Assembly (NCBI GenBank): GCA_964519245.1
Contig: CAZFLK010000002.1
Span: 45,077-109,076, forward strand
Direction of reading: 5' to 3'
DNA: 64,000 bases
Source of the DNA: an uncultured Verrucomicrobiota bacterium
Lineage (GTDB): Bacteria > Verrucomicrobiota > Verrucomicrobiia > Limisphaerales > JAYPEY01
The notes beneath the pieces are model-generated. The model was not told where the DNA came from. It saw nothing but the letters and a program-made list of their open reading frames with translations, and did no database searches. Of the stretch, positions 1-64,000 are shown piece after piece (positions within the stretch are counted from its first letter, which is position 1; the number at the start of each line of letters is the position of its first letter). Made by a program: the position numbers and the translations under genes.

Positions 1-588
1 GACCCGCGCAAGACCTTTCGCGTCGAAGACGGCGTGATCCGGGTTGATTACGAGAACTACGACGAGTTCAACGAAACCTTCGGTCACCTCTTCTATCAGA
101 CTTCCTATTCACGCTATCGCCTCCGGGTGGAGTATCGATTTGTCGGAGAGCAGTTGAAGGGCGGTCCCGGATGGGCCTACCGCAACAGCGGCCTGATGCT
201 CCACGGTCAGGCTCCCAAGACCATGGCCAAGGACCAGGACTTTCCGAACTCCATTGAGGTGCAGTTGCTTGGCGGCAACGGCAAGGACGAACGCACGACG
301 CTGAACCTCTGCACCCCGGGCACGGATGTCGTTATGAACGGCAAACTGCTCAAGCGACATTGCATCAGTTCCCAATCGAAGACCTACCACGGCGACCAGT
401 GGGTGACTGTGGAAGTTCTCGTCGACGGCTCCAAGGGCTTCAAGCACCTCATCGACGGCGAGGTCGTGCTCGAATACGCCAGCCCGCAACTGGACGATGG
501 CTCGCTGCTGGAGGGCGGGACGATCTCCCTGCAAAGCGAGAGCCACCCCTGCGAATTCCGCAAGGTCGAGTTGCTGCCCTTGGATTGA
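1..588 (+). CDS. DUF1080 (3-keto-disaccharide hydrolase-like, concanavalin-fold) domain protein, 5' end outside window
   Basis: Frame 1 is open from nt 1 (DPRKTFRVEDGVIRVDYENY...) to TGA 586-588. The track ORF start at 34 is a GTG inside this frame. DUF1080-like blocks are present: RLRVEYRF, NSGLMLHGQ, IEVQLLGG, ISLQSESHPCEFRKVEL. Confidence 0.7.
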   Translation, partial: DPRKTFRVEDGVIRVDYENYDEFNETFGHLFYQTSYSRYRLRVEYRFVGEQLKGGPGWAYRNSGLMLHGQAPKTMAKDQDFPNSIEVQLLGGNGKDERTTLNLCTPGTDVVMNGKLLKRHCISSQSKTYHGDQWVTVEVLVDGSKGFKHLIDGEVVLEYASPQLDDGSLLEGGTISLQSESHPCEFRKVELLPLD

Positions 589-593
589 GCGGG

Positions 594-1472
594 TTACTTC
601 CCGACCAACGGATCCAGGAACTTGTAGAGCTCCTCGGTGGCGGGGTCGTCCGGCTTGCCGAGGTCGTTGTTCAGCCGGCTGTGGTTGCTGTCGCGCTTGC
701 CGTAGGCCTTGGCGGGTAGGCCCGCTTCACGCAGGACGGATTCCAACCGGCGGGCCTGCGCGCGAGTGTCGGGATTGCCGGAGAAATAGAGGATGAGAAA
801 GGGTGGAATGCCCTTGCCTTTGGCGACATGCGTCACGGCTGAGAAATCCAGGTGCTTCTCCGGGTTGTTTCCAAACTTCTGGCGATGGCCGAAGGTGAAC
901 ATCTTGCCGCCGTAAAGCGCCTGCCGATGTTCCGCGGTCATGATGATCTTGGGAATGTCGTAGGTGTCGCCATCCACCGGGACACAGCCTCTCAAGGCGT
1001 CGAATGAGACGCTCTCTTCCTTGAGATAACGGTCGTCGATGCAGATCAGGGCCGCGAGTTGCGCGCCGGCGGAATGGCCGCCCACGAAGATGCGCTGCGG
1101 GTCGCCGCCGTGCTTCGCGATGTTCCTGTGCACCCAGCCCAGGGACTTGGCGACATCGCGTATCAAGGTGTCCATGTCGACCTCGGGCAGAAGGCGGTAG
1201 TTGGTGGAGACAAAGACAAAGCCGCGTTCGGTGAGGACCTTGGGCTTCAGCGCGACATCGCTCTTGTCGCCGACCCGCCAACCGCCGCCATGAATCCAGA
1301 ACATGACGGGCCGTTTCTTGTCGGAAGCTTTCTCCGGCGTGTAGATGTCGAGGACGTGCCGCTCGTGGCCGTTCTTCAGATAGGGAATGTCGGCGGCCAG
1401 TTTCTGGCCGCAAGCTGTTCGGGCGACGAAACAGCCAAGTAAGGCAAGGGAGATGGCAATCTTGTGACTCAT
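594..1472 (-). CDS. secreted alpha/beta hydrolase (carboxylesterase/lipase type)
   Basis: The internal ATG at 1472 gives [22 protein letters not shown], a signal peptide. It has the HGGG oxyanion motif ([13 protein letters not shown]) and a GxSxG nucleophile elbow (GGHSAGAQL). It converges on the previous gene with a 5-nt gap. Confidence 0.8.
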
Positions 1473-1883
1473 GGCGAGGTCTGTTTCCAAGGTTCTCGAA
1501 AAGCGAAACAACAACTTGACGACGCGCCCATCCGTTCGCAAGAGCGCACCTGCCAATTCAACACCGATTCACCATCTAGGCAATCCTCGTGAAGGGCCGG
1601 GGAAAGACGATTCGATCACCCGGTTTCGTTCACGCCCAGGTTGATTTGTGCGCCCGATCGGTGATTGGACCACGCTTCGACCTCCGTCCGAACGTCGTAT
1701 GTATGACTAGCGGCAGTTTCCTGGAAATGCTCCGCATGGGCGCTCGTCGCCGTCCGCCGCCCCGGTCCGAGAAACTCAGACCAAGCTTGCCTGACACGGC
1801 GATCCCGACGCATTGCGTTACGCCCGCCGCTCCGCTAGTATGTCCGCAACTTCAACAGTAACGTAAACGGTTCCCTTCAGATC

Positions 1884-2567
1884 ATGCGCGTCGCCGCCGT
1901 CCTTACTCATTGTACCAACGCCCTGATTGCCGTAGCCGTGGCTGCGTTGACAATGGGGGGCGTCGCTCCACGAAGCCACGCCCAGGGCAACGTCGAGGGT
2001 TCCCTCAAACTCCCTCCCTCCAAGAAATCGGCCGTTACCAGCCAACGCTACGCCAATATTGCGGGCAAGGTTGGCGTCCCCAAGGGGCAGGCCGGCGTCG
2101 TCTGGGTTGAAGGCGACTTCAACGGCGTCACCAATACGACCCCGGCTGTCGTGGAGATGGGGCAGCGCAATTTTCAGTTTGAGGTCTACGCGCTTCCCGT
2201 GCGCGTCGGGACCAAGGTCGTGTTCCCCAATCACGACGACGCCTATCACAATGTCTTTTCCTACTCCAAGGCCAAGCGCTTCGACCTGGGACGCTACCTG
2301 AAGGACGAATCGCCGGCGACCGTGCTGTTCGACAAGCCCGGAGTCGTGAAACTCTATTGTGAAATTCACGAGCACATGAACGCCGTGATTGTCGTGGTGG
2401 ATTCACCCTTCTTCACAACGACCGACGAGGAAGGCAACTTCACCCTGAAAGGCATACCGGCCGGCAACTACACCCTCAAGGCCTGGCTCGGCAAGAAGAA
2501 GCTGGCCGAGAAATCCGTCACCCTGAAGGACGGCGAAACCCTCACCGCCGGCGTGCTCGGTCAATAA
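1884..2567 (+). CDS. periplasmic cupredoxin-like protein with C-terminal CarboxypepD_reg-like beta-sandwich
   Basis: ATG start with a signal peptide ending ...SHAQG. The ligand spacing resembles a type-1 copper site: His in AYHNVFS, then C-x2-H-x2-M in LYCEIHEHM. The C-terminal EEGNFTLKGIPAGNYTLKAWL resembles a carboxypeptidase regulatory-like domain. The gene ends 6 nt before the next gene. Confidence 0.65.
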   Translation: MRVAAVLTHCTNALIAVAVAALTMGGVAPRSHAQGNVEGSLKLPPSKKSAVTSQRYANIAGKVGVPKGQAGVVWVEGDFNGVTNTTPAVVEMGQRNFQFEVYALPVRVGTKVVFPNHDDAYHNVFSYSKAKRFDLGRYLKDESPATVLFDKPGVVKLYCEIHEHMNAVIVVVDSPFFTTTDEEGNFTLKGIPAGNYTLKAWLGKKKLAEKSVTLKDGETLTAGVLGQ

Positions 2568-2573
2568 GTCCCG

Positions 2574-4385
2574 ATGCCGGCGCCGACACTCAGTTTCCGG
2601 GGCAAGCTGGTGGCAGCCATGATGCTGATCGTGATCGGCGTCACTGGCGCGACGCTCTACGTGGCGCAGGATCGCATGAAGGCCGCTCATGAACGCATGT
2701 CGGAGATTCAGTTCCACAACCAGGTCGAACTGTTCAACAGCATGCGTGAATCGAGGCTTTCCCGGGTCCGGGAGAAGTGCCTCGACCTGGTTCGCTCCGT
2801 CCGCGTCGCCGCCGCGCTGGAAGAGGAGGATCTCGAAGTCATTTACAAACTGGCCGAGGACGAGTTGACGCCCGTCCTCCGCCTGCGCCCCAATCGCGGA
2901 CCCCGCGCCCGCGCTCCCCGACTCATCCGCTTCATCGACACCGAGGGGGCGGAACTGCCCCCACCCCAACGCGCTTTTCGCGGCATGGGCATCGAATCCG
3001 TCTTCGCGTCCGATGAAATGCGCGACGCCTTTCAACAGGTTGCCCGGACCATGGAGGCCGAAGGCGTCGACCAGAAGATAGGCTACGTGGAACGCGTCAT
3101 GCGCGACCGCTCCATGATCATGGAGGTCATCGTCACCAAGGTCGTGCTCCGGGCGACGGATGAATACATGGGCGCGCTCGTGCTGGGCTTTCCCATCATG
3201 GACGGGATGGAGAAAGCCATGAAGGACTTCACGGATATCCGCAGCGGGATCTGGGTGAACGATGAACTCTATACGGAAACAATCGAGGAGAGCATCCTGC
3301 CGAGCCTCAAAGAATCCGTCCGCGCTGCGATCAAGAGAGGGGGCGCCACTTCCGGAGTCATAACCACCGCCATCGGGGACGCGCCCCACAAGGTCTTCTT
3401 TCAGCAGATGAATGACTCCGAGTTTCTGCCGGCCTACCAGATTGCGCTCTATTCGCTGGAAGGCGCCTTGGCGGACCAAAAGGTCCTGCAGGCCCGGGTG
3501 GTTGCCTTTGGCGCGGCAGTGCTGTTGGGAGCTCTGGCCATCAGCATGGTGATCTCGCGCGGCTTCACCGGGCCGATTCACGCCCTCGTCAGGGGGACGC
3601 GGTCCATTCAGGAGGGTGACTTCGATGTCCGGATTCCTGTCCGGCATCACGATGAGATCGGGGAACTGACCGCCTCCTTCAACGAGATGGCCGAGGGATT
3701 GGCCCAAAAGGAGAAGTACCAGGCCGTGCTCGACATGGTCGCCGACAAGGACGTGGCCGAGGAACTGATGTCGGGCTCTGTCGCGTTGGGCGGCGAACTG
3801 CGCGACATCAGCGTGCTGTTCTGCGATATCCGCGGCTTCACGGCCATGACCCAGAACATGTCGCCCACGGATGTCATTCATCTGATGAACGACCATTTCA
3901 CCGTGCTGACCAACATCGTCTACGAGCATGACGGCGTGGTGGACAAATTTGTCGGCGATCTGATCATGGGGGTGTTCGGCGCGCCGCGCAGTTATGGCAA
4001 TGACGCCTACAACGCGGCGCGCTGCTGCCTGCGCATGATCGAGGAGCGCACGAAGCTGAACGAGGCCGCCGAGCAGCCCATCCACATGGGCATTGGCCTG
4101 GCCTCCGGCGAGGCGGTCGCGGGCTGCATGGGATCAGCAGATCGACTCAACTACACCGTCATGGGCGCGCGCGTGAATCTATCCTCGCGGCTCTGCAGCG
4201 TGGCGGGCGTTGACGAGACCGTCATCGACCAAGGCACTTACGATAAGCTCAAGGACTACGTGGAAGTCGAACCCATGCCGGAACTCAGGGTCAAGGGCTT
4301 CGACGCGCCGGTCCAGGCCTACAAATTGCTCGGCATTCGTTCGCTGAAGGAATCCCCCGCCGTCGACTCAAGTTCCAACTGCTGA
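2574..4385 (+). CDS. membrane-bound class III adenylate/guanylate cyclase with periplasmic sensor region and HAMP domain
   Basis: TM1 is LVAAMMLIVIGVTGATLYV, followed by a periplasmic segment of roughly 270 aa and TM2 VVAFGAAVLLGALAISMVI. The HAMP-like linker is ...DEIGELTASFNEMAEGL. Cyclase blocks are ISVLFCDIRGFTAMT, VDKFVGDLIMGVFGAP and NYTVMGARVNLSSRL. Confidence 0.85.
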   Translation: MPAPTLSFRGKLVAAMMLIVIGVTGATLYVAQDRMKAAHERMSEIQFHNQVELFNSMRESRLSRVREKCLDLVRSVRVAAALEEEDLEVIYKLAEDELTPVLRLRPNRGPRARAPRLIRFIDTEGAELPPPQRAFRGMGIESVFASDEMRDAFQQVARTMEAEGVDQKIGYVERVMRDRSMIMEVIVTKVVLRATDEYMGALVLGFPIMDGMEKAMKDFTDIRSGIWVNDELYTETIEESILPSLKESVRAAIKRGGATSGVITTAIGDAPHKVFFQQMNDSEFLPAYQIALYSLEGALADQKVLQARVVAFGAAVLLGALAISMVISRGFTGPIHALVRGTRSIQEGDFDVRIPVRHHDEIGELTASFNEMAEGLAQKEKYQAVLDMVADKDVAEELMSGSVALGGELRDISVLFCDIRGFTAMTQNMSPTDVIHLMNDHFTVLTNIVYEHDGVVDKFVGDLIMGVFGAPRSYGNDAYNAARCCLRMIEERTKLNEAAEQPIHMGIGLASGEAVAGCMGSADRLNYTVMGARVNLSSRLCSVAGVDETVIDQGTYDKLKDYVEVEPMPELRVKGFDAPVQAYKLLGIRSLKESPAVDSSSNC

Positions 4386-4390
4386 ACCCT

Positions 4391-5638
4391 ATGAAAAAGC
4401 CGAAAGTCTTCCGTCGTGCCACTCTGACCCTGTGCGCGGTTGCGGGATTGCTGATCACGACCGCAACGAACGCGCAGACCTTTCTCGAGCAAGTGGACGA
4501 CGCGCTCGCCTACGAGACGCCGAACGGCTTCTTTCGCACGGACTTGAGTGGACGACTCGACGCGGAATACTACTACGTGGATCAGAATCCGCCGGGATTG
4601 GTGTTTCCGGACGATGATCATTTCTTCAATCCCCGCATGTCGCTGTTTCTCGACACGCAACTCGGCGACCATTTCTACTCCTTGGTGCAGGCGCGTTTCG
4701 ATCGTGGTTTCGACCCCGGTTCCCGCCGCCATGGCGATTCGCGTTTGGACGAGTATTTCCTCCGCTACCGGCCGTTCAAGGACGGCAGGCTGAACTTCCA
4801 GATCGGCAAGATGGCGACGGTTTTCGGCGGTTGGGTTCCCCGGCATCTGGCTTGGGACAACCCTTTTATCAATGCGCCTTTGGCCTATGAACATGTCACC
4901 GTCATCACGGACCATGGCGTTCCCGGCGCGCCGGCCGGATTCCTCGGCAGACAAGGCGTGCGCGACAATAAACCCCGCTGGCTGCCGATGATCTGGGGCC
5001 CGGCTTACACAAGCGGCGCGTCCATGTTCGGATCGCTCGAAGGCTTCGATTACGCTTTCGAGTTCAAGAACGCATCGATCTCCTCGCGGCCCTATGCGTG
5101 GGATCCGTTTCGCGTCAATTGGGAGAACCCGACGGTCAGCGGCCGCTTGGGATATCGCCCCAACGCGATGTGGAACGTGGGGTCTTCTTTCAGCTACGGA
5201 ACCTATCTGTTGCCGGAGTCACAACCCACGCTGCCGGCCGGGTCCGACCCGGGGGATCACAACCAGTTGACCATCGGCGCGGATATCTCCTTTGCCTGGC
5301 ATGCCTGGCAGGTTTGGGCGGAGGCGATCGCCGCGCGCTTCGAAGTACCCAATGTCGGCAACGCCGATACCCTCAGCTATTTCATTGAGGCGAAGTACAA
5401 GATCACGCCCCGCCTCTATGCGGCAGGCCGGTGGAATCACCAGATCTTCGATGAAGTCCCCAATGGGGCGGGAGGCTTTGCCGACTGGGACCGGGATGCT
5501 GTCCGAATCGAGGGGGCCATCGGATACCGCTGGACCCGCCACATCCAGACCAAGCTGCAATACGGTTATAGCCGCCTGGAGGGGGCGTTGCAACAGGGTG
5601 AGCAACTATTCGCGGCGCAACTGAATGTGAAGTTCTGA
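4391..5638 (+). CDS. putative outer-membrane beta-barrel protein
   Basis: Signal peptide MKKPKVFRRATLTLCAVAGLLITTATNAQT. The sequence is aromatic/Gly-rich with an alternating pattern and ends in Phe (...AAQLNVKF), as many OMPs do. It starts 5 nt after the cyclase gene. No specific family was recognised. Confidence 0.5.
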   Translation: MKKPKVFRRATLTLCAVAGLLITTATNAQTFLEQVDDALAYETPNGFFRTDLSGRLDAEYYYVDQNPPGLVFPDDDHFFNPRMSLFLDTQLGDHFYSLVQARFDRGFDPGSRRHGDSRLDEYFLRYRPFKDGRLNFQIGKMATVFGGWVPRHLAWDNPFINAPLAYEHVTVITDHGVPGAPAGFLGRQGVRDNKPRWLPMIWGPAYTSGASMFGSLEGFDYAFEFKNASISSRPYAWDPFRVNWENPTVSGRLGYRPNAMWNVGSSFSYGTYLLPESQPTLPAGSDPGDHNQLTIGADISFAWHAWQVWAEAIAARFEVPNVGNADTLSYFIEAKYKITPRLYAAGRWNHQIFDEVPNGAGGFADWDRDAVRIEGAIGYRWTRHIQTKLQYGYSRLEGALQQGEQLFAAQLNVKF

Positions 5639-5669
5639 GTGAGGTCGGTGGGGTGTGTTGGCCGCGTAG

Positions 5670-5689
5670 CGCAGGCGTCCTCGCCTGCG
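5670..5689 (+). terminator. candidate stem-loop after the barrel gene
   Basis: cgcaggcg-tcct-cgcctgcg forms an 8-bp GC stem with a 4-nt loop, about 30 nt after the stop at 5638. There is no clear U-tract, so this is weak. Confidence 0.3.
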
Positions 5690-5836
5690 GGTGCGACGGG
5701 CGTCTCCGCCCGGTTTCTCTCGGAACAGGCGGCGGGACGCCGCCATAACCCGCGGCCGGGACGGCCGCGCTACAATCATCCGCAACGAACCACACTGGCT
5801 TGCATCGCACCGCGTTCTTCGTAAGCTCTCCGCCCT

Positions 5837-6817
5837 ATGCGAATTTTGTCCGGCATCCAGCCTTCGGGCGCCCTGCACATCGGCAACTACTTCGGGATGA
5901 TGAAGCCCGCGATCGAGTTGCAGGAGCGGGGCGAGGCCTACTATTTTATCGCGAACTACCACTCGATGACTTCGCTCTTCGATCCCGAGGAGCGGCGGAA
6001 GAACTCCCTCGATGTGGCGCTCGACTTCCTCGCCTGCGGCCTCGATCCGGAAAAGTCGGTCTTCTGGAAACAGTCGGATGTGCCCGAGGTGACCGAACTG
6101 ACCTGGTTGCTGAGCACGATGACCCCGATGGGTTTGCTCAAGCGCTGCCACAGCTACAAGGACAAGCTCAGCAAGCTCAGCGACGGCGACGAGGAAAAGG
6201 TCAATCATGGCCTCTTTGCCTACCCCGTGCTCATGGCCGCGGACATCCTGGCCTTTGATTCCACTCTCGTTCCGGTTGGCAAGGACCAGAAGCAGCACCT
6301 CGAGGTGGCGCGCGATATCGCCAACAAGTTCAACAACCAGTACGGCGAGACTTTTGTTGTTCCGGAGCCGGAGATCCGCGAATCCGTCGCGACGGTTCCG
6401 GGCACGGACGGCCAGAAGATGAGCAAGAGTTATGGCAACACGGTCGAGATCTTCGGCGAGGAGAAAAAGCTTCGCAAAAAGATCATGAAGATCGTCATGG
6501 ACAGCCGTCCTCCCGAGGAGCCCAAGCCGGACGCCGAGAAGAACAATGCCGTCCAGTTGCTGAAGCTGGTGGCTCCGGACAACGTCGCCAAGGAATGGGA
6601 GGATCGTCTCCGCGCCGGCGGCACGGGCTATGGCGATCTGAAGAAGGCTCTGTTCGAACATTACTGGAACTACTTCGAAGAACCCCGCAAGAAGCGCGCG
6701 GAATTGGAGCAGAACCTCGACTACGTGAACCAGGTTCTCAATTCAGGCGCGACGAAGGCGAGGGAGGTGGCTCGACAGGCCCTCGACCGCGCGAAGAAGG
6801 CCAGCGGGTTGGATTGA
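5837..6817 (+). CDS. trpS: tryptophan--tRNA ligase
   Basis: Full-length 326 aa, MRILSGIQPSGALHIGNYFG, carrying the HIGN signature. The KMSKS loop is present (GQKMSKSYGN). Overall layout is TrpRS. Confidence 0.95.
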   Translation: MRILSGIQPSGALHIGNYFGMMKPAIELQERGEAYYFIANYHSMTSLFDPEERRKNSLDVALDFLACGLDPEKSVFWKQSDVPEVTELTWLLSTMTPMGLLKRCHSYKDKLSKLSDGDEEKVNHGLFAYPVLMAADILAFDSTLVPVGKDQKQHLEVARDIANKFNNQYGETFVVPEPEIRESVATVPGTDGQKMSKSYGNTVEIFGEEKKLRKKIMKIVMDSRPPEEPKPDAEKNNAVQLLKLVAPDNVAKEWEDRLRAGGTGYGDLKKALFEHYWNYFEEPRKKRAELEQNLDYVNQVLNSGATKAREVARQALDRAKKASGLD

Positions 6818-6875
6818 GGGCCGCGTTGCCAGTTCGGCTCGCTGGGCTCGGAGGCCGTTTGGGCAAAGCTCTTTA

Positions 6876-6944
6876 CCCACGGATGGCAAAGCCGACCCAC
6901 GGATAGGATTTCTGCATCCGTGGGTCGGCTTTGCCATCCGTGGG
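6876..6944. terminator. perfect 29-bp inverted repeat (bidirectional terminator candidate) between convergent trpS and purL
   Basis: 6876-6904 cccacggatggcaaagccgacccacggat is the exact reverse complement of 6916-6944, with an 11-nt loop aggatttctgc. It lies between the trpS stop (6817) and the purL stop (6977). There is no U-tract. Confidence 0.55.
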
Positions 6945-6976
6945 GTGAAATCTTCGCGTTGGGAAACGCCGAGGCG

Positions 6977-9283
<2,307 letters not shown>

Positions 9284-9331
9284 TGGAGGCGGTTCAGAGT
9301 GGGAATGGGTTGGGAGTTCAGAAACTGCCGT

Positions 9332-10042
9332 TCACGCGGCGTCGGCCTGCGTCTTCTTGTCGAGCCAGGCGGCCATGGATTCAAGGATTGCCCGGCCGTC
9401 GGCGCTGCCAACGATCTCCTGGCAGGCCCGTTCCGGATGCGGCATCAGTCCGGCCACATTGCGTTCCCGGTTGCAGATGCCGGCAATGTTGTCCAGCGAG
9501 CCGTTGGGATTCGCGTCGTCGGTCAACTCCCCATCGGCGCTGACATACTGCCAGAGGATCTGGTTGTTCGATTTGATGGAAGCGAGCGTTTCCTCGTCGG
9601 CGAAGTAACAGCCCTCGCCATGCGCGATGGGCACGCGGAGAAGCTGCCCTTCCTCGACGCCGCCGGTGAAGGGGGTGTCCTTGGCGACGGTCTTGAGAAA
9701 GACCTGTTCGGAGCGGAACTGCAGCGAACGATTGCGCACGAGCGCGCCCGGAAGCAGGCCCGCCTCGCAGAGGACCTGGAAACCGTTGCAGATGCCGAGG
9801 ACCACGCCGCCGTCCGCGGCGAAGGTCTTGACCGCCTGCATTACCGGACTGAATCGTGCGATGGCGCCGCAACGGAGATAATCCCCGTAGCTGAATCCGC
9901 CGGGAATGATGACCGCGTCGGCGTCGCCGACGGACTCCTCCTTGTGCCAGAGCAGGCGGGCGTCGTGACCGATGACGCGAACGCCGTTGACCGCGTCCTG
10001 GTCGCTGTTCGACCCCGGAAATTGGATGACCGCTACTTTCAT
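9332..10042 (-). CDS. purQ: phosphoribosylformylglycinamidine synthase glutaminase subunit PurQ
   Basis: [27 protein letters not shown], catalytic Cys context [10 protein letters not shown], and HPE near the C-terminus (LMPHPERA). Confidence 0.95.
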
Positions 10043-10057
10043 GTCGTTTGGATTCGC

Positions 10058-10294
10058 TTACTCCAATTCGAAGCGATACTCCTCGATCACGGGATTGCTC
10101 AGCAACTTGTGGCAGGCCTCGTCGATCTGCTTCTCGACCGCCTCGCGCTCGCCGTCGATCTCGATCTCAAGGTAACGGCCGACATGGACGTCCTGTACGC
10201 CGGCGTAACCCATGTGCTCGAGCGCGTTCTGCACGGCCTTGCCTTGGGGGTCCAACACGGCCTTTTTCGGTGTAATGGTAATCTTCGCTTTCAT
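10058..10294 (-). CDS. purS: phosphoribosylformylglycinamidine synthase subunit PurS
   Basis: The internal ATG at 10294 gives a 78-aa protein, MKAKITITPKKAVLDPQGKAVQNALEHMGY...EEYRFELE, with the size and sequence of PurS. It ends 15 nt upstream of purQ. The longer track ORF (to 10429) adds a non-conserved extension. Confidence 0.9.
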   Translation of the reverse strand: MKAKITITPKKAVLDPQGKAVQNALEHMGYAGVQDVHVGRYLEIEIDGEREAVEKQIDEACHKLLSNPVIEEYRFELE

Positions 10295-10589
10295 GAATGG
10301 GAGCCCGGTCGGAACCGGGAAGACGGGATGTTGAAGAAAGCCGAAAATCCGCGCCAGACAATTCTGGGAAATTGGCGGGTTTTTGGCGCGCAGGAGCGCC
10401 GATTCCGTGCGGACGGCCTTTCCGGGCAAAGATGTGGGACGGTTCGGTTCCTCGATTGCCTGCGGAATGCGGGAAACTCAAGACTGTGGTCAGGCGTGGA
10501 CTTGCAGGGAGGACGTGGCTTTCACCGTCTTGCTGCGGCTTATCTGATGAGTTCGCGCATGAAGACTGAATCCTTGGTCGGAACGAGGA

Positions 10590-11960
10590 TTACTCCTCGT
10601 CGTCGCCAAACCATTTGAGCGCGGCTTTCAGTTTGGAAACTATCTCCTTATCCACGTAATCTTCGTAAGTCTTGACGATTTTCCGAGGGTCGAAGGAAGT
10701 CCAGGCCAACGGCAGTTTCCAGGATCGAATCTGCCATTTGTCATTCTCGGGCGCTAGTCGCTCGGCAACCTCGAGGAGCTTGTCCTGGGATGCTTGCCTC
10801 AGGCTGTTCAGTCCGACGCCCTTGATCGCGCCGCCGAGGTTCATGCCTTTTCCCGAGAACGCCTGGGTGGCCACCTCCTCGGCGAAGCTGAGAGGGGCTC
10901 CCTCGGCTGCGTCCCTGACAATGTCGCCCAACATGTCGCCGTAGGAACTGGCCGCGTCGGTAAAATCGGTCAGGGCTTCAGGCGGCCTTGATTCAAGTTC
11001 TTGCAGTCGCCGGAGCGCGTCGTCCTGCTCGGCCTGGATTCTAGTTTTCTCTGCCAGTTCGAGTTGTTCCTGTTCAAATCGCTGCCGACGTTCCTCTTCC
11101 CGTCGTTCCGCTTCCTGTTCCCGTCGCCAGCGCTCTTCGGCAAGGCGGCTCATCTCCCGGTCGCGGGCGCGCTGCTCGAAGATGTCGCGGATGCCGCGTT
11201 CGAGGGTGTCGAATGCCTGGTCAAGATTCTGATTGTAGGCGCGATTCGAATCAATCATGCGTTGTGTTTCAAGCATCTGCTGTTCGCGTCGTCGTTCGGC
11301 CTCCTGCTCGCGTCTGAGGTTCTCCTGTTGGCGGCGCCGCTCGTCCTCCAAGCGCGACGACTGCCGTTCCTGATGGCGCCGGAGAACGTCATTTCCCATG
11401 CGTTCCTGGTCGCGTTGAATGGAATCGAACGTTTTCTGATAGGCGGCTTGTTGCTTCTGGCGTCGCTCACGCATGAGTCGCAATTCCTCCTCTTGCTCGG
11501 CCTTCCGCCGCCTCGCCATCTCGGACTGGGCTTGGTCAAGAACGCGATCGCCTTGAGCGCGCAGACGCTCAATCTCCTTCTGCAGGGCCGCAATCTTCCG
11601 GTCGTACTCGGCGGCCTTGGCCATCAATTGCTCCGGGGATGCCGACAAGACCTCGCCCTTGACCCGGCGGATGTGATCCTGAAAATTCTCGTTCCGGCTC
11701 TGGATTTGCGTGCGCGTGCGCTTGCACTCACTGCAATACAGCCCCCTGCGCAACTCGTCCAGGGCCCGCTGCTTCTCCGCCGTCAGATCGTTTATCTTGC
11801 GCTGGATCTCGGCGATCTTGAGATCGACATCCTTCAACTGCTTGTCGTATTCAGGTATGCCGGTGAACACGTAGGAGTGGGCGCTGGTGATCGCAAGCGC
11901 GAGGCAGCAAGCCATGATGGCGGCATTCACCGCGGTCTTGAGATAGTTTCGAACAATCAT
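10590..11960 (-). CDS. secreted/membrane-anchored coiled-coil protein, function unknown
   Basis: ATG start with a hydrophobic N-terminus (AVNAAIMACCLALAITSAHS). About 300 aa are E/R/Q-rich heptad-like sequence with a repeated REQEAERR block. The C-terminal region of about 110 aa looks globular. No family was recognised. Confidence 0.6.
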   Translation of the reverse strand: MIVRNYLKTAVNAAIMACCLALAITSAHSYVFTGIPEYDKQLKDVDLKIAEIQRKINDLTAEKQRALDELRRGLYCSECKRTRTQIQSRNENFQDHIRRVKGEVLSASPEQLMAKAAEYDRKIAALQKEIERLRAQGDRVLDQAQSEMARRRKAEQEEELRLMRERRQKQQAAYQKTFDSIQRDQERMGNDVLRRHQERQSSRLEDERRRQQENLRREQEAERRREQQMLETQRMIDSNRAYNQNLDQAFDTLERGIRDIFEQRARDREMSRLAEERWRREQEAERREEERRQRFEQEQLELAEKTRIQAEQDDALRRLQELESRPPEALTDFTDAASSYGDMLGDIVRDAAEGAPLSFAEEVATQAFSGKGMNLGGAIKGVGLNSLRQASQDKLLEVAERLAPENDKWQIRSWKLPLAWTSFDPRKIVKTYEDYVDKEIVSKLKAALKWFGDDEE

Positions 11961-12021
11961 GAAATCGGTTGGTTTCCGCCGGCGAACGCCGCAGTCCTGA
12001 TGGTAACCACGGCGGGCGGCT

Positions 12022-14391
12022 TTATTGGCTTGCGCGATAAGGTTTTCCTTGTTGATACAGGCTCAATCGGGACTTGTAATCGGCCAGTTCATTCCTGTTG
12101 GTCAGTTTCTCAATCGCTTCCTTCTGGATCGTCACGGCATTGGCGAAATCGCCGGCTTCGGCATACGCTGCGGCCAACGTATCCAGATACATCGGCGAAC
12201 GATACATCGCGACGCAACGTTGGGCCCATTTCAATGCTTCAGCTCCATTCCGGAGGCCAAGATTGCGCGTTGTCGACAACAGCCACGCCGCTCCATTCAT
12301 TCCTCGCCAATACTCGGATTGCGCCGATTTTCGGTAGAGCTCAGCTTTGTCGCTTTCCTTGGAAGCCTTACCTGCCAATGTGAAGAGAGCGCGAGCGTCT
12401 CCGGCGTCGGCGGCCGCACTGGTCCAATCCGATGTGTCGAGCTTGATCATCGCCTCGATGTCGCCTTCCACGGCGGCCAATTCCATGCGGGCTTTGGTCC
12501 ATCCTTTCCAGTCACGGTATTTGATCTTGTCGTTGGCCAACCAACCTTTGCGTTCCAACTCAAGGAAGACTCGTGAAACGGTTGGATCGTCCGAATCATG
12601 AAGTCCCAATCGCTTCAACGCCTTGCCGGCAAGGTAGCCGCCCCAAGTGTAATCCACTTTCGCTGCGACCGAAGCCCGCATCAGCCAGACTGGGGTAAAA
12701 TCAGAATGCATTCGACTGAACTCCGCGCTGCTGGCGAGAAACTCCCAGAGCAAGCGTCGTTGTTCCCGGGCATTCGGGGCGCGCGCGGCTTCCTGGTAGA
12801 TCAACTGAAGGGCCCCCCATTTACGTGTGTCTTCCCGGCTGAGCTTGGGGCCCTTTACCGTGTCACGCTTTGCCGCCGCCGCTGCGATCAATTTGTTCAC
12901 ATCGACCACTTCCGGAGGCAGCGGCGTTCCTACCCGGGACAAGGCTTCCTGAATCGCAGATTTGGCGCCGTCCAATTCATTGCCCGCCAGCAGGGTCATT
13001 GCCGCCAACAGATGGGCCTCGTAGCGTTCGGCATCAATTCGGGCTGCTTCCTGCGCCGCCGCCAAGGCTTCGCTCAACTCATCCCTGTGAAAATGGCGGC
13101 TCGCTCGCGATATTGTCTTCTCGTAGCTCCGGTTGGTTTGGAACTGCTCGAGGGGAATCTCTTGGAAACCCTCCGGCGGCGCCGGTTCGGCTGCTTCCTC
13201 TGCGCGGGTCAGACCGATCTCTTCTCGGGAATCTTGTGTCCACTCCTCATAGCTTGCCGAATTGTCGGTCACTCGCGGGTTGCGGAAGAGCCGGGCTACA
13301 CCGTCGGACGATTCCACGTAGAATTGTCCGAGGATCTTCCAGTGAAATTCGCGATGCTCACGTGCGAAGGTCCTGGTTTCTTCATGGGAGTGGATCGAGA
13401 TCTCGATGCCTGAGCCGTCCTTCTCCCGCGTGATTAAAGCGGTCCGAGTGACGTTTGCGTCTGAAGCCGAATAATTCCAGGAGCCTGTCAGTTTTTCCGG
13501 ATTGAGGCCCGCGGTGCGCCGATTCAACTCACGCCAACCGCTTGCATCGGAGAGACGCGCCTTTCCCTCGCCAGGAAATGCGACAGTGAAGAATTGAAGC
13601 GCGTCGCGGTCGCCGATTACAGTCTCGATCTTGATTCGGTTGGCCGCGTGGGAGACATAGCTCCAAGAGCCTGTCACGGGATCCTTAGCAGCGGCAGTTT
13701 CCACAGTGGCGGAGCCGTCTCCGCGAAAATCAAGCAGGGCGCCGTCGTTCGGATTCTGCCAGATCCCGATCAACGGCGATTGGGACAAAGGAGGAGCGGG
13801 CTTGCGCTCGACCAGGGCGAGGGCGAATTGTGCGTCGCCATACCGTGTTTCCGATTGGATCATCCCGATCCCAGGCGCATACCAGGTCGTCGTTCGGATT
13901 CCGTCGAGCCCGGTCGGTTGCGCGACCACTTTCGCGACGTCCTGAAAAAGGCGTCCTCCAACCTTCATCTGCCTCACGAGGGATCCCGTCGCCGCCCATT
14001 TCAAACCATTCCGAGAGTATTCCCAGGTAGAGCCGCCTTTGAAAGGGGCGGGCAGAGACAGTCTCGTGGCACCATCTGCCCCGAGCGTCTCAAGACCCTT
14101 TTCGCCGAAGCGCTGATGCGCGATGGGACCCTCAGCTGGCGGTGAAGCAAGATCTGCGAAACAGATTTCGTTCCACCGGGCATCGGCTTGCTCGATCTCG
14201 GCGACCTTGCTGACTCGCAAGACGCCTTGTCGCGAACCGTTGATGATGTGGTGATAGAGCAGGGAGGTCGTCGCGCTCCAATCTGTCGCGTAGTCTGGCG
14301 CCGCCGCCGGAGCGGCTCCGGCGCAACCTGCCAGCGCTGTCGCCGTTAGACAGATTGTCCTGATCAATCCCGATAGTTGCCCGCAGTCCAT
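12022..14391 (-). CDS. TPR/Sel1-like repeat lipoprotein, function unknown
   Basis: ATG start with a lipobox-like LTATALAGCAG. The C-terminal third has TPR-like repeats (AYAEAGDFANAVTIQKEAIEK, EALSAAQEAARIDAERYEAHLLAAMTLL). It lies 61 nt upstream of the coiled-coil gene. Confidence 0.65.
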   Translation of the reverse strand: MDCGQLSGLIRTICLTATALAGCAGAAPAAAPDYATDWSATTSLLYHHIINGSRQGVLRVSKVAEIEQADARWNEICFADLASPPAEGPIAHQRFGEKGLETLGADGATRLSLPAPFKGGSTWEYSRNGLKWAATGSLVRQMKVGGRLFQDVAKVVAQPTGLDGIRTTTWYAPGIGMIQSETRYGDAQFALALVERKPAPPLSQSPLIGIWQNPNDGALLDFRGDGSATVETAAAKDPVTGSWSYVSHAANRIKIETVIGDRDALQFFTVAFPGEGKARLSDASGWRELNRRTAGLNPEKLTGSWNYSASDANVTRTALITREKDGSGIEISIHSHEETRTFAREHREFHWKILGQFYVESSDGVARLFRNPRVTDNSASYEEWTQDSREEIGLTRAEEAAEPAPPEGFQEIPLEQFQTNRSYEKTISRASRHFHRDELSEALAAAQEAARIDAERYEAHLLAAMTLLAGNELDGAKSAIQEALSRVGTPLPPEVVDVNKLIAAAAAKRDTVKGPKLSREDTRKWGALQLIYQEAARAPNAREQRRLLWEFLASSAEFSRMHSDFTPVWLMRASVAAKVDYTWGGYLAGKALKRLGLHDSDDPTVSRVFLELERKGWLANDKIKYRDWKGWTKARMELAAVEGDIEAMIKLDTSDWTSAAADAGDARALFTLAGKASKESDKAELYRKSAQSEYWRGMNGAAWLLSTTRNLGLRNGAEALKWAQRCVAMYRSPMYLDTLAAAYAEAGDFANAVTIQKEAIEKLTNRNELADYKSRLSLYQQGKPYRASQ

Positions 14392-14652
14392 GTGGGACCC
14401 TATGCATTCATACTGGCTGGACCGTCAAGCGCAGGAGGAAACGTTGGCTGCTGAACGCCCGATCAGGAGCCAAGCAGCGTCGCAGGAAGAGGCTTCTCGG
14501 GACGGGCCAGTGATCCGCGCATTCACACTCCAACGCAAAACCTGCCTGAACGACAACTGGCGGGTGAAATGGCCCGCGCCGGACAAAACATCACTGGTCC
14601 GGAGTCGCGCAAGGGATTCTCTGAGGGAAGTTCTTTCGGCTGCGACGACGCG

Positions 14653-15045
14653 TCAACGGCTTGTCAGCTTCCGCTCGATGCGGGCCTTGGTTTCAGAGAG
14701 CAGTTGATCGTACTTGCGTTGCTGTTTCTCGTTCAGTTCCGGTCGGATCTTGAGGCTGGCGTCGTCGAGGATGACGACGATCCGTTCCAGAGTGTTGGCG
14801 TATTCCTTGTCCAGTTGGAGGCCGGCTTCCTCGACGTGGCTTTGGACCCGCATGAACTCATCCGGCGTGAGTTTCAACTCCTTGCGCAAGCGCTCCATGG
14901 TCTGGTGGGTGAACTCATCGACCGAGACCCGCTGGGCAACTGGCGCGTCCTGGACCTTGTCGGTCACCACGTGCCCGGTGTAGGCGCCGGCGCCAAAGAT
15001 GCCGGTCAGCGCCGCGATGATTTTCCAGGCTCGAAAAAGGTTCAT
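14653..15045 (-). CDS. membrane-anchored periplasmic protein (Spy/CpxP/LTXXQ-like), third gene of ECF operon
   Basis: N-terminal anchor WKIIAALTGIFGAGAY and LTXXQ-like motifs (LKLTPDEF, LNEKQQRKYDQL). Its ATG overlaps the preceding stop (ATGA, 15042-15045). Confidence 0.5.
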   Translation of the reverse strand: MNLFRAWKIIAALTGIFGAGAYTGHVVTDKVQDAPVAQRVSVDEFTHQTMERLRKELKLTPDEFMRVQSHVEEAGLQLDKEYANTLERIVVILDDASLKIRPELNEKQQRKYDQLLSETKARIERKLTSR

Positions 15046-15344
15046 GGGAAGAAGGCGAGTTCAAAAGTCTGATCCGTGAGCTCGACCAGCAGGTCCGCTT
15101 CGTGCGGTTGCTCGGCCAACGCGGGACCGCTGCTGGCTGCGATCAGCAAGGCGACCGCGCACGCTCCCACGAGGAAGCGGCAAGCCAAGGATTCCCAGGC
15201 GCGCAGCAGCGAGGGCATGGGATTGGCGAAGGCCCGGGCGACCACGCGGGTCGCGAATCCCATGGGGGCCTCCGGGTCCTCGCGGCGTTCCGCCGTCCGG
15301 GCGGCGGCCAAGAGGCGTTCCAGTTTTTCTTCTGCTTCATTCAT
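15042..15344 (-). CDS. putative anti-sigma factor (small single-pass membrane protein)
   Basis: 100 aa, with an 8-nt overlap with the sigma gene stop. A single TM (FLVGACAVALLIAASSG) follows a charged N-terminal segment. The call rests on position and architecture only. Confidence 0.45.
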   Translation of the reverse strand: MNEAEEKLERLLAAARTAERREDPEAPMGFATRVVARAFANPMPSLLRAWESLACRFLVGACAVALLIAASSGPALAEQPHEADLLVELTDQTFELAFFP

Positions 15345-15927
15345 GCGGCATGCCTTGTTCCAGGTCTTCCAGATGTTGCTTCAATTTCTTGCGGGCCCGG
15401 TGAGCCCGGACTTTGATCGCGGAGGCCTTCCAGCCCGTGATCTCCATGATTTCGGCGACGCTCTTCTGCTGCAGATCCAGGAGATTGATCACCAGGCGAT
15501 CTTCCGGCCCCAGGCGTCCCATCAGCTTGTCCAGGACGTCCCTGGCCGATTCGCCGTCGGTCACCGTCGCCGTCGAGTTGGCCTTGAGCGTCGCCTCCAT
15601 CACCTCGGCTTCCTGTTCGCCCAGATCCGCCCAGCGCAGCTCCGGCCGGCGCTTCTGGTAACGCAGCTTGTCGATGCAGGTGGTCACGGCGATGCGCGAC
15701 ACCCAATGTTCAAGGGGCATCTCGCCGCGATACTGCTGCAGATTCGCAAACATCTTCAAATACACGTCCTGCGCGAGATCCTCCTCGGACATCCGCCAGG
15801 GAAGATGCGCGCGCACAATCTTGATCACCAGTGGATACAGATGATCCACCAGCTCGCGGGCCGCGGCCTCATCTCGTTCCCGGACCCGCTCAAGGCAGGC
15901 GGCGACATCCAATGCCTCTTCAGCCAT
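15337..15927 (-). CDS. RNA polymerase ECF-type sigma-70 factor
   Basis: 196 aa. The region-2 block is DLAQDVYLKMFANLQQY with EHWVSRIAVTTCIDKLR. The region-4 HTH is VINLLDLQQKSVAEIMEITGWKASAIKVRAHRARKKL. Confidence 0.9.
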   Translation of the reverse strand: MAEEALDVAACLERVRERDEAAARELVDHLYPLVIKIVRAHLPWRMSEEDLAQDVYLKMFANLQQYRGEMPLEHWVSRIAVTTCIDKLRYQKRRPELRWADLGEQEAEVMEATLKANSTATVTDGESARDVLDKLMGRLGPEDRLVINLLDLQQKSVAEIMEITGWKASAIKVRAHRARKKLKQHLEDLEQGMPHE

Positions 15928-15963
15928 GGCTACGCATGCAACGTCTCCGCCATGAATGCTGAT

Positions 15964-15988
15964 GACGTCGGCGAACTACTGCGGTTAC
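15964..15988 (-). promoter_or_regulatory. candidate ECF-type autoregulated promoter (AAC-N16-CGT)
   Basis: The minus strand reads gGTAACCgcagtagttcgccgaCGTCatc about 37 nt upstream of the sigma ATG. The AAC to CGT spacing is 16 nt, as in many ECF promoters. This is motif resemblance only. Confidence 0.25.
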
Positions 15989-16106
15989 CCATGAATTTGG
16001 ATCGTGGGGACGGAAGGGGCGATGACAAGGCGAATCGTGGGCGCCGCAGTCGCGGCGTTCTCGAAATCGATTGCCACGGGTGGGTTCTTCCCGAATCCTT
16101 GGATTC

Positions 16107-16892
16107 ATGAAGTCCCAAATCAGAATAATCGCCGTCGCGCTGGCAGTATGGGCCGTCCCCTTCGTTTCATCCTCGTCCGCCCAGTCCTCGGGAGGCTTCT
16201 TCCGGAGTTTGTTCGGGAACGCGAAGACCGAGACCGCGGAGGAGAGCCGGTCCAGCGCGGTTCTCGCGGGCCTCTCCTCCGAGCAGGTCGCGTCGGGCTT
16301 GCGGGAAGCATTGGGCGAGGGTGTCCAACTGGCCATTGCGGAACTCGGCCGCACGAATGGTTTCCTGACCAATGCCACGTTCCGGATACCGATGCCTCGG
16401 CGCCTCTTGCGCATCGAACGCGGCTTGCGGAAGTTCGGCCAGGACCGGATTGCGGACGACTTCATCTTGTCGATGAATCGCGCGGCCGAGCAGGCGGTTC
16501 CCGCGGCGGCAAAGATCTTCAGCGACACGGTGAAGGGCATGTCCATCGAGGACGCCAAGACGATTCTCCTGGGAGACGACGACGCGGCGACAACCTACTT
16601 CCGTGAAGCCACGGAGAAGGAATTGCAGGCGCGTTTTCGGCCGATCGTCGAGGAAGCCACCGCCAAGACCGGAGTCACGGCCGCCTACAAGGCCTTGATG
16701 GGCAGTTCCGGACTGGGACGAAAGTTGCTCAGTTTTGGCGGCGGCGGCGATCTGGACGAACACGTCACCGACCAGGCATTGGAATCGTTGTTCAAGCGGA
16801 TCGCCGCGCAGGAACTCAAAATCCGGAGCACGCCCGCGGCGAGGACGACCCAAACCCTGCAGAAGGTTTTCGGCGTCCTGCAGGGGCGTTAG
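16107..16892 (+). CDS. DUF4197 domain-containing periplasmic protein
   Basis: The internal ATG gives MKSQIRIIAVALAVWAVPFVSSSSAQS, a signal peptide. DUF4197-like blocks are present: LSSEQVASGLREALGEGVQLAIAELGRTNGFLTNATFRIPMP and TDQALESLFKRIAAQE. Confidence 0.75.
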   Translation: MKSQIRIIAVALAVWAVPFVSSSSAQSSGGFFRSLFGNAKTETAEESRSSAVLAGLSSEQVASGLREALGEGVQLAIAELGRTNGFLTNATFRIPMPRRLLRIERGLRKFGQDRIADDFILSMNRAAEQAVPAAAKIFSDTVKGMSIEDAKTILLGDDDAATTYFREATEKELQARFRPIVEEATAKTGVTAAYKALMGSSGLGRKLLSFGGGGDLDEHVTDQALESLFKRIAAQELKIRSTPAARTTQTLQKVFGVLQGR

Positions 16893-16991
16893 GCAAGAAG
16901 GAAGACTGCGCTCCGTATGCGGTATAGGGGCGCGCTTTCCGTTCCGCCCATTCCAGGTCTCCCGGGAATTCCAGGGCGGCAAGCTCCTCCC

Positions 16992-19900
16992 TCACTTCCC
17001 CGCCGCGACATTCTTTCCAGCGGTCATGCGGCGGGTGATGAAGGTGCGGACCTTGGCGATCCTGGTCTTGCCGAGGAGGGCGATGGCGTTCTTCGTGTCC
17101 TTGCCCACGAAGGGCTCGGCGGCGTACCAATACATGAGCGGGAGGTTGTGGTCGTCGGCGTCTTCCGCGCGTCCAAGCAGCGCGATCAGGGTGTTCTTGC
17201 GCTTGTCAATCGGCGTGCGTTGCATGGCGGCGGCGAGGTAGAGGCGGACAAAGGCCGAATCATCCTCGGCGGCCATGCGGGCGAATTCCTTCAACACCGC
17301 GTCGCTGGGATCCTTGCCTTCGCAGGCCAGTTGGATGGCCCAGGCGCGGACGTATTCGCTTTTCGCCTTGAAGGACTGCAGCGCGATTTCTTCGGAGAAG
17401 CCGCCGGTCGCATGCAGGGCCCACATCGCGCGGAGCTTGCGGGTGACGTCAGGGTTGGTGTTGAGGATCTTCAGCAGCGCCTGGTGGACCTTCGGATTGG
17501 GCCCGCGCTCCTGGAGGACGCGGCGGGCGTGACGCACATGCCAGTCGTTCTTGTGGAGTTGGTATTGCACGAGTTCCTCATCGCTGGCCTTCTGCATATC
17601 GACCTTGGTGGTCTTGGTCTTGCCGTAGGCGACCTTGAAGATGCGGCCGTTGGAACGGTCGTGCACGACCGGGTCGCGGCGGTGGCATTGGTTCAGGTCA
17701 TACCAGTCGATGAGGTAGACGGAGCCGTCCTGGTCGTAGAGGAGGTTCACGATCTGCGAGGCCTTGTCGTTGAAGTGGATCAGGTCGGCCCCGTGTTTGC
17801 CGACGTAGCCCGAGCCCTTGCGGACGGGGACGTCCATATTGATGCGCGAGCCGTGGATGTTGTTCATGAAGGCCTTGTCGCGGTACTCCTCCGGCCAGCT
17901 GTCGCCGAGATACATCATCAGGCCTGCGTGGGCGTGGCCGCCGCCGACCTTGTCCGAGCGCGCGTTGCCTTGGTGCGGTCGAGCGCCCAGGTAGTGCAGG
18001 TGATCGGCGATAGTCTTGATGTCCTCGTAGATGTAGGGGCTGAAGTGCTTGCCGCCCTGGCGGTGATAGCGCGCGCCCTGGATCATGTGGAAGAAGTGCG
18101 GAATCACGCAGGCTTCGATGAAGCATTGGCCGTAGTCATTGAAGTCAACGCCCCAAGGATTGCTGGTGCCGTAGGCAAAGACTTCGAATTCCTTCCTGGT
18201 TGGATGCCAGCGCCAGACGCCGGCGTTCAGGGGTGTGCGTTGGTCGGCCGGCGTGCCCGGCTTGCCGACCTTGGAATGCGTGAACACGCCGTGGCAGCCG
18301 TAGAGCCAGCCGTCGGGTCCCCAGCAAAAGGTGTTCAAGGTCTCGTGCGTATCCTGGTAGCCCCAGCCGTCCAGCAGGATCTCGGGCTTGCCGTCCGGGA
18401 CGTCGTCGCCATCCTTGTCTGGAATGAACATGAAGTAGGGAGCCGCGCCGACAAAGACGCCGCCGAAGCCGACTTCCACGCCGCTGACCAGATTCAGGTT
18501 CTCGATGAAGACCTTGCGCTTGTCGTGGACGCCGTCGCCGTTGGTGTCCTCCAGGATGACGATGCGGTCCTGGCCCTTGCCCTCGGGTTGGCGGATCGGG
18601 TAGTCGTAGGATTCGGCGACCCAGAGCCGGCCGCGGTCGTCGATGCAGAAGCCGATCGGTTGCCGCACCTCAGGCTCGGCCGCGAACATGGTGGCCGTAA
18701 AACCCTCGGGCAGGGTGAGTTCCTTGATGGCATCGGCCGGGGAAAGTCCGGCGTTCTTGACGACGTCCAGGGGAGGGAGTTCGGGCGCGCCGCCCTTGGC
18801 TCCGATAATTGCCGCAGATTGGATGCTTGGTCGCGCGCGGTGGAAGCGGAAGTCGTCAAAATTCACGTGTCCCCAGCCGCTGGTGTGTTGGTCGATGACG
18901 CGCACGCTGATCTCCTTGTTCTTCATCTTGCGGAGGTCGACGACGGCGAGGAGCATGTTCTCGCGGTTGCGCCCGCGGGCGGTGAAGAAGGCCTTGCCGG
19001 TGGCGCGGTCGATCAATTCCACCCGGGTCTCGGCATGGCTGCCGCCGCCGACGCGGAAGGTCGCCCAATCGTGAGTGACCTTGAAGGGAACCGACTCGAT
19101 CGTGCCCTTGGGCGTGTCTCGCAGGATTTCGTAACCGCCCAGCCAGTAACGGCCCTGGCGTTCCGCCTTCTTGCCTTCACCGAATGGACGGTTGGCGTCG
19201 ATGCCTCCCTTGATCGGTTGCTTTTCAAATGCGCGGCCGGCGGTTGTCCAGTCCCGGAGATCGCCGGTCTCGAAATCGAGGTTGAGGGGCTTGCCGTCCT
19301 TGCCCTTGGGCAGTTCGCCGCCGGTGGGGGCGGGGTTGGCGAAGGCAACGTCTTTCGGTTTTGCGGCCGCCGGTTTGGCCTGCGCGACCTTCTTTGGCGC
19401 GACATAGACCTTGGGTTGCGCCTGGTCCCAGGCGGCCTTGCTCACCGACTTCTTCCGGTGGGCGAAGACATAGGTTCCCTTCTTGTTGCCAATGATGAGG
19501 TCGTCGAGTCCATCGCCGTTGAAATCCGCCACGCCGATCTGCCGGCCGACGCCGGAATCGCCGTCGATCTGGTAGGGCAGGAAATCCACCTTGCCGCCGT
19601 CGCGCGTGAGCTTGAACCAGTAGATGACCGGGGCTGCGCCGGGCTCGGGGTCCTTGTTTGGGCCGTGCGCCCAGTAGGTCTTGCCGGTGACGATGTCCTT
19701 GAGGCCGTCGCCGTCCATGTCGAACAACTCGACCGCGTGAAGCTGAGAGAACTTGACGCCGTATTTGTTCTCGTCGCGTTCCTTGTTCATGAAAATGTGC
19801 ATCTTGAACTTCGGATGGCCGTTGGCGTCCTTGTCGGCGAGTTGTTCGTGCCAGGCGAGGCCGTAGCCGTGGGCCGCGACGCTGGTGATGACATCGTTGC

Positions 19901-20708
19901 GGCCGTCGTCGTTGACGTCGTAGGCGTACATCTGCGCGCCGCCTCCGGGGCTGAACATCGCGGGGTGCAGGGTCCAAAGCCCGCCGAGCTTCTTCGGTTG
20001 TTCCCACCAACCGCTCTTGAACAGGATGTCCTGACGGCCGTCGCCATTGACATCGCCGAGGCCGAGGCCGTGCGTGTAGCGCTGCCAGTTGCCGCCCTTT
20101 GAGATGGCGGTGAATTTCCAGGGTCTGGTTGGCGCGTTCCAGTCCGGCTCCGCGTAGCCGAAGTTGCCCTCGAAGTTGCAGACGATCTCGGGCTTTCCGT
20201 CGCCGGTCAGGTCGGCGAAGGTGGGGGATTCATTGTCGACGTTGGGAAAGACCGCGTGCCGTTCCCAATGCTTCTCCGCGCCCTTGGGGTTCAGGTAGAG
20301 ATAGGCCGGCGTGTGGGGCAGGCCGTAGGTGAGCACGTCGTTCCAGCCGTCGCCGTTGAAGTCGTGGGCGAAGGCAAAGAAGTTGTCGGTCGAATAGGCG
20401 TTGCGATTGCCGAGCGCGCCCACGAAGCCGGGGATGGTCTTCTCCGTGCCGTCCTTCCCCTTGAGCTTGAAGGTCGTCGTGTCGGGATAGATCTCGTGGC
20501 GCTGCTTGAAGTCCGGGCCCTCCCACCAATAGGGGCCGCAGATGGCGTCGGGTTTGCCGTCGTTGTTCAGATCGCCGAAGTTCGCGCCCTCGCTCCAATA
20601 ATGCTGGTCGAGGTGATGCTTCTCAAAGGTATGAATCGTATAGTCTGCCGCGGTCGCGGAAACCGCGCCAACGGCCAAGGCGCCCAGGAAGGGGAGAAGT
20701 CGGTTCAT
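16992..20708 (-). CDS. FG-GAP/VCBS beta-propeller + lectin-like + PVC membrane-bound-dehydrogenase-like + HEAT-repeat protein
   Basis: The internal ATG at 20708 gives MNRLLPFLGALAVGAVSATA, a signal peptide. Seven Dx[ND]xDGxxD repeats are present (DLNNDGKPDA ... DFNGDGLDDL). The dehydrogenase-like block is LPEGFTATMFAAEPEVRQPIGFCIDDRGRLWVAESYDYP. The C-terminus is HEAT-like helices. No CxxCH motif was found anywhere. Confidence 0.85.
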   Translation of the reverse strand: MNRLLPFLGALAVGAVSATAADYTIHTFEKHHLDQHYWSEGANFGDLNNDGKPDAICGPYWWEGPDFKQRHEIYPDTTTFKLKGKDGTEKTIPGFVGALGNRNAYSTDNFFAFAHDFNGDGWNDVLTYGLPHTPAYLYLNPKGAEKHWERHAVFPNVDNESPTFADLTGDGKPEIVCNFEGNFGYAEPDWNAPTRPWKFTAISKGGNWQRYTHGLGLGDVNGDGRQDILFKSGWWEQPKKLGGLWTLHPAMFSPGGGAQMYAYDVNDDGRNDVITSVAAHGYGLAWHEQLADKDANGHPKFKMHIFMNKERDENKYGVKFSQLHAVELFDMDGDGLKDIVTGKTYWAHGPNKDPEPGAAPVIYWFKLTRDGGKVDFLPYQIDGDSGVGRQIGVADFNGDGLDDLIIGNKKGTYVFAHRKKSVSKAAWDQAQPKVYVAPKKVAQAKPAAAKPKDVAFANPAPTGGELPKGKDGKPLNLDFETGDLRDWTTAGRAFEKQPIKGGIDANRPFGEGKKAERQGRYWLGGYEILRDTPKGTIESVPFKVTHDWATFRVGGGSHAETRVELIDRATGKAFFTARGRNRENMLLAVVDLRKMKNKEISVRVIDQHTSGWGHVNFDDFRFHRARPSIQSAAIIGAKGGAPELPPLDVVKNAGLSPADAIKELTLPEGFTATMFAAEPEVRQPIGFCIDDRGRLWVAESYDYPIRQPEGKGQDRIVILEDTNGDGVHDKRKVFIENLNLVSGVEVGFGGVFVGAAPYFMFIPDKDGDDVPDGKPEILLDGWGYQDTHETLNTFCWGPDGWLYGCHGVFTHSKVGKPGTPADQRTPLNAGVWRWHPTRKEFEVFAYGTSNPWGVDFNDYGQCFIEACVIPHFFHMIQGARYHRQGGKHFSPYIYEDIKTIADHLHYLGARPHQGNARSDKVGGGHAHAGLMMYLGDSWPEEYRDKAFMNNIHGSRINMDVPVRKGSGYVGKHGADLIHFNDKASQIVNLLYDQDGSVYLIDWYDLNQCHRRDPVVHDRSNGRIFKVAYGKTKTTKVDMQKASDEELVQYQLHKNDWHVRHARRVLQERGPNPKVHQALLKILNTNPDVTRKLRAMWALHATGGFSEEIALQSFKAKSEYVRAWAIQLACEGKDPSDAVLKEFARMAAEDDSAFVRLYLAAAMQRTPIDKRKNTLIALLGRAEDADDHNLPLMYWYAAEPFVGKDTKNAIALLGKTRIAKVRTFITRRMTAGKNVAAGK

Positions 20709-20757
20709 GGCGCACAGTGATACGCCTTGGACGGCTGGGGTAAAGACTGAATATCGG

Positions 20758-21088
20758 GTTGTGGAACAAGTGCGCGCCCAGCTCTTCAGCCGTCTTGGCT
20801 TCGTGGTCGCGGAGGAGTTGGATGATGTCCGCATTCTTGTCCGGGTTTCGCTGGGCAATATCGAGGGCTGTTCGTGGCCCGGTGGAGCCGTGGTTCTTCA
20901 CCGCGTTGATGGCGGCGCCTCATTTTGGCGCCTGTGCGTTCACCGCCAGGTAGCTTTCTCTCTCGTAGGAGGAGCGCGTTCGCGACGGCGGAAAGATTCG
21001 ATGCCAACCGGGGCGCCGACGCTGTCCACCCGGGCCAATAGTCGTGGATGTCGAAGAAGGGCCGATTGTTCTCTGTCAGGGAACTCAT
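20758..21088 (-). pseudogene. decayed ankyrin-repeat-like ORF (frameshift plus in-frame TGA)
   Basis: The minus strand reads MSSLTENNRPFFDIHDYWPGWTAS...ANALLLRE in one frame. Then in the +1 frame it reads ESYLAVNAQAPK-TGA(20920-20922)-GAAINAVKNHGSTGPRTALDIAQRNPDKNADIIQLLRDHEAKTAEEL. The last segment looks like a terminal ankyrin repeat (G-x-TAL-x-xA...xxxLL-x-xxA). Confidence 0.3.
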
Positions 21089-21124
21089 GTTCGGCCGGAT
21101 CCAAGCGCCTCGTCGCCCGCGGGG

Positions 21125-22552
21125 CTAAGCCAGCACGCCGTTCACCACGTTGCCGAAGATATTGGTGAGGCGGAAATTTCGGCCTTCGTGGTGGAAGGTG
21201 AGCTTCTCGTGATCGAGGCCGAGGAGATGCAGGATGGTGGCGTGGAAGTCGTGCACGTGAACGGGGTCCCGGGCGATGGTCAGGCCGAAGTCGTCGGTGG
21301 CTCCGTGGACGTGGCCGCCCTTGACGCCGCCGCCGGCCAGCCAGCAGGTGAAGGCCTTGGCGTGGTGATTGCGGCCGCCGTTGCCGCCGTAGGCCGTGCG
21401 GCCGAACTCGGAGGCGCAGATCACAAGGGTGTCCTCGAGCATGCCGCGTTCCTTGAGGTCCTTGATCAGCGCGGCGATGGGTTGGTCGACCTTCTTGGCG
21501 AGCGGGCCGTTGCCCTTGATCTTGCTGTGGCGGTCCCAGTTGCCGCTGGAGCCGGTGTCGACCAGTTCGATGAAGCGCACGCCGCTTTCGGCCATGCGTC
21601 GCGCGACGAGGGTCTGCCAACCGAAGCTGCGCCGGTCGCCGCGCTTGACGCCGTACATCTCCAGGGTGCGGTCGTTTTCGTCCTTGAGGTCGAAGAGTTC
21701 GGGCGCGAGGCGCTGGAGGTTGGCGGCGGTTTCGAAGCTCAGCATTCGGGCGGCGAGTTCCCCGTCGCGCCGCGAGTTGAAATGGCGTTGATTGAGCCGC
21801 TTCAGCATGGCCAGTTCGGCCTGTTGGAGGGATGAGGGGTTGTCCTTCTGCGGGGTGAGGTGGGGGATGATTTCATCGCCGGGCTTGAGGCGCACGCCCT
21901 GGTGGTAGGCGGGCAGGAAGTTGGAGTCCCAGACCTGGGCGCCGGCGTAGGGTTTGCGCTCCGCGAAGACAACATGCGAGGGAAGGTTGATGTTCTCGGA
22001 GCCGATTCCGTAGCTGACCCAGGCTCCCATGCCGGGCCAGGCGACGCCGTTGGAGCCGGTGTGCATGTGCAGCGTCGCCTCGAAGTGATCGTTGTGGTCG
22101 CCGTGCAGGGAGCGGATCAGGCAGAGGTCGTCCGCGACCCCGGCGACATGCGGGAACAGGTCGGTGATCTCAAGTCCGCTTTGGCCGCGCGGCTGGTGCG
22201 CCCAGGGGGAGCCGACGAACTTCTGGGAGTCCCGGCTGGATCTCTTGTAGGCTTGGCCGTCGCGCTTGTTGAGTTCCGGCTTGGGGTCGAAGGAATCGAC
22301 ATGCGACATGCCGCCGGTGAGGAAGAACATGATGACGCGCTTGGCCTTGGGCGCGTAATGCGGCGGACGCGCGGCGAGCGGATGCGGCTCTGACGCCGTC
22401 GACGCCAGGACGGGGAGCAGTCGGTTGGAAAGGCCGTAGCCCGCGCAGGCGCCGCCGAGGGCGACGGAGCGCTTCAGCAACGAACGGCGGGAGAGGGCCG
22501 GCCGGTCGAGCCGCGAGCTGGCGGATAGGGGAGGTTGTGGGCGCTTCTTCAT
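21125..22552 (-). CDS. DUF1501 domain-containing (sulfatase-fold) protein, Tat signal
   Basis: The internal ATG at 22552 gives MKKRPQPPLSASSRLDRPALSRRSLLKRSVALGG. DUF1501 blocks are present: VIMFFLTGGMSHVDSFDPKP and SEFGRTAYGGNGGRNHHAKAFTCWLAGGGVKGG. It starts 1 nt after the upstream gene's stop. Confidence 0.9.
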   Translation of the reverse strand: MKKRPQPPLSASSRLDRPALSRRSLLKRSVALGGACAGYGLSNRLLPVLASTASEPHPLAARPPHYAPKAKRVIMFFLTGGMSHVDSFDPKPELNKRDGQAYKRSSRDSQKFVGSPWAHQPRGQSGLEITDLFPHVAGVADDLCLIRSLHGDHNDHFEATLHMHTGSNGVAWPGMGAWVSYGIGSENINLPSHVVFAERKPYAGAQVWDSNFLPAYHQGVRLKPGDEIIPHLTPQKDNPSSLQQAELAMLKRLNQRHFNSRRDGELAARMLSFETAANLQRLAPELFDLKDENDRTLEMYGVKRGDRRSFGWQTLVARRMAESGVRFIELVDTGSSGNWDRHSKIKGNGPLAKKVDQPIAALIKDLKERGMLEDTLVICASEFGRTAYGGNGGRNHHAKAFTCWLAGGGVKGGHVHGATDDFGLTIARDPVHVHDFHATILHLLGLDHEKLTFHHEGRNFRLTNIFGNVVNGVLA

Positions 22553-22553
22553 C

Positions 22554-24461
22554 TCAATCGACATATATGAATTCGTTCCCGGACAGGAGGATTCGGCAAA
22601 GACTGGTCCAGGCGCGGGTTTCGCGCTCCTCCGGCTTGACGTCGCCCGGGACGCGCGCGGCATGCGCTTTGACATATTCCGTCAGGGCCTTGGTTTCCTC
22701 GGACGATGGTTTGCGCGCGTAGGCGAGTTCGTAGCTCAGTTCGATTCGTTTGGCGGGATCATCGGAATGAGCGGCCAGACGGTGGGCCAGCGACCCGGCG
22801 TTGGTCTTGAGGAAGTCGCTGTTCATCCAGAACAGCGACTGCAGCGGCACGGTGGAGACGTTGCGCTTGGCGGTGCATTCATTGGGGTCCGGGCCGTTGA
22901 AGGTTTCCATGTAGGGGTGCTTGCCGAGGCGGCGCGAAGGCAGGTAGACCGTGCGGCTCTCATGGTCGTAGTCCTTGCTGAAGGGGCGGTGCTGCGTGTA
23001 GGGGTATTCGTCCTTCGAGTTGGGCTTGGGGAAGGGGTGCGCGCCGGGGCTGCCCTTCTGCAGTCGGCCGCTGACGAACAGGACGGAATCCCGGATGGGC
23101 TCCGCTTCCAATCGGCGGCGCGGATAGTGGGACAGCAGCTTGTTGTCCGGGTCCTTCGCGGCGGCGGTCGTCGAAACGTCGCTGGATTGCCGCCAGGTCT
23201 GCGAGAGCAGAATGCGTTTGTGCATCTTTTTGAGGGACCAGCCGTCCTTGACCAAGCGGTCGGCCAGCCAGTCGAGCAGTTGGGGATGGGACGGCTCTTC
23301 TCCCTGAAGTCCGAAGGAGCTGGAGGTCTTCACCAGCCCCTTGCCGAAGTGGTATTGCCAGATGCGGTTGGCCATGACCCGGGTGGTGAGTTGGTTGTCC
23401 GGAGAGGCGAGCCACTCGGCGAGCTGCAGGCGTCCGGATTCGCCCTCGGGAATCTCGGCGTTTCTGTTGTTGATGACATCGAGGAAGCCGCGCGGGGCGG
23501 CGTCGCCATGGCTGCCGGAATTGCCGCCCTTGTGGATGCGCGTGTCGCGGATCTTCTTCCGGTCGGTCTTGTCGAACACCGCGTAGGCGAGACCGCCGCC
23601 GGGAAGCTTGGTGAAGTTCTTGCGCTGGCGACCGGATTCCGTGCCCGCATGCGGATACTGGGTGCTCTCGAAGTAGCCGTAGAGTCCGTAGTAGTCCTCC
23701 ACGGAAATGGGATCGTACTTGTGGTCATGGCAGCGGGCGCAACCGATCGACATGCCGAGCATGCCCTTGCCGATCGTCGAGAGCGTATTCTCGATCACGA
23801 GGTGCATGTCCCGATATTCGCCGTTGTTGAAGCGGCGCGTCAGGCCGACGTAACTGGTGGCGATGATCCGTTCGCGGGCGCGGTTGTCCGGGTCCTTCTT
23901 CGCCAGGATGTCGCCGGCGACCTGCTCCTTGATGAACTGATCGTAGGGCAGGTCCTGGTTGAAGCAGTCGATGACGTAGTCGCGATACAGGTGCGCTTCG
24001 GGGACGGGCGCGTCGGCCCCGTCGCCGGAGGTGTCGGCGTAGCGGGCCAGGTCGAGCCAGTGCCGTCCCCAGCGCTCGCCGTAGTGTTGCGAGGCCAGCA
24101 AGCGGTCGACCACTTTCTCGAAGGCGCCGGGGGACGTGTCGTTGAGGAAGTTGTTCACCTGAGCCGGCGTGGGCGGGAGGCCGATCAAATCGAAGTGGAC
24201 GCGCCGAATCAGGGTCCGCTTGTCCGCCTGGGGGTTGGGTTTCAGGCCGCTTTCGTGGAGCCGGGCGGCGATGAAGCGGTCGATCTCATTGAGGGCCCAG
24301 CCGGTTTCATCGGCCGGCGCTTCCGCGGGTTGCACCGGCTGGAAGGCCCAGTGCGTCGATTCCTCGCTGCGGGCCTGAGTGACGGCGGCGCTCATCAGCG
24401 CGCCGGCCAACAAGAGGGGCGCAGCGCCCGAGCCGATTCGTTGGTTGGTTCTGGAAGACAT
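22554..24461 (-). CDS. DUF1549 (PSCyt2) + DUF1553 (PSD1) protein, no heme motif
   Basis: The internal ATG gives MSSRTNQRIGSGAAPLLLAGALMSAAVTQA. The DUF1549 block is LIRRVHFDLIGLPPTPAQVNNFL...YGERWGRHWLDLARYAD. The DUF1553 block is CARCHDHKYDPISVEDYY, and the C-terminus is LLSGNEFIYVD. Confidence 0.9.
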   Translation of the reverse strand: MSSRTNQRIGSGAAPLLLAGALMSAAVTQARSEESTHWAFQPVQPAEAPADETGWALNEIDRFIAARLHESGLKPNPQADKRTLIRRVHFDLIGLPPTPAQVNNFLNDTSPGAFEKVVDRLLASQHYGERWGRHWLDLARYADTSGDGADAPVPEAHLYRDYVIDCFNQDLPYDQFIKEQVAGDILAKKDPDNRARERIIATSYVGLTRRFNNGEYRDMHLVIENTLSTIGKGMLGMSIGCARCHDHKYDPISVEDYYGLYGYFESTQYPHAGTESGRQRKNFTKLPGGGLAYAVFDKTDRKKIRDTRIHKGGNSGSHGDAAPRGFLDVINNRNAEIPEGESGRLQLAEWLASPDNQLTTRVMANRIWQYHFGKGLVKTSSSFGLQGEEPSHPQLLDWLADRLVKDGWSLKKMHKRILLSQTWRQSSDVSTTAAAKDPDNKLLSHYPRRRLEAEPIRDSVLFVSGRLQKGSPGAHPFPKPNSKDEYPYTQHRPFSKDYDHESRTVYLPSRRLGKHPYMETFNGPDPNECTAKRNVSTVPLQSLFWMNSDFLKTNAGSLAHRLAAHSDDPAKRIELSYELAYARKPSSEETKALTEYVKAHAARVPGDVKPEERETRAWTSLCRILLSGNEFIYVD

Positions 24462-24618
24462 CTTCACGTTCGATTCTGACGACGAGGCGGGGGGGCGCAA
24501 TGTTCAATGAAGGACGAAATGTGTCCGGGTTTGGCCAATATTTGCGGGGTTGCGCGTTATTGGAGGCGAGGCCGGGAAATGCACTTAGGCGCGTTGCCCG
24601 CCTGGCGGGGGATCAGGT

Positions 24619-25908
24619 TCACGCCAGCAATTCGCGGATCGGCTCGGTGGCCGGGTCCGCCATGGGAAACTTGCGGCCGCCGATGTTGAACTGGCGGTTG
24701 GATTTGAGGCCGACGGCCCTCAGGTAGGTGTGGAAGAGGTGGCCGGCGTCGACTTCGCGGTCGGAAACCTCGGTTCCGTTCTTGTTGGTGGCTCCGATGA
24801 CCGCTCCGGGCTGGATGCCGGCGCCGCCCAGCGCGATGGACCAGGCCTTGCCCCAATGGTCGCGGCCGTAACGTTCGTTGATCCTGGGGGTGCGTCCGAA
24901 CTCCGACAGGACGACGACCAAAGTGCTTTCCAGCATGCCGCGGTCCGCGAGGTCCGACATGAGCGTGGCGAAGGGCTTGTCGAACTCGCCGAGCTGTTCG
25001 AAGTGGAAATTGAAGTTCTCGTTGTGGGTGTCGTAGTTCGAATGGCGGACGTGCACGTAGCTGATGCCATTCTCGGCGAGTCGGCGGGCGAGGAGGCAAT
25101 GGCGGCCAAAATCGTGATTGCCGTAGCGCGCCTTGTCCTTCTCTGATTCCCTGGCCAGGTCGAAGATCTCGCGTCGGGCCATGAGTTCGGCCGCCTGTTC
25201 GTAGCTCTGGGTGTAGGCGTCGGTGAAGGCGGTGCGGCGACGTTGGAGGAAGCGTTCGTTGGCGGAGGCGCGGAGAAGGTTGCGGCGCGCGTCGGCTTCG
25301 GCGGAGATGGCGTCGGGTCGCGAGGAATTGGCGGGGGCCTTGCCGCCGTCGAGCAGGACGCTCCCGTATTTGGGGCCGAGGTAGGCGGAGTCCGCGGAAC
25401 GGCTGCCGCTGGCGCTGGGGTAGATCTTGATATTGCCGGGCAGTCCGCTGGAGCCGTCATCGAGGCCCTTGGCGACGACGGCGCCGAGTTCGGGATAGGC
25501 GCTGGCGGGGGTCTGCTTGTAGCCGGTCAGCATCTTGTAGCGCCCCTTGCCATGGTCGCTCTCATGGATATTGATGCTACGGATCAGCGAGAGGCGATGC
25601 ATCTGCTTGGCGGTGTGGGGCAGCAGTTCGCTGATGTGGACGCCGGGCACGCTGGTGGGGATTGCGCGGAAAGGGCCGCCGGTGTCCGTGCCGGGCTTGG
25701 GGTCCCAGCTTTCGAGTTGGCTGACGCCGCCATGCAGCTCGATCACGATCATGCGCTTCTGATCGCGTTTGAGTTGTTCGGCGATGCCGGGGCTGGCGAA
25801 GGCGCCGAGTCCGCCGACCATCGCGCTGGCTCCGGTCGCCACGGTTCCCAGAAAGTTTCGGCGAGCCATCGTGTGCTCGTCTGTGCCGCAGGCGTAGTTG
25901 ATGTTCAT
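24619..25908 (-). CDS. DUF1501 domain-containing protein, Tat signal
   Basis: ATG at 25908, with an alternative MARRNFLG start at 25869. Blocks: MIVIELHGGVSQLESWDPKPG and SEFGRTPRINERYGRDHWGKAWSIALGGAGIQPG. It starts 7 nt after the upstream stop. Confidence 0.9.
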   Translation of the reverse strand: MNINYACGTDEHTMARRNFLGTVATGASAMVGGLGAFASPGIAEQLKRDQKRMIVIELHGGVSQLESWDPKPGTDTGGPFRAIPTSVPGVHISELLPHTAKQMHRLSLIRSINIHESDHGKGRYKMLTGYKQTPASAYPELGAVVAKGLDDGSSGLPGNIKIYPSASGSRSADSAYLGPKYGSVLLDGGKAPANSSRPDAISAEADARRNLLRASANERFLQRRRTAFTDAYTQSYEQAAELMARREIFDLARESEKDKARYGNHDFGRHCLLARRLAENGISYVHVRHSNYDTHNENFNFHFEQLGEFDKPFATLMSDLADRGMLESTLVVVLSEFGRTPRINERYGRDHWGKAWSIALGGAGIQPGAVIGATNKNGTEVSDREVDAGHLFHTYLRAVGLKSNRQFNIGGRKFPMADPATEPIRELLA

Positions 25909-25915
25909 GGCGTGT

Positions 25916-28870
25916 TCAGAAGCGGAAGCGGAATTCGATGGAGGTGAGCAGGGCCCAGGCGAGTTCCTGCGCCGCGGTCTTGCGATCCGCGCCCTGGGCG
26001 GCGAGTTGCGCCGTCACATCGGCGACCTCGGGCGCGGTTGGCTTGCGGGTCAGGATGGCGAGGTAAAGCTCCTCCGCGAACGCGGCGGGGTCCTCGAGTT
26101 TGGCCAGGCGGTCGGTGAGATTGCCGCCGGAAGGATTCAGCCAACCCCGGACATCGCCGCCGTTGGCAAAGAACAGGGCCTGGTCCGGCGTGGCGAAAAA
26201 GGCGTTCTGCGGCGAACCTGCGGCGCTGCCAAAGAGCGAAACAAAGTTGCGTTCCCGGGCCTTCAGTTTTCCGTAGACGTATTCCTCGATGAACTTGGCG
26301 CGCTCGTCTTTCTTGAGCGGGTTCTGCTTGTCGAATTCGGCGGCGCCGGCCCGGGTCTGCTTGGCGGTTTCGCCGGTTGCCTGCAGCATGCTCCAACAAA
26401 GCTGCTCGGGGGTGAGCGGCGTCAGGCCGGCGAGTTCGAAGCGCGCGCTGAGGGAGTCCGTGTAGTTCATCCTGGCGGCGTCCCGTTTTGCCAACGCCGC
26501 GTCCCGCGCGGGTCGCGACTCCTTCAGTTGGGCGGACAAATCCCTGTTTCTCAGGCGTTCGGCGGCGAGTTCCTCGGCGTTGCGGGAAACGGCATTCTTG
26601 GCGGCGACCAGCGTGGTGGCGGCTTTGAGGAAATGGCCGCGCAATTCCGTGGCTTGCGCGCGGAGTTTGGCCAGTGAGGTTTCGTGTTGGCGCTGCTTGG
26701 CGAGCAGGGCGGTTGCGCGGTCGGAGCCATTCTCAGGTTGGCCGATATCGGCCCTGTTCAACGCGGTTGCGATGTTCGCCAAGCCGCTGGCGGCGAGCCG
26801 GATGGCTTCCTCGTTTTCGTGTTTCTGCCGCAGCGCTTGATTCAAGGCGGCTTGCGCCGGGGGGAGCTTCGCCGCCAGTTTGGGAGCCTCCTTGGTCGCC
26901 TTGGCGATTTTTTGCTCGCACTCACGCAGCGCGACCTCCAGCAACTGGGCCTGCCCTGCCGTCTCTTCGGCCTTCGCTTGCAGGCGAGCGAACTCAATCA
27001 TCTCGCGCGCCGCGTCGCGTCTCTGTTTCGCGAAGCTGGCGGATTGCTTCGCTTCGATGCGTTTCCGGTCTTCGTCATCGAAGCGGGCCTGAAGCGTCTG
27101 CAATTGCGCTCCCATTCCCTCAATGCGTTTCCGGGTCGCCTGCAGATCCGCGGTTGCGGTCTTCACGTTTTTCTCCGTCGTGTTGAGCGCGGCGGTCCTG
27201 GCGTCGAGGGCGGCCTCGAGATTGGCCACTTCCTCGGCGAGCTGCCGTCGGCGCGTCTCGAAGACGCCGGCCGCCTTGGCGAGTTCCGGATCGTCTTTGG
27301 CCTCCTTTGCGACCTGGGCGGCCTTCTTTGCGGCGTTGGTCAGAGAGGCCAGTCTGGCGTTCCGCTTCTGGATTGGCCTGGCAGCGGCTTCGGCGGCCTT
27401 TTTGGCTGCATCCCGCGCCTGGGTTGCCTCCTTTACCCGTTTTTCCTGCTCGGTAATCGATTGGGTTGCGGCGTCGATTTCGGATCGTTTCGCCCCAATC
27501 GACGCCTTGAATTGCTCGAAGGCCTTGATGGCCTTGGACGCCGCGCCGGCCGCGCGTTCGTATTCGGTTGCCAGGCTGGCGAGTTGCTTTGTTGCGGAGG
27601 CGGTTGCGGCATCGGGAAACGGCGGCAGGTCGAAGCCGCGCTGGTAAGTTTGGCTCAACGCGAGTTCGCGGAGGAATGCCCGCATGTCGAATCTCAGAGC
27701 GGCGAATTCCTCGGCCAGGGTCTCGAGCAGTTCGGGGTGGGTCGGAGGATTGTCGGAATGATGAAAATCCACCGGTTCCACGATGCCGCGGCCCATCATG
27801 TGGGCCCAAAGGCGGTTGGCGATGTTGCGGCGGAATTGCCGGTTGTCGCCGCGGGCGAAGAGCTTCGCCAATTCCGCGCGGCGGCTGTAGGCGGGGATGG
27901 GGCGCGCATTCTTGTTCTTCTTGTCGGGTTTGACCTTGTATTCCGAGCCTTCTGCAATGACGGGTTCCTTGATTTCGGGATCTCCCGGCAGGCGCGGCTT
28001 GGAGCGCCCCTCGGCCTGGGTGAAGACAGACTTGTAGTCGGCCTCGCCGGTTGGGTTCTCGGCGACCACGCCGGGCTTCTTCTTGTCGGGGCGGAAGAGG
28101 TAGCTGCGGTTGAGGAAGGCGTTGACGCCGTAGTATTCGCGCATGGTGTAGTCGTCGATGCGCGGGTGGTCGTGGCATTGGGCGCACTGGAGGTCCCGCC
28201 CCAGGAACATGCGGCTGACATCGCGGGTCAGGGCGTTGGGTTCGACCTCGCGGGCGAGCAGGAACTTGGCGGGCCCGTTTCGCTTGGGATCCGCGCCCTC
28301 GGCGGCGATGACCTCCGCCGCCAGCGTGGTGTAGGGAGCGTTCGTCGCAAAGTGGGAGTGCAGGCAATCCCGCCAGGCGTCGGCCTTCACGTGCGGGTCC
28401 GCCCTTCGTTCCACCCAGATCACGTCGAATGTAATCGCCATGTGCCGGGCGTGTTCGGGGCTGGCGAGCAGCCGGTCGATCAGCAGGGCCCGCTTGTCCG
28501 GATCCGGGTCGGCCAGGAAGGCGCGCGCGGCATCGGAGGACGGGATGCGCCCGGTCAGGTCGAGGCTCGCGCGGCGCAGAAATGAGGCGTCATCCGTCAG
28601 GGGCGGTTTCGGCGCGCTGCGGACCGAAGCGAGAGCGGCGTCGATGCGTTGGTGAAGCGGCGGCGCTCCTGCGAGCGCGACCGTGGGGCCGCCGAGAATC
28701 AGGCTGAGGACGAGCGCGGCGAGCCGCCGGGACGCATCAACGCCCCGCGATGTGGCTACGGTGGTCAACGGTGCGCATGCTAGGCGTCTGGGACGCGGTG
28801 TCAACCGCGGTTCCGGCGGTTGGAGCCGCTTTGTGAAATCAGTTGCGGTTGCGTCGTTCAAGCCCGACAC
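25916..28870 (-). CDS. DUF1549 + DUF1553 protein carrying a coiled-coil insertion of roughly 395 aa
   Basis: Blocks: FLRRASLDLTGRIPSSDAARAFL, CAQCHDHPRIDDYTMREYYG, NIANRLWAHMMGRGIVEPVDF and C-terminal ALLTSIEFRFRF. The start is uncertain. 28870 is a GTG only 9 nt from the divergent gene, while a TTG at 28768 (LTTVATSRGVDASRRLAALVLSLILGG...) would leave a 111-nt control region. Confidence 0.85.
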   Translation of the reverse strand: MSGLNDATATDFTKRLQPPEPRLTPRPRRLACAPLTTVATSRGVDASRRLAALVLSLILGGPTVALAGAPPLHQRIDAALASVRSAPKPPLTDDASFLRRASLDLTGRIPSSDAARAFLADPDPDKRALLIDRLLASPEHARHMAITFDVIWVERRADPHVKADAWRDCLHSHFATNAPYTTLAAEVIAAEGADPKRNGPAKFLLAREVEPNALTRDVSRMFLGRDLQCAQCHDHPRIDDYTMREYYGVNAFLNRSYLFRPDKKKPGVVAENPTGEADYKSVFTQAEGRSKPRLPGDPEIKEPVIAEGSEYKVKPDKKNKNARPIPAYSRRAELAKLFARGDNRQFRRNIANRLWAHMMGRGIVEPVDFHHSDNPPTHPELLETLAEEFAALRFDMRAFLRELALSQTYQRGFDLPPFPDAATASATKQLASLATEYERAAGAASKAIKAFEQFKASIGAKRSEIDAATQSITEQEKRVKEATQARDAAKKAAEAAARPIQKRNARLASLTNAAKKAAQVAKEAKDDPELAKAAGVFETRRRQLAEEVANLEAALDARTAALNTTEKNVKTATADLQATRKRIEGMGAQLQTLQARFDDEDRKRIEAKQSASFAKQRRDAAREMIEFARLQAKAEETAGQAQLLEVALRECEQKIAKATKEAPKLAAKLPPAQAALNQALRQKHENEEAIRLAASGLANIATALNRADIGQPENGSDRATALLAKQRQHETSLAKLRAQATELRGHFLKAATTLVAAKNAVSRNAEELAAERLRNRDLSAQLKESRPARDAALAKRDAARMNYTDSLSARFELAGLTPLTPEQLCWSMLQATGETAKQTRAGAAEFDKQNPLKKDERAKFIEEYVYGKLKARERNFVSLFGSAAGSPQNAFFATPDQALFFANGGDVRGWLNPSGGNLTDRLAKLEDPAAFAEELYLAILTRKPTAPEVADVTAQLAAQGADRKTAAQELAWALLTSIEFRFRF

Positions 28871-28879
28871 TCCGACGTC

Positions 28880-31279
28880 ATGTTACTTGGGACGCTCGTG
28901 TTCTCCGGCAAGGAATGGCTGCTTCCCGCCGCGCTTCTGGTTGCGGTGGCTGCGGTGGTTCTGGTTTGGGGGTATCGTCTGGCGCCCGCAGACCGCAACA
29001 TTCGTGCGGCCTGCTTTTCATTGAAGCTGCTCGGGTTGGTCGCGCTGGGGTTTGTGTTGCTGGAGCCGCTCTGGACGGGGCAGCGCGCGAAGCAGGGCGC
29101 CAACATCTTCGTTGTCTTGGCCGACAACAGCCGCGGCATGACGGTCAAGGACGCCAATGCCAGCGAGAGCCGGGGGGAGCGCATGCGCGATCTGCTCACC
29201 TCGGACATGGTTTCCTGGCAGACGCGACTGAACGAGGATTTCCAGGTGCGGCGTTACCTGTTCGATTCCCGGCTGCAGTCGTCGCGTGATCTTTCGGAAC
29301 TGGTTTTTGACGGACGCGCGTCTTCGCTCGGTTCCGCGTTGAACACCATCAGGGAGCGCTACCAGGGGCAGCCCATGGCGGGCGCGCTTTTGTTCACTGA
29401 CGGTAACGCCACGGACTTCGGCGACGGCGCGTTCGATTTCGAGGGGTTGCCGCCGATTTACCCGGTCGTGATCGGTCGGGACGAGGCGATTCGGGACATC
29501 TCCATTCAGAATGTGGCGGTGACGCAGACATCCTTCGAGGACGCGCCCGTCACCATTCAGTTCGAAGTCGAAGCGGCTGGTTACGCCGAGACCAACATCG
29601 TCGCCCGCCTGATCGACCAGGCGGGCGCGACGGTCCGGGAGGAGGTTCAACCTGCGCCGGAGGATGGGCGCTCGGCGATGTTTCGTTTTCGCATGCGACC
29701 CAAGACCTCGCAACTCGCCTTCTATCGGGTGCAGGTGTTGGTGGAGGGCGAGGATGAGTTCTTTGGCGAGCCGGAAAAATCCTCCGAGGCGACGCTGGCG
29801 AACAACAGCCGCGTGATTGTGGTGGAGCGTGATCGGGGGCCTTACCGCGTGCTCTACGTTTGTGGGCGTCCCAACTGGGAGTTCAAGTTTCTCAACCGCT
29901 CGGTGATGGAGGACGATCAGATTGAGATGGTCGCGCTGCAGCGCGTCGCGCGGAGAGAGCCGAAGTTCGAGTTCAAGGGGAGGGCCGGAGAGAGCGTCAA
30001 CCCGTTGTTCAAGGGCTTCGACAGGACCGGCGAAGAGACGGAGCGCTACGACCAGCCCGTGTTGATCCGCTTGAACGTCCGCGACGAGACCGAGTTGCGG
30101 GATGGGTTTCCCGACACACGCGAGGAGTTGTTCGCCTTCGACGCCGTCATCATCGACGATCTTGAGGCGGAGTTTTTCACCTACGACCAGATGAGCCTGC
30201 TCAAGGATTTCGTCTCCGAGCGCGGGGGCGGGTTCCTGATGCTGGGCGGGCAGGAATGCTTTCAGCAGGGCAAGTATGCGAACACCCCGGTCGGGGACCT
30301 GTTGCCGGTTTACCTCGATTTCATCAAGGACACCAGTCCGCTTGACCGGCTCGAGTTTGCGCTGACGCGGGAAGGCTGGCTGCAGCCCTGGGCGCGACTT
30401 TACGAAACGGAAGCCGACGAGCGCGACCGGTTGCAGCGCATGCCTCGGTTTCGCGTCATCAATCGCGTTCGCGACGTGAAACCGGGAGCCAGCGTGATCG
30501 CCGAGGCGTTGGACCAGGACAACGAGAAGTATCCGGCCTTGGTCGTGCAGCGTTTTGGTCGCGGGCGGGCCGGCGCGGTCATGCTGGGAGACTTGTGGCG
30601 TTGGACCATGCATCGCGAAGAGGGCGATCCCGACGACCTTGGCAAGATGTGGCGGCAGACGATTCGCTGGCTGGTGTCGGACATTCCGCGCCGCATTGAG
30701 TTGGAATCCAAGGCCCGGGCCGGGGATCCCAATCACGCTTTTGATCTGCTGACCCGCGCGCGCGACAAGAAGTTCGAGCCGTTGGACAACGGCAGCGTGA
30801 AACTCAGCGTGGAGCCGGTTGTCATCGGCGGTTCCGGCGCGCCGGAAGACGCGGGCGGGATCGCCAATACCAATCTTGTCAAACTGGCGCCGGAGCCCTC
30901 ATTGAACGAGGCGGGGCTGTATGAGGACCGTTACGTGCCCAGACAGACCGGGGGATTCAAGGCGCAGGCGATCGTTGCGGATGAAAAAGGCGTTGAGGCC
31001 GGTCGGGCGGAGGTCGGCTGGACGGTTGATTTCGCCGCCGATGAGTTTCGGTCCCTCAAGCCCAACCGGGCCCTGTTGGAAACGCTTGCGCGGCAGACGG
31101 GCGGCGAGGTGGTGAATTCGCGGGAGTTGAAGTCCTTTGTCGAAACGTTGCCCAACCGCAAGGCCCCGGTCACCGAGAACTGGTCTTTTCCCTTGTGGCA
31201 CACGCCCATCGTTTTTCTCTTCGCGCTCGGTTGTTTCGTGGCCGAATGGGGCCTTCGCCGCTGGAAAGGAATGGCCTAG
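28880..31279 (+). CDS. large membrane protein with Bat/VWA-like N-terminal part and glutamine-amidotransferase-like (DUF1355-type) domain
   Basis: The internal ATG gives MLLGTLVFSGKEWLLPAALLVAVAAVVLVWGY, followed by a second TM (LKLLGLVALGFVLLEPLW) and IFVVLADNSRGM. The mid-protein block is FDAVIIDDLEAEFFTYDQMSLLKDFVSERGGGFLMLGG. There is a C-terminal TM (IVFLFALGCFVAEWGL). Confidence 0.65.
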   Translation: MLLGTLVFSGKEWLLPAALLVAVAAVVLVWGYRLAPADRNIRAACFSLKLLGLVALGFVLLEPLWTGQRAKQGANIFVVLADNSRGMTVKDANASESRGERMRDLLTSDMVSWQTRLNEDFQVRRYLFDSRLQSSRDLSELVFDGRASSLGSALNTIRERYQGQPMAGALLFTDGNATDFGDGAFDFEGLPPIYPVVIGRDEAIRDISIQNVAVTQTSFEDAPVTIQFEVEAAGYAETNIVARLIDQAGATVREEVQPAPEDGRSAMFRFRMRPKTSQLAFYRVQVLVEGEDEFFGEPEKSSEATLANNSRVIVVERDRGPYRVLYVCGRPNWEFKFLNRSVMEDDQIEMVALQRVARREPKFEFKGRAGESVNPLFKGFDRTGEETERYDQPVLIRLNVRDETELRDGFPDTREELFAFDAVIIDDLEAEFFTYDQMSLLKDFVSERGGGFLMLGGQECFQQGKYANTPVGDLLPVYLDFIKDTSPLDRLEFALTREGWLQPWARLYETEADERDRLQRMPRFRVINRVRDVKPGASVIAEALDQDNEKYPALVVQRFGRGRAGAVMLGDLWRWTMHREEGDPDDLGKMWRQTIRWLVSDIPRRIELESKARAGDPNHAFDLLTRARDKKFEPLDNGSVKLSVEPVVIGGSGAPEDAGGIANTNLVKLAPEPSLNEAGLYEDRYVPRQTGGFKAQAIVADEKGVEAGRAEVGWTVDFAADEFRSLKPNRALLETLARQTGGEVVNSRELKSFVETLPNRKAPVTENWSFPLWHTPIVFLFALGCFVAEWGLRRWKGMA

Positions 31280-31324
31280 CTAAGCTAGCCAGGGGTCGGT
31301 TCTGGAGTTGTTCGGATCCCGGAC

Positions 31325-32800
<1,476 letters not shown>

Positions 32801-32818
32801 GGCGTCAGGCCGTTGGGT

Positions 32819-33424
32819 TCAAGAGATTTGAAAAGGGGACAATGCGTTGGTTGTCAGGAGGAAGTGTATAGCCGGTGGGGCGAGAGTCCCTCGAGCCCAA
32901 ACTGAAATCCCGGAGGGATGAAAGCGGCGCGTGGGAGCGGCTGGGCTGCGGTTGTAACGCAGGGTATGGGGAATGCCGGAGGCGCAGGGCGTTCGGAAGC
33001 TTCTGGCGCTCCTTCGGAGCTTCGATATGGGCTCGAGAGACTCTCGCCCCACCGGCTTTTTCGCTTCCTTCGGATGTCGTGCAGGCACGATAATTTCCTG
33101 CGGGCCGGCGGGATTGATCGGCAGAGGCACTAATCCCAAGAAATGAGTCTCCGAAAGCAATCCGCCGAGCATCCCGGAGACCACACCCATCACTAGTGAG
33201 ATTGTAAGGGACTTTCTTCTCATGCAATAACCCACGATGGATGCAACAGTAACCGACATCAGGAAAAACATCGCAATTGGGAGTATGTCTACTCCGATAT
33301 AATTCAGATTGATGTGCCGGACTGCAAAGATGGCGAAGCAGAGTGCGGCGCCGAATCCGGAAGCAGGGCTGTTGGTTACCCACAGATTCTCTCGATGTAG
33401 TCCCGGTTCAGCGTTTTCTTCCAT
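32819..33424 (-). CDS. small hydrophobic membrane protein (only the N-terminal part, roughly 95 aa, looks genuine)
   Basis: The ATG at 33424 lies 9 nt after the upstream stop. MEENAEPGLHRENLW is followed by three hydrophobic spans (ASGFGAALCFAIFAV, ILPIAMFFLMSVTVASIVGY, LVMGVVSGMLGGLL) in a visibly lower-GC stretch (about 33130-33424). The frame then runs on through the inverted-repeat element to 32819, and that tail is probably not real protein. Confidence 0.35.
   Translation of the reverse strand: MEENAEPGLHRENLWVTNSPASGFGAALCFAIFAVRHINLNYIGVDILPIAMFFLMSVTVASIVGYCMRRKSLTISLVMGVVSGMLGGLLSETHFLGLVPLPINPAGPQEIIVPARHPKEAKKPVGRESLEPISKLRRSARSFRTPCASGIPHTLRYNRSPAAPTRRFHPSGISVWARGTLAPPAIHFLLTTNALSPFQIS
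32870..33057. repeat. MITE-like element of about 188 bp bounded by 30-bp terminal inverted repeats
   Basis: 32870-32899 (agccggtggggcgagagtccctcgagccca) matches the reverse complement of 33028-33057 at 29 of 30 positions. The internal segment of about 128 nt has its own small hairpin (gctcc-ttcg-gagc). There is no coding capacity for a transposase. Confidence 0.55.
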
Positions 33425-33432
33425 GATGTGTC

Positions 33433-36400
33433 TCAATCCACATACAAGAACTCGTTCGAATTCAGGAGCACGTGGCAGAAGTCGACGAGGGCTGATTGTT
33501 TGGCCTGGGCCAGGCTGGGTTTGGGTGGGACGGGGGGCTTGATGTGGTTGCCGGCGCTGGAGGCGTCGGCGTAGAAGTCCTGGCCGTCCTCGAGCTTCCA
33601 ATAGCCGACGGTGTCCATTCTGGGGGCGTCCTTGTAGAGCGTGAGGGCGGCGCGATTGAGCGCGCGGTTGGAGAGGCGGACCTCGGCGATGGCGCCGTCC
33701 CAGCGGTGCGTCTGCGAGCCGGCGCGACCGCCGATCCAGAGGGGGAGCTTGCTGGCGTAGTGTTGGTTCTTCGCGTGCGGGACGAAGGCGGCGGTGAGCC
33801 TGGCCTTCGGATCGGAAAGGTCCTTGAGATAGAAGGTCGTGCCGCCGTCGGACAGGTCGTCGAGATCCACGGACACGGCGACGTAGTAAGGCTTGTTCAG
33901 TTCGGGCCGCAGGTTCGAGGCGATGACCTCATAGCCGTGGTCGCCCTTCGCCTTGTCGCCGATGAGCTGGAGGATGAGGTTGCGCGGTTGGTAGCCGGAC
34001 TTGGCGCTGGTGACGCCGAGGGACCAACCGCGGCTCTTGGAGTTGGCGTTCCATTGGGAAACGATCGTTCGCACGGTCGCGTCGGGATACATGGAGTCCA
34101 GTTGGATAATTGCCTCGACGGTGAAGTCGCCGGTGGGCAGGGAGGCGCTGTGGGGGACTTCGAGGATGGACTGCGAGCTGCCGGGTTTCAGCAGGGCTGC
34201 GGTTCCATCCACCTTGTCGATCTTGGTGGTGCGCGCGGCCTTGGCCGGCTCGGGCTGGGCGCTGACGATGCTGTCCGACTGCGCGCTGATGAAGGCGAGG
34301 GCGGCGTCGCGTTCGGCCTCTGTGACCGGGCGTCCGAAAGCCAGCTCGTAGGCGGCCTCGACGCGCCGGGCGGGATTCGTGTGTTCCTTTTCCAGGCGTT
34401 TGGCCATGGCGGTCGCGCGTTTCATTGCCCAGTCGCCGTTGATCATCAGCAGGGATTGGGTGGCGGTGGTGGTGACGTTGCGTTTCGGGGAGCTGGAAAG
34501 GCCGTCGGTCAGGTCGAAGGCGCCGAGCATCTTGTCGGGCTTGTTGCGGTAGACCTTGACGTAGAGCGAGCGTCGTTTGGCGTCCCCGGAGACGCTGGCG
34601 CCGCCGAGCTTGAGATCGAGTTCACCGGAGGCGGCCAGCATGGCGTCGCGGATCTGCTCGGCTTCGAGGCGGCTCGTGTTCATGCGCCAAAGCCAGCGGT
34701 TGGAAGGGTCCTTCATGCGGGCGATCCCGGGAGCTTCGCGCAGGGCGGTCTGACGATAGGCGGCCGAATGCAGGATGAGGCGGTCCAGTTCCTTGATGCT
34801 CCAGCCCTTTTCGATGAAGGTCGATGCCAGCCAGTCGAGCAGTTGGGGGTGGGTGGGTTTCTCGCCGAGTTTGCCGAAGTCGTTGGCCGAGGCGGCGATG
34901 CCGCGGCCGAAGCGCTGCTGCCAAATGCGGTTGACGATGACGCGTGCGGTGAGCGGGTTGTCGGGGCTGGCGATCCAGTTGGCCAGGGCGGTGCGGCGGC
35001 CGGTGGACTTGATATTGGGGATCGGTTCGATCTTGGGCTTTGCGCCGCCGAGGACCTCGAATACGCGCGGTTCGAAGCTCTGCTTGCTTCGGGACCCGCG
35101 AATCTTGACGACGGGCGGCTGGAAGGACGCGTCGCGGACGGTCATGGCGACCGGAAGCGGCTTTGGCTTGGTCTTCTCCAGTTCCTTCAACTGTTTCTGC
35201 AATGCGTCCCATTTCTTTTTCTCGTCGCCCTTGATGCGGCTGGAGATCCTTTCCCACGCCTTGAGGACCTGGCGATGGACCAGGTAGTTCAGCTGACGGT
35301 CATAGGTGTTCTGTTCCTCGTAGGACTTGCGGACGCTTTTCTGCACTTCCTCGGGGAAAATCTTCGTGGCCGATTCCCGGGCCGCGTCCCGGTGCTTCTT
35401 CTCGATGGCGGCAATCTGGTCGAGAATGGGTTTCGCCTTGGCCTTCCACGCCTTCAAGTCGTTCGCGTGTCGCGCCTTTTGTTGCGGGGTTCCGACGGGT
35501 TCGTCGATGGTCCAGATGGCGGGAGCCAGGAAGGCCTGGAGGCTGTAGTAGTCCGAGCGCGGCATGGGGTCGAACTTGTGGTCGTGGCAACGCGCGCACC
35601 CGACGCTCATGGCGAGAAAGACCTCACCGGTGACGTCGGTCATTTCGGCCATGATCTCCTCCCGTTGGGTTTCGGCGTCGCGTTGGTTCCATTCATAGAT
35701 GCCGTGGCGGAGAAATCCCGTGCCGATGACGGCATCGGGATCGTCCGGGGCAATCTCATCGCCGGCGATCTGTTCCTTGATGAATCGATCGAAAGGTTTG
35801 TCCTCGTTGAAGCTCCGGACGACATAGTCGCGATAGCGCCAGGCATGCGGGCGATAATCGTCCGCGCGGTATCCGTCGGACTCGGCGTAGCGCACGACGT
35901 CCAGCCAATGGCGGCCCCAGCGTTCGCCGTATTGCGGGCTGTCCAGCAGGCGTTCGACGAGGTTGGAGTAGGCGTTCGTGGATTTGTCTGCCAGGAAGGT
36001 CGCGATGTCGGCGGGCGAGGGCGGCAGTCCGGTCAGGTCGAAGTAGAGTCGGCGAATGAGTTGTCGGCGGGCGGCGGGCGGAGCGGGAGAAAGGCCCTCT
36101 GACTTGAGTTTGGCGAGGAGGAAGCGATCGATCTCGTTGCGGCTCCAGTTGTCGTTCTGGATGGTCGGGGGCTGGGGTTTGGCGATGGGTTGGAAGGACC
36201 ACCACTGCCGATCCTCCTCGGTGACCTTGGAAAGGTTTCCGGGTTTGGCTGCGGATCCGGGCCAGGGCGCGCCCTGGGCGATCCATTTTTCGAGCAGTTT
36301 GATGTCGCGTTCGGGCAGCGCTTGTTTGGGCGGCATCTTCAAGTCTTCGTCCGCGTGCGAAACGGCGAGCATGAGGAGGGAATCCTGCGGGTTTCCGGGC

Positions 36401-36660
36401 GTGACTGCCGGACCGTTGCCGCCGCCGATCAGCAGGCCGGCCCGGGAGTCGAGGCGCAAGTCGCCCTTCTGTTTTTCCGAGCCGTGGCATTCGTAGCAAT
36501 GCTTGGCGAGCAAGGGGCGGATCTTTTGTTCGAAGAAACGCATGTTGGCCGCGGCGTCGGAGGCGGCTGCCTCATCTGAGGAGCTGACCGCCAGCAGGGC
36601 GCTCAGGCACGCAATGCGCGCGGCGACTCTGGTCAGCTTTTCAATTTGTCGTGCGATCAT
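33433..36660 (-). CDS. PSCyt1 (c-type heme) + DUF1549 + DUF1553 + C-terminal LamG/concanavalin-like domain protein
   Basis: ATG start with a signal anchor. Heme motif KHCYECHGSEKQKGDLRLD. Blocks: LIRRLYFDLTGLPPSPADIATFL, YGERWGRHWLDVVRYAE and CARCHDHKFDPMPRSDYY. The LamG-like segment is DFTVEAIIQL...WDGAIAEVRLSNRAL, and the C-terminus is LLNSNEFLYVD. Confidence 0.9.
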   Translation of the reverse strand: MIARQIEKLTRVAARIACLSALLAVSSSDEAAASDAAANMRFFEQKIRPLLAKHCYECHGSEKQKGDLRLDSRAGLLIGGGNGPAVTPGNPQDSLLMLAVSHADEDLKMPPKQALPERDIKLLEKWIAQGAPWPGSAAKPGNLSKVTEEDRQWWSFQPIAKPQPPTIQNDNWSRNEIDRFLLAKLKSEGLSPAPPAARRQLIRRLYFDLTGLPPSPADIATFLADKSTNAYSNLVERLLDSPQYGERWGRHWLDVVRYAESDGYRADDYRPHAWRYRDYVVRSFNEDKPFDRFIKEQIAGDEIAPDDPDAVIGTGFLRHGIYEWNQRDAETQREEIMAEMTDVTGEVFLAMSVGCARCHDHKFDPMPRSDYYSLQAFLAPAIWTIDEPVGTPQQKARHANDLKAWKAKAKPILDQIAAIEKKHRDAARESATKIFPEEVQKSVRKSYEEQNTYDRQLNYLVHRQVLKAWERISSRIKGDEKKKWDALQKQLKELEKTKPKPLPVAMTVRDASFQPPVVKIRGSRSKQSFEPRVFEVLGGAKPKIEPIPNIKSTGRRTALANWIASPDNPLTARVIVNRIWQQRFGRGIAASANDFGKLGEKPTHPQLLDWLASTFIEKGWSIKELDRLILHSAAYRQTALREAPGIARMKDPSNRWLWRMNTSRLEAEQIRDAMLAASGELDLKLGGASVSGDAKRRSLYVKVYRNKPDKMLGAFDLTDGLSSSPKRNVTTTATQSLLMINGDWAMKRATAMAKRLEKEHTNPARRVEAAYELAFGRPVTEAERDAALAFISAQSDSIVSAQPEPAKAARTTKIDKVDGTAALLKPGSSQSILEVPHSASLPTGDFTVEAIIQLDSMYPDATVRTIVSQWNANSKSRGWSLGVTSAKSGYQPRNLILQLIGDKAKGDHGYEVIASNLRPELNKPYYVAVSVDLDDLSDGGTTFYLKDLSDPKARLTAAFVPHAKNQHYASKLPLWIGGRAGSQTHRWDGAIAEVRLSNRALNRAALTLYKDAPRMDTVGYWKLEDGQDFYADASSAGNHIKPPVPPKPSLAQAKQSALVDFCHVLLNSNEFLYVD

Positions 36661-37001
36661 GTCAAACCAACTAGGACGGCCCCGGGTGGGGCGGCATTCG
36701 GTATTCGATCAATCTTTGGCAAGATGACGGCTCAAAAGGAACCAGACAATGCTGGAATAAAGTGGGTTTGTCAGATCCCAGTTTGAATGGCATTTCCCCT
36801 ATTTTGTCAAAAGTGATGTCCAGATTAGTTTGCCCGGAGCGTCAAAGAATCGTATGACGTCGGTTTTGGATGGCTTGTGATTCCCGGGTTGTCCGGGATC
36901 GCGGCGTTTGATAAGGTGACGTATGATAGAGTTGAAGTCGTGGTTGCGGGGTTGGTTGGGACCTTGTTTGGCTGCGGCGCGAACAGCAAAAACCATTGAT
37001 T

Positions 37002-38459
37002 ATGAACAAGTTTCGTCCAGATCACCATGCGCCGCAGGCGCAGGACTACTTTCAAACGCGCCGTCAGTTCCTGAGCCGCTACGGCACGGGTTTCGGGTTG
37101 CTGGGCTTGGCCAGTCTGCTGGAGCCGGACCTGATCAACCCCAACGCCGGCGCCGCCCAGAATTTTTCACCGCTGGCGGTCAAGAAGCCGCATTTCCAAG
37201 CCCGCGCCAAGCGCGTCATCCACATTTTTGCGCAAGGCGCGCCTTCGCAGGTGGACACCTGGGACTACAAGCCGGACCTGGTTCGTTATGACGCGGCCCG
37301 CGGCGGCGACATGAATGGCAAGCCTTTGCCGGACATTGGCGGCGTCGCCTTTGCCTCGCCGGTTGACTACATGCGGCGCGGGCAGAGCGGTGTTCCCGTA
37401 GCTGAGATCTGGCCGGAGCTGGGGCAGCACATTGATGACATTGCCGTCATCAACTCGATGCACACGGACATTCCCGCGCACGAGTTTGCCAGCGTGATGA
37501 TGAACACGGGCTCCGGCCGCCTGGTGAAGCCCAGCATGGGGTCCTGGGTGACCTACGGCCTCGGCAGCGAGAACCAGAATCTGCCGGGCTTCATCTCGCT
37601 GACTCCGGGCGGAGGTCCTCCCGGAGGGTCCGAGAACTGGCGTTCGGCCTTCTTGCCCGGCTCTTACCAGGGCACCCACATCAACACCCGCGAGCCGCGT
37701 GTCGAACGGCTGATCGAGAACATCAAGAACAACTACATCACGCTGCCCGAGCAGCGTCAGCAACTGGACCTCCTGCACCAGTTGAACGCGGTGCACAGCC
37801 TCAACCTCAAGAAGGAAGAGCAGCTTGAAGCCCGGATCCAGGCCTTTGAACTGGCTTTCAAGATGCAGACGGAAGCGACCGAGGTCTTTGACATCAGCAA
37901 GGAACCGCAGAGCGTCCGGGACATGTATGGCGACAGCGCCCAAGGGCGTCAGATGCTCATCGCGCGTCGTCTGCTGGAGAAGGGCGTCCGCTTCGTCCAG
38001 GCGTGGCATGGCGGCTGGGATCACCACTCCAATCTCGACACCGCCATCCGGAACAAGGCCGGCGAGATCGACAAGCCGATCGCCGCCTTCATTCAGGACT
38101 TGAAGAATCGCGGCATGTTTGAGGAGACGCTCATCATCTGGAGCGGTGAGTTTGGCCGAACTCCGACCCGTCAGTTGCCGAACGGCAACAACAACTTCGA
38201 AGTTCCCGGACGCAATCACAACCACCGAGGCTTCTCGGCCTGGATGGCCGGCGGCGGCGTCAAGGGCGGTCAGCGTTACGGAGCCACCGACGAGTTCGGC
38301 TATCGCGCCGTTTCGGACAAGGTGCACATCCACGATCTCCACGCGACGGTGCTGGCCCTGCTCGGTTTCGATCACGAGAAGCTGACGTATCGTTACAACG
38401 GCCGCGACTTCCGGTTGACCGATGTCTACGGGAACGTTGTCCGGGATGTGATTGCCTGA
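37002..38459 (+). CDS. DUF1501 domain-containing protein, Tat signal
   Basis: The track start 36996 is TTG. The ATG at 37002 gives MNKFRPDHHAPQAQDYFQTRRQFLSRYGTGFGLLGLASLL. Blocks: VIHIFAQGAPSQVDTWDYKP and GEFGRTPTRQLPNGNNNFEVPGRNHNHRGFSAWMAGGGVKGG. Confidence 0.9.
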   Translation: MNKFRPDHHAPQAQDYFQTRRQFLSRYGTGFGLLGLASLLEPDLINPNAGAAQNFSPLAVKKPHFQARAKRVIHIFAQGAPSQVDTWDYKPDLVRYDAARGGDMNGKPLPDIGGVAFASPVDYMRRGQSGVPVAEIWPELGQHIDDIAVINSMHTDIPAHEFASVMMNTGSGRLVKPSMGSWVTYGLGSENQNLPGFISLTPGGGPPGGSENWRSAFLPGSYQGTHINTREPRVERLIENIKNNYITLPEQRQQLDLLHQLNAVHSLNLKKEEQLEARIQAFELAFKMQTEATEVFDISKEPQSVRDMYGDSAQGRQMLIARRLLEKGVRFVQAWHGGWDHHSNLDTAIRNKAGEIDKPIAAFIQDLKNRGMFEETLIIWSGEFGRTPTRQLPNGNNNFEVPGRNHNHRGFSAWMAGGGVKGGQRYGATDEFGYRAVSDKVHIHDLHATVLALLGFDHEKLTYRYNGRDFRLTDVYGNVVRDVIA

Positions 38460-38524
38460 CGGAAGCTCTTCTTTCGGCGGCCGGGCGCGTTCGATTGCGT
38501 TCGGCCGCCTCTTTGTCTGCTGGT

Positions 38525-41500
38525 ATGAATCAAACAGGATTGCCCATGAAATTCACCGCCACTCCAGCGCTTATGTCCGCGGCGCTCGCTGCGTCTCTCC
38601 TCCTTCCAGCCGCTGCGCGCGCCGCCGCCGATCGCGAGCAACTTGAGTTTTTCGAGAAGAAGATCCGCCCGGTGTTGGCGGAGCACTGCTACCGCTGCCA
38701 CAGTGTTGCCGAAGGCAAGAGCCGCGGCGCGCTCACGCTCGACACGCGGGAAGGCACACTTAAGGGCGGCGACCTCGGGCCCGCCGTCGTGCCGGGCGAT
38801 CTCGACAAGAGCCTGCTGATCAAGGCCGTGCGCTGGGACGACGAGGACATGCAGATGCCTCCCAAGAACAAATTGTCCTCGTCCCAGATTGCCGACCTGG
38901 AAGCCTGGGTTCGCATGGGCGCGCCGGATCCGCGCGATGGCAAGCTGGTGGTGGCCGATCCCCGCGAGGTCGCGAAGAAGCACTGGGCCTTCCAACCCGT
39001 CAAGCGGCAGCCCGCGCCCGCGCCGGTCAACCCGGCCTGGGAACAAACGGAGATTGATCGCTTTATCAGCCAGGGGTTGAAGCAGGCCGGCATCGCGCCT
39101 TCGGAGAAAGCCGACAAGCGCACCTTGATGCGTCGCGCCTCCTATGATCTGACCGGACTGCCGCCCTCGCCGAGCGAGTTCGACTCCTTCATGTCCGACA
39201 CCTCGCCGAATGCCTGGGAGAAGGTCGTCGATCGCCTTCTCAAATCGCCGCACTACGGGGAGCGTTGGGGACGGCATTGGTTGGACGTGGCGCGTTACTC
39301 GGACACCAAGGGCGATGTCAATGGCCGGGTTGAAGACTTCCGGTATCCCTACGCCTGGACCTATCGCGATTATGTGATCCGCTCCTTCAACGAGGACAAG
39401 CCGTTCGATCAATTCATCCGCGAGCAGTTGGCGGCTGACATCATGCTTGAGCGAGGGCAGGTCCAGACGAACGACTTGGCAGCGTTGGGCTTCCTCACGG
39501 TCGGCAAGCGTTTCGGCGGCCAGCGCAATGAGATCATCGACGACCGCATTGATGTGGTCAGCAAAGGGTTCCTCGGTTTGACCGTGGTTTGCGCGCGCTG
39601 CCACGATCACAAGTTTGATCCCATTCCCACGGCTGACTACTACGCGTGGCATGGCGTCTTCAACAGCATTCGCGACAATTTCGAGGACACGGATCTGCCG
39701 CTGTTGGAGCCGGTCAAGGTCACGCCGGAATATCGCGAGTTTGTGTATCAATTGAATCAATTGCACAAGGAATACGGCGAGACGCGCTTCAAGGAGGAAG
39801 AGCGGCTTCGGAAAGAGGCCCGGGAGAAGGCGGGCGTCTACCTCTACGCCACCTGGGAGGTGGCGCAGCCGACCAATACCCTGAACCGCTTCATCTTCGT
39901 TGGACAGGAACGTCGGTTGCACAACGGTTTCTTCGATCGTTGGCGGCGTTTTCTGCAGACCCGCAAGGGAGACGATCCGGTCTGGGGTCCGTGGAAGGCC
40001 TACGCCGCGCTGAAGCCGGAGGATTGGAAGGCGGGCAAAGCCGGCGAATTGAGCGAGAAATATGCGGATACGGAGGCGGAGAAGCCGATCAACACCCTGA
40101 TTGCCCGCGCCCTGCGCACCAGTCCGCCCCGAAGCATGCGGGATGTGGGGGCGATCTACAGTCGGTTGCTGGCGGAAGTGAACACCCAGTGGCAGAACGC
40201 GTTGGCGCGCCAGGGCAGCAGAGGTCGCAAGCCGCGGCCATTGGAGGAAAGTCGCGAGCAGATTCGGGAGGCCTTGTATGGCGAGGATCGCCTGACCCCC
40301 TGCAATCCGGATACGAACGCCAGTTTTGGCCTGTTTTCGCAAGGATTTCAGGGGCGCCTGCAGCGCATCAAGGGACGCATGGTCGCGCTCAAGATGTCCC
40401 ATGAAGGCGCTCCCGGGCGGGCCATGATCGTCAAGGACAACGGCAATGGCCGGAATTCCCGCATCTTCATCCGTGGGGACGCGCGCAATCAGGGCGATGA
40501 AGTGCCGCGGCGCTTTTTGGAGGCCTTGTCGGACGACGAGCCGAAGCCCTTCAAGACTGGCAGCGGTCGTTGGGACCTGGCCAATGCCATTGCCTCACGC
40601 GACAATCCGCTGACTGCGCGGGTCATCGTGAACCGCATCTGGATGCATCATTTTGGCGAGGGGATTGTCCGGACGCCGAGCGATTTCGGCACGCGCTGTG
40701 AACCGCCGTCGCATCCGGAGATGCTGGATTGGTTGGCGACCTGGTTCATGGACAACGGCTGGTCGATCAAGAAGCTGCACAAGCTGATCATGATGTCCTC
40801 GGTCTACCAGTTGACCAGCGAGGAGGATCCGCGCAAGGGGCAGGTCGATCCCGCAAACAAACTGCTCTACCGCTACAATGTTCGCCGCCTCGGGTTTGAG
40901 GGCATGCGCGACACGCTGTTGGCCATCGGCGGCAAGATTGACCTCGAAATCGGGGGCAAGCCGGTCAATCTGATGGCCGACCCGTTCCCGACCCGCCGCA
41001 CGGTCTACGGGATGGTGGATCGTCGGAGCCTGCAGTCGATTTTCAACACCTTCGATTTCGCCAACCCGGACTTGAGCACGGCGCAGCGTTACCAGACGAC
41101 GGTGCCGCAGCAGGCGTTGTTCCTGATGAATAATCCCCTGGTGGTGGAGCAGGCCCGCAATCTGACGGCTCGCGGCGATTTTCGCGGGCGCGTGAATGAC
41201 GATGAGCGGATCCGTCTGCTCTACAAGCTGATCTACCAGCGTTATCCGAGCGCGCAGGAGCTATCGTTGGCCAAGCGGTATCTTTCGACCCAGGGCACGC
41301 TGGAAATGCAGGCCGCCTTTGAAGACCCGTGGAAGTATGGTGTGGGGCGCTATGACGCGCGGTCGCGCAAGGTTGTGGGTTTCCAGAAAATGCCCCTGTT
41401 CCATGAGGATCAGGAGGCGTGGCATGGAGGCACCCAATTGAAGTACGCCTACCTGAACGCGCAGGGCGGCCATGCCGGACTGCCCGGCATCGGGATCATC

Positions 41501-41932
41501 CGTCGCTGGACCGCACAGGCTGACGGCATCATTCAGGTCACCGGAACGTTGCGGCACACCGAGGAGATTGGCGACGGCGTGCGGGGCTACATGGTGTCGA
41601 GCCGCGCGGGCATCCTGGGCGCGCCGCAGAACGTCAAGAACAGCGCCAAGGCGATGAATGTCAATCGGTTGCCTGTCCGCAAGGGCGACACCCTGGATTT
41701 CATCGTCGATGGCTTCAAGGTTCCGGGCGCCGACCAGTTCAACTGGGCCCCGGTGGTGACCATGACGGTGGTCAACGACGAGAAGCAGCTTCCTCCCGGC
41801 AGTTCCACCACCTGGGCTTCGCAACAGATGTTCAGCGGGCCGCGCAAGACGGTTGAAGCGAGGCCTTTGGCGGCATGGGAGAAATTTGCGCAGGTGCTCC
41901 TGCTGACCAACGAACTCACGTTCTTCAACTGA
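38525..41932 (+). CDS. PSCyt1 (c-type heme) + DUF1549 + DUF1553 protein with extended C-terminal domain
   Basis: The track start 38495 is TTG. The ATG at 38525 gives MNQTGLPMKFTATPALMSAALAASLLLPAAARA. Heme motif EHCYRCHS. Blocks: LMRRASYDLTGLPPSPSEFDSFM, YGERWGRHWLDVARYSD and CARCHDHKFDPIPTADYY, with C-terminus LLLTNELTFFN. Confidence 0.9.
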   Translation: MNQTGLPMKFTATPALMSAALAASLLLPAAARAAADREQLEFFEKKIRPVLAEHCYRCHSVAEGKSRGALTLDTREGTLKGGDLGPAVVPGDLDKSLLIKAVRWDDEDMQMPPKNKLSSSQIADLEAWVRMGAPDPRDGKLVVADPREVAKKHWAFQPVKRQPAPAPVNPAWEQTEIDRFISQGLKQAGIAPSEKADKRTLMRRASYDLTGLPPSPSEFDSFMSDTSPNAWEKVVDRLLKSPHYGERWGRHWLDVARYSDTKGDVNGRVEDFRYPYAWTYRDYVIRSFNEDKPFDQFIREQLAADIMLERGQVQTNDLAALGFLTVGKRFGGQRNEIIDDRIDVVSKGFLGLTVVCARCHDHKFDPIPTADYYAWHGVFNSIRDNFEDTDLPLLEPVKVTPEYREFVYQLNQLHKEYGETRFKEEERLRKEAREKAGVYLYATWEVAQPTNTLNRFIFVGQERRLHNGFFDRWRRFLQTRKGDDPVWGPWKAYAALKPEDWKAGKAGELSEKYADTEAEKPINTLIARALRTSPPRSMRDVGAIYSRLLAEVNTQWQNALARQGSRGRKPRPLEESREQIREALYGEDRLTPCNPDTNASFGLFSQGFQGRLQRIKGRMVALKMSHEGAPGRAMIVKDNGNGRNSRIFIRGDARNQGDEVPRRFLEALSDDEPKPFKTGSGRWDLANAIASRDNPLTARVIVNRIWMHHFGEGIVRTPSDFGTRCEPPSHPEMLDWLATWFMDNGWSIKKLHKLIMMSSVYQLTSEEDPRKGQVDPANKLLYRYNVRRLGFEGMRDTLLAIGGKIDLEIGGKPVNLMADPFPTRRTVYGMVDRRSLQSIFNTFDFANPDLSTAQRYQTTVPQQALFLMNNPLVVEQARNLTARGDFRGRVNDDERIRLLYKLIYQRYPSAQELSLAKRYLSTQGTLEMQAAFEDPWKYGVGRYDARSRKVVGFQKMPLFHEDQEAWHGGTQLKYAYLNAQGGHAGLPGIGIIRRWTAQADGIIQVTGTLRHTEEIGDGVRGYMVSSRAGILGAPQNVKNSAKAMNVNRLPVRKGDTLDFIVDGFKVPGADQFNWAPVVTMTVVNDEKQLPPGSSTTWASQQMFSGPRKTVEARPLAAWEKFAQVLLLTNELTFFN

Positions 41933-41972
41933 GCGGCGCCGTCTTCGGCGCGCTTGTTGAAAGCCGCTTTCA

Positions 41973-42012
41973 AGAGCCGGCGCGTCCATGGGAAGCGCCG
42001 GCTCTATTGTTT
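41973..42012 (+). terminator. rho-independent-like terminator
   Basis: agagccggcgc (41973-41983), an 11-nt loop, then gcgccggctct (41995-42005), followed by attgtttcg. The 11-bp GC-rich stem with a T-rich tail starts about 40 nt after the stop at 41932. Confidence 0.55.
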
Positions 42013-42129
42013 CGCGTTGAGGCGGCTTGCGCGGGGAGGCGGACGGCGTGACGTTTTCCTTGAATTCGCCCCGCTCCCTGTCAAATCTCGGGGAACATCA
42101 TCGAAGAACTGCTTTCGTCTCCTCCAGCC

Positions 42130-43269
42130 ATGAAAAAGGATTTGTCCCCCGTTGTTGATTCCGCCGTCGACCCCGAATCCAAGTCGCTGAACCGCCGTTC
42201 GTTCCTGGGCGGCGCGGCCGCCGCTGCGGGAGCGTTGCTGAGCCCCCTGGGGGCGTCGGGACGCGATTGGTCTGGCAAGACGCCGGTGCGCTATCCGGAT
42301 CCCGATGTCATCGTCCACGACAAGCGTTTCGGCAAATACAAGCTGGGCAACACGCCGATCCAGCGGATCCACACCGGCACGTTGTGGGCGGAAGGTCCGG
42401 CCTGGAATGGCGTGGGCAGATACCTGGTCTGGAGCGACATCCCGAACAACGTCCAACTGCGCTATCTGGAGGAGGACGGGCATGTGACGACCTTTCGTCA
42501 CCCGTCGGGCAACAGCAACGGCAATACCTTTGATTGGCAGGGGAGGCAGATCTCCTGCGAACATGGCCATCGTCGCGTCGTGCGATACGAGTATGACGGC
42601 GGCGTCACCGTGCTCGCCAGCGAGTTTGAAGGGAAACCCTTCAATGCCCCCAATGACGCGGTCGTTCACCCGAATGGTGACATCTGGTTCACGGACCCCG
42701 GCTACGGCAGCATGATGAACTATGAGGGCAACAAGGGGCCGTTGCATCTCAAGGAGGCTGTCTATCGCATCGATCACAAGACGCTCAAGGTTTCCAAGGT
42801 GACCGATGAGCTCGTCAAACCCAACGGCCTTTGTTTCTCCCCCGACTACAAGAAGCTCTACGTTGCCGACACCGGCGTCGACGCCCCGAAACCGACCTGG
42901 GTCTGGGATGTGGTCGATGGAAAGAAGCTGAGAAACGGCAAGGAGTTCAGTCGCATTGAAGTCGGATCAGAAGGCGTTCAGCGACTCCCGGGTTTCAAGG
43001 ATCCGCGACCGGACAAACTGGTGGGCGGCGGCGACGGCATCCGCTGCGATGTCGACGGCAACCTCTGGTCCAGCGCCGGTTGGACGGGGCATGGGGTCGA
43101 CGGCGTCTTCATCTACGCGCCGGATGGCGATCTCATCGGCCAGATCCTGCTGCCGGAGATCTGTTCCAACGTTTGCTTTGGGGGAACCAAGCGCAATCGA
43201 CTGTTCATGACGGCCAGCCAGTCGGTCTATTCCGTCTACGTCGAGACGAAGGGCGCGCACATCTGTTGA
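42130..43269 (+). CDS. SMP-30/gluconolactonase/LRE family protein, Tat signal
   Basis: NRRSFLGGAAAAAGALLSPLGASG is a Tat-like signal. Blocks: EGPAWNGVGRYLVWSDIPNN, NGNTFDWQGRQISCEHG, NAPNDAVVHPNGDIWFTDP, KPNGLCFSPDYKKLYVADT, CSNVCFGGTKRNRLFMTA. Confidence 0.85.
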   Translation: MKKDLSPVVDSAVDPESKSLNRRSFLGGAAAAAGALLSPLGASGRDWSGKTPVRYPDPDVIVHDKRFGKYKLGNTPIQRIHTGTLWAEGPAWNGVGRYLVWSDIPNNVQLRYLEEDGHVTTFRHPSGNSNGNTFDWQGRQISCEHGHRRVVRYEYDGGVTVLASEFEGKPFNAPNDAVVHPNGDIWFTDPGYGSMMNYEGNKGPLHLKEAVYRIDHKTLKVSKVTDELVKPNGLCFSPDYKKLYVADTGVDAPKPTWVWDVVDGKKLRNGKEFSRIEVGSEGVQRLPGFKDPRPDKLVGGGDGIRCDVDGNLWSSAGWTGHGVDGVFIYAPDGDLIGQILLPEICSNVCFGGTKRNRLFMTASQSVYSVYVETKGAHIC

Positions 43270-43438
43270 CCGCGGCAGCCCGGGCTGCGGGGCGTGAGTG
43301 AGCGGGTGTTTGCCGAGATCGCCTTGCGCGGCGGATCCCACATCCCCCCGCATCAACCGATCGCCGCGGATTGCGAGGCCGCGGCGATTCCATTGGCATG
43401 GCTTTTACTGTTGCCTAACTTCCGTCGGAAGCGTTTTG

Positions 43439-44446
43439 ATGCGCGCTCGATTTTTTACTGCGACGACGATGACGACTCCAAGAAATTTTGACATGGGATC
43501 TGCGGAGGCCTGGGATGCGAACCTTGATCCGGAGCGTGTCTTCTTCGATATGAACGGGGCGGCGCAGGCGGAGTTGAAGGGGTTTCTGGATGCGCAGACG
43601 GTGTTTGAGGGCATGACCGGCATCAAGCCGATTGAGTCGATCAGGGTGAGCCGCGGCGACGTTCCCGCGGTAGCTGAGGAGATGGACCGAATGCAGGAAC
43701 AGATTGTCGGCGGGGTTCGGATGGCGGTGGTGAGGCCGGTTGCCGGCCTGACTTTTGAACAACAGATGGCCGTGCCTTGGGTGATGGGAAGCCTGTTCGG
43801 CGAGTTGCTGGAGCAGAATGAGAATGGCGACCGTGCCTACATCATCACGGATCGCGGCGGTCGGATGGAGGAGGGGGCGCGTTACTCGCAGACCCGCCAG
43901 GGCGGCTCCTTTCACACGGACGGCGTGAACCTCAAGTCGGGATATGATTGTTTCCTGCTCAGTTGCATCGCGCCGGCCGAGCAGGGCGGGGAGAGCATCC
44001 TGATCAATGGGTTTACGATCCTGCAGCGGTTGCAGGAGCGGCATCCCGAGGCGCTTGATGTGTTGGGGCGCGAACTGGTCTGGGAGTACAAGGGCATCAA
44101 GAAGGATTTCTATCGTGAGCCGATTGTGAAGGTGGAGGAGGGGCGGCTCATCTGGCGCTACCTGCGCAACTACATCGAGGAGGCTGCGGTCAAGACGGGT
44201 GAGGCCTTGAGCGAGGAGGCGGTCGACGCGATGGACAAGCTGGACGCCGTCATGGACGATCGGGACATCCAGTTCCGCTATTTCCTGAAGCCTGGCGAGA
44301 CCGCCGTCATCAACGACCGCCAGATCTTCCATGGTCGCACGGAGTTTCGCGACGCCGATGGAGCTGTTGGGTTGGAGGAATATCTGGCGGGCGATCGCTC
44401 GCGTCCGCTCAAGCGAACCTGCAGCCGATTCTGGATCAATGATTGA
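43439..44446 (+). CDS. TauD/TfdA-family Fe(II)/2-oxoglutarate dioxygenase-like protein
   Basis: A His-x-Asp is present in GGSFHTDGVN, and the distal His/Arg in INDRQIFHGRTEF. The fold-typical spacing is roughly 130 aa. The start is uncertain: ATG 43439 (MRARFF...) or 43469 (MTTPRNF...). The track start 43298 adds an implausible Pro/Arg/Cys-rich leader. Confidence 0.7.
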   Translation: MRARFFTATTMTTPRNFDMGSAEAWDANLDPERVFFDMNGAAQAELKGFLDAQTVFEGMTGIKPIESIRVSRGDVPAVAEEMDRMQEQIVGGVRMAVVRPVAGLTFEQQMAVPWVMGSLFGELLEQNENGDRAYIITDRGGRMEEGARYSQTRQGGSFHTDGVNLKSGYDCFLLSCIAPAEQGGESILINGFTILQRLQERHPEALDVLGRELVWEYKGIKKDFYREPIVKVEEGRLIWRYLRNYIEEAAVKTGEALSEEAVDAMDKLDAVMDDRDIQFRYFLKPGETAVINDRQIFHGRTEFRDADGAVGLEEYLAGDRSRPLKRTCSRFWIND

Positions 44447-45212
44447 AGCCGCCATGCCCGCCGCCGATTACACCGCCATCATTCTGGCCGCCGGATTCGG
44501 CAGCCGCATCGCCGAGATCACCGAGGATCCCAAGATCCTGCTGCCGATTGATGGGCGCCCCATACTGCATCGCCACCTCGCCATCTTCGAGGAGCTTGGC
44601 ATCCGGAATGTCGTGATCGTGGCGGGCTATCGCAAGCGGCAGGTGATGGATGCGGCGCAACCGTTCGCGGACCGGTTGAACATCCGGTTCGTCGACAATG
44701 ACGATTACACGCGCCTCGGCAATGGCTACTCCATGTACTTCGGAATTCAGGCGGCGGCAGGAGCGTCGTTGATCTTTGACGGGGATCTTGTCTACGCCCG
44801 GGACATTCTTGAGCGCTTTGTCAATGACGGGCATTCCAACGCCGTGCTCGTCGGTCCCGGAAGCCTGGGCGATATCGAATGCGCCAAGACGCTCAAGGAT
44901 GCCGACGGATTTGCCCGCATGACAGTGGACAAGCGCGCGGTGACGGAGGACGAATTGGCGCGCTACAAGTTTGCGGGCGAGGCGATCGGCGTCCTGAAGT
45001 TTGACGAGGAGCGGCGTCGCCGGTTGATTCAGGAGTGTGAGGCATTCTTTGCCGACGAGGGGAACCTGCTCAAGAACTGGGAGCATATCATGAACCGCTT
45101 TCTTCCGGCCCACGATGTCTGGGCGCATGAGGAGGCGTCGGAAGCCTTTGTGGAGATCGACACGCCCGAGGATTACGAGGAGGCCTGTCGCCAGTTCGGG
45201 CGGTCGGATTGA
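44439..45212 (+). CDS. nucleotidyltransferase (LicC/CTP:phospho-base cytidylyltransferase-like, NTP_transferase fold)
   Basis: MIEAAMPAADYTAIILAAGFGSRI carries the G-x-G-S/T-R signature, followed by PKILLPIDGRPIL. The ATG at 44439 overlaps the upstream TGA (ATGATTGA, 8-nt overlap). An alternative ATG lies at 44454. Confidence 0.8.
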   Translation: MIEAAMPAADYTAIILAAGFGSRIAEITEDPKILLPIDGRPILHRHLAIFEELGIRNVVIVAGYRKRQVMDAAQPFADRLNIRFVDNDDYTRLGNGYSMYFGIQAAAGASLIFDGDLVYARDILERFVNDGHSNAVLVGPGSLGDIECAKTLKDADGFARMTVDKRAVTEDELARYKFAGEAIGVLKFDEERRRRLIQECEAFFADEGNLLKNWEHIMNRFLPAHDVWAHEEASEAFVEIDTPEDYEEACRQFGRSD

Positions 45213-45352
45213 GGCCTGAGGAACCTGTCCCCGTTGCCTGAGAAGGGGACGGCCTTCGCATTGTCTGGGGCGGCGTGATTCAGCGCATTCGGCTCTGGGG
45301 CTGGCCGGTGGAGGCCGCGCGTTCGGATGATCGTTGACCGAGGAGTCCGATC

Positions 45353-45562
45353 CTATTTCGCGTCGGAGACGTCGTTGGTTGCGCCGCTCTGGCTCGGCGG
45401 CATTGCGGCCGGGGCGGGTTTCTTCCAGCGCGGGGTGATCTTCCCCCACTGGGCGTAGATGCCCACGGCCAGAATCACGATGACCGCGGCTACCGGCAGC
45501 CCCAGGATCACATACATGGTCCTGCGCTGTGAGGGTGAGGCTGGCTGCGGTTGGTCGCTCAT
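45353..45562 (-). CDS. small single-pass membrane protein (hypothetical)
   Basis: The internal ATG gives a 69-aa protein, MSDQPQPASPSQRRTMYVILGLPVAAVIVILAVGIYAQW..., with one clear TM and a Pro-rich tail. There is no homology evidence. Confidence 0.4.
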   Translation of the reverse strand: MSDQPQPASPSQRRTMYVILGLPVAAVIVILAVGIYAQWGKITPRWKKPAPAAMPPSQSGATNDVSDAK

Positions 45563-45761
45563 GGTCCGGCCCCAGATAGAGAATCCCCTTTCCCCGAATG
45601 TCAAGTGGGCCCGGTTCGCGTCGAGCGGACAATGATGGGCGTAATTGGCTTTCAAGCCTGCTGGAAGACGGTCAGTCTGTCCCGTCGCCTTTCTGATGAA
45701 CGTCGCTGCAGCGAAGAACGATCATGGCGGGCCATCGGGTCCGCGACATGAGCGGAACTGG

Positions 45762-46823
45762 ATGTTCGTGCACCTCGCCAATATGTCGTGGTGGGCGCTC
45801 ATCTATCTGGGCAGCTATGCCGTGGCGGCGACTCTTGCGGGCGGCGCGGATCTGTTGCGCAACGCCGGGACGGCTGGTTTGGCGACGGGTATCGATTCCG
45901 TGCTGCAACTCTTCGCGGGCTGGTTGAAGTGGGCGCCGGCGGCGCTCGGGGCCTACGCCCTTCTTGGTTGGTTGCCTTCCCGGCGCGCGATCCTGTCGGG
46001 GGCGGGACTTCGCGCCTATCCCTGCTTTCTTGCTCTGGCGTTGCTGTTTCGGCGTTCGAGTTTCCGGCGTCTGCGGCCCGCGCGCGGGCTCTATTGGCGA
46101 CACGCGCGCATCCGGGATCGGTGGCTGCTGTTGCTCATCAAGATTCACTTCCTGCCGATCGCGGTCGGTTCGCTGGTGAACACCGCGGTCAATATGACGC
46201 GCGTTATTCAACGGATTACGGCCGAACCATCAATGCTGCTCGTGCTGGGGTTCATCATCGTCGCGGTGCGCGTCAGCGTGGATCTGGTGGACGCGGTGGT
46301 TTCCTCGATCGCCTATTCGGTGGAATCTCGACGTTCGGGAGGAGCGGTCCGGGCCGTCGACAACAATTGGCTGGGGTGGGTGAGTTGCCTTGTCTGTTAC
46401 CCGCCGGGTTGGCTGTTGACGTCGTCGCTGCTGGCCAAGCGGATCGAAGAGGAGGCGCAGATCTTCCCGATGGAATCGACGCTGGCCTGGGTTTGCGCGG
46501 TCCTGGGCGTGAGTTGCTATGCGGTCTACGGCTTCAGCGCCGTCAATCTGGGACTGCGATATTCGAATCTCTCTTACCGTGGGACGACGACCTGGGGGCT
46601 TTATCGCTGGGTGCGCCATCCGCAGTATGCCTCCAAGATCGGCGGATGGTTCTTTGAATGGCTGCCATTTTTTGCGGTGTTCTCGAATCTGCTGAGTTTT
46701 CTGGCCCTGGCGGGGATCTACCTGGTCCGAATCGCGACGGAGGAGCGGTTTCTCGGACGGTTCTCGGAGTATCGGGATTATTGCCGGCAGGTGAAGTGGC
46801 GCTGCATCCCGGGGATCTGGTGA
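45762..46823 (+). CDS. polytopic membrane protein with C-terminal ICMT/phospholipid-methyltransferase-like domain
   Basis: There are several N-terminal TM segments. The C-terminal block GLYRWVRHPQYASKIGGWFFEWL...RIATEERFLGRFSEYRDYCRQV matches the RHPxY...EE signature of the isoprenylcysteine carboxyl / PEMT-type methyltransferase family. The start is uncertain: the track start 45645 is TTG, and ATG 45762 was chosen. Confidence 0.6.
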   Translation: MFVHLANMSWWALIYLGSYAVAATLAGGADLLRNAGTAGLATGIDSVLQLFAGWLKWAPAALGAYALLGWLPSRRAILSGAGLRAYPCFLALALLFRRSSFRRLRPARGLYWRHARIRDRWLLLLIKIHFLPIAVGSLVNTAVNMTRVIQRITAEPSMLLVLGFIIVAVRVSVDLVDAVVSSIAYSVESRRSGGAVRAVDNNWLGWVSCLVCYPPGWLLTSSLLAKRIEEEAQIFPMESTLAWVCAVLGVSCYAVYGFSAVNLGLRYSNLSYRGTTTWGLYRWVRHPQYASKIGGWFFEWLPFFAVFSNLLSFLALAGIYLVRIATEERFLGRFSEYRDYCRQVKWRCIPGIW

Positions 46824-46907
46824 ATCTTTGGCGATCGGGTCGCGTCAGAACTGGGCGGCTTTCCTTGTTGAAGGCCCGTCGACGATCTGCAACGCTCTAC
46901 CAAGACC

Positions 46908-47780
46908 ATGGAAGCGACGCTGTCAAAACCCGGGTCCGCCCCCTTCTCCGTTGGGGAGAGGCAGGCGTTGGTGAAGTTGCTCACCGACGAGGATCCCGCT
47001 GTCTACCGCGCCATCCGGGGCGAGATTGTGGCGCGCGGTGAATGGGCTGCGGAGTGGATGCGATCCTTTGCGCTTTGCGGGGACCCCTTGTTGCGCCGGC
47101 GTTCGCAGGAGATCGTCTGTCATTTCGACCGCCAGAAGGCCGACAGCGAGTTTCTGGAGTTCTGTCTGAAGAACGGGGAGGATCTTGATCTGGAGCAGGG
47201 TGTGTGGTTGCTGGCGCGGACGCGGCATCCGGGCGTCAACATCGAGGGCTACCGGGCTCTGCTCGACAGCTACGCCGGATCGCTTCTCGACATCATCGAT
47301 TTTGGCGCGGAGCCGGAGGGAATGCTGGCGGATATCAATGAGTTCCTGTTTTCCCGGGAAGGCTTCCAGGGACGCTCTGCGGACCAGATTGGTCCGGCGG
47401 ATTGTTATCTGAACCAGGTGGTGGACGATCGACTCGGCGATGATCTGAGCCTGGGGCTGATCTACCTCTTCGTTTGTCAGCGGCTTGGGTTGCCGGTGGC
47501 GGGGATCGGGATGCCGGGGCATTTCCTTTGTCGGTTCCAGACGCTGCGCGAAGAGATCTACATCGATGCCTACCACAAGGGGCGGCTGTTGACGAAGAAC
47601 GCCTGCATACGCTTCCTGCGGGAAACCGGGCGGCGTTACGACGAGCGTTTTCTGGCTCCGTCCAGTTCCCGGCAGGCGCTCCTGCGACTTTGTTCCAAAC
47701 TGCATCAGGGCCATGTCAATCGGAACCAGATCAAGGAGCGCGACCGGGTTCAGCGTTACCTGATTGCCTTGTCGAAGTGA
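46908..47780 (+). CDS. transglutaminase-like / SirB1-family protein
   Basis: ATG start. NQVVDDRLGDDLSLGLIYLFVCQRLGLPVAGIGMPGHFLCRF followed by IYIDAYHKGRLL resembles the SirB1/YchA transglutaminase-like core. There is a helical tail. Confidence 0.6.
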   Translation: MEATLSKPGSAPFSVGERQALVKLLTDEDPAVYRAIRGEIVARGEWAAEWMRSFALCGDPLLRRRSQEIVCHFDRQKADSEFLEFCLKNGEDLDLEQGVWLLARTRHPGVNIEGYRALLDSYAGSLLDIIDFGAEPEGMLADINEFLFSREGFQGRSADQIGPADCYLNQVVDDRLGDDLSLGLIYLFVCQRLGLPVAGIGMPGHFLCRFQTLREEIYIDAYHKGRLLTKNACIRFLRETGRRYDERFLAPSSSRQALLRLCSKLHQGHVNRNQIKERDRVQRYLIALSK

Positions 47781-47907
47781 ATCTGGTCCGGGGGGCGGCC
47801 ATCTGGGGCCGGTCGATCCCGGGGGGCGGGGCAATGATTGGAGGCGCGCCTTTCTGCTGGCAAAGGGCTCGCGCATCAGCCACTAATGAGCCCGCGCACT
47901 TCCAGAC

Positions 47908-49401
47908 ATGGATCACCTTCACCCCGCTGACTGGCTCATCATTCTTGGTTACCTGATTGCTGTCATCTGGTTTGGCGTCGGTGTTGGTCGGGGGCAGAAG
48001 ACGACGCGCGACTATTTTCTCGGAAGCAAGAGCGTGCCCTGGTGGGGGGTGTCGCTTTCCATCGTCGCCACGGAAACCAGCGCCTTCACCTTCATCGCCA
48101 TTCCGGCGAGCGTTTACTTCACAAACCCCGAAACAGGCGCGCCGGGAAACCTGGCTTTCATCCAGGCTGTGATTGGGTTTGCGGTTGCGCGGATCCTGTT
48201 GGCGGTCTTCATGGTTCCGGCCTATCTTCGCGGGGAGATCTACTCTCCCTACCAATTGATCTCCAATGCGTTCGGGCACGGCGCGCGTCGAGCTGCGGCG
48301 GTGGTCTTTCTCATTGCCGGAACGTTGGCCGCGGGTGTGCGGGTCTATGTCACCGCCGTGCCCATCGAGCTGCTGCTCGGCATCGACACCATTTCCGCGA
48401 TCCTGCTGTTTGTCATTTTGTCGCTCAGCTACACCTACGTGGGCGGCATCAAGGCGGTCGTCTGGACGGATGCGGCGCAGTTCTTCCTGCTGGTTGCCGG
48501 CGGGGTGTTCGCGTTGTTCTTCATCCCGTCCCTGATCGACGGCGGCTGGAATGCGGCGCTGACGGAAGCGGCGGATAGCGGTCGGTTGGAATGGCTGAAC
48601 ACCCGTTTCTCCTGGTCCGGGCCGATCAACATCTGGATGGGCGTGATTGGCGGGGCCGTCCTTGGCATGGCGACCCATGGAGCCGACCAACTGATCGTTC
48701 AACGCGTGCTCACCTGCGGCTCCGTGAGGGACGGACGAAAGGCGTTGGTCTTGAGTTCGCTGATCATTCTTCCGCTGTTCCTCACCTTTTTGTTTGTGGG
48801 CGCCTGGCTGTGGGTCTACTACCAGCGCCATGACATGGCGATCGCCATGCCGGAGGCCAGTCGAGGTTTCAAGCAGCATATCTACGTCTTTCCCATCTTC
48901 ATTCTCAGTGTCATCCCCACCGGTGTGAAGGGGTTGTTGATCGTGGGCATTCTGGCGGCGGCCATGAGCTCGGTCAGCTCCGCCCTATCTGCGCTCGCCT
49001 CGGTCAGCACGATGGATCTCTTCAAGAGCTGGGATCGAAGGGAACGGAGCGAGGCGGACTACCTTCGCTTCAGCAAGAGATCGACGCTGTTCTGGGCTGT
49101 CGTTCTGGTTCTGGTGGCCTATCTCACCCGGGAAGTTCAATCCGTGCTGGATACGGCGTTTGCCCTGCATGGCCTGACAACGGGAGCCATGCTGGGGGCC
49201 ATGCTGCTCGCGCTGTGGTGGAAGCAGGGACGGTCGACGCCGGTGGTCGCCGGCATGGCGGTGTCGCTCCTGGTCATGCTGGCCATCAAGCTGAAGACCG
49301 CCATCGCCTGGCCCTGGTACACCCTGATCGGCGCCTCGGCTGCCTGCCTTGTCGCATGGCTGCTGAATGGGTTCCAAAACGGTAAAACAAAGACAAATTA
49401 A
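47908..49401 (+). CDS. sodium:solute symporter (SSF) family transporter
   Basis: MDHLHPADWLIILGYLIAVIWFGVGVGRGQKTTRDYFLGSKSVPWWGVSLSIVATETSAFTFIAIPASVY is a typical SSF N-terminus. The protein is 497 aa and hydrophobic throughout. Confidence 0.85.
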   Translation: MDHLHPADWLIILGYLIAVIWFGVGVGRGQKTTRDYFLGSKSVPWWGVSLSIVATETSAFTFIAIPASVYFTNPETGAPGNLAFIQAVIGFAVARILLAVFMVPAYLRGEIYSPYQLISNAFGHGARRAAAVVFLIAGTLAAGVRVYVTAVPIELLLGIDTISAILLFVILSLSYTYVGGIKAVVWTDAAQFFLLVAGGVFALFFIPSLIDGGWNAALTEAADSGRLEWLNTRFSWSGPINIWMGVIGGAVLGMATHGADQLIVQRVLTCGSVRDGRKALVLSSLIILPLFLTFLFVGAWLWVYYQRHDMAIAMPEASRGFKQHIYVFPIFILSVIPTGVKGLLIVGILAAAMSSVSSALSALASVSTMDLFKSWDRRERSEADYLRFSKRSTLFWAVVLVLVAYLTREVQSVLDTAFALHGLTTGAMLGAMLLALWWKQGRSTPVVAGMAVSLLVMLAIKLKTAIAWPWYTLIGASAACLVAWLLNGFQNGKTKTN

Positions 49402-49563
49402 TCGTTTTTGTCATCATTTCGGCGCCAAAAATTTTCCAATTTTCGGTGGACAGGGGTGGGTTGATATCGTATCCATTTCCTTGGCCTGAGTAACGGTACG
49501 TTTCTTCAGCGGGGTCCCCCACCCCCACCTCCTTGGCGTCTGTTGCTCAGGCCACTTTTTTCT

Positions 49564-50457
49564 TCAGAGGCTCAAATGCCCCAGCGCCAGCAACGCGTAG
49601 AAGGTGTATTCGCAGTCCAGATCTTCCTCCAGCCAATTGCCGTAGAAGGAGCCGTCATTCGTCCAAAGCGTGTCCAGGTAATCGAGGCAGGCCTCTTTGA
49701 CCGGAGTGAGCGGCGCGTCTATGGCGGCCAGGGCGTGCAGTGAGGTCGCTGTTGAGAGGAGGTCGGGAATGGGGGCGGTTGGCATGGCCCGGAAACCGCC
49801 TTGTTCGTGGGCCTGCCGCAGGAGCCATTCGCCCGCTTCAGGGCGGTTCTCGGCGGCCAGTTGTTTCAGGGTGACGATGGCGGCGGCGGTGGCGTTGGTG
49901 GATCCGGCCGCCGTCCTGGCATTGACGTCATTTGTCCAGGCTCCATCCGAAGTCTCCAACGAATGCAACGAGCGGATCAGGCCATCCGGGTCTGGCGCCT
50001 CGAGGCGTAGATCCTGGTGCGCATGCAGCGCAAGGAAGGCGCCGTAGGCGGTGCCGGTTCCGGCGGCGCGGTCCGGATTGAAGCCGCCGTCGGGACATTG
50101 AAACTCCCGGATGCGTTCCGAGAGACGCTGACGGGCGCTCAAGGGGAACGCATTCGGGTCCGGCATGGCGGACCATCCGCGGGCCAAACAACCCAGATGC
50201 ACGAAGTCCAATCCCTCGCCGTCTCCGAAACCCCGCAGGTAGGCCGCCAACCGTTCGTAGTCCGGCTCCGCACGGAGGGCGACCAGGGAGTCGATGGCGA
50301 AGACCGTGTAGTAAAGGTCCGTCTCACCGTTTCGGTCGGCGAAACCGCCATCCCGGTTCTGACGGCTGCGAACGAACGACTCGACCAGGCCCGTGGATTC
50401 TCCAAGCAATTTGGGCGCGAGTCGCGCGACCTGCAGCATCTCGAGGCGAAGGCTCAT
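49564..50457 (-). CDS. prenyltransferase/squalene-oxidase-repeat (alpha-alpha toroid) protein, stand-alone
   Basis: 297 aa with five spaced repeats of the prenyltransferase-beta / terpene-cyclase type: RQNRDGGFAD, FQCPDGGFNP, LETSDGAWTN, AHEQGGFRAM, LWTNDGSFYG. It starts 31 nt downstream of the polyprenyl synthase fusion gene. Confidence 0.7.
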   Translation of the reverse strand: MSLRLEMLQVARLAPKLLGESTGLVESFVRSRQNRDGGFADRNGETDLYYTVFAIDSLVALRAEPDYERLAAYLRGFGDGEGLDFVHLGCLARGWSAMPDPNAFPLSARQRLSERIREFQCPDGGFNPDRAAGTGTAYGAFLALHAHQDLRLEAPDPDGLIRSLHSLETSDGAWTNDVNARTAAGSTNATAAAIVTLKQLAAENRPEAGEWLLRQAHEQGGFRAMPTAPIPDLLSTATSLHALAAIDAPLTPVKEACLDYLDTLWTNDGSFYGNWLEEDLDCEYTFYALLALGHLSL

Positions 50458-50488
50458 GGTGGGAGCGGGCCTTCGGGCGCGGCGTCCG

Positions 50489-52219
50489 TCATTGGCCTGT
50501 GGCCGCGTCGTCGCTCTTCATGTCGGCGACGGCGCGTTGTTCCTGGAACTCGCCGCACCAGCCGGTGATCTCCGCGTCGTTGAAGATCTTGCCGATCACG
50601 CGCCGCAGAAGGCCCTTGAGATTGGGGTTCTCGACGTCCGCCAAGGAGTGGATCGCAGCCTCTTTGTAGCTTTCCAGCAGCGCGCGGGATTTCTCGTCGG
50701 CCTTCAGTTCCCGGTAGAGGGATTCGATCGTCTCCCGGTTGGCGCCGTTGATTGGAGCGCGTTTCCAAAGTGATTCGATGATCGGTTTCGCATCGCCTCG
50801 AGCCCTTTCCTGTGACACGGCGAGGAGGATGCTGGGGCGCAAGCCTTCGATATCCGTGGCTTCTTCATCGGCCCCCAGGTCGTCCAAGTCGTCCCGAATC
50901 TGGTATGCGATGCCCAAGGCCTCGCTGTATTTGCCGAGCACATCCGAGTATTCGGCGTGGCGTCCGGCGTAGATGGCGCCGAGTCTGAGGGCGACCTCGA
51001 AAGCGGGGGCGGTCTTGAGTCGGAAAATCTCGAGCACTTCCTTCACCTTCATCGGCTGGGGATCGCGCGTCCAGCAGAGCTCGGCGCCTTGTCCGCGGCA
51101 TAATTGCCGCTGTCCGTTGGTCGCCGCCAGCAGCATCTCGGCGCGTTGTTCGGTCGGGACCTCCGAATTGCCGATCAGGCGGTAGCCCTCGCCAATCAGT
51201 AGGTCGCCCACATTCAGAGCCACGGGCACGCCGTGTTCTTCGTGCAGCGTCTTCTCTCCGTAGCGCTCCGCGTCCTCGTCCTCGATGTCGTCATGGATCA
51301 GAGAGGCCTTGTGGAAGCATTCGACCGCAATGGCGATTCTCTTGAGATCCTCGGGCAGTTCGCCGCCGACGCTCTCCCGTGTGGCCTCGAAAGCGGCCAC
51401 GGTCAGGAATGGCCGCCAACGCTTGCCGGCCCGGCAGAGCCACTCCTGGGCAATGGCTTCGGTTTCCCCCTCGGGTGCGCCCATGATTTCCGCGAGGCTG
51501 TCCGGAGTGAACCAGGAATCCACTTCGTTGCGCAGCGCGGTAAGGTCCAGGCGGCGGGTTTTATCGTCGCTGGTCAAGTGGATGTAGTCCCAAATCCAGT
51601 CCTCATCGACGGTGGTGTCGATGCAATCGTCCTGGAGCAGGGGGACGGCGACGCCGGGGACGGCGCCCGCCTCCATGTAGGGGAAGGCGCGCTCGAGCAC
51701 CGAGATGCAACTGACGCCCACGATGGCGTCCACCTTGCCGGTCTGGATCAGCGCCATGACGACGGCCGAGCCCTCCGCGGTGAGCACGGCGTAGCCGAGC
51801 TTCTCCGCCGCTTCCTGGAATTCCTGAATGGTGCAGAGGCCGCATTGCTTGCAGAGCAGGCCGAACTCATCGAACGGCGCCGGGCAACGGCTTTCCACCC
51901 GGAGGCATTTTGGAAGCAGCAGCAATCGCCGTTCGAAAGGGATCGTGGCCAGGGTTTCCCGCCACATCTCGTTGTTGACGAGGACGCCGATGTAGTCACG
52001 GTAGATGGGGTCGCAGCCCAATTGCTCGATGATCCGGTCCGCGTGGACTTTCAAGTCCTCGAGCGGTTGCGGCGGCACCGGGTTGTGCTCGGCGACGTAG
52101 TTCCGGATGAACTTCAAGAGGGCATTCCGCTCTTCCTTGGTCTGTGGAATGTTCTTCTTCGGCGGCCGGATGCGCTGCGTCGGAACAGGACGTGGAATGG
52201 TAATGGGCGCCGTGGACAT
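50489..52219 (-). CDS. fusion protein: N-terminal DUF116 (Cys-rich) domain + C-terminal trans-polyprenyl diphosphate synthase
   Basis: The DUF116-like block is RRLLLLPKCLRVESRCPAPFDEFGLLCKQCGLCTIQEF...GKVDAIVGVSCISVLERA...PLLQDDCIDTTVDED. The synthase part has GKRWRP, a first Asp-rich motif ASLIHDDIEDEDAERYG (DDxxD, about 51278-51292) and a second motif YQIRDDLDDLG. Confidence 0.8.
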   Translation of the reverse strand: MSTAPITIPRPVPTQRIRPPKKNIPQTKEERNALLKFIRNYVAEHNPVPPQPLEDLKVHADRIIEQLGCDPIYRDYIGVLVNNEMWRETLATIPFERRLLLLPKCLRVESRCPAPFDEFGLLCKQCGLCTIQEFQEAAEKLGYAVLTAEGSAVVMALIQTGKVDAIVGVSCISVLERAFPYMEAGAVPGVAVPLLQDDCIDTTVDEDWIWDYIHLTSDDKTRRLDLTALRNEVDSWFTPDSLAEIMGAPEGETEAIAQEWLCRAGKRWRPFLTVAAFEATRESVGGELPEDLKRIAIAVECFHKASLIHDDIEDEDAERYGEKTLHEEHGVPVALNVGDLLIGEGYRLIGNSEVPTEQRAEMLLAATNGQRQLCRGQGAELCWTRDPQPMKVKEVLEIFRLKTAPAFEVALRLGAIYAGRHAEYSDVLGKYSEALGIAYQIRDDLDDLGADEEATDIEGLRPSILLAVSQERARGDAKPIIESLWKRAPINGANRETIESLYRELKADEKSRALLESYKEAAIHSLADVENPNLKGLLRRVIGKIFNDAEITGWCGEFQEQRAVADMKSDDAATGQ

Positions 52220-52424
52220 GGTTCTAGTTCTCTGATTAACCGTCGGACTTTGGAGACTGCTGTAGGAACTCGTTCATCGTCAAGCGTTTCACAATCAGTC
52301 AGAGCGCCGACGCAGACCGGAATAATTCGTGATTTCCCGTGCAAACAAGGGCTTATCACGACCATTCCACTCCGGGGCCCCGGGCCTGACGTCCGTGAAT
52401 CCAACGATTGGCCGGCTTAACCGA

Positions 52425-52949
52425 TCACCAAGGATTGTGCAGTTTATGCCAATTTCTGGCAAGTTTCTCAATCTGCGCCAGTTCCTTCTGCAACTGACGC
52501 AGGTTCACTTGAATTCCTTCAAAGGAATACCTCAGTGTGTCGGGGTCCAGGTTGCGGTGGAACTGGTCCTCCTTGAAACCGTCCAATGTTCCCTGCGGCA
52601 TCAGGTTGACCCCAACGAAGTCGCGATGCTCGGCGGAGGAGGCCCAATCGACCAACCGGTCGTCATAGTGCGCGGCCAGTTTCCTGAACTCGCCCAACGT
52701 CAAATCGAGATTGCCGGTCAGTCCCAGCGCCGAACGAAGTTGGGTTCCGCGTTCGGCTGATTCCGGATTGTCGGGCCACAGCAGTTGGGACAGGTTCACG
52801 GCGCGCGAGAGAAAGCCGTCCACGTAGAACAGGGCCAACTCCGGCTCATTGGCGGTCACCTTGGCTGGAATGGCGCTCCAGGCGTGCCGCGCCTGGCGGC
52901 AGTTCAGCAGGATTTCCTCGAGCAGCTTGAAAATGAGGGGATTGTCCAT
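52425..52949 (-). CDS. hypothetical cytoplasmic protein (174 aa), no recognised family
   Basis: The internal ATG at 52949 gives MDNPLIFKLLEEILLNCRQARHAWSAIP... with no TM and no signal peptide. GC is visibly lower than in the neighbours. The N-terminal extension in the track ORF is encoded by the palindromic repeat and was rejected. Confidence 0.5.
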   Translation of the reverse strand: MDNPLIFKLLEEILLNCRQARHAWSAIPAKVTANEPELALFYVDGFLSRAVNLSQLLWPDNPESAERGTQLRSALGLTGNLDLTLGEFRKLAAHYDDRLVDWASSAEHRDFVGVNLMPQGTLDGFKEDQFHRNLDPDTLRYSFEGIQVNLRQLQKELAQIEKLARNWHKLHNPW

Positions 52950-53110
52950 GGGGCGAAGATGCGTTGGTCGGAAGGCTCTGTAAAGTCGGGGCGCGGCCTG
53001 ACCCGGACGCCGGTGCATTATTACGCTGCTGCGGCAGGTCTCCGACACAGCCGCGCTCCGTTCAGGTCGCCGCATCCCGGATTCAACCGTGCCCAGAGTG
53101 TTCCCGCAAC

Positions 53111-53179
53111 GGAGCGCCGAGCATTGCTCGGCAGAACGCAATGCGTTTCAAAGCCATGCCGAGTAATGCTCGGCGCTCC
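53111..53179. repeat. REP-like nested palindrome pair (family core GAGCGCCGAGCAT[T/G]GCTCGGCA)
   Basis: 53111-53133 ggagcgccgagcattgctcggca matches the reverse complement of 53157-53179 at 22 of 23 positions. Each arm is itself a hairpin (gccgagca-t-tgctcggc). The 23-nt spacer holds a further small palindrome (aacgc-aat-gcgtt). Confidence 0.6.
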
Positions 53180-53232
53180 GAAGTTGCCTGGGCTTCCTGA
53201 GACGTCGTAAAGACGCTCCTCCAAAGCTCTGC

Positions 53233-54087
53233 TCACTTCTTCTGCGCGTCCAGGGCGGCCTGGGCCTTGGCGGCGGCTTCCTCAGCCTTCTTGGCGATCT
53301 CATCGGGTGAGGGCAGCGACATCAGCACCTCGGGGGGGATATCGCCCTCCTGGACCAGTTTGGTCAGGCACTTCTTGCGTTCGTTGAGCGCCTTGTCGGA
53401 GCTGCGCTCCTTGGAGAAGCGGGATTTCGCGCGTTCGCTGCGCTGGCGCAGCATGTCGTAGACATCGCCGCCCAGCAGCGAGGAGATGTCGACTTTCATC
53501 TTCTCGCGTTTCATGTCCGCGTCGCTGACCAGGTCGCCATTGATGGGGCCGGACTTGTACTTGGGGAACATGATCGCCGCCTCGGGGCACACACGGGAAC
53601 AGGCCGGACAGTTGGTCTTGCAATTGTCGTTGTTGCGGACCTCGATCTGTTGGTCGTCGTCGACGCCGTAGACATCAAACAGGCAGAAGCTCAGGCACTG
53701 CATACAGTTGGTGCAGCGGTCATAGTCGATGACGGGAAACCATGGCTTCCACTCGCCATGCTTCGAGGTCCGGGTTTCCTCGCGAAGGGCGTCGATGCGC
53801 TCGGCCAGATCCGCCGGCGCCTGGCCGTCGATGTTCTCGAATGTCACGCTGACCTCGCCAGAGGCGTCCTCGGCCTCGGGCGCCCGACCGTTGTCGAATC
53901 GGCCCAGGGCCACGATGGCGCTGCGGTCCGCCGGCGCCACGCGTCCGCCGGTTCCGGCGCGCGTCACGGTGTAGCCCTTGTCAAGCAACGCGGACAGGAT
54001 GTTGAAGCGCTCCTCGGCCGGGAGTTCCGTCGCGCCCTCGCCCTCGTAGAGAACGACGCGCAATGTGTTTTCTTCAAGCAGACTCAT
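53233..54087 (-). CDS. 2x[4Fe-4S] ferredoxin-domain protein with N-terminal unknown domain and Lys/Glu/Ala-rich tail
   Basis: The internal ATG at 54087 gives [18 protein letters not shown].... The cluster motifs are [11 protein letters not shown] (CxxCxxCxxxC) and [13 protein letters not shown] (CxxxCxxCxxxCP). The C-terminus is charged and helical (...[20 protein letters not shown]). Confidence 0.8.
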
Positions 54088-54105
54088 GGGCGTGGTGCGT
54101 GATTG

Positions 54106-54167
54106 GAGCGCCGAGCATGGCTCGGCATCGTCTTGGTTACTGAGGGTCCTGCCGAGCCATGCTCGGC
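54106..54167. repeat. second REP-like palindrome pair of the same family
   Basis: gccgagcatggctcggc (54110-54126) and its exact reverse complement gccgagccatgctcggc (54151-54167) are separated by 24 nt. Each is a hairpin with a 7-bp stem and 3-nt loop. The flank gagc...a is shared with the 53111 copy. It overlaps the last codons of the 54137..54565 ORF. Confidence 0.6.
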
Positions 54168-54565
54168 GGGCCGTCCGATTCACTTGCCGGCGCGTCGGTT
54201 GCCCGGGGTTTTCCTTCGGGAATATTGGGGTTCAGTTCCTGGGAAAGCAATGCCGACGAAACCTCCTCGGCCGCCTCGACGCGCATGTTGAGGACTTCGG
54301 TGGCGTCCTTCACCAGCGGCGCGCCTGCGGCGGAGAACAGCCACTTGACCGCGCGCGGGTAGCAGGCGGCGATCTTGACCGCGCCGCCTTCGGTCAGTCG
54401 CTTCAATCCCGGATCCTTTCGCGCCGACATCTCGCACAGATCCGCGACCGCGTCGAAGGCGGCGCCGGAGTCGCAGAGCCTTCGCAGCACGGCCTCCTTA
54501 ACGTCGGGCGGCACGATCTTGGCGTAGGCGCAGTTGCAGTAGAGAATGCGGGGTTGTTCGGACAT
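54137..54565 (-). CDS. small Cys-containing cytoplasmic protein, unknown family
   Basis: ATG start 18 nt after the GTPase stop: [46 protein letters not shown]...IAACYP. It has five Cys, including CxC. The last 10 or so codons are supplied by the REP element, so the true C-terminus is uncertain. Confidence 0.5.
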
Positions 54566-54583
54566 GGGTCTGCCAATTCGAGA

Positions 54584-55726
54584 TCAAGCCGCCGGATCGG
54601 CGATGCGATGCGTGGGTTCCGGCTTGCCGGGGCGGAAGTGTTCGGTGTGCTCGATCCGGGCCGTCAGCCCGGGAAAGCGCTCCTGCAGGGCGGCGAGTCC
54701 CTGAGTGACCGCCTCACTCAGCGTATCCGGCTCCGCCTCGGCGCGCATGTTGATGATCAGTTGGCCCGATTTCACGGTGTCGTCCAGTTCCTGGGAAAGT
54801 TCGGCGACGTAGTCGTTGCGGACGAGGTTGACCACGGCGATGTCGCCGAGGCCGCCGTCCGGACTGAAGGTCATTTTCAAGTGGGCGATTTCGGCGTCTT
54901 GTCCGGCCAGGCGCGACTGCATGCTCTTGCAGAGGGCGCGCAACGCCTTGTTGGCGTCGAATTCGGTTTTCGAGGAAAGTTGCACGGTGCAGTTGAGCCA
55001 GCCCAGCAGGGCTTCGCCCTCCGCGTAGACCTCGTAGTCGACGTCCATGGCGACCCGGGCCTCCTGTTCCGCGTCCCACAGATGCGCGAACCAGTTGTTG
55101 AGCCCCTTCTCCTCGCGGGCGGACACCTCGAATATTCGGGCGTTGGGATAGTGCTCGTTGAGGCAGTTTCCCAGCATGGCGATGTCGCATTCCTCGAGAA
55201 TGTCGCACTTGTTGATGACGATGACATCCGCCTCCTCGAGTTGCTTCTTGTAGATGTATCGGACTTTCTCGGAGAAGCGGCCTCCTTCGTTCAGGCCGAA
55301 TACGCGGGCCGCGCGGACGGGATCCACCACCACGCTCAGCGGCGCAATCTTGAAATCCTCGCCATACATCCGACGCAGGGGGTAGGTCACGGTCGCGACC
55401 AGGTCCGTGCAACTGCCGACGGGCTCGGCGATGAACACATCCGGTCGGGTCGCGTCATTCAATTTGGCGGCGGCGTCGACCAGCGAGTTGAACCGACAGC
55501 AGAAACAGCCGCCGGAAATCTCCTCGGTCGGGAATCCGCGGGAGCGCAGCATGGCGGTGTCGACCAGTTCATTGCCCTGATCGTTGGTGATCAGACCGAC
55601 CTTCAAACCCTGGTCGCTCAACAGCTGAGCCATCTTGGCGATTGAGGTCGTTTTTCCCGCGCCCAGGAAGCCGCCAATCATGATGTAGCGGGCCTTGGTG
55701 GCGTGTTGGTCGTCTGTTTCGATCAT
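54584..55726 (-). CDS. G3E-family P-loop GTPase, COG0523/CobW-like metallochaperone type
   Basis: Walker A is IMIGGFLGAGKTT. A CxCC metal motif lies in ISGGCFCCRF. Walker B-like is FIAEPVGSCTD and NKxD is VIVINKCD. The C-terminal domain is divergent. Confidence 0.85.
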   Translation of the reverse strand: MIETDDQHATKARYIMIGGFLGAGKTTSIAKMAQLLSDQGLKVGLITNDQGNELVDTAMLRSRGFPTEEISGGCFCCRFNSLVDAAAKLNDATRPDVFIAEPVGSCTDLVATVTYPLRRMYGEDFKIAPLSVVVDPVRAARVFGLNEGGRFSEKVRYIYKKQLEEADVIVINKCDILEECDIAMLGNCLNEHYPNARIFEVSAREEKGLNNWFAHLWDAEQEARVAMDVDYEVYAEGEALLGWLNCTVQLSSKTEFDANKALRALCKSMQSRLAGQDAEIAHLKMTFSPDGGLGDIAVVNLVRNDYVAELSQELDDTVKSGQLIINMRAEAEPDTLSEAVTQGLAALQERFPGLTARIEHTEHFRPGKPEPTHRIADPAA

Positions 55727-55729
55727 GGC

Positions 55730-55761
<32 letters not shown>

Positions 55762-55830
55762 CGTGTGTTGATTTTTGGGTAGAGAGTTTAGGTCAATTGA
55801 TATCCGGATCGTTCAGCCTGTTGCCGCGCC

Positions 55831-56313
55831 TCAATCAATCTCATCCGCGCGCTGGTTCTCCAGAATCTTGTCGATGGTCTTGTCCAAGACGGCGGCATAG
55901 GCGTCGACATTCATGCGCTTGTCATCCGGTTCTCCGGTCGCCTCATACAGCCAGCCGGTGTTGTAGGGGTCCTTGTCGATCGCGTTGAGCTTCTTCTCCA
56001 GCGCTGGATTGGTTCCCGTGAACGAGCCGTCGATGACACAGTAGATGTCCGAGATGGCCTTGAATCCCTCGATCCAGCCAATGATCTGGCCGGTTTTGAC
56101 CGCGGCTTTCGGTTGTTCCTCAAAGCCGAAATCGACGAGTTCGCCCAGCATGCGGGTGGCAAACTTGGTCAAACCGACGCGCCAGAGGCCGGTGTCATCC
56201 CGACGCTCGAGCCAGCAGTGTGACGGCGTGTAGAGGAAGTCCGTCGGCAGCCGCGTCACGAAATGCGAGCGGCGGTAGTGCAGGGTTTCGCGATTGGTTG
56301 GTTTGTCGGCCAT
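55831..56313 (-). CDS. glycine-cleavage H-protein-like (lipoyl-carrier fold) protein
   Basis: YTPSHCWLERRDDTGLWRVGLTKFATRMLGELVDFGF...GQIIGWIEGFKAISDIYCVIDG has the GcvH layout with the lipoyl-Lys position conserved (EGFKAISD against the canonical ESVKAASD). The ATG at 56313 was chosen; the track start 56361 is a TTG overlapping fabD. Confidence 0.75.
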   Translation of the reverse strand: MADKPTNRETLHYRRSHFVTRLPTDFLYTPSHCWLERRDDTGLWRVGLTKFATRMLGELVDFGFEEQPKAAVKTGQIIGWIEGFKAISDIYCVIDGSFTGTNPALEKKLNAIDKDPYNTGWLYEATGEPDDKRMNVDAYAAVLDKTIDKILENQRADEID

Positions 56314-56326
56314 GCCGGAGAGGAGA

Positions 56327-57259
56327 TCATTCGCCCTTGAGCGCGGCGACCGTTTTTTCAAGGCTGGCGCAGTCGGCGACGTTGTGGATCTCGGTCTTGC
56401 GGTCGATGCGGCGCATGAAGCCGGTCAGCGCATTGCCGGGGCCCAGTTCGATGAAGCGGGTGAAGCCCAGGTTCATCAGTTGTCGGATCGATTCCTCCCA
56501 GCGCACGGACGAGGTGACCTGGTCCACGAGCAGCGGCGCAATCTGTGCGGGCGAACCGTGGGCTTCGGCTGTGACATTGGAGATGACCGGGACGGCGGGC
56601 GGGTTGATGGCGATGGCGTCCAGTTCCGCTTTCAACTTGGGTTGGGCGCCCGCCATCAGCGGCGAGTGGTAGGCCCCTGCGACGGTCAATGGCAGCGCGC
56701 GTTTGGCGCCCTTCTCCTTGGCGGCCTCGCAGGCGGATTCGATCTTGTCCGCAGCGCCGGAGATGACGATCTGGCCCGGGCAATTCAGGTTGGCGAGGGT
56801 GACGCCGGAGGCCTCGCAGACATCACGGGTTTGCGTTTCGTCGAGTCCGATGATCGCTGCCATACCGCCCTGGGTTTCGTCGCAGGCTTCCTGCATGAAG
56901 CGTCCGCGTTGCCGCACGACCCGAAGACCATCCTCGAAGCTCATGGCGCCGGCCGCGGCGAGAGCGGTGAATTCTCCGAGGGACAGTCCCGCCGTTGCGC
57001 CGAATTCCAGCTCCGGAGCCTGTTCCTTCAGGAGTTGCAACGCAATCCAACTCACCAGGTAGATTCCGGGTTGGGCGTTCTCGGTCTTGGTCAAGGCTTC
57101 CTCCGGGCCGTCGAAGCAGATCGACGCGAGGTCGTAGCCCAAGGCCTCGTTGGCTTGGTCGAACAGGCTCTTCGCCGTCGGATGATTCTCGGCCAGATCG
57201 CGCCCCATCCCCACGGATTGGGCGCCCTGACCGGCAAATAAAAGTGCAATCTTACTCAT
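56327..57259 (-). CDS. fabD: malonyl-CoA:ACP transacylase
   Basis: The internal ATG gives MSKIALLFAGQGAQSVGMGRDL. The active-site GLSLGEF is present (ATAGLSLGEFTALAAAG), as are AYHSPLM and VRWEESI. Confidence 0.93.
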   Translation of the reverse strand: MSKIALLFAGQGAQSVGMGRDLAENHPTAKSLFDQANEALGYDLASICFDGPEEALTKTENAQPGIYLVSWIALQLLKEQAPELEFGATAGLSLGEFTALAAAGAMSFEDGLRVVRQRGRFMQEACDETQGGMAAIIGLDETQTRDVCEASGVTLANLNCPGQIVISGAADKIESACEAAKEKGAKRALPLTVAGAYHSPLMAGAQPKLKAELDAIAINPPAVPVISNVTAEAHGSPAQIAPLLVDQVTSSVRWEESIRQLMNLGFTRFIELGPGNALTGFMRRIDRKTEIHNVADCASLEKTVAALKGE

Positions 57260-57433
57260 GGGAATCGGAGGACTAAACAGGAACGCCGGTCCATCGGGCA
57301 AGAATGGAATGGCGGCTGGCGGAGCGGAGGGGACGGTTTCCAGACGGTGTGCAGGGATTCTCCCGCTCCGTCGAGGTTTGGGATTGCCCGTGTTGTCAGG
57401 GGCTCTCGGCGCCGACGCTGACCGCGTTGGCGC

Positions 57434-58750
57434 CTACAGGGCCTTGGTCTTGCCGGGCACGGCGATGGGATACCAGCCGTCTTCGTCGGGCAGCACGGGA
57501 GGAGTGGAATTCATGGTGAGTTCCCGGCCGTAGGGAACGAGCTCGAGCTTGGAGTTCAGGGCGTCGTCGAACTCGATCTTCTTGCCGGAGTAGGTGGCCA
57601 TTCGGCCCAGAATGGCGGTCATCGTGCTGAGCGCGCCGTATTCCGCCTCCATGTGGTGGTTGTTCTCACGGATTGCCTTGAACAGGGGATAGTGTTCGAG
57701 TTGGTGCCCCTGTTCGCTTTTCTTGAGGCGCTTGGTCCAGGCATTGGGGCCGGTGATCTGGAAAAGCTTCCTTTGTTGGACCAGGTCCGCCGACCCTTTT
57801 GTGCCCATGGCGTGTTCGCTGACGCTGGTCCAGCAGCCTCGAATCTGGCGGCATTGACTGTAACAGCGGGCTCCATCCGCGAATTCGTATTCCACCTGGT
57901 GGTGGTCGTAGATCTGGCCGTTGATCCGCTTGTTGCGAACCTGCCGGCCTCCCATTCCCTGCGCGCGGACGGGGTAGCCGCCCTTGATCCAGTTCATCAC
58001 GTCGATGTTGTGGATGTGCTGTTCGACAATGTGGTCGCCGGACAGCCAGGTGAAATAGTACCAGTTGCGGATCTGGTAGCGCATCTCCTCCTCGTTGGGC
58101 AGGCGCTCCTTGCCGGCGCGGGCGTTGCCGTCCCAGTAGACCCGCAGGGAGACGACGTCGCCGATCGCGCCGTCGTGCAGGCGTTGGACGGCCTCCTGGT
58201 AAGTGGGTTGATGGCGTCGCTGCATGCCAACGCCGACTTTGAGGCCCTTCTGTTTGGCGATTTTGGCGGCGGCCAGGATTTTCCGCACTCCGGGAGCGTC
58301 GGTGGCCACGGGCTTTTCCATGAACACGTGCTTGCCTTGTTTGACCGCCTCTTCGAAATGAATGGGGCGAAAGCCCGGCGAGGTGGCGAGGATGCAGACG
58401 TCCGCCTCGGCGATCGCCTTCTTGTAATCCTCGAATCCGGTGAACTGGCGGTCCGGCGGCACGTCCACCTTGTCGTGATGCTGGGCGCGGATGGAGCTGA
58501 GGGACTTGGCGAGTTGGTTCTCGTCGACGTCGCACATGGCGACGAGTCGCGTGGGCCCCGGCGTGTTCATGGCCTGGACGCAGGCGCCGGTGCCGCGGCC
58601 GCCGCAGCCAATCATGGCGATCTTGATGGTGTCGTCCGGGGCGGCGTGGGCAAATCGTTCGGCGGAAAGCGTCGCGAGGGCGGCGGTTGGCAGCGCGGAT
58701 CTGGGTCCCGGCTTGGCGGCGGGGGCAATGGGGCGGTTCATGATCTTCAT
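57434..58750 (-). CDS. Gfo/Idh/MocA family oxidoreductase with N-terminal export (Tat-like) signal
   Basis: The ATG at 58750 gives MKIMNRPIAPAAKPGPRSALPTAALATLSAERFAHA. The Rossmann block is IKIAMIGCGGRGTG, and EKP is present in HVFMEKPVATD. The rest of the 1083-aa track ORF (58751-60685) is antisense to the cytochrome gene. Confidence 0.88.
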   Translation of the reverse strand: MKIMNRPIAPAAKPGPRSALPTAALATLSAERFAHAAPDDTIKIAMIGCGGRGTGACVQAMNTPGPTRLVAMCDVDENQLAKSLSSIRAQHHDKVDVPPDRQFTGFEDYKKAIAEADVCILATSPGFRPIHFEEAVKQGKHVFMEKPVATDAPGVRKILAAAKIAKQKGLKVGVGMQRRHQPTYQEAVQRLHDGAIGDVVSLRVYWDGNARAGKERLPNEEEMRYQIRNWYYFTWLSGDHIVEQHIHNIDVMNWIKGGYPVRAQGMGGRQVRNKRINGQIYDHHQVEYEFADGARCYSQCRQIRGCWTSVSEHAMGTKGSADLVQQRKLFQITGPNAWTKRLKKSEQGHQLEHYPLFKAIRENNHHMEAEYGALSTMTAILGRMATYSGKKIEFDDALNSKLELVPYGRELTMNSTPPVLPDEDGWYPIAVPGKTKAL

Positions 58751-58885
58751 GACAATGCCGCACGGTGAATTGATCAAGGAAGATTGCGGTATTTTCCGGG
58801 CTTGCCCCAGGTCGTTTCGGGTGGATCTTTCCGCGGGATTGCGCATTATTGCCGCCCGGTTGCGAAGAGTCGCTTCGAAGTGCCA

Positions 58886-60793
58886 ATGATCGACGTTTTG
58901 AATCAGTCTCAATTCAGGGTGGGCGCGCCACCGCTCGGACGGCGGGTTGGAGACCGCATGGGTGGCGCCTTGCGCGATGGTTTCGGACGCTTGTGCGTCG
59001 TCATTTTGTTGGCGGGGTGCGCTTGGAGCGGCGCGTCGTCCGGCGCCGGGGCGCCGGCGGAGAGCGCTGCGGCCGCGGAGCACCGGAAGCTTTTTGAACA
59101 GGAGCGTTATCCTTCGGCGACGGCCTGCAAGACCTGCCATCCGGGGCATTATCGGGAATGGTCTGTTTCCCAGCATGCCTACGCCCAGCTGAGTCCGATC
59201 TTCAACTCGATGCACGCGAAGATCGTGAAGTTGACCAACGGCTCGAACGGCGATTTCTGCGTCCGGTGCCACACGCAGGTGGGAATGAACATGGATGAGC
59301 CGGTGTTCATGAGCAACATGGACCGGCATCCGGTCTCGAGGGAAGGCATCACCTGCGTGGTCTGCCATCGTTTGGAGAATGAGTATGGCAAGGTCAGCGG
59401 ACGTTTTGCGTTGGTCGAGGGCGGCTTGAACACGCCGGTTTTCGGTCCCTCCGGAAACGCGGAGTTGAATCGCGTTCTGGCGGACCCGGGAAACTATCAA
59501 CTCACCACGGATCCGGCGGAACAGGGGCGCGTGGTGCATCCGGAGGTCAGGCAGGCGGGGCAGTTGACGACGTCCGGATTCTGCGGCGCCTGCCACGATG
59601 TGACCTTGAAGAATGGCTTTCGATTGGAGGAGGCCTTCAGCGAATTCAAGAATTCGCCGGCGGCCAAGCGGGGGGAGTCCTGCCAGGATTGCCACATGGG
59701 CAAGGTTCCGGGAAAGAAATCCGGCTATCGGCTGGAGCCGGCGGCCATCGTGGGCGGCGTTCCGACCGAGCCGCGCAAACGCACGAATCACATGTTTCCC
59801 GGGCCCGATTACCCAGTGATTCATGCCGGCATCTTTCCGCACAACCCCAAGGCCGCCGAATTGGCGACGATGCGCGAGTGGTTGACGTTCGACGACCAGG
59901 CGGGTTGGGGAACCGACGAGTATGAGCGGCGCGCGGACAAACAGAAGAAGTATCCCTCCCGGTGGCGGACGGTGGACGATCGTTATGACGCCCGGGCCGT
60001 GATCGATGAACAGGAGAAGTTGCTGGCGGAAATGCAGGAGCAACGGCTCGCCCTGCTGCGCGAGGGGTATCGGCTGGGTGAGTTGAAGGTGACCCGGGCC
60101 TCCCGGCGCGGATTGCGCTTCGACATTGAAGTCCGCAATGGCACGGACGGTCACAACGTGCCGACCGGCTTCGACGCCGAGCGCCTGACCTGGCTGCGGG
60201 TCACGGTGACCGATCCGGCCGGCGAGGTGGTTTTCCAATCCGGCGATCTGGATCCGAACGGCGATGTGCGCGATCTGCATTCGCATTACGTCCACGACGG
60301 CAAACTGCCCCTGGACCGGCAGTTGTTCAGCCTTCAGAGCAAGTTTCTGACGCGCAATTTCCGGGGCGGTGAGCGTGAGCAGGTGTTGCCCGTCAACTAC
60401 TCGCTTGACCCGCTGCCTTTCGTTCGTCCCGAGCCGTTCTCCGTCGTCCTCACCGGGCGTCCCTCCGATGCGCGGAAACACAAGCGGGGAATCGGCCCGC
60501 TCGAGAGCCGCATCGCGTCCTACAAGGTGAGCCGTTCGGCCCTGAAGGGCGAGGGCGACTACCGGATCAACGTCAAGCTTATGGCGGCCATGGTTCCGGT
60601 CAACCTGGTGCTGGAAATCGCCGACATGGGATTCGACTACCACATGACCGCCGAGGACGTGATCCAGGCTCTCGTGGCCGGCCACATGACGCTCTGGGAC
60701 AAGACGGTCACCGTTGCCCTCGACGGCGAGAAGCCCGCCTTCGATCTCGCCGGCACGCCGGAACCTGCCCGCAAGGATGGCAAGGGCAATTGA
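58886..60793 (+). CDS. pentaheme c-type cytochrome (probable lipoprotein) with a non-heme C-terminal domain of about 330 aa
   Basis: It has five CxxCH motifs: CKTCH, CVRCH, CVVCH, CGACH, CQDCH. The first sits in a cytochrome-c554-like context (CKTCHPGHYREWSVSQHA). A lipobox-like LLAGCAW is present. The start is ATG 58886 or, more likely for a lipoprotein, ATG 58958 (MGGALRDGFGRLCVVILLAGC). Confidence 0.85.
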   Translation: MIDVLNQSQFRVGAPPLGRRVGDRMGGALRDGFGRLCVVILLAGCAWSGASSGAGAPAESAAAAEHRKLFEQERYPSATACKTCHPGHYREWSVSQHAYAQLSPIFNSMHAKIVKLTNGSNGDFCVRCHTQVGMNMDEPVFMSNMDRHPVSREGITCVVCHRLENEYGKVSGRFALVEGGLNTPVFGPSGNAELNRVLADPGNYQLTTDPAEQGRVVHPEVRQAGQLTTSGFCGACHDVTLKNGFRLEEAFSEFKNSPAAKRGESCQDCHMGKVPGKKSGYRLEPAAIVGGVPTEPRKRTNHMFPGPDYPVIHAGIFPHNPKAAELATMREWLTFDDQAGWGTDEYERRADKQKKYPSRWRTVDDRYDARAVIDEQEKLLAEMQEQRLALLREGYRLGELKVTRASRRGLRFDIEVRNGTDGHNVPTGFDAERLTWLRVTVTDPAGEVVFQSGDLDPNGDVRDLHSHYVHDGKLPLDRQLFSLQSKFLTRNFRGGEREQVLPVNYSLDPLPFVRPEPFSVVLTGRPSDARKHKRGIGPLESRIASYKVSRSALKGEGDYRINVKLMAAMVPVNLVLEIADMGFDYHMTAEDVIQALVAGHMTLWDKTVTVALDGEKPAFDLAGTPEPARKDGKGN

Positions 60794-62192
60794 TCATCCG
60801 GCTTTCTCTTGCGCCGCGGGGCGCTGGTTGCTTGCTCGCCTGAGGGTCTGGGCGGCGTTGGGCATTCTTGTCGTTGTCCGAGCGGCTGCTGTGGAGCCGC
60901 AGTCCGCTGAGACGGGCGAGCTGCAACTCTCGGGATTTCCTCCGCGTCCCCGCCCTCTGATCGAACTGGGCGACAAGTTTCTCAGCCGGGGCAACCTGCG
61001 GAAAGGATTCAAGCTGCCGACCGGCGCGGTTTGGACGCCCAACCTCTGGGTCTACGGGAATTTCCGGACGGCCGTGCAAAGCTTTGATCCGGGAGCGGGG
61101 TCGCGACGAAACGAGTGGGTGAATCGGTTGGATCTCTTCGGCAACCTGGAGCTTTCGCCGACGGAGCGTATTCTCATCGGCCTCCGACCGCTGGATCACA
61201 AGGGCGATTTCACGGGGTTCAACTTTGAACCCGCCAACCGCCGCGGTTTCGAGGAGCGTTTTGACGAAACGAGTTTTCAGCCTCGCACGCTGTTTTTTGA
61301 GGGCGAGTTTGGCGAGGTCTTTCCCGGGTTGGATTCTGCGGACCGCCGCAGTCTGGACTACGGCCTGTCGGTCGGTCGGCAGCCGTTGCGGCTGCAGGAT
61401 GGCCTGCTGCTGGAGGACAACGCGATTGATCTGGTCGCCGTCACGCGCAATGCGATTCTGCCGCGCGGCGGTTCGCACCTGCGGGTGTCCGCGCTGTTTG
61501 GTTGGAACGAGGTCGATCGCGCCAACAACATCGAGGAGCAGGACGCCTATCTGCTGGGGTTGGATTCCTTCCTCGACCTCAAGCGCACGACGTTGGAATG
61601 GGATCTTCTGTATGTTTTGTCCCAGCGGCAAAGCGACGGCGTCTACGCCGGCCTCGGGGCGGTGCAGCGCCTGGGGAAGATCAACACCACCTTTCGGGTG
61701 GCCCAATCCATTGCCGTGGAGCGGGAGAACGCCCGCGTCGGCACGGGGACGCTGCTGTTCAGCGAATTGTCCTACACCCCGGCGCATACCCACGACATCG
61801 CCTACCTCAATGGATTCTGGGGCATCAACGAGTTTACCTCCGCCGTGCGCGACCCGTTTTCAGGAGGTCCGCTGGGGAGGACGGGGTTGACGTTTGCCGC
61901 GGTCGGCCTGGGCCGGTATGGGAGTCCGTTGAACAATGGGGCGGCGAATGCCGCGGGCGGTGCGATTGGCTACCAGATGTTCCTGGGCGAACGCAGGCGG
62001 CGGCAGGTCATCCTGGAGGGCGGCGGTCTCGCCTCGACCAATGGCGACGCCAATGCCGCGGAGGCTGCGGCAATCCGTTATCAGCAGGCCTTTGGTCGCC
62101 GTATGGTGATGATCGTGGATGCCTTTGGGGCGCTTCTCGAGGACAGCGAGGAATCCTTCGGGGGGCGACTGGAGTTTTTGGTGAAGTTCTGA
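60777..62192 (+). CDS. putative outer-membrane beta-barrel (porin-like) protein
   Basis: It lies between two multiheme cytochrome genes. The N-terminus is hydrophobic (RWLLARLRVWAALGILVVVRAAAVEP), the sequence is Gly/aromatic-rich with an alternating pattern, and it ends ...GGRLEFLVKF with a terminal Phe. The start is uncertain: the track start 60714 is TTG, and ATG 60777 overlaps the upstream stop by 17 nt. Confidence 0.5.
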   Translation: MARAIDHPAFSCAAGRWLLARLRVWAALGILVVVRAAAVEPQSAETGELQLSGFPPRPRPLIELGDKFLSRGNLRKGFKLPTGAVWTPNLWVYGNFRTAVQSFDPGAGSRRNEWVNRLDLFGNLELSPTERILIGLRPLDHKGDFTGFNFEPANRRGFEERFDETSFQPRTLFFEGEFGEVFPGLDSADRRSLDYGLSVGRQPLRLQDGLLLEDNAIDLVAVTRNAILPRGGSHLRVSALFGWNEVDRANNIEEQDAYLLGLDSFLDLKRTTLEWDLLYVLSQRQSDGVYAGLGAVQRLGKINTTFRVAQSIAVERENARVGTGTLLFSELSYTPAHTHDIAYLNGFWGINEFTSAVRDPFSGGPLGRTGLTFAAVGLGRYGSPLNNGAANAAGGAIGYQMFLGERRRRQVILEGGGLASTNGDANAAEAAAIRYQQAFGRRMVMIVDAFGALLEDSEESFGGRLEFLVKF

Positions 62193-62195
62193 GAC

Positions 62196-63203
62196 ATGGG
62201 GGGTGACGGGTCAACAAGGGGCGGGCGATTCGGACAAGGTTGGTCGGCAGGCCTTGGCCTCGCCGTCGCGCTTGCGGCCTCGGTTCCTTCGGTCCGGGGA
62301 GCGGATGGCGGAGGCCGGTTCGACGGGCCGGACAACTGTGCGGAGTGCCATCGTCCGATGCACGCCACCTGGATGCACACCGCGCACTACGGAACCTTTA
62401 CCTCGGCGCATCGGATGCGCAGCGGCCGTCGCGTCGCGGGACGGCTGGGCATTGAGCGAATCAAGCAGTCGGAAGATTGCGCTCGTTGTCATTACACGGC
62501 GCAGACTCGGCCGTTGGCGTCTGGCGGACGTCTTCCGGTGGCCGGGGTTTCCTGTGAATCCTGTCACGGTCCGGCCGGAAAGTGGAACGCCATCCATGCG
62601 GACCCGACCGATCCGGATGCCTTGGAAAAAGCCGAGGCGCTGGGGTTGATTCGTCCGGGAAACATCGGGGGCATGGCGCATCAATGCTTCAAGTGCCACA
62701 CGGTGAACGATGAGCGCCTTGTCAACCTGGGGGGGCACAATCCTGGCAGCGACTTTGAGATGGTCGCCTGGCTCGAAGGCGAAGTCCGCCACAATTTCAT
62801 TGATTCCAAAGGGGCCCGGAATGCGCCGACGCCGGTTGAGCGAAAACGGTTGTTTTACGTCGTCGGGCAGATTGTGGCTCTGGAGCGCGCCATCGCGGAG
62901 TTCGCTGACGCGACGGAAGCGGGCGACTTTGCGTCGATCCGAGTGGAGCGGCGAGCGGTGGCGTTGAAACGGTTGGAGGCGGTGCAGCGACGGGTGAAAT
63001 TGGAGGTCTTGGGGCGCGTCATTGAAACCGGCGTCAAGGCGGTTCTGAAGCGGGGCGACGACGAGGCGTTGCGCAACGCCGCCGGTTCGCTGCGCCGACT
63101 GGCGCAGGAATTTGCCGAGGGCAGGGACGGGAGCGAACTCGCGGCCATCGATGAGCTGCTGCCCCGAGCCGAGGACTATCTAGGGGATGTGTTTCGGCCG
63201 TGA
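62196..63203 (+). CDS. tetraheme c-type cytochrome with helical C-terminal domain
   Basis: ATG 3 nt after the barrel gene's stop, with a signal peptide (...LAVALAASVPSVRGA). It has four CxxCH motifs: CAECH, CARCH, CESCH, CFKCH. Confidence 0.8.
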   Translation: MGGDGSTRGGRFGQGWSAGLGLAVALAASVPSVRGADGGGRFDGPDNCAECHRPMHATWMHTAHYGTFTSAHRMRSGRRVAGRLGIERIKQSEDCARCHYTAQTRPLASGGRLPVAGVSCESCHGPAGKWNAIHADPTDPDALEKAEALGLIRPGNIGGMAHQCFKCHTVNDERLVNLGGHNPGSDFEMVAWLEGEVRHNFIDSKGARNAPTPVERKRLFYVVGQIVALERAIAEFADATEAGDFASIRVERRAVALKRLEAVQRRVKLEVLGRVIETGVKAVLKRGDDEALRNAAGSLRRLAQEFAEGRDGSELAAIDELLPRAEDYLGDVFRP

Positions 63204-63220
63204 GTGGTTGCGGGCGATTG

Positions 63221-64000
63221 TTATTCCAGCAACGCCTTCGCCCGCTTCTCCACCTCGCCCAGCAGCGCCTGTTGGATCGGGTTCAGTTTTCCGCGCCAGA
63301 AGGCGCCGACCGGAATGCTGCCGAAGTCGCGCAGCGGGAGGCTGCGAACGTTCTTTGGCATCCGTCGGTCCGGGATCATCACGGTCACGCCGATTCCGAA
63401 GTCGTTCTCCACGTAGGTGTCAATCAGGTCCAGGGAGTTGACCTCGATGCCGATCGGCCAGTCGACGCCGAGTTTGGACAGGCCTTTCTGGAAGAGTCGG
63501 CTGACGGCCTCGTTGGCCGGCAGGCTGATCAGGGTGTCGTCGATGCGGTCGCGCGTGGTGATGTCTTTGAGCGACTTGATCTTCCTGGACTTGTTCACGA
63601 GCAGGACCAGGGGCAGTTCGATGAGTTTCTGGGACTTGATGCCGGGGGGCGGGCGCCCCTCGATCGCGGTGACCGCCAAATCGATCTCCTGTTTGGCCAG
63701 CCACTCCTCAATGTCCGGCTGCAGTCCTTCCCGCATGGTGAGCTTCAGCCTGGGATACCTGCCGCGCAGATTCTTCAACATGGCGGGCAGATGGTCGCGG
63801 AGGATGATCGGCGAAGCGGCGATCCGGATCAGGTGCGTCGCGCCGCCGATGAGTTTCTCCGCCATGGATTCCAGGTTGCCGAAGAAGGGCTGAATGAACT
63901 CATAGAGTTCCTGCCCGGCCTGGGTAAGCTCGAAAGGGCGTCGCTGGAACAGGGTCAGACCGAGATAGTCCTCCAGTTGCAGGATCTGGCCGCTGATGGC
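63221..64000 (-). CDS. LysR-family transcriptional regulator, 5' end outside window
   Basis: The minus-strand frame is open from the window edge: ...AISGQILQLEDYLGLTLFQRRPFELTQAGQELYEFIQPFFGNLESMAEKLIGG..., which is the end of a LysR HTH and linker. A LysR substrate-binding domain follows (IRIAASPIILRDHLPAML...). The stop is at 63221. Confidence 0.85.
   Translation of the reverse strand, partial: AISGQILQLEDYLGLTLFQRRPFELTQAGQELYEFIQPFFGNLESMAEKLIGGATHLIRIAASPIILRDHLPAMLKNLRGRYPRLKLTMREGLQPDIEEWLAKQEIDLAVTAIEGRPPPGIKSQKLIELPLVLLVNKSRKIKSLKDITTRDRIDDTLISLPANEAVSRLFQKGLSKLGVDWPIGIEVNSLDLIDTYVENDFGIGVTVMIPDRRMPKNVRSLPLRDFGSIPVGAFWRGKLNPIQQALLGEVEKRAKALLE

Follow-up and report, generated by a model that had tools for sequence, protein, structure and literature searches.

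What does a polyprenyl diphosphate synthase gain from being fused to a DUF116 domain, and what does the toroid protein encoded beside it do with the product? We investigated both genes in a 64,000-nt stretch of DNA, here called the window (CAZFLK010000002.1, positions 45,077-109,076), from an uncultured Verrucomicrobiota bacterium (GCA_964519245.1), and compared them with 82 related loci in members of Verrucomicrobiota, Planctomycetota and Vicinamibacterales.

Gene pair and neighbouring genes

The pair, the parts of the fusion protein and the genes upstream are as follows, in positions of the window:

49564-50457, minus strand: toroid partner gene; ORF of 297 aa, Pfam PF00432, complete (alpha/alpha)6 barrel
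50489-52219, minus strand: DUF116-polyprenyl diphosphate synthase fusion gene; ORF of 576 aa, Pfam PF01976 + PF00348
50555-50557, minus strand: Cys555 codon, in the tail motif G-W-C-x-E-F past the synthase domain; conserved in 73 of 74
50753-51457, minus strand: trans-isoprenyl diphosphate synthase domain (aa 255-489); PF00348, 138.9 bits (cutoff 27)
50879-50893, minus strand: second Asp-rich motif, DDLDD; Asp positions invariant in 74 sequences
51278-51292, minus strand: first Asp-rich motif, DDIED; Asp positions invariant in 74 sequences
51293-51319, minus strand: chain-length-determining stretch C-F-H-K-A-S-L-I-H, directly before DDIED
51584-52027, minus strand: DUF116 domain (aa 65-212) by Pfam; Rossmann/flavodoxin-like beta-alpha-beta core in the AlphaFold2 model
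52425-52949, minus strand: 174-aa ORF with no detectable family, at the place of the radical SAM gene in other clusters
53233-54087, minus strand: ferredoxin-like protein, 284 aa; Pfam Fer4 families, eight-Cys 2x[4Fe-4S] motif
54137-54565, minus strand: small 4-Cys protein, 142 aa; invariant C10, C12, C44 and C68
54584-55726, minus strand: CobW/COG0523-like GTPase, putative metallochaperone, 380 aa; Pfam cobW 89.7 bits, in 30 of 50 loci
55831-56313, minus strand: GcvH-like protein; Pfam GCV_H, in 29 of 50 loci

The toroid gene lies 31 nt downstream of the fusion. Pfam bore out the initial annotation's account of both proteins, with PF01976 matching the fusion at 117.8 bits (aa 65-212; cutoff 25) in addition to PF00348, and PF00432 Prenyltrans matching the toroid at 62.3 bits (cutoff 26.5), where five repeat motifs of the GG[FW] type were found. 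Both Asp-rich motifs and the small residues described before the first of them (A-S-L-I-H-DDIED) are present, and the synthase domain is intact. Pfam scans of the window's other sizeable ORFs detected no SQS_PSY, squalene-hopene cyclase, PPTA alpha subunit or hopanoid genes, and for the window the earlier statement that an alpha subunit, a squalene/phytoene synthase and hopanoid genes are missing nearby holds.

Among the upstream neighbours, the ferredoxin-like protein, which has a conserved C-terminal extension, and the 4-Cys protein, for which no Pfam or PDB relative was found, each precede the fusion in 40 of 50 loci. The GcvH-like protein keeps the lipoyl-lysine motif E-G-F-K-A with K101 invariant, and the 174-aa ORF was found only in the closest relatives (loci L001 and L085).

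Conservation of the pair in a larger cluster

The toroid had been described as an orphan, which comparison with related loci contradicts: in 49 of the 69 genome loci that are informative, across three phyla, it is the gene that comes right after the fusion. Chance does not account for the pairing, for each of the two proteins has more than 120 close homologues and the two genes occur together in 49 further species-level genomes of Verrucomicrobiota, Planctomycetota and Vicinamibacterales. Stop and start overlap by 4-61 nt in 22 of the 49 adjacent loci. When the toroid was used as the anchor, the fusion was directly upstream in 33 of 50 metagenome loci, and a 91%-identical relative has lost the adjacent redox genes while keeping the pair. 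Fusion and toroid are a conserved module, probably coupled in translation, although about a third of the fusions and about a third of the toroid genes are solitary, and the pairing is therefore not obligatory. The two-gene module proposed by the initial annotation stands as a conserved and probably coupled unit (49/69 loci), but not as a self-contained one, for it usually sits within a cluster of 7-9 genes.

This larger cluster, the usual arrangement in most lineages, runs in the order GcvH-like protein, CobW-like GTPase, 4-Cys protein, ferredoxin, radical SAM/SPASM protein, fusion, toroid, cyclase and cysteine desulfurase. The cyclase is a DxDD class II enzyme of about 600 aa with an invariant GGVPDADDT motif, placed in the "SHC-like" clade by taxa, length and motif rather than by a tree; it directly follows the toroid in 33 of 45 related loci and is always accompanied by it. 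The window and 11 other loci have the toroid as the sole cyclase-like gene beside the synthase. No squalene synthase was found in the window, and none belongs to the recurrent neighbours in related loci. The pair forms the centre of a so far uncharacterised gene cluster for terpenoids that spans three bacterial phyla.

The window itself carries a reduced version of this cluster, without the radical SAM, cyclase and desulfurase genes; tblastn searches of the 64 kb with SHC-like cyclase, radical SAM and cysteine desulfurase queries from related loci gave no match. This organism either carries the three genes in another part of its genome or lacks them. Because cyclase and radical SAM are missing from the window, the end-product of the pathway may differ here or not exist. 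With its reduced core alone, the window points to the system, and other loci are better suited for studying it. In Chthoniobacter flavus the redox/sulfur genes stand together as a separate block, which means that their link to the synthase could be indirect.

Chain length of the synthase product

By sequence and by fold the synthase half is closest to archaeal-type C20 synthases; it matches 1WY0, 5JFQ and 6KD7, and its modelled all-alpha fold superimposes on 1WY0, 4JYX and 5JFQ with a target-normalised TM of about 0.8. Before the first Asp-rich motif, Ala305 (-5), Ser306 (-4) and Phe302 (-8) are each conserved in 74 of 74 sequences. The nearest solved C20 synthases carry Tyr or Phe at -5 where the fusion has its invariant Ala, a difference within one helix that suggests a product longer than C20; the earlier prediction of C20 or longer fits this residue-level alignment. 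Mutagenesis by Ohnuma and colleagues and by Tarshis et al. reportedly ties this residue pattern to longer products. The small residues at -5 and -4 fit the long-chain class, and chain growth may be restricted by the invariant Phe at -8. With Ala305/Ser306 invariant, the fusion has no aromatic residue at -5 or -4 of the kind that marks FPP/GGPP synthases, and it reaches the cutoff of none of the NCBIfam equivalogs (highest score 128.9 bits versus 450), staying far below those for FPP/GGPP synthases and also below those of the octaprenyl, solanesyl and decaprenyl models (55-72 bits; cutoffs 383-456). Most plausibly, we infer, the product is an all-trans, head-to-tail polyprenyl diphosphate of about C25-C35.

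A proposed precursor-forming core

The explanation that we prefer, while holding it tentatively, is that the pair is the precursor-forming core of a non-squalene terpenoid pathway common to Verrucomicrobiota, Planctomycetota and Vicinamibacterales. The fusion would make the all-trans, head-to-tail polyprenyl diphosphate of more than C20, and a metal centre formed by DUF116 and the tail cysteine would tie the synthase to an electron-transfer chain. The toroid would be a partner in stoichiometric amounts, taking up the hydrophobic prenyl chain and passing it along; where the cluster is complete, the recipient would be the DxDD "SHC-like" class II cyclase encoded next to it.

The toroid protein

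The AlphaFold2 model of the toroid (pLDDT 95.3, pTM 0.92) contains 13 helices, an N-terminal helix plus a 12-helix barrel. Foldseek matched it to RabGGTase/GGTase-III beta subunits (6O60_B, 4EHM_B; TM 0.73) and to the monodomain class II cyclases 8PAK, 8PAJ and 6SBB (TM 0.63-0.66), with 7XQ4 also matched. At the sequence level the family profile matched RabGGTase beta (E=1.4e-11), the SQHop_cyclase_N and SQHop_cyclase_C matches were both sub-threshold, and hhalign aligned the family with the SHC-like cyclases (probability 88.6%) over the DxDD-bearing region. There, P-D-L-L-S-T-A (aa 231-237) aligns with the cyclase P-D-A-D-D-T-A; D232, L233, L234 and T236 are invariant in 34 diverse toroids, and S235 is kept in at least 90%. 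The zinc Asp/Cys/His triad falls on D232/L234/Y284 or D281/E283/Y50 in two plausible registers, and the family lacks such a site, with no Cys conserved among either 46 or 34 members. The toroid is a prenyltransferase-beta/cyclase-beta-like barrel in which both known catalytic signatures have been lost, and we read it as a putative prenyl-binding partner rather than a canonical transferase or cyclase. The initial annotation had it transferring or cyclising the product, which the sequence does not support, with no conserved Cys and D-L-L-S in place of DxDD.

An unlikely alternative is an active toroid of a new type that would work directly on the polyprenyl diphosphate supplied by the fusion, as a monodomain cyclase or by prenyl transfer or hydrolysis, and would do so without DxDD or zinc-thiolate. 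The fold match to monodomain cyclases is about as good as that to prenyltransferase beta subunits, the toroid is the only cyclase-like gene beside the synthase in the 12 loci noted above, and according to PMC12414744 the class II cyclase MstE already departs from DxDD, using DxD. Many Asp, Glu, Arg, Tyr and His residues are invariant (polar and aromatic positions include R42, Y49, Y50, R93, Y138, D232, D281, E283 and Y284), and the N-terminal helix is nearly so. What argues against activity is that, at the site used for catalysis by both related families, only the first Asp of D-x-D-D is left in D-L-L-S, that Leu or Glu replaces the zinc Cys, and that a true DxDD cyclase, where present, is always accompanied by the toroid, which suggests that the toroid is no replacement for it. 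This alternative is close to what had been proposed initially. The invariant residues could form an unrecognised active site instead of a passive binding site.

The DUF116 domain

DUF116 has been a domain of unknown function for 25 years. In the fusion (AlphaFold2 model, pLDDT 86.9, pTM 0.83), seven of its cysteines, C105, C112, C123-x2-C126-x2-C129, C171 and C199, are 100% kept in 74 fusions, and Cys555 in the tail, modelled at pLDDT <50, is the eighth invariant cysteine of the protein. From these eight residues and the constant ferredoxin and 4-Cys neighbours we infer a predicted iron-sulfur or other metal centre, formed by DUF116 and the tail cysteine, and a probable electron-transfer link.

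A more specific proposal, somewhat less likely again than an active toroid but compatible with a precursor-forming core, makes DUF116 a ferredoxin-fed iron-sulfur reductase that reductively processes the substrate or product of the synthase, for example by diphosphate removal to give a polyprene hydrocarbon or by double-bond saturation. The fusion would then deliver a non-phosphorylated substrate to the SHC-like cyclase. The usual substrates of SHC-type cyclases are hydrocarbons or alcohols and not long diphosphates, which counts for such a step; bacterial class II di- and sesquiterpene cyclases accept diphosphates, so it is not required. The eight invariant cysteines include a CxxCxxC motif, ferredoxin and the 4-Cys protein are the most constant neighbours, and in an unrelated Bipolaricaulota cluster DUF116 adjoins a squalene-hopene cyclase, a polyprenyl synthetase and IspH, the iron-sulfur reductase of isoprenoid synthesis. 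The Rossmann/flavodoxin-like core of the model agrees with the flavodoxin-like fold predicted for DUF116 from HHpred (PMC5898192). Against a reductase, DUF116 shows no homology to any known reductase and belongs to no curated family, the domain has no PDB relatives even at E<=10, and in methanogens the genes with which standalone DUF116 is associated encode sulfite reductase or ArsA-type ATPases (PMC5898192) and do not belong to isoprenoid synthesis.

More speculatively, and improbable in its full form, the fusion and toroid, joined in complete clusters by the SHC-like cyclase, radical SAM enzyme and iron-sulfur proteins, would make cyclic head-to-tail ("regular") polyprenoid lipids of the tricyclohexaprenol type, a family not known to have been isolated. 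DUF116 would then be a new iron-sulfur catalytic domain acting on the prenyl chain, and the toroid a new kind of non-catalytic polyprenyl carrier. Ourisson and co-workers are said to have postulated tricyclohexaprenol-type compounds as the source of the tricyclic terpane (cheilanthane) biomarkers of sediments and oils.

Housekeeping synthesis and protein prenylation

The fusion could instead supply prenyl diphosphate for housekeeping, such as for the side chain of menaquinone, with DUF116 as a regulatory or structural metal module and unrelated neighbours. We consider this decidedly improbable. The family is indeed very widespread (519 clusters at 50% identity and E<=1e-30; at least 589 matches in species-representative genomes), about a third of the fusions stand alone in unrelated contexts, and the redox block can stand alone. 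Yet gene order is kept across three phyla with overlapping fusion/toroid stop and start, the pair persists while all else changes, a dedicated DxDD cyclase immediately follows it, and quinone biosynthesis genes are absent from the recurrent neighbours.

Bacterial protein prenylation, in which the beta-type toroid would prenylate a cysteine of a neighbour such as the 4-Cys protein and an ICMT-like enzyme would process the product, can draw on the toroid's best sequence and fold matches (Rab geranylgeranyltransferase/GGTase-III beta subunits), the CobW-type putative zinc chaperone and a weak ICMT-like match 3 kb away (45645-46823), but is largely refuted by the missing zinc ligands (Cys to Leu or Glu, His to Tyr, in both plausible registers) and is highly improbable: the ICMT-like match scores 23.8 bits, below the Pfam cutoff of 24, and recurs in none of the 82 related loci, no C-terminal CaaX-like motif was seen on the neighbouring proteins inspected, and no PPTA-repeat alpha subunit occurs in the window or recurs beside the genes of the 82 loci, a distant genomic copy being possible.

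Comparison with known systems

We found no characterised system with the fusion and toroid architecture in the literature. The claim of a novel architecture is to that extent sound, but the fusion itself was already mentioned, in one sentence on Psta_0175, by Makarova et al. 2015 (PMC5898192).

Archaeal-type (type I) GGPP synthases and other short- or medium-chain trans-isoprenyl diphosphate synthases (e.g. 1WY0, 5JFQ, 6KD7) share with the fusion the fold, both Asp-rich motifs and the lack of a two-residue insertion in the first; the fusion differs in the DUF116 domain at its N terminus (about 250 aa), a Cys-bearing C-terminal tail and the Ala at -5. Standalone DUF116 proteins (arCOG02078/COG1852, e.g. 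MMP0162) are likewise Cys-rich with CxxCxxC, but in archaea they have two N-terminal transmembrane helices, whereas the fusion has soluble N-terminal helices and one extra invariant cysteine, located past the synthase domain. DUF116 here gains a biochemical setting, with a prenyl synthase tether, eight invariant cysteines, and ferredoxin and 4-Cys neighbours.

Protein prenyltransferase beta subunits (FTase, GGTase-I, RabGGTase, GGTase-III) have the same (alpha/alpha)6 toroid and GGF-type repeats and are the toroid's best Pfam, sequence and fold match, but at 13-17% identity; the toroid is about 30-100 residues shorter and lacks their Asp/Cys/His zinc site and alpha subunit. Monodomain beta-only class II cyclases (MstE 6SBB; 8PAK/8PAJ) are single toroid domains of similar size, with the difference that the general-acid position of the toroid reads D-L-L-S, not DxDD or DxD. 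Long-chain prenyl synthases have long been observed to need a carrier protein for product release, and the toroid family, a large group of prenyltransferase-beta-like barrels that is strongly conserved despite the loss of both known catalytic motifs, is a candidate answer to this requirement. With its 297 aa, the toroid protein does not reach the size of the smallest class II cyclase on record, 350 aa according to PMC12414744.

The Bacillus sporulene pathway (HepS/HepT, YtpB, SqhC) yields a cyclic terpenoid from a head-to-tail polyprenyl diphosphate, as PMC7306690 describes. It resembles the cluster in pairing a dedicated long-chain synthase with an SHC homologue in a non-squalene route, but belongs to another phylum, has a heterodimeric synthase and lacks DUF116, toroid, iron-sulfur and radical SAM genes.

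The SHC-like clade (PVC, FCB, Spirochaetota, Acidobacteriota) agrees in length range, taxa and DxDD with the cluster cyclases, which sit right behind the toroid gene in 34 of the related loci, although the window has none. According to PMC12414744, the sister group of this clade consists of cyclases that use head-to-tail polyprenyl substrates, and its stem lineage has excess substitutions on the dimer surface; for the planctomycetal members, Santana-Molina et al. 2020 (PMC7306690) noted that genomic context hints at a non-squalene precursor. In the accessible text of the two sources, neither the fusion, the toroid nor the redox genes are described as companions of these cyclases, and the substrate and product of the clade are treated by these recent phylogenetic studies as a key unknown for cyclase evolution and biomarker assignment. 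To this clade our analysis adds a dedicated precursor synthase with a product predicted to exceed C20, a toroid companion and a redox module.

Gene content of the window

The pairing of the DUF116-polyprenyl synthase fusion gene with the gene for a prenyltransferase-beta/cyclase-like alpha/alpha barrel protein (hereafter the toroid) is real and conserved, and the initial annotation was right as written on the positions of both ORFs, their domains and the intact Asp-rich motifs of the synthase:

49564-50457, reverse strand: toroid gene, 297 aa; Pfam prenyltransferase alpha/alpha toroid, 62.3 bits
50489-52219, reverse strand: fusion gene, 576 aa; Pfam DUF116 at aa 65-212 (117.8 bits) and polyprenyl_synt at aa 255-489 (138.9 bits)

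By ORF coordinates the two genes are 31 nt apart. The fusion carries DDIED, preceded by C-F-H-K-A-S-L-I-H, and DDLDD, while the toroid also has Pfam matches to the squalene-hopene cyclase N and C domains, both below threshold; no NCBIfam equivalog reached its cutoff for either protein. The window as a whole looks verrucomicrobial, because the closest homologues bear Verrucomicrobiota/Limisphaerales names and because it is rich in DUF1501 and DUF1549/DUF1553 genes typical of the PVC group. Other genes located in the window were:

22554-24500, 25916-28870, 33433-36660 and 38495-41932: four DUF1549/DUF1553 (PSCyt2/PSD1) genes, tandem array
24619-25908, 31325-32800 and 36996-38459: three DUF1501 genes, within 22554-41932, in tandem with the DUF1549/DUF1553 genes
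45645-46823, forward strand: 392-aa membrane protein with a weak C-terminal ICMT (isoprenylcysteine carboxyl methyltransferase) match, 23.8 bits versus the Pfam cutoff of 24
56327-57301, reverse strand: FabD-like acyltransferase ORF, PF00698, 130 bits
57434-60685, reverse strand: 1083-aa protein with a GFO/IDH/MocA oxidoreductase domain confined to its C-terminal third
62196-63203, forward strand: 335-aa protein with a cytochrome c554-like domain

Two of the four DUF1549/DUF1553 genes include a planctomycete cytochrome c domain, and the array is typical PVC content. Approximately 680 N-terminal residues of the 1083-aa protein are without assignment, and the FabD-like ORF has a 35-nt same-strand overlap with the longest reading of a GcvH-like ORF. 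A promoter and terminator scan gave results at chance level.

The synthase half and predicted chain length

By sequence and fold, the synthase half is closest to the archaeal-type C20 synthases 1WY0, 5JFQ and 6KD7, and a Foldseek search with the whole fusion returned synthase matches only. Residue-level alignment revealed that the fifth position before the first Asp-rich motif (-5) is Tyr or Phe in those C20 synthases and in Escherichia coli IspA (H-N-Y-S-L-V-H-DD, H-N-F-T-L-V-H-DD and H-A-Y-S-L-I-H-DD), and Ala in the fusion (H-K-A-S-L-I-H-DD). Ala305 at this position, Ser306 at -4 and Phe302 at -8 are all invariant in 74 fusions from different species. Mutagenesis by Ohnuma and colleagues, Tarshis et al. 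and Guo et al. (the last on a Thermotoga octaprenyl enzyme) reportedly showed that removal of the -5 aromatic residue lets the chain grow past C20, with the next limit said to be set by residues one turn deeper. Because of the invariant Ala and these reported effects, we infer a product longer than C20, plausibly C25-C35, and the earlier expectation of C20 or longer stands.

The toroid protein

The toroid was modeled very confidently (pLDDT 95.3, pTM 0.92), and its Foldseek matches were RabGGTase/GGTase-III beta subunits (TM 0.73) and the monodomain class II cyclases 8PAK, 8PAJ and MstE (TM 0.63-0.66), all at 13-19% identity; kinship to prenyltransferase-beta and kinship to cyclases are not separable by Foldseek. 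HMM alignments fall in several registers because the barrel is internally repeated. The sequential register places the Asp/Cys/His zinc ligands of RabGGTase beta at D232/L234/Y284, and that of FTase-beta places them at D281/E283/Y50, with neither Cys nor His at the ligand positions of the toroid in either register. Likewise, there is no conserved Cys in sets of 46 and 34 diverse family members, the window's C282 being variable. Profile-profile comparison (probability 88.6%, E = 2.7e-6) aligned the toroid's P-D-L-L-S-T-A exactly to the P-D-A-D-D-T-A of the SHC-like cyclase family, DxDD class II enzymes encoded beside the toroid in complete clusters elsewhere. At the catalytic position shared by both related families, the toroid thus keeps the first Asp only, and because nothing else survives there it stands, as judged from its sequence, outside both enzyme families in a functional sense. 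The proposal that the toroid transfers or cyclises a prenyl product is therefore unsupported, its zinc ligands being absent and DxDD reduced to D-L-L-S, and a canonical transferase or cyclase is unlikely.

The strong conservation of R42, Y49, Y50, R93, Y138, D232, D281, E283 and Y284, all invariant, and of a nearly invariant N-terminal helix nevertheless argues that the protein has some specific role. That role could be catalysis by a new apparatus, which would accord with the motif drift already seen in MstE and with the toroid being the sole cyclase-like gene in the window; we consider an active enzyme of this kind unlikely though credible, and favor a non-catalytic partner as set out below.

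The DUF116 half

An AlphaFold2 model of the fusion built with a 30-sequence alignment (pLDDT 86.9, pTM 0.83) runs from three N-terminal helices through a four-stranded beta-alpha-beta core with a Cys-rich loop to the synthase. The modeled core agrees with the flavodoxin-like fold predicted for DUF116 using HHpred by Makarova et al. (PMC5898192). The DUF116 profile had no matches at E ≤ 10 among solved structures, and nothing meaningful and no curated family in NCBIfam. Seven cysteines (C105, C112, C123, C126, C129, C171 and C199) are 100% conserved among the 74 fusions, and an eighth lies in the C-terminal tail, which was modeled at low confidence:

50555-50557, reverse strand: Cys555 codon, in the motif G-W-C-x-E-F (aa 553-558), past the end of the synthase domain

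C555 is kept in 73 of the 74 fusions and in only about 13 of 30 more distant representatives. The tail may bend back toward DUF116 and supply a metal ligand, and the presence of eight invariant cysteines, one of them from beyond the synthase, suggests structural integration of both halves around putative metal centers and not mere concatenation. Circumstantial but independent support for a link between DUF116 and isoprenoid metabolism comes from a Bipolaricaulota cluster in which a standalone DUF116 gene lies beside ispH, squalene-hopene cyclase, hpnH and polyprenyl synthetase genes (bioRxiv 10.1101/2025.11.21.689855). DUF116 might itself be a reductase acting on the prenyl chain, an idea compatible with the model we prefer, although we think it distinctly unlikely.

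Conservation of the gene pair and its cluster

Relatives of the fusion number more than 120 at 71-100% identity among the matches listed, all with two domains. An exhaustive scan of 50%-identity representatives found 519 clusters at E ≤ 1e-30, in which members with both domains at full length occur down to about 34% identity, and at least 589 relatives were confirmed among genomes sampled at one per GTDB species. We compared neighbors by tblastn and all-against-all BLASTP for 82 loci, the 80 best genome loci and two added by look-up. The toroid gene is a conserved neighbor elsewhere, directly downstream of the fusion on the same strand in 49 of the 69 loci whose sequence extends far enough. 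Overlaps of 4-61 nt between it and the end of the fusion occur at 22 of the 49 (tblastn coordinates), which suggests that the two are translationally coupled.

The most frequent neighbors upstream of the fusion, on the same strand, are genes for a ferredoxin-like 2x[4Fe-4S] protein and for a roughly 140-aa protein that has four invariant cysteines (the 4-Cys protein, C-x-C...C...C), each in 40 of 50 loci, accompanied by genes for a CobW-like GTPase (30/50) and a GcvH-like protein retaining the lipoyl-lysine motif (29/50). A radical SAM/SPASM gene of about 400-430 aa immediately precedes the fusion in 35 of 65 loci; its product is closest to the NirJ/AhbC/PqqE type and falls below every equivalog cutoff. 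Downstream, 33 of 45 informative loci have the gene for the SHC-like two-domain cyclase (~600 aa) after the toroid gene, and no locus has the cyclase gene while lacking the toroid gene; GGVPDADDT is invariant in the cyclase, which scores 111 bits versus the hopene cyclase cutoff of 431. A cysteine desulfurase of the IscS/NifS/DndA type was found at 22 loci. Apparent toroid-cyclase fusions (ORFs of 714-1025 aa) were out-of-frame ORF over-extensions, as determined by frame comparison of coordinates.

For the window's 4-Cys protein we found no Pfam or PDB relative, and a further homology search returned close Verrucomicrobial relatives only. The family is very large (at least 7,998 matches); the 120 matches listed had no Pfam domain and only "hypothetical protein" as a name. 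In a relative at 74% identity (L004), a 35-aa ORF was called at 8553-8660 on the forward strand, between the ferredoxin and radical SAM/SPASM genes; small peptides are often modified by SPASM enzymes.

The cluster occurs in Verrucomicrobiota, in Planctomycetota and in the acidobacteriotal Vicinamibacterales; among the planctomycetes is the complete genome of Planctomycetaceae SH248 (CP197413), with a complete cluster at around 1.39-1.42 Mb. The retention of gene order across three phyla weakens the view that the fusion is a synthase for housekeeping, its metal domain serving regulation and its neighbors being unrelated, for which we see little chance. The FabD-like, SSF-symporter, transglutaminase-like and ICMT-like genes of the window were rejected as conserved partners, the symporter being found in four Verrucomicrobial loci only and the others in none. 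An ICMT-like ORF beside a prenyltransferase-like gene looks suggestive of protein prenylation, but this highly improbable reading was rejected since the zinc ligands are absent and no alpha subunit was found in the window or among the recurrent neighbors, and the ORF is 3 kb off, below threshold and found in none of 82 related loci.

A reduced version in the window

The window's gene order is GcvH-like, CobW-like, 4-Cys and ferredoxin genes, then fusion and toroid; no radical SAM enzyme, SHC-like cyclase or cysteine desulfurase was found in the whole 64 kb. The radical SAM slot of other clusters is held by a different gene:

52425-52949, reverse strand: 174-aa ORF without a Pfam or NCBIfam match

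This ORF is present only in the closest relatives (L001 and L085) and in none of 82 other loci, and may be a lineage-specific replacement or insertion. L085 (91% identical) has the 174-aa ORF, the fusion and the toroid in that order, followed by the symporter and transglutaminase-like genes also present in the window, and its redox genes are not adjacent to the fusion; the core that stays constant in this lineage is therefore fusion plus toroid.

The two genes need not occur together. Roughly a third of fusions are solitary, and among 50 informative metagenome loci seeded with the toroid, 33 had the fusion directly upstream and 17 were solitary toroid genes without a recurrent neighbor. In Chthoniobacter flavus Ellin428 (L166, SLWZ01000039.1), a cultured organism, the stretches 8075-11259 and 14085-15377 hold a separate desulfurase/GcvH-like/4-Cys/ferredoxin block and a radical SAM gene 4 kb off, and the vicinity lacks a synthase fusion. 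The contexts of P0369 and P0383, standalone relatives of the synthase half, were short or uninformative. The solitary fusions, the solitary toroids and the free-standing Chthoniobacter block thus point to two separable modules that are often adjacent, one redox/sulfur and one terpenoid. The original description of a two-gene module making a long prenyl chain is fair for the window's lineage, as the core kept in L085 illustrates; its transferase or cyclase toroid is unlikely in canonical form, and the module is not self-contained, given the larger cluster elsewhere.

Proposed mechanism

We tentatively propose a joint model of a >C20 synthase, a metal or electron-transfer link through DUF116, a carrier toroid and downstream tailoring, to which as a whole we give somewhat less than an even chance. 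The fusion would make a head-to-tail polyprenyl diphosphate longer than C20, and DUF116 with the tail cysteine would hold iron-sulfur or other metal centers connecting the synthase to the ferredoxin and 4-Cys proteins as putative electron-transfer partners. With its catalytic motifs degenerate, the toroid would serve as a stoichiometric partner, taking up the hydrophobic product and handing it over, where the cluster is complete, to the DxDD SHC-like cyclase. Tailoring of the product or maturation of the metal centers would then fall to the radical SAM enzyme and the sulfur-mobilising genes. Long-chain trans-synthases are reported by Ohnuma, Koyama and Ogura to depend on a carrier protein or detergent to release their product. 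The carrier or partner role is attractive because of the stop/start overlap with the synthase, the occurrence of the cyclase gene strictly where the toroid gene is present, and the fit of a new protein partner to an altered SHC dimer surface, excess substitutions on the dimerisation surface having been described in the stem of the "unknown function" SHC-like clade (PMC12414744).

Comparison with known systems

The literature on DUF116/COG1852/PF01976 and the cluster components yielded a single sentence on the fusion, which names the Pirellula staleyi protein Psta_0175 (PMC5898192), and did not mention the cluster; in the portions of literature text examined, neither the toroid partner nor the redox module was described, nor were the eight-Cys pattern and the -5 Ala signature. 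In PMC12414744, MstE-type sequences were filtered to 300-400 aa and Pfam-derived sequences to ≥350 aa, limits that would exclude the toroid family at about 295 aa. Part of the system had thus been noticed before, and the window's copy is a reduced core without the cyclase, not the full system. Overall, this is an isoprenoid synthase/cyclase gene cluster and not categorically new, in which DUF116, a domain without an assigned function, gains a concrete setting. The SHC-like clade, still of "unknown function" in 2025, is sister to cyclases of head-to-tail epoxy-polyprenyl substrates, and its substrate has been named a priority (PMC12414744); the cluster makes this recognized question directly testable.
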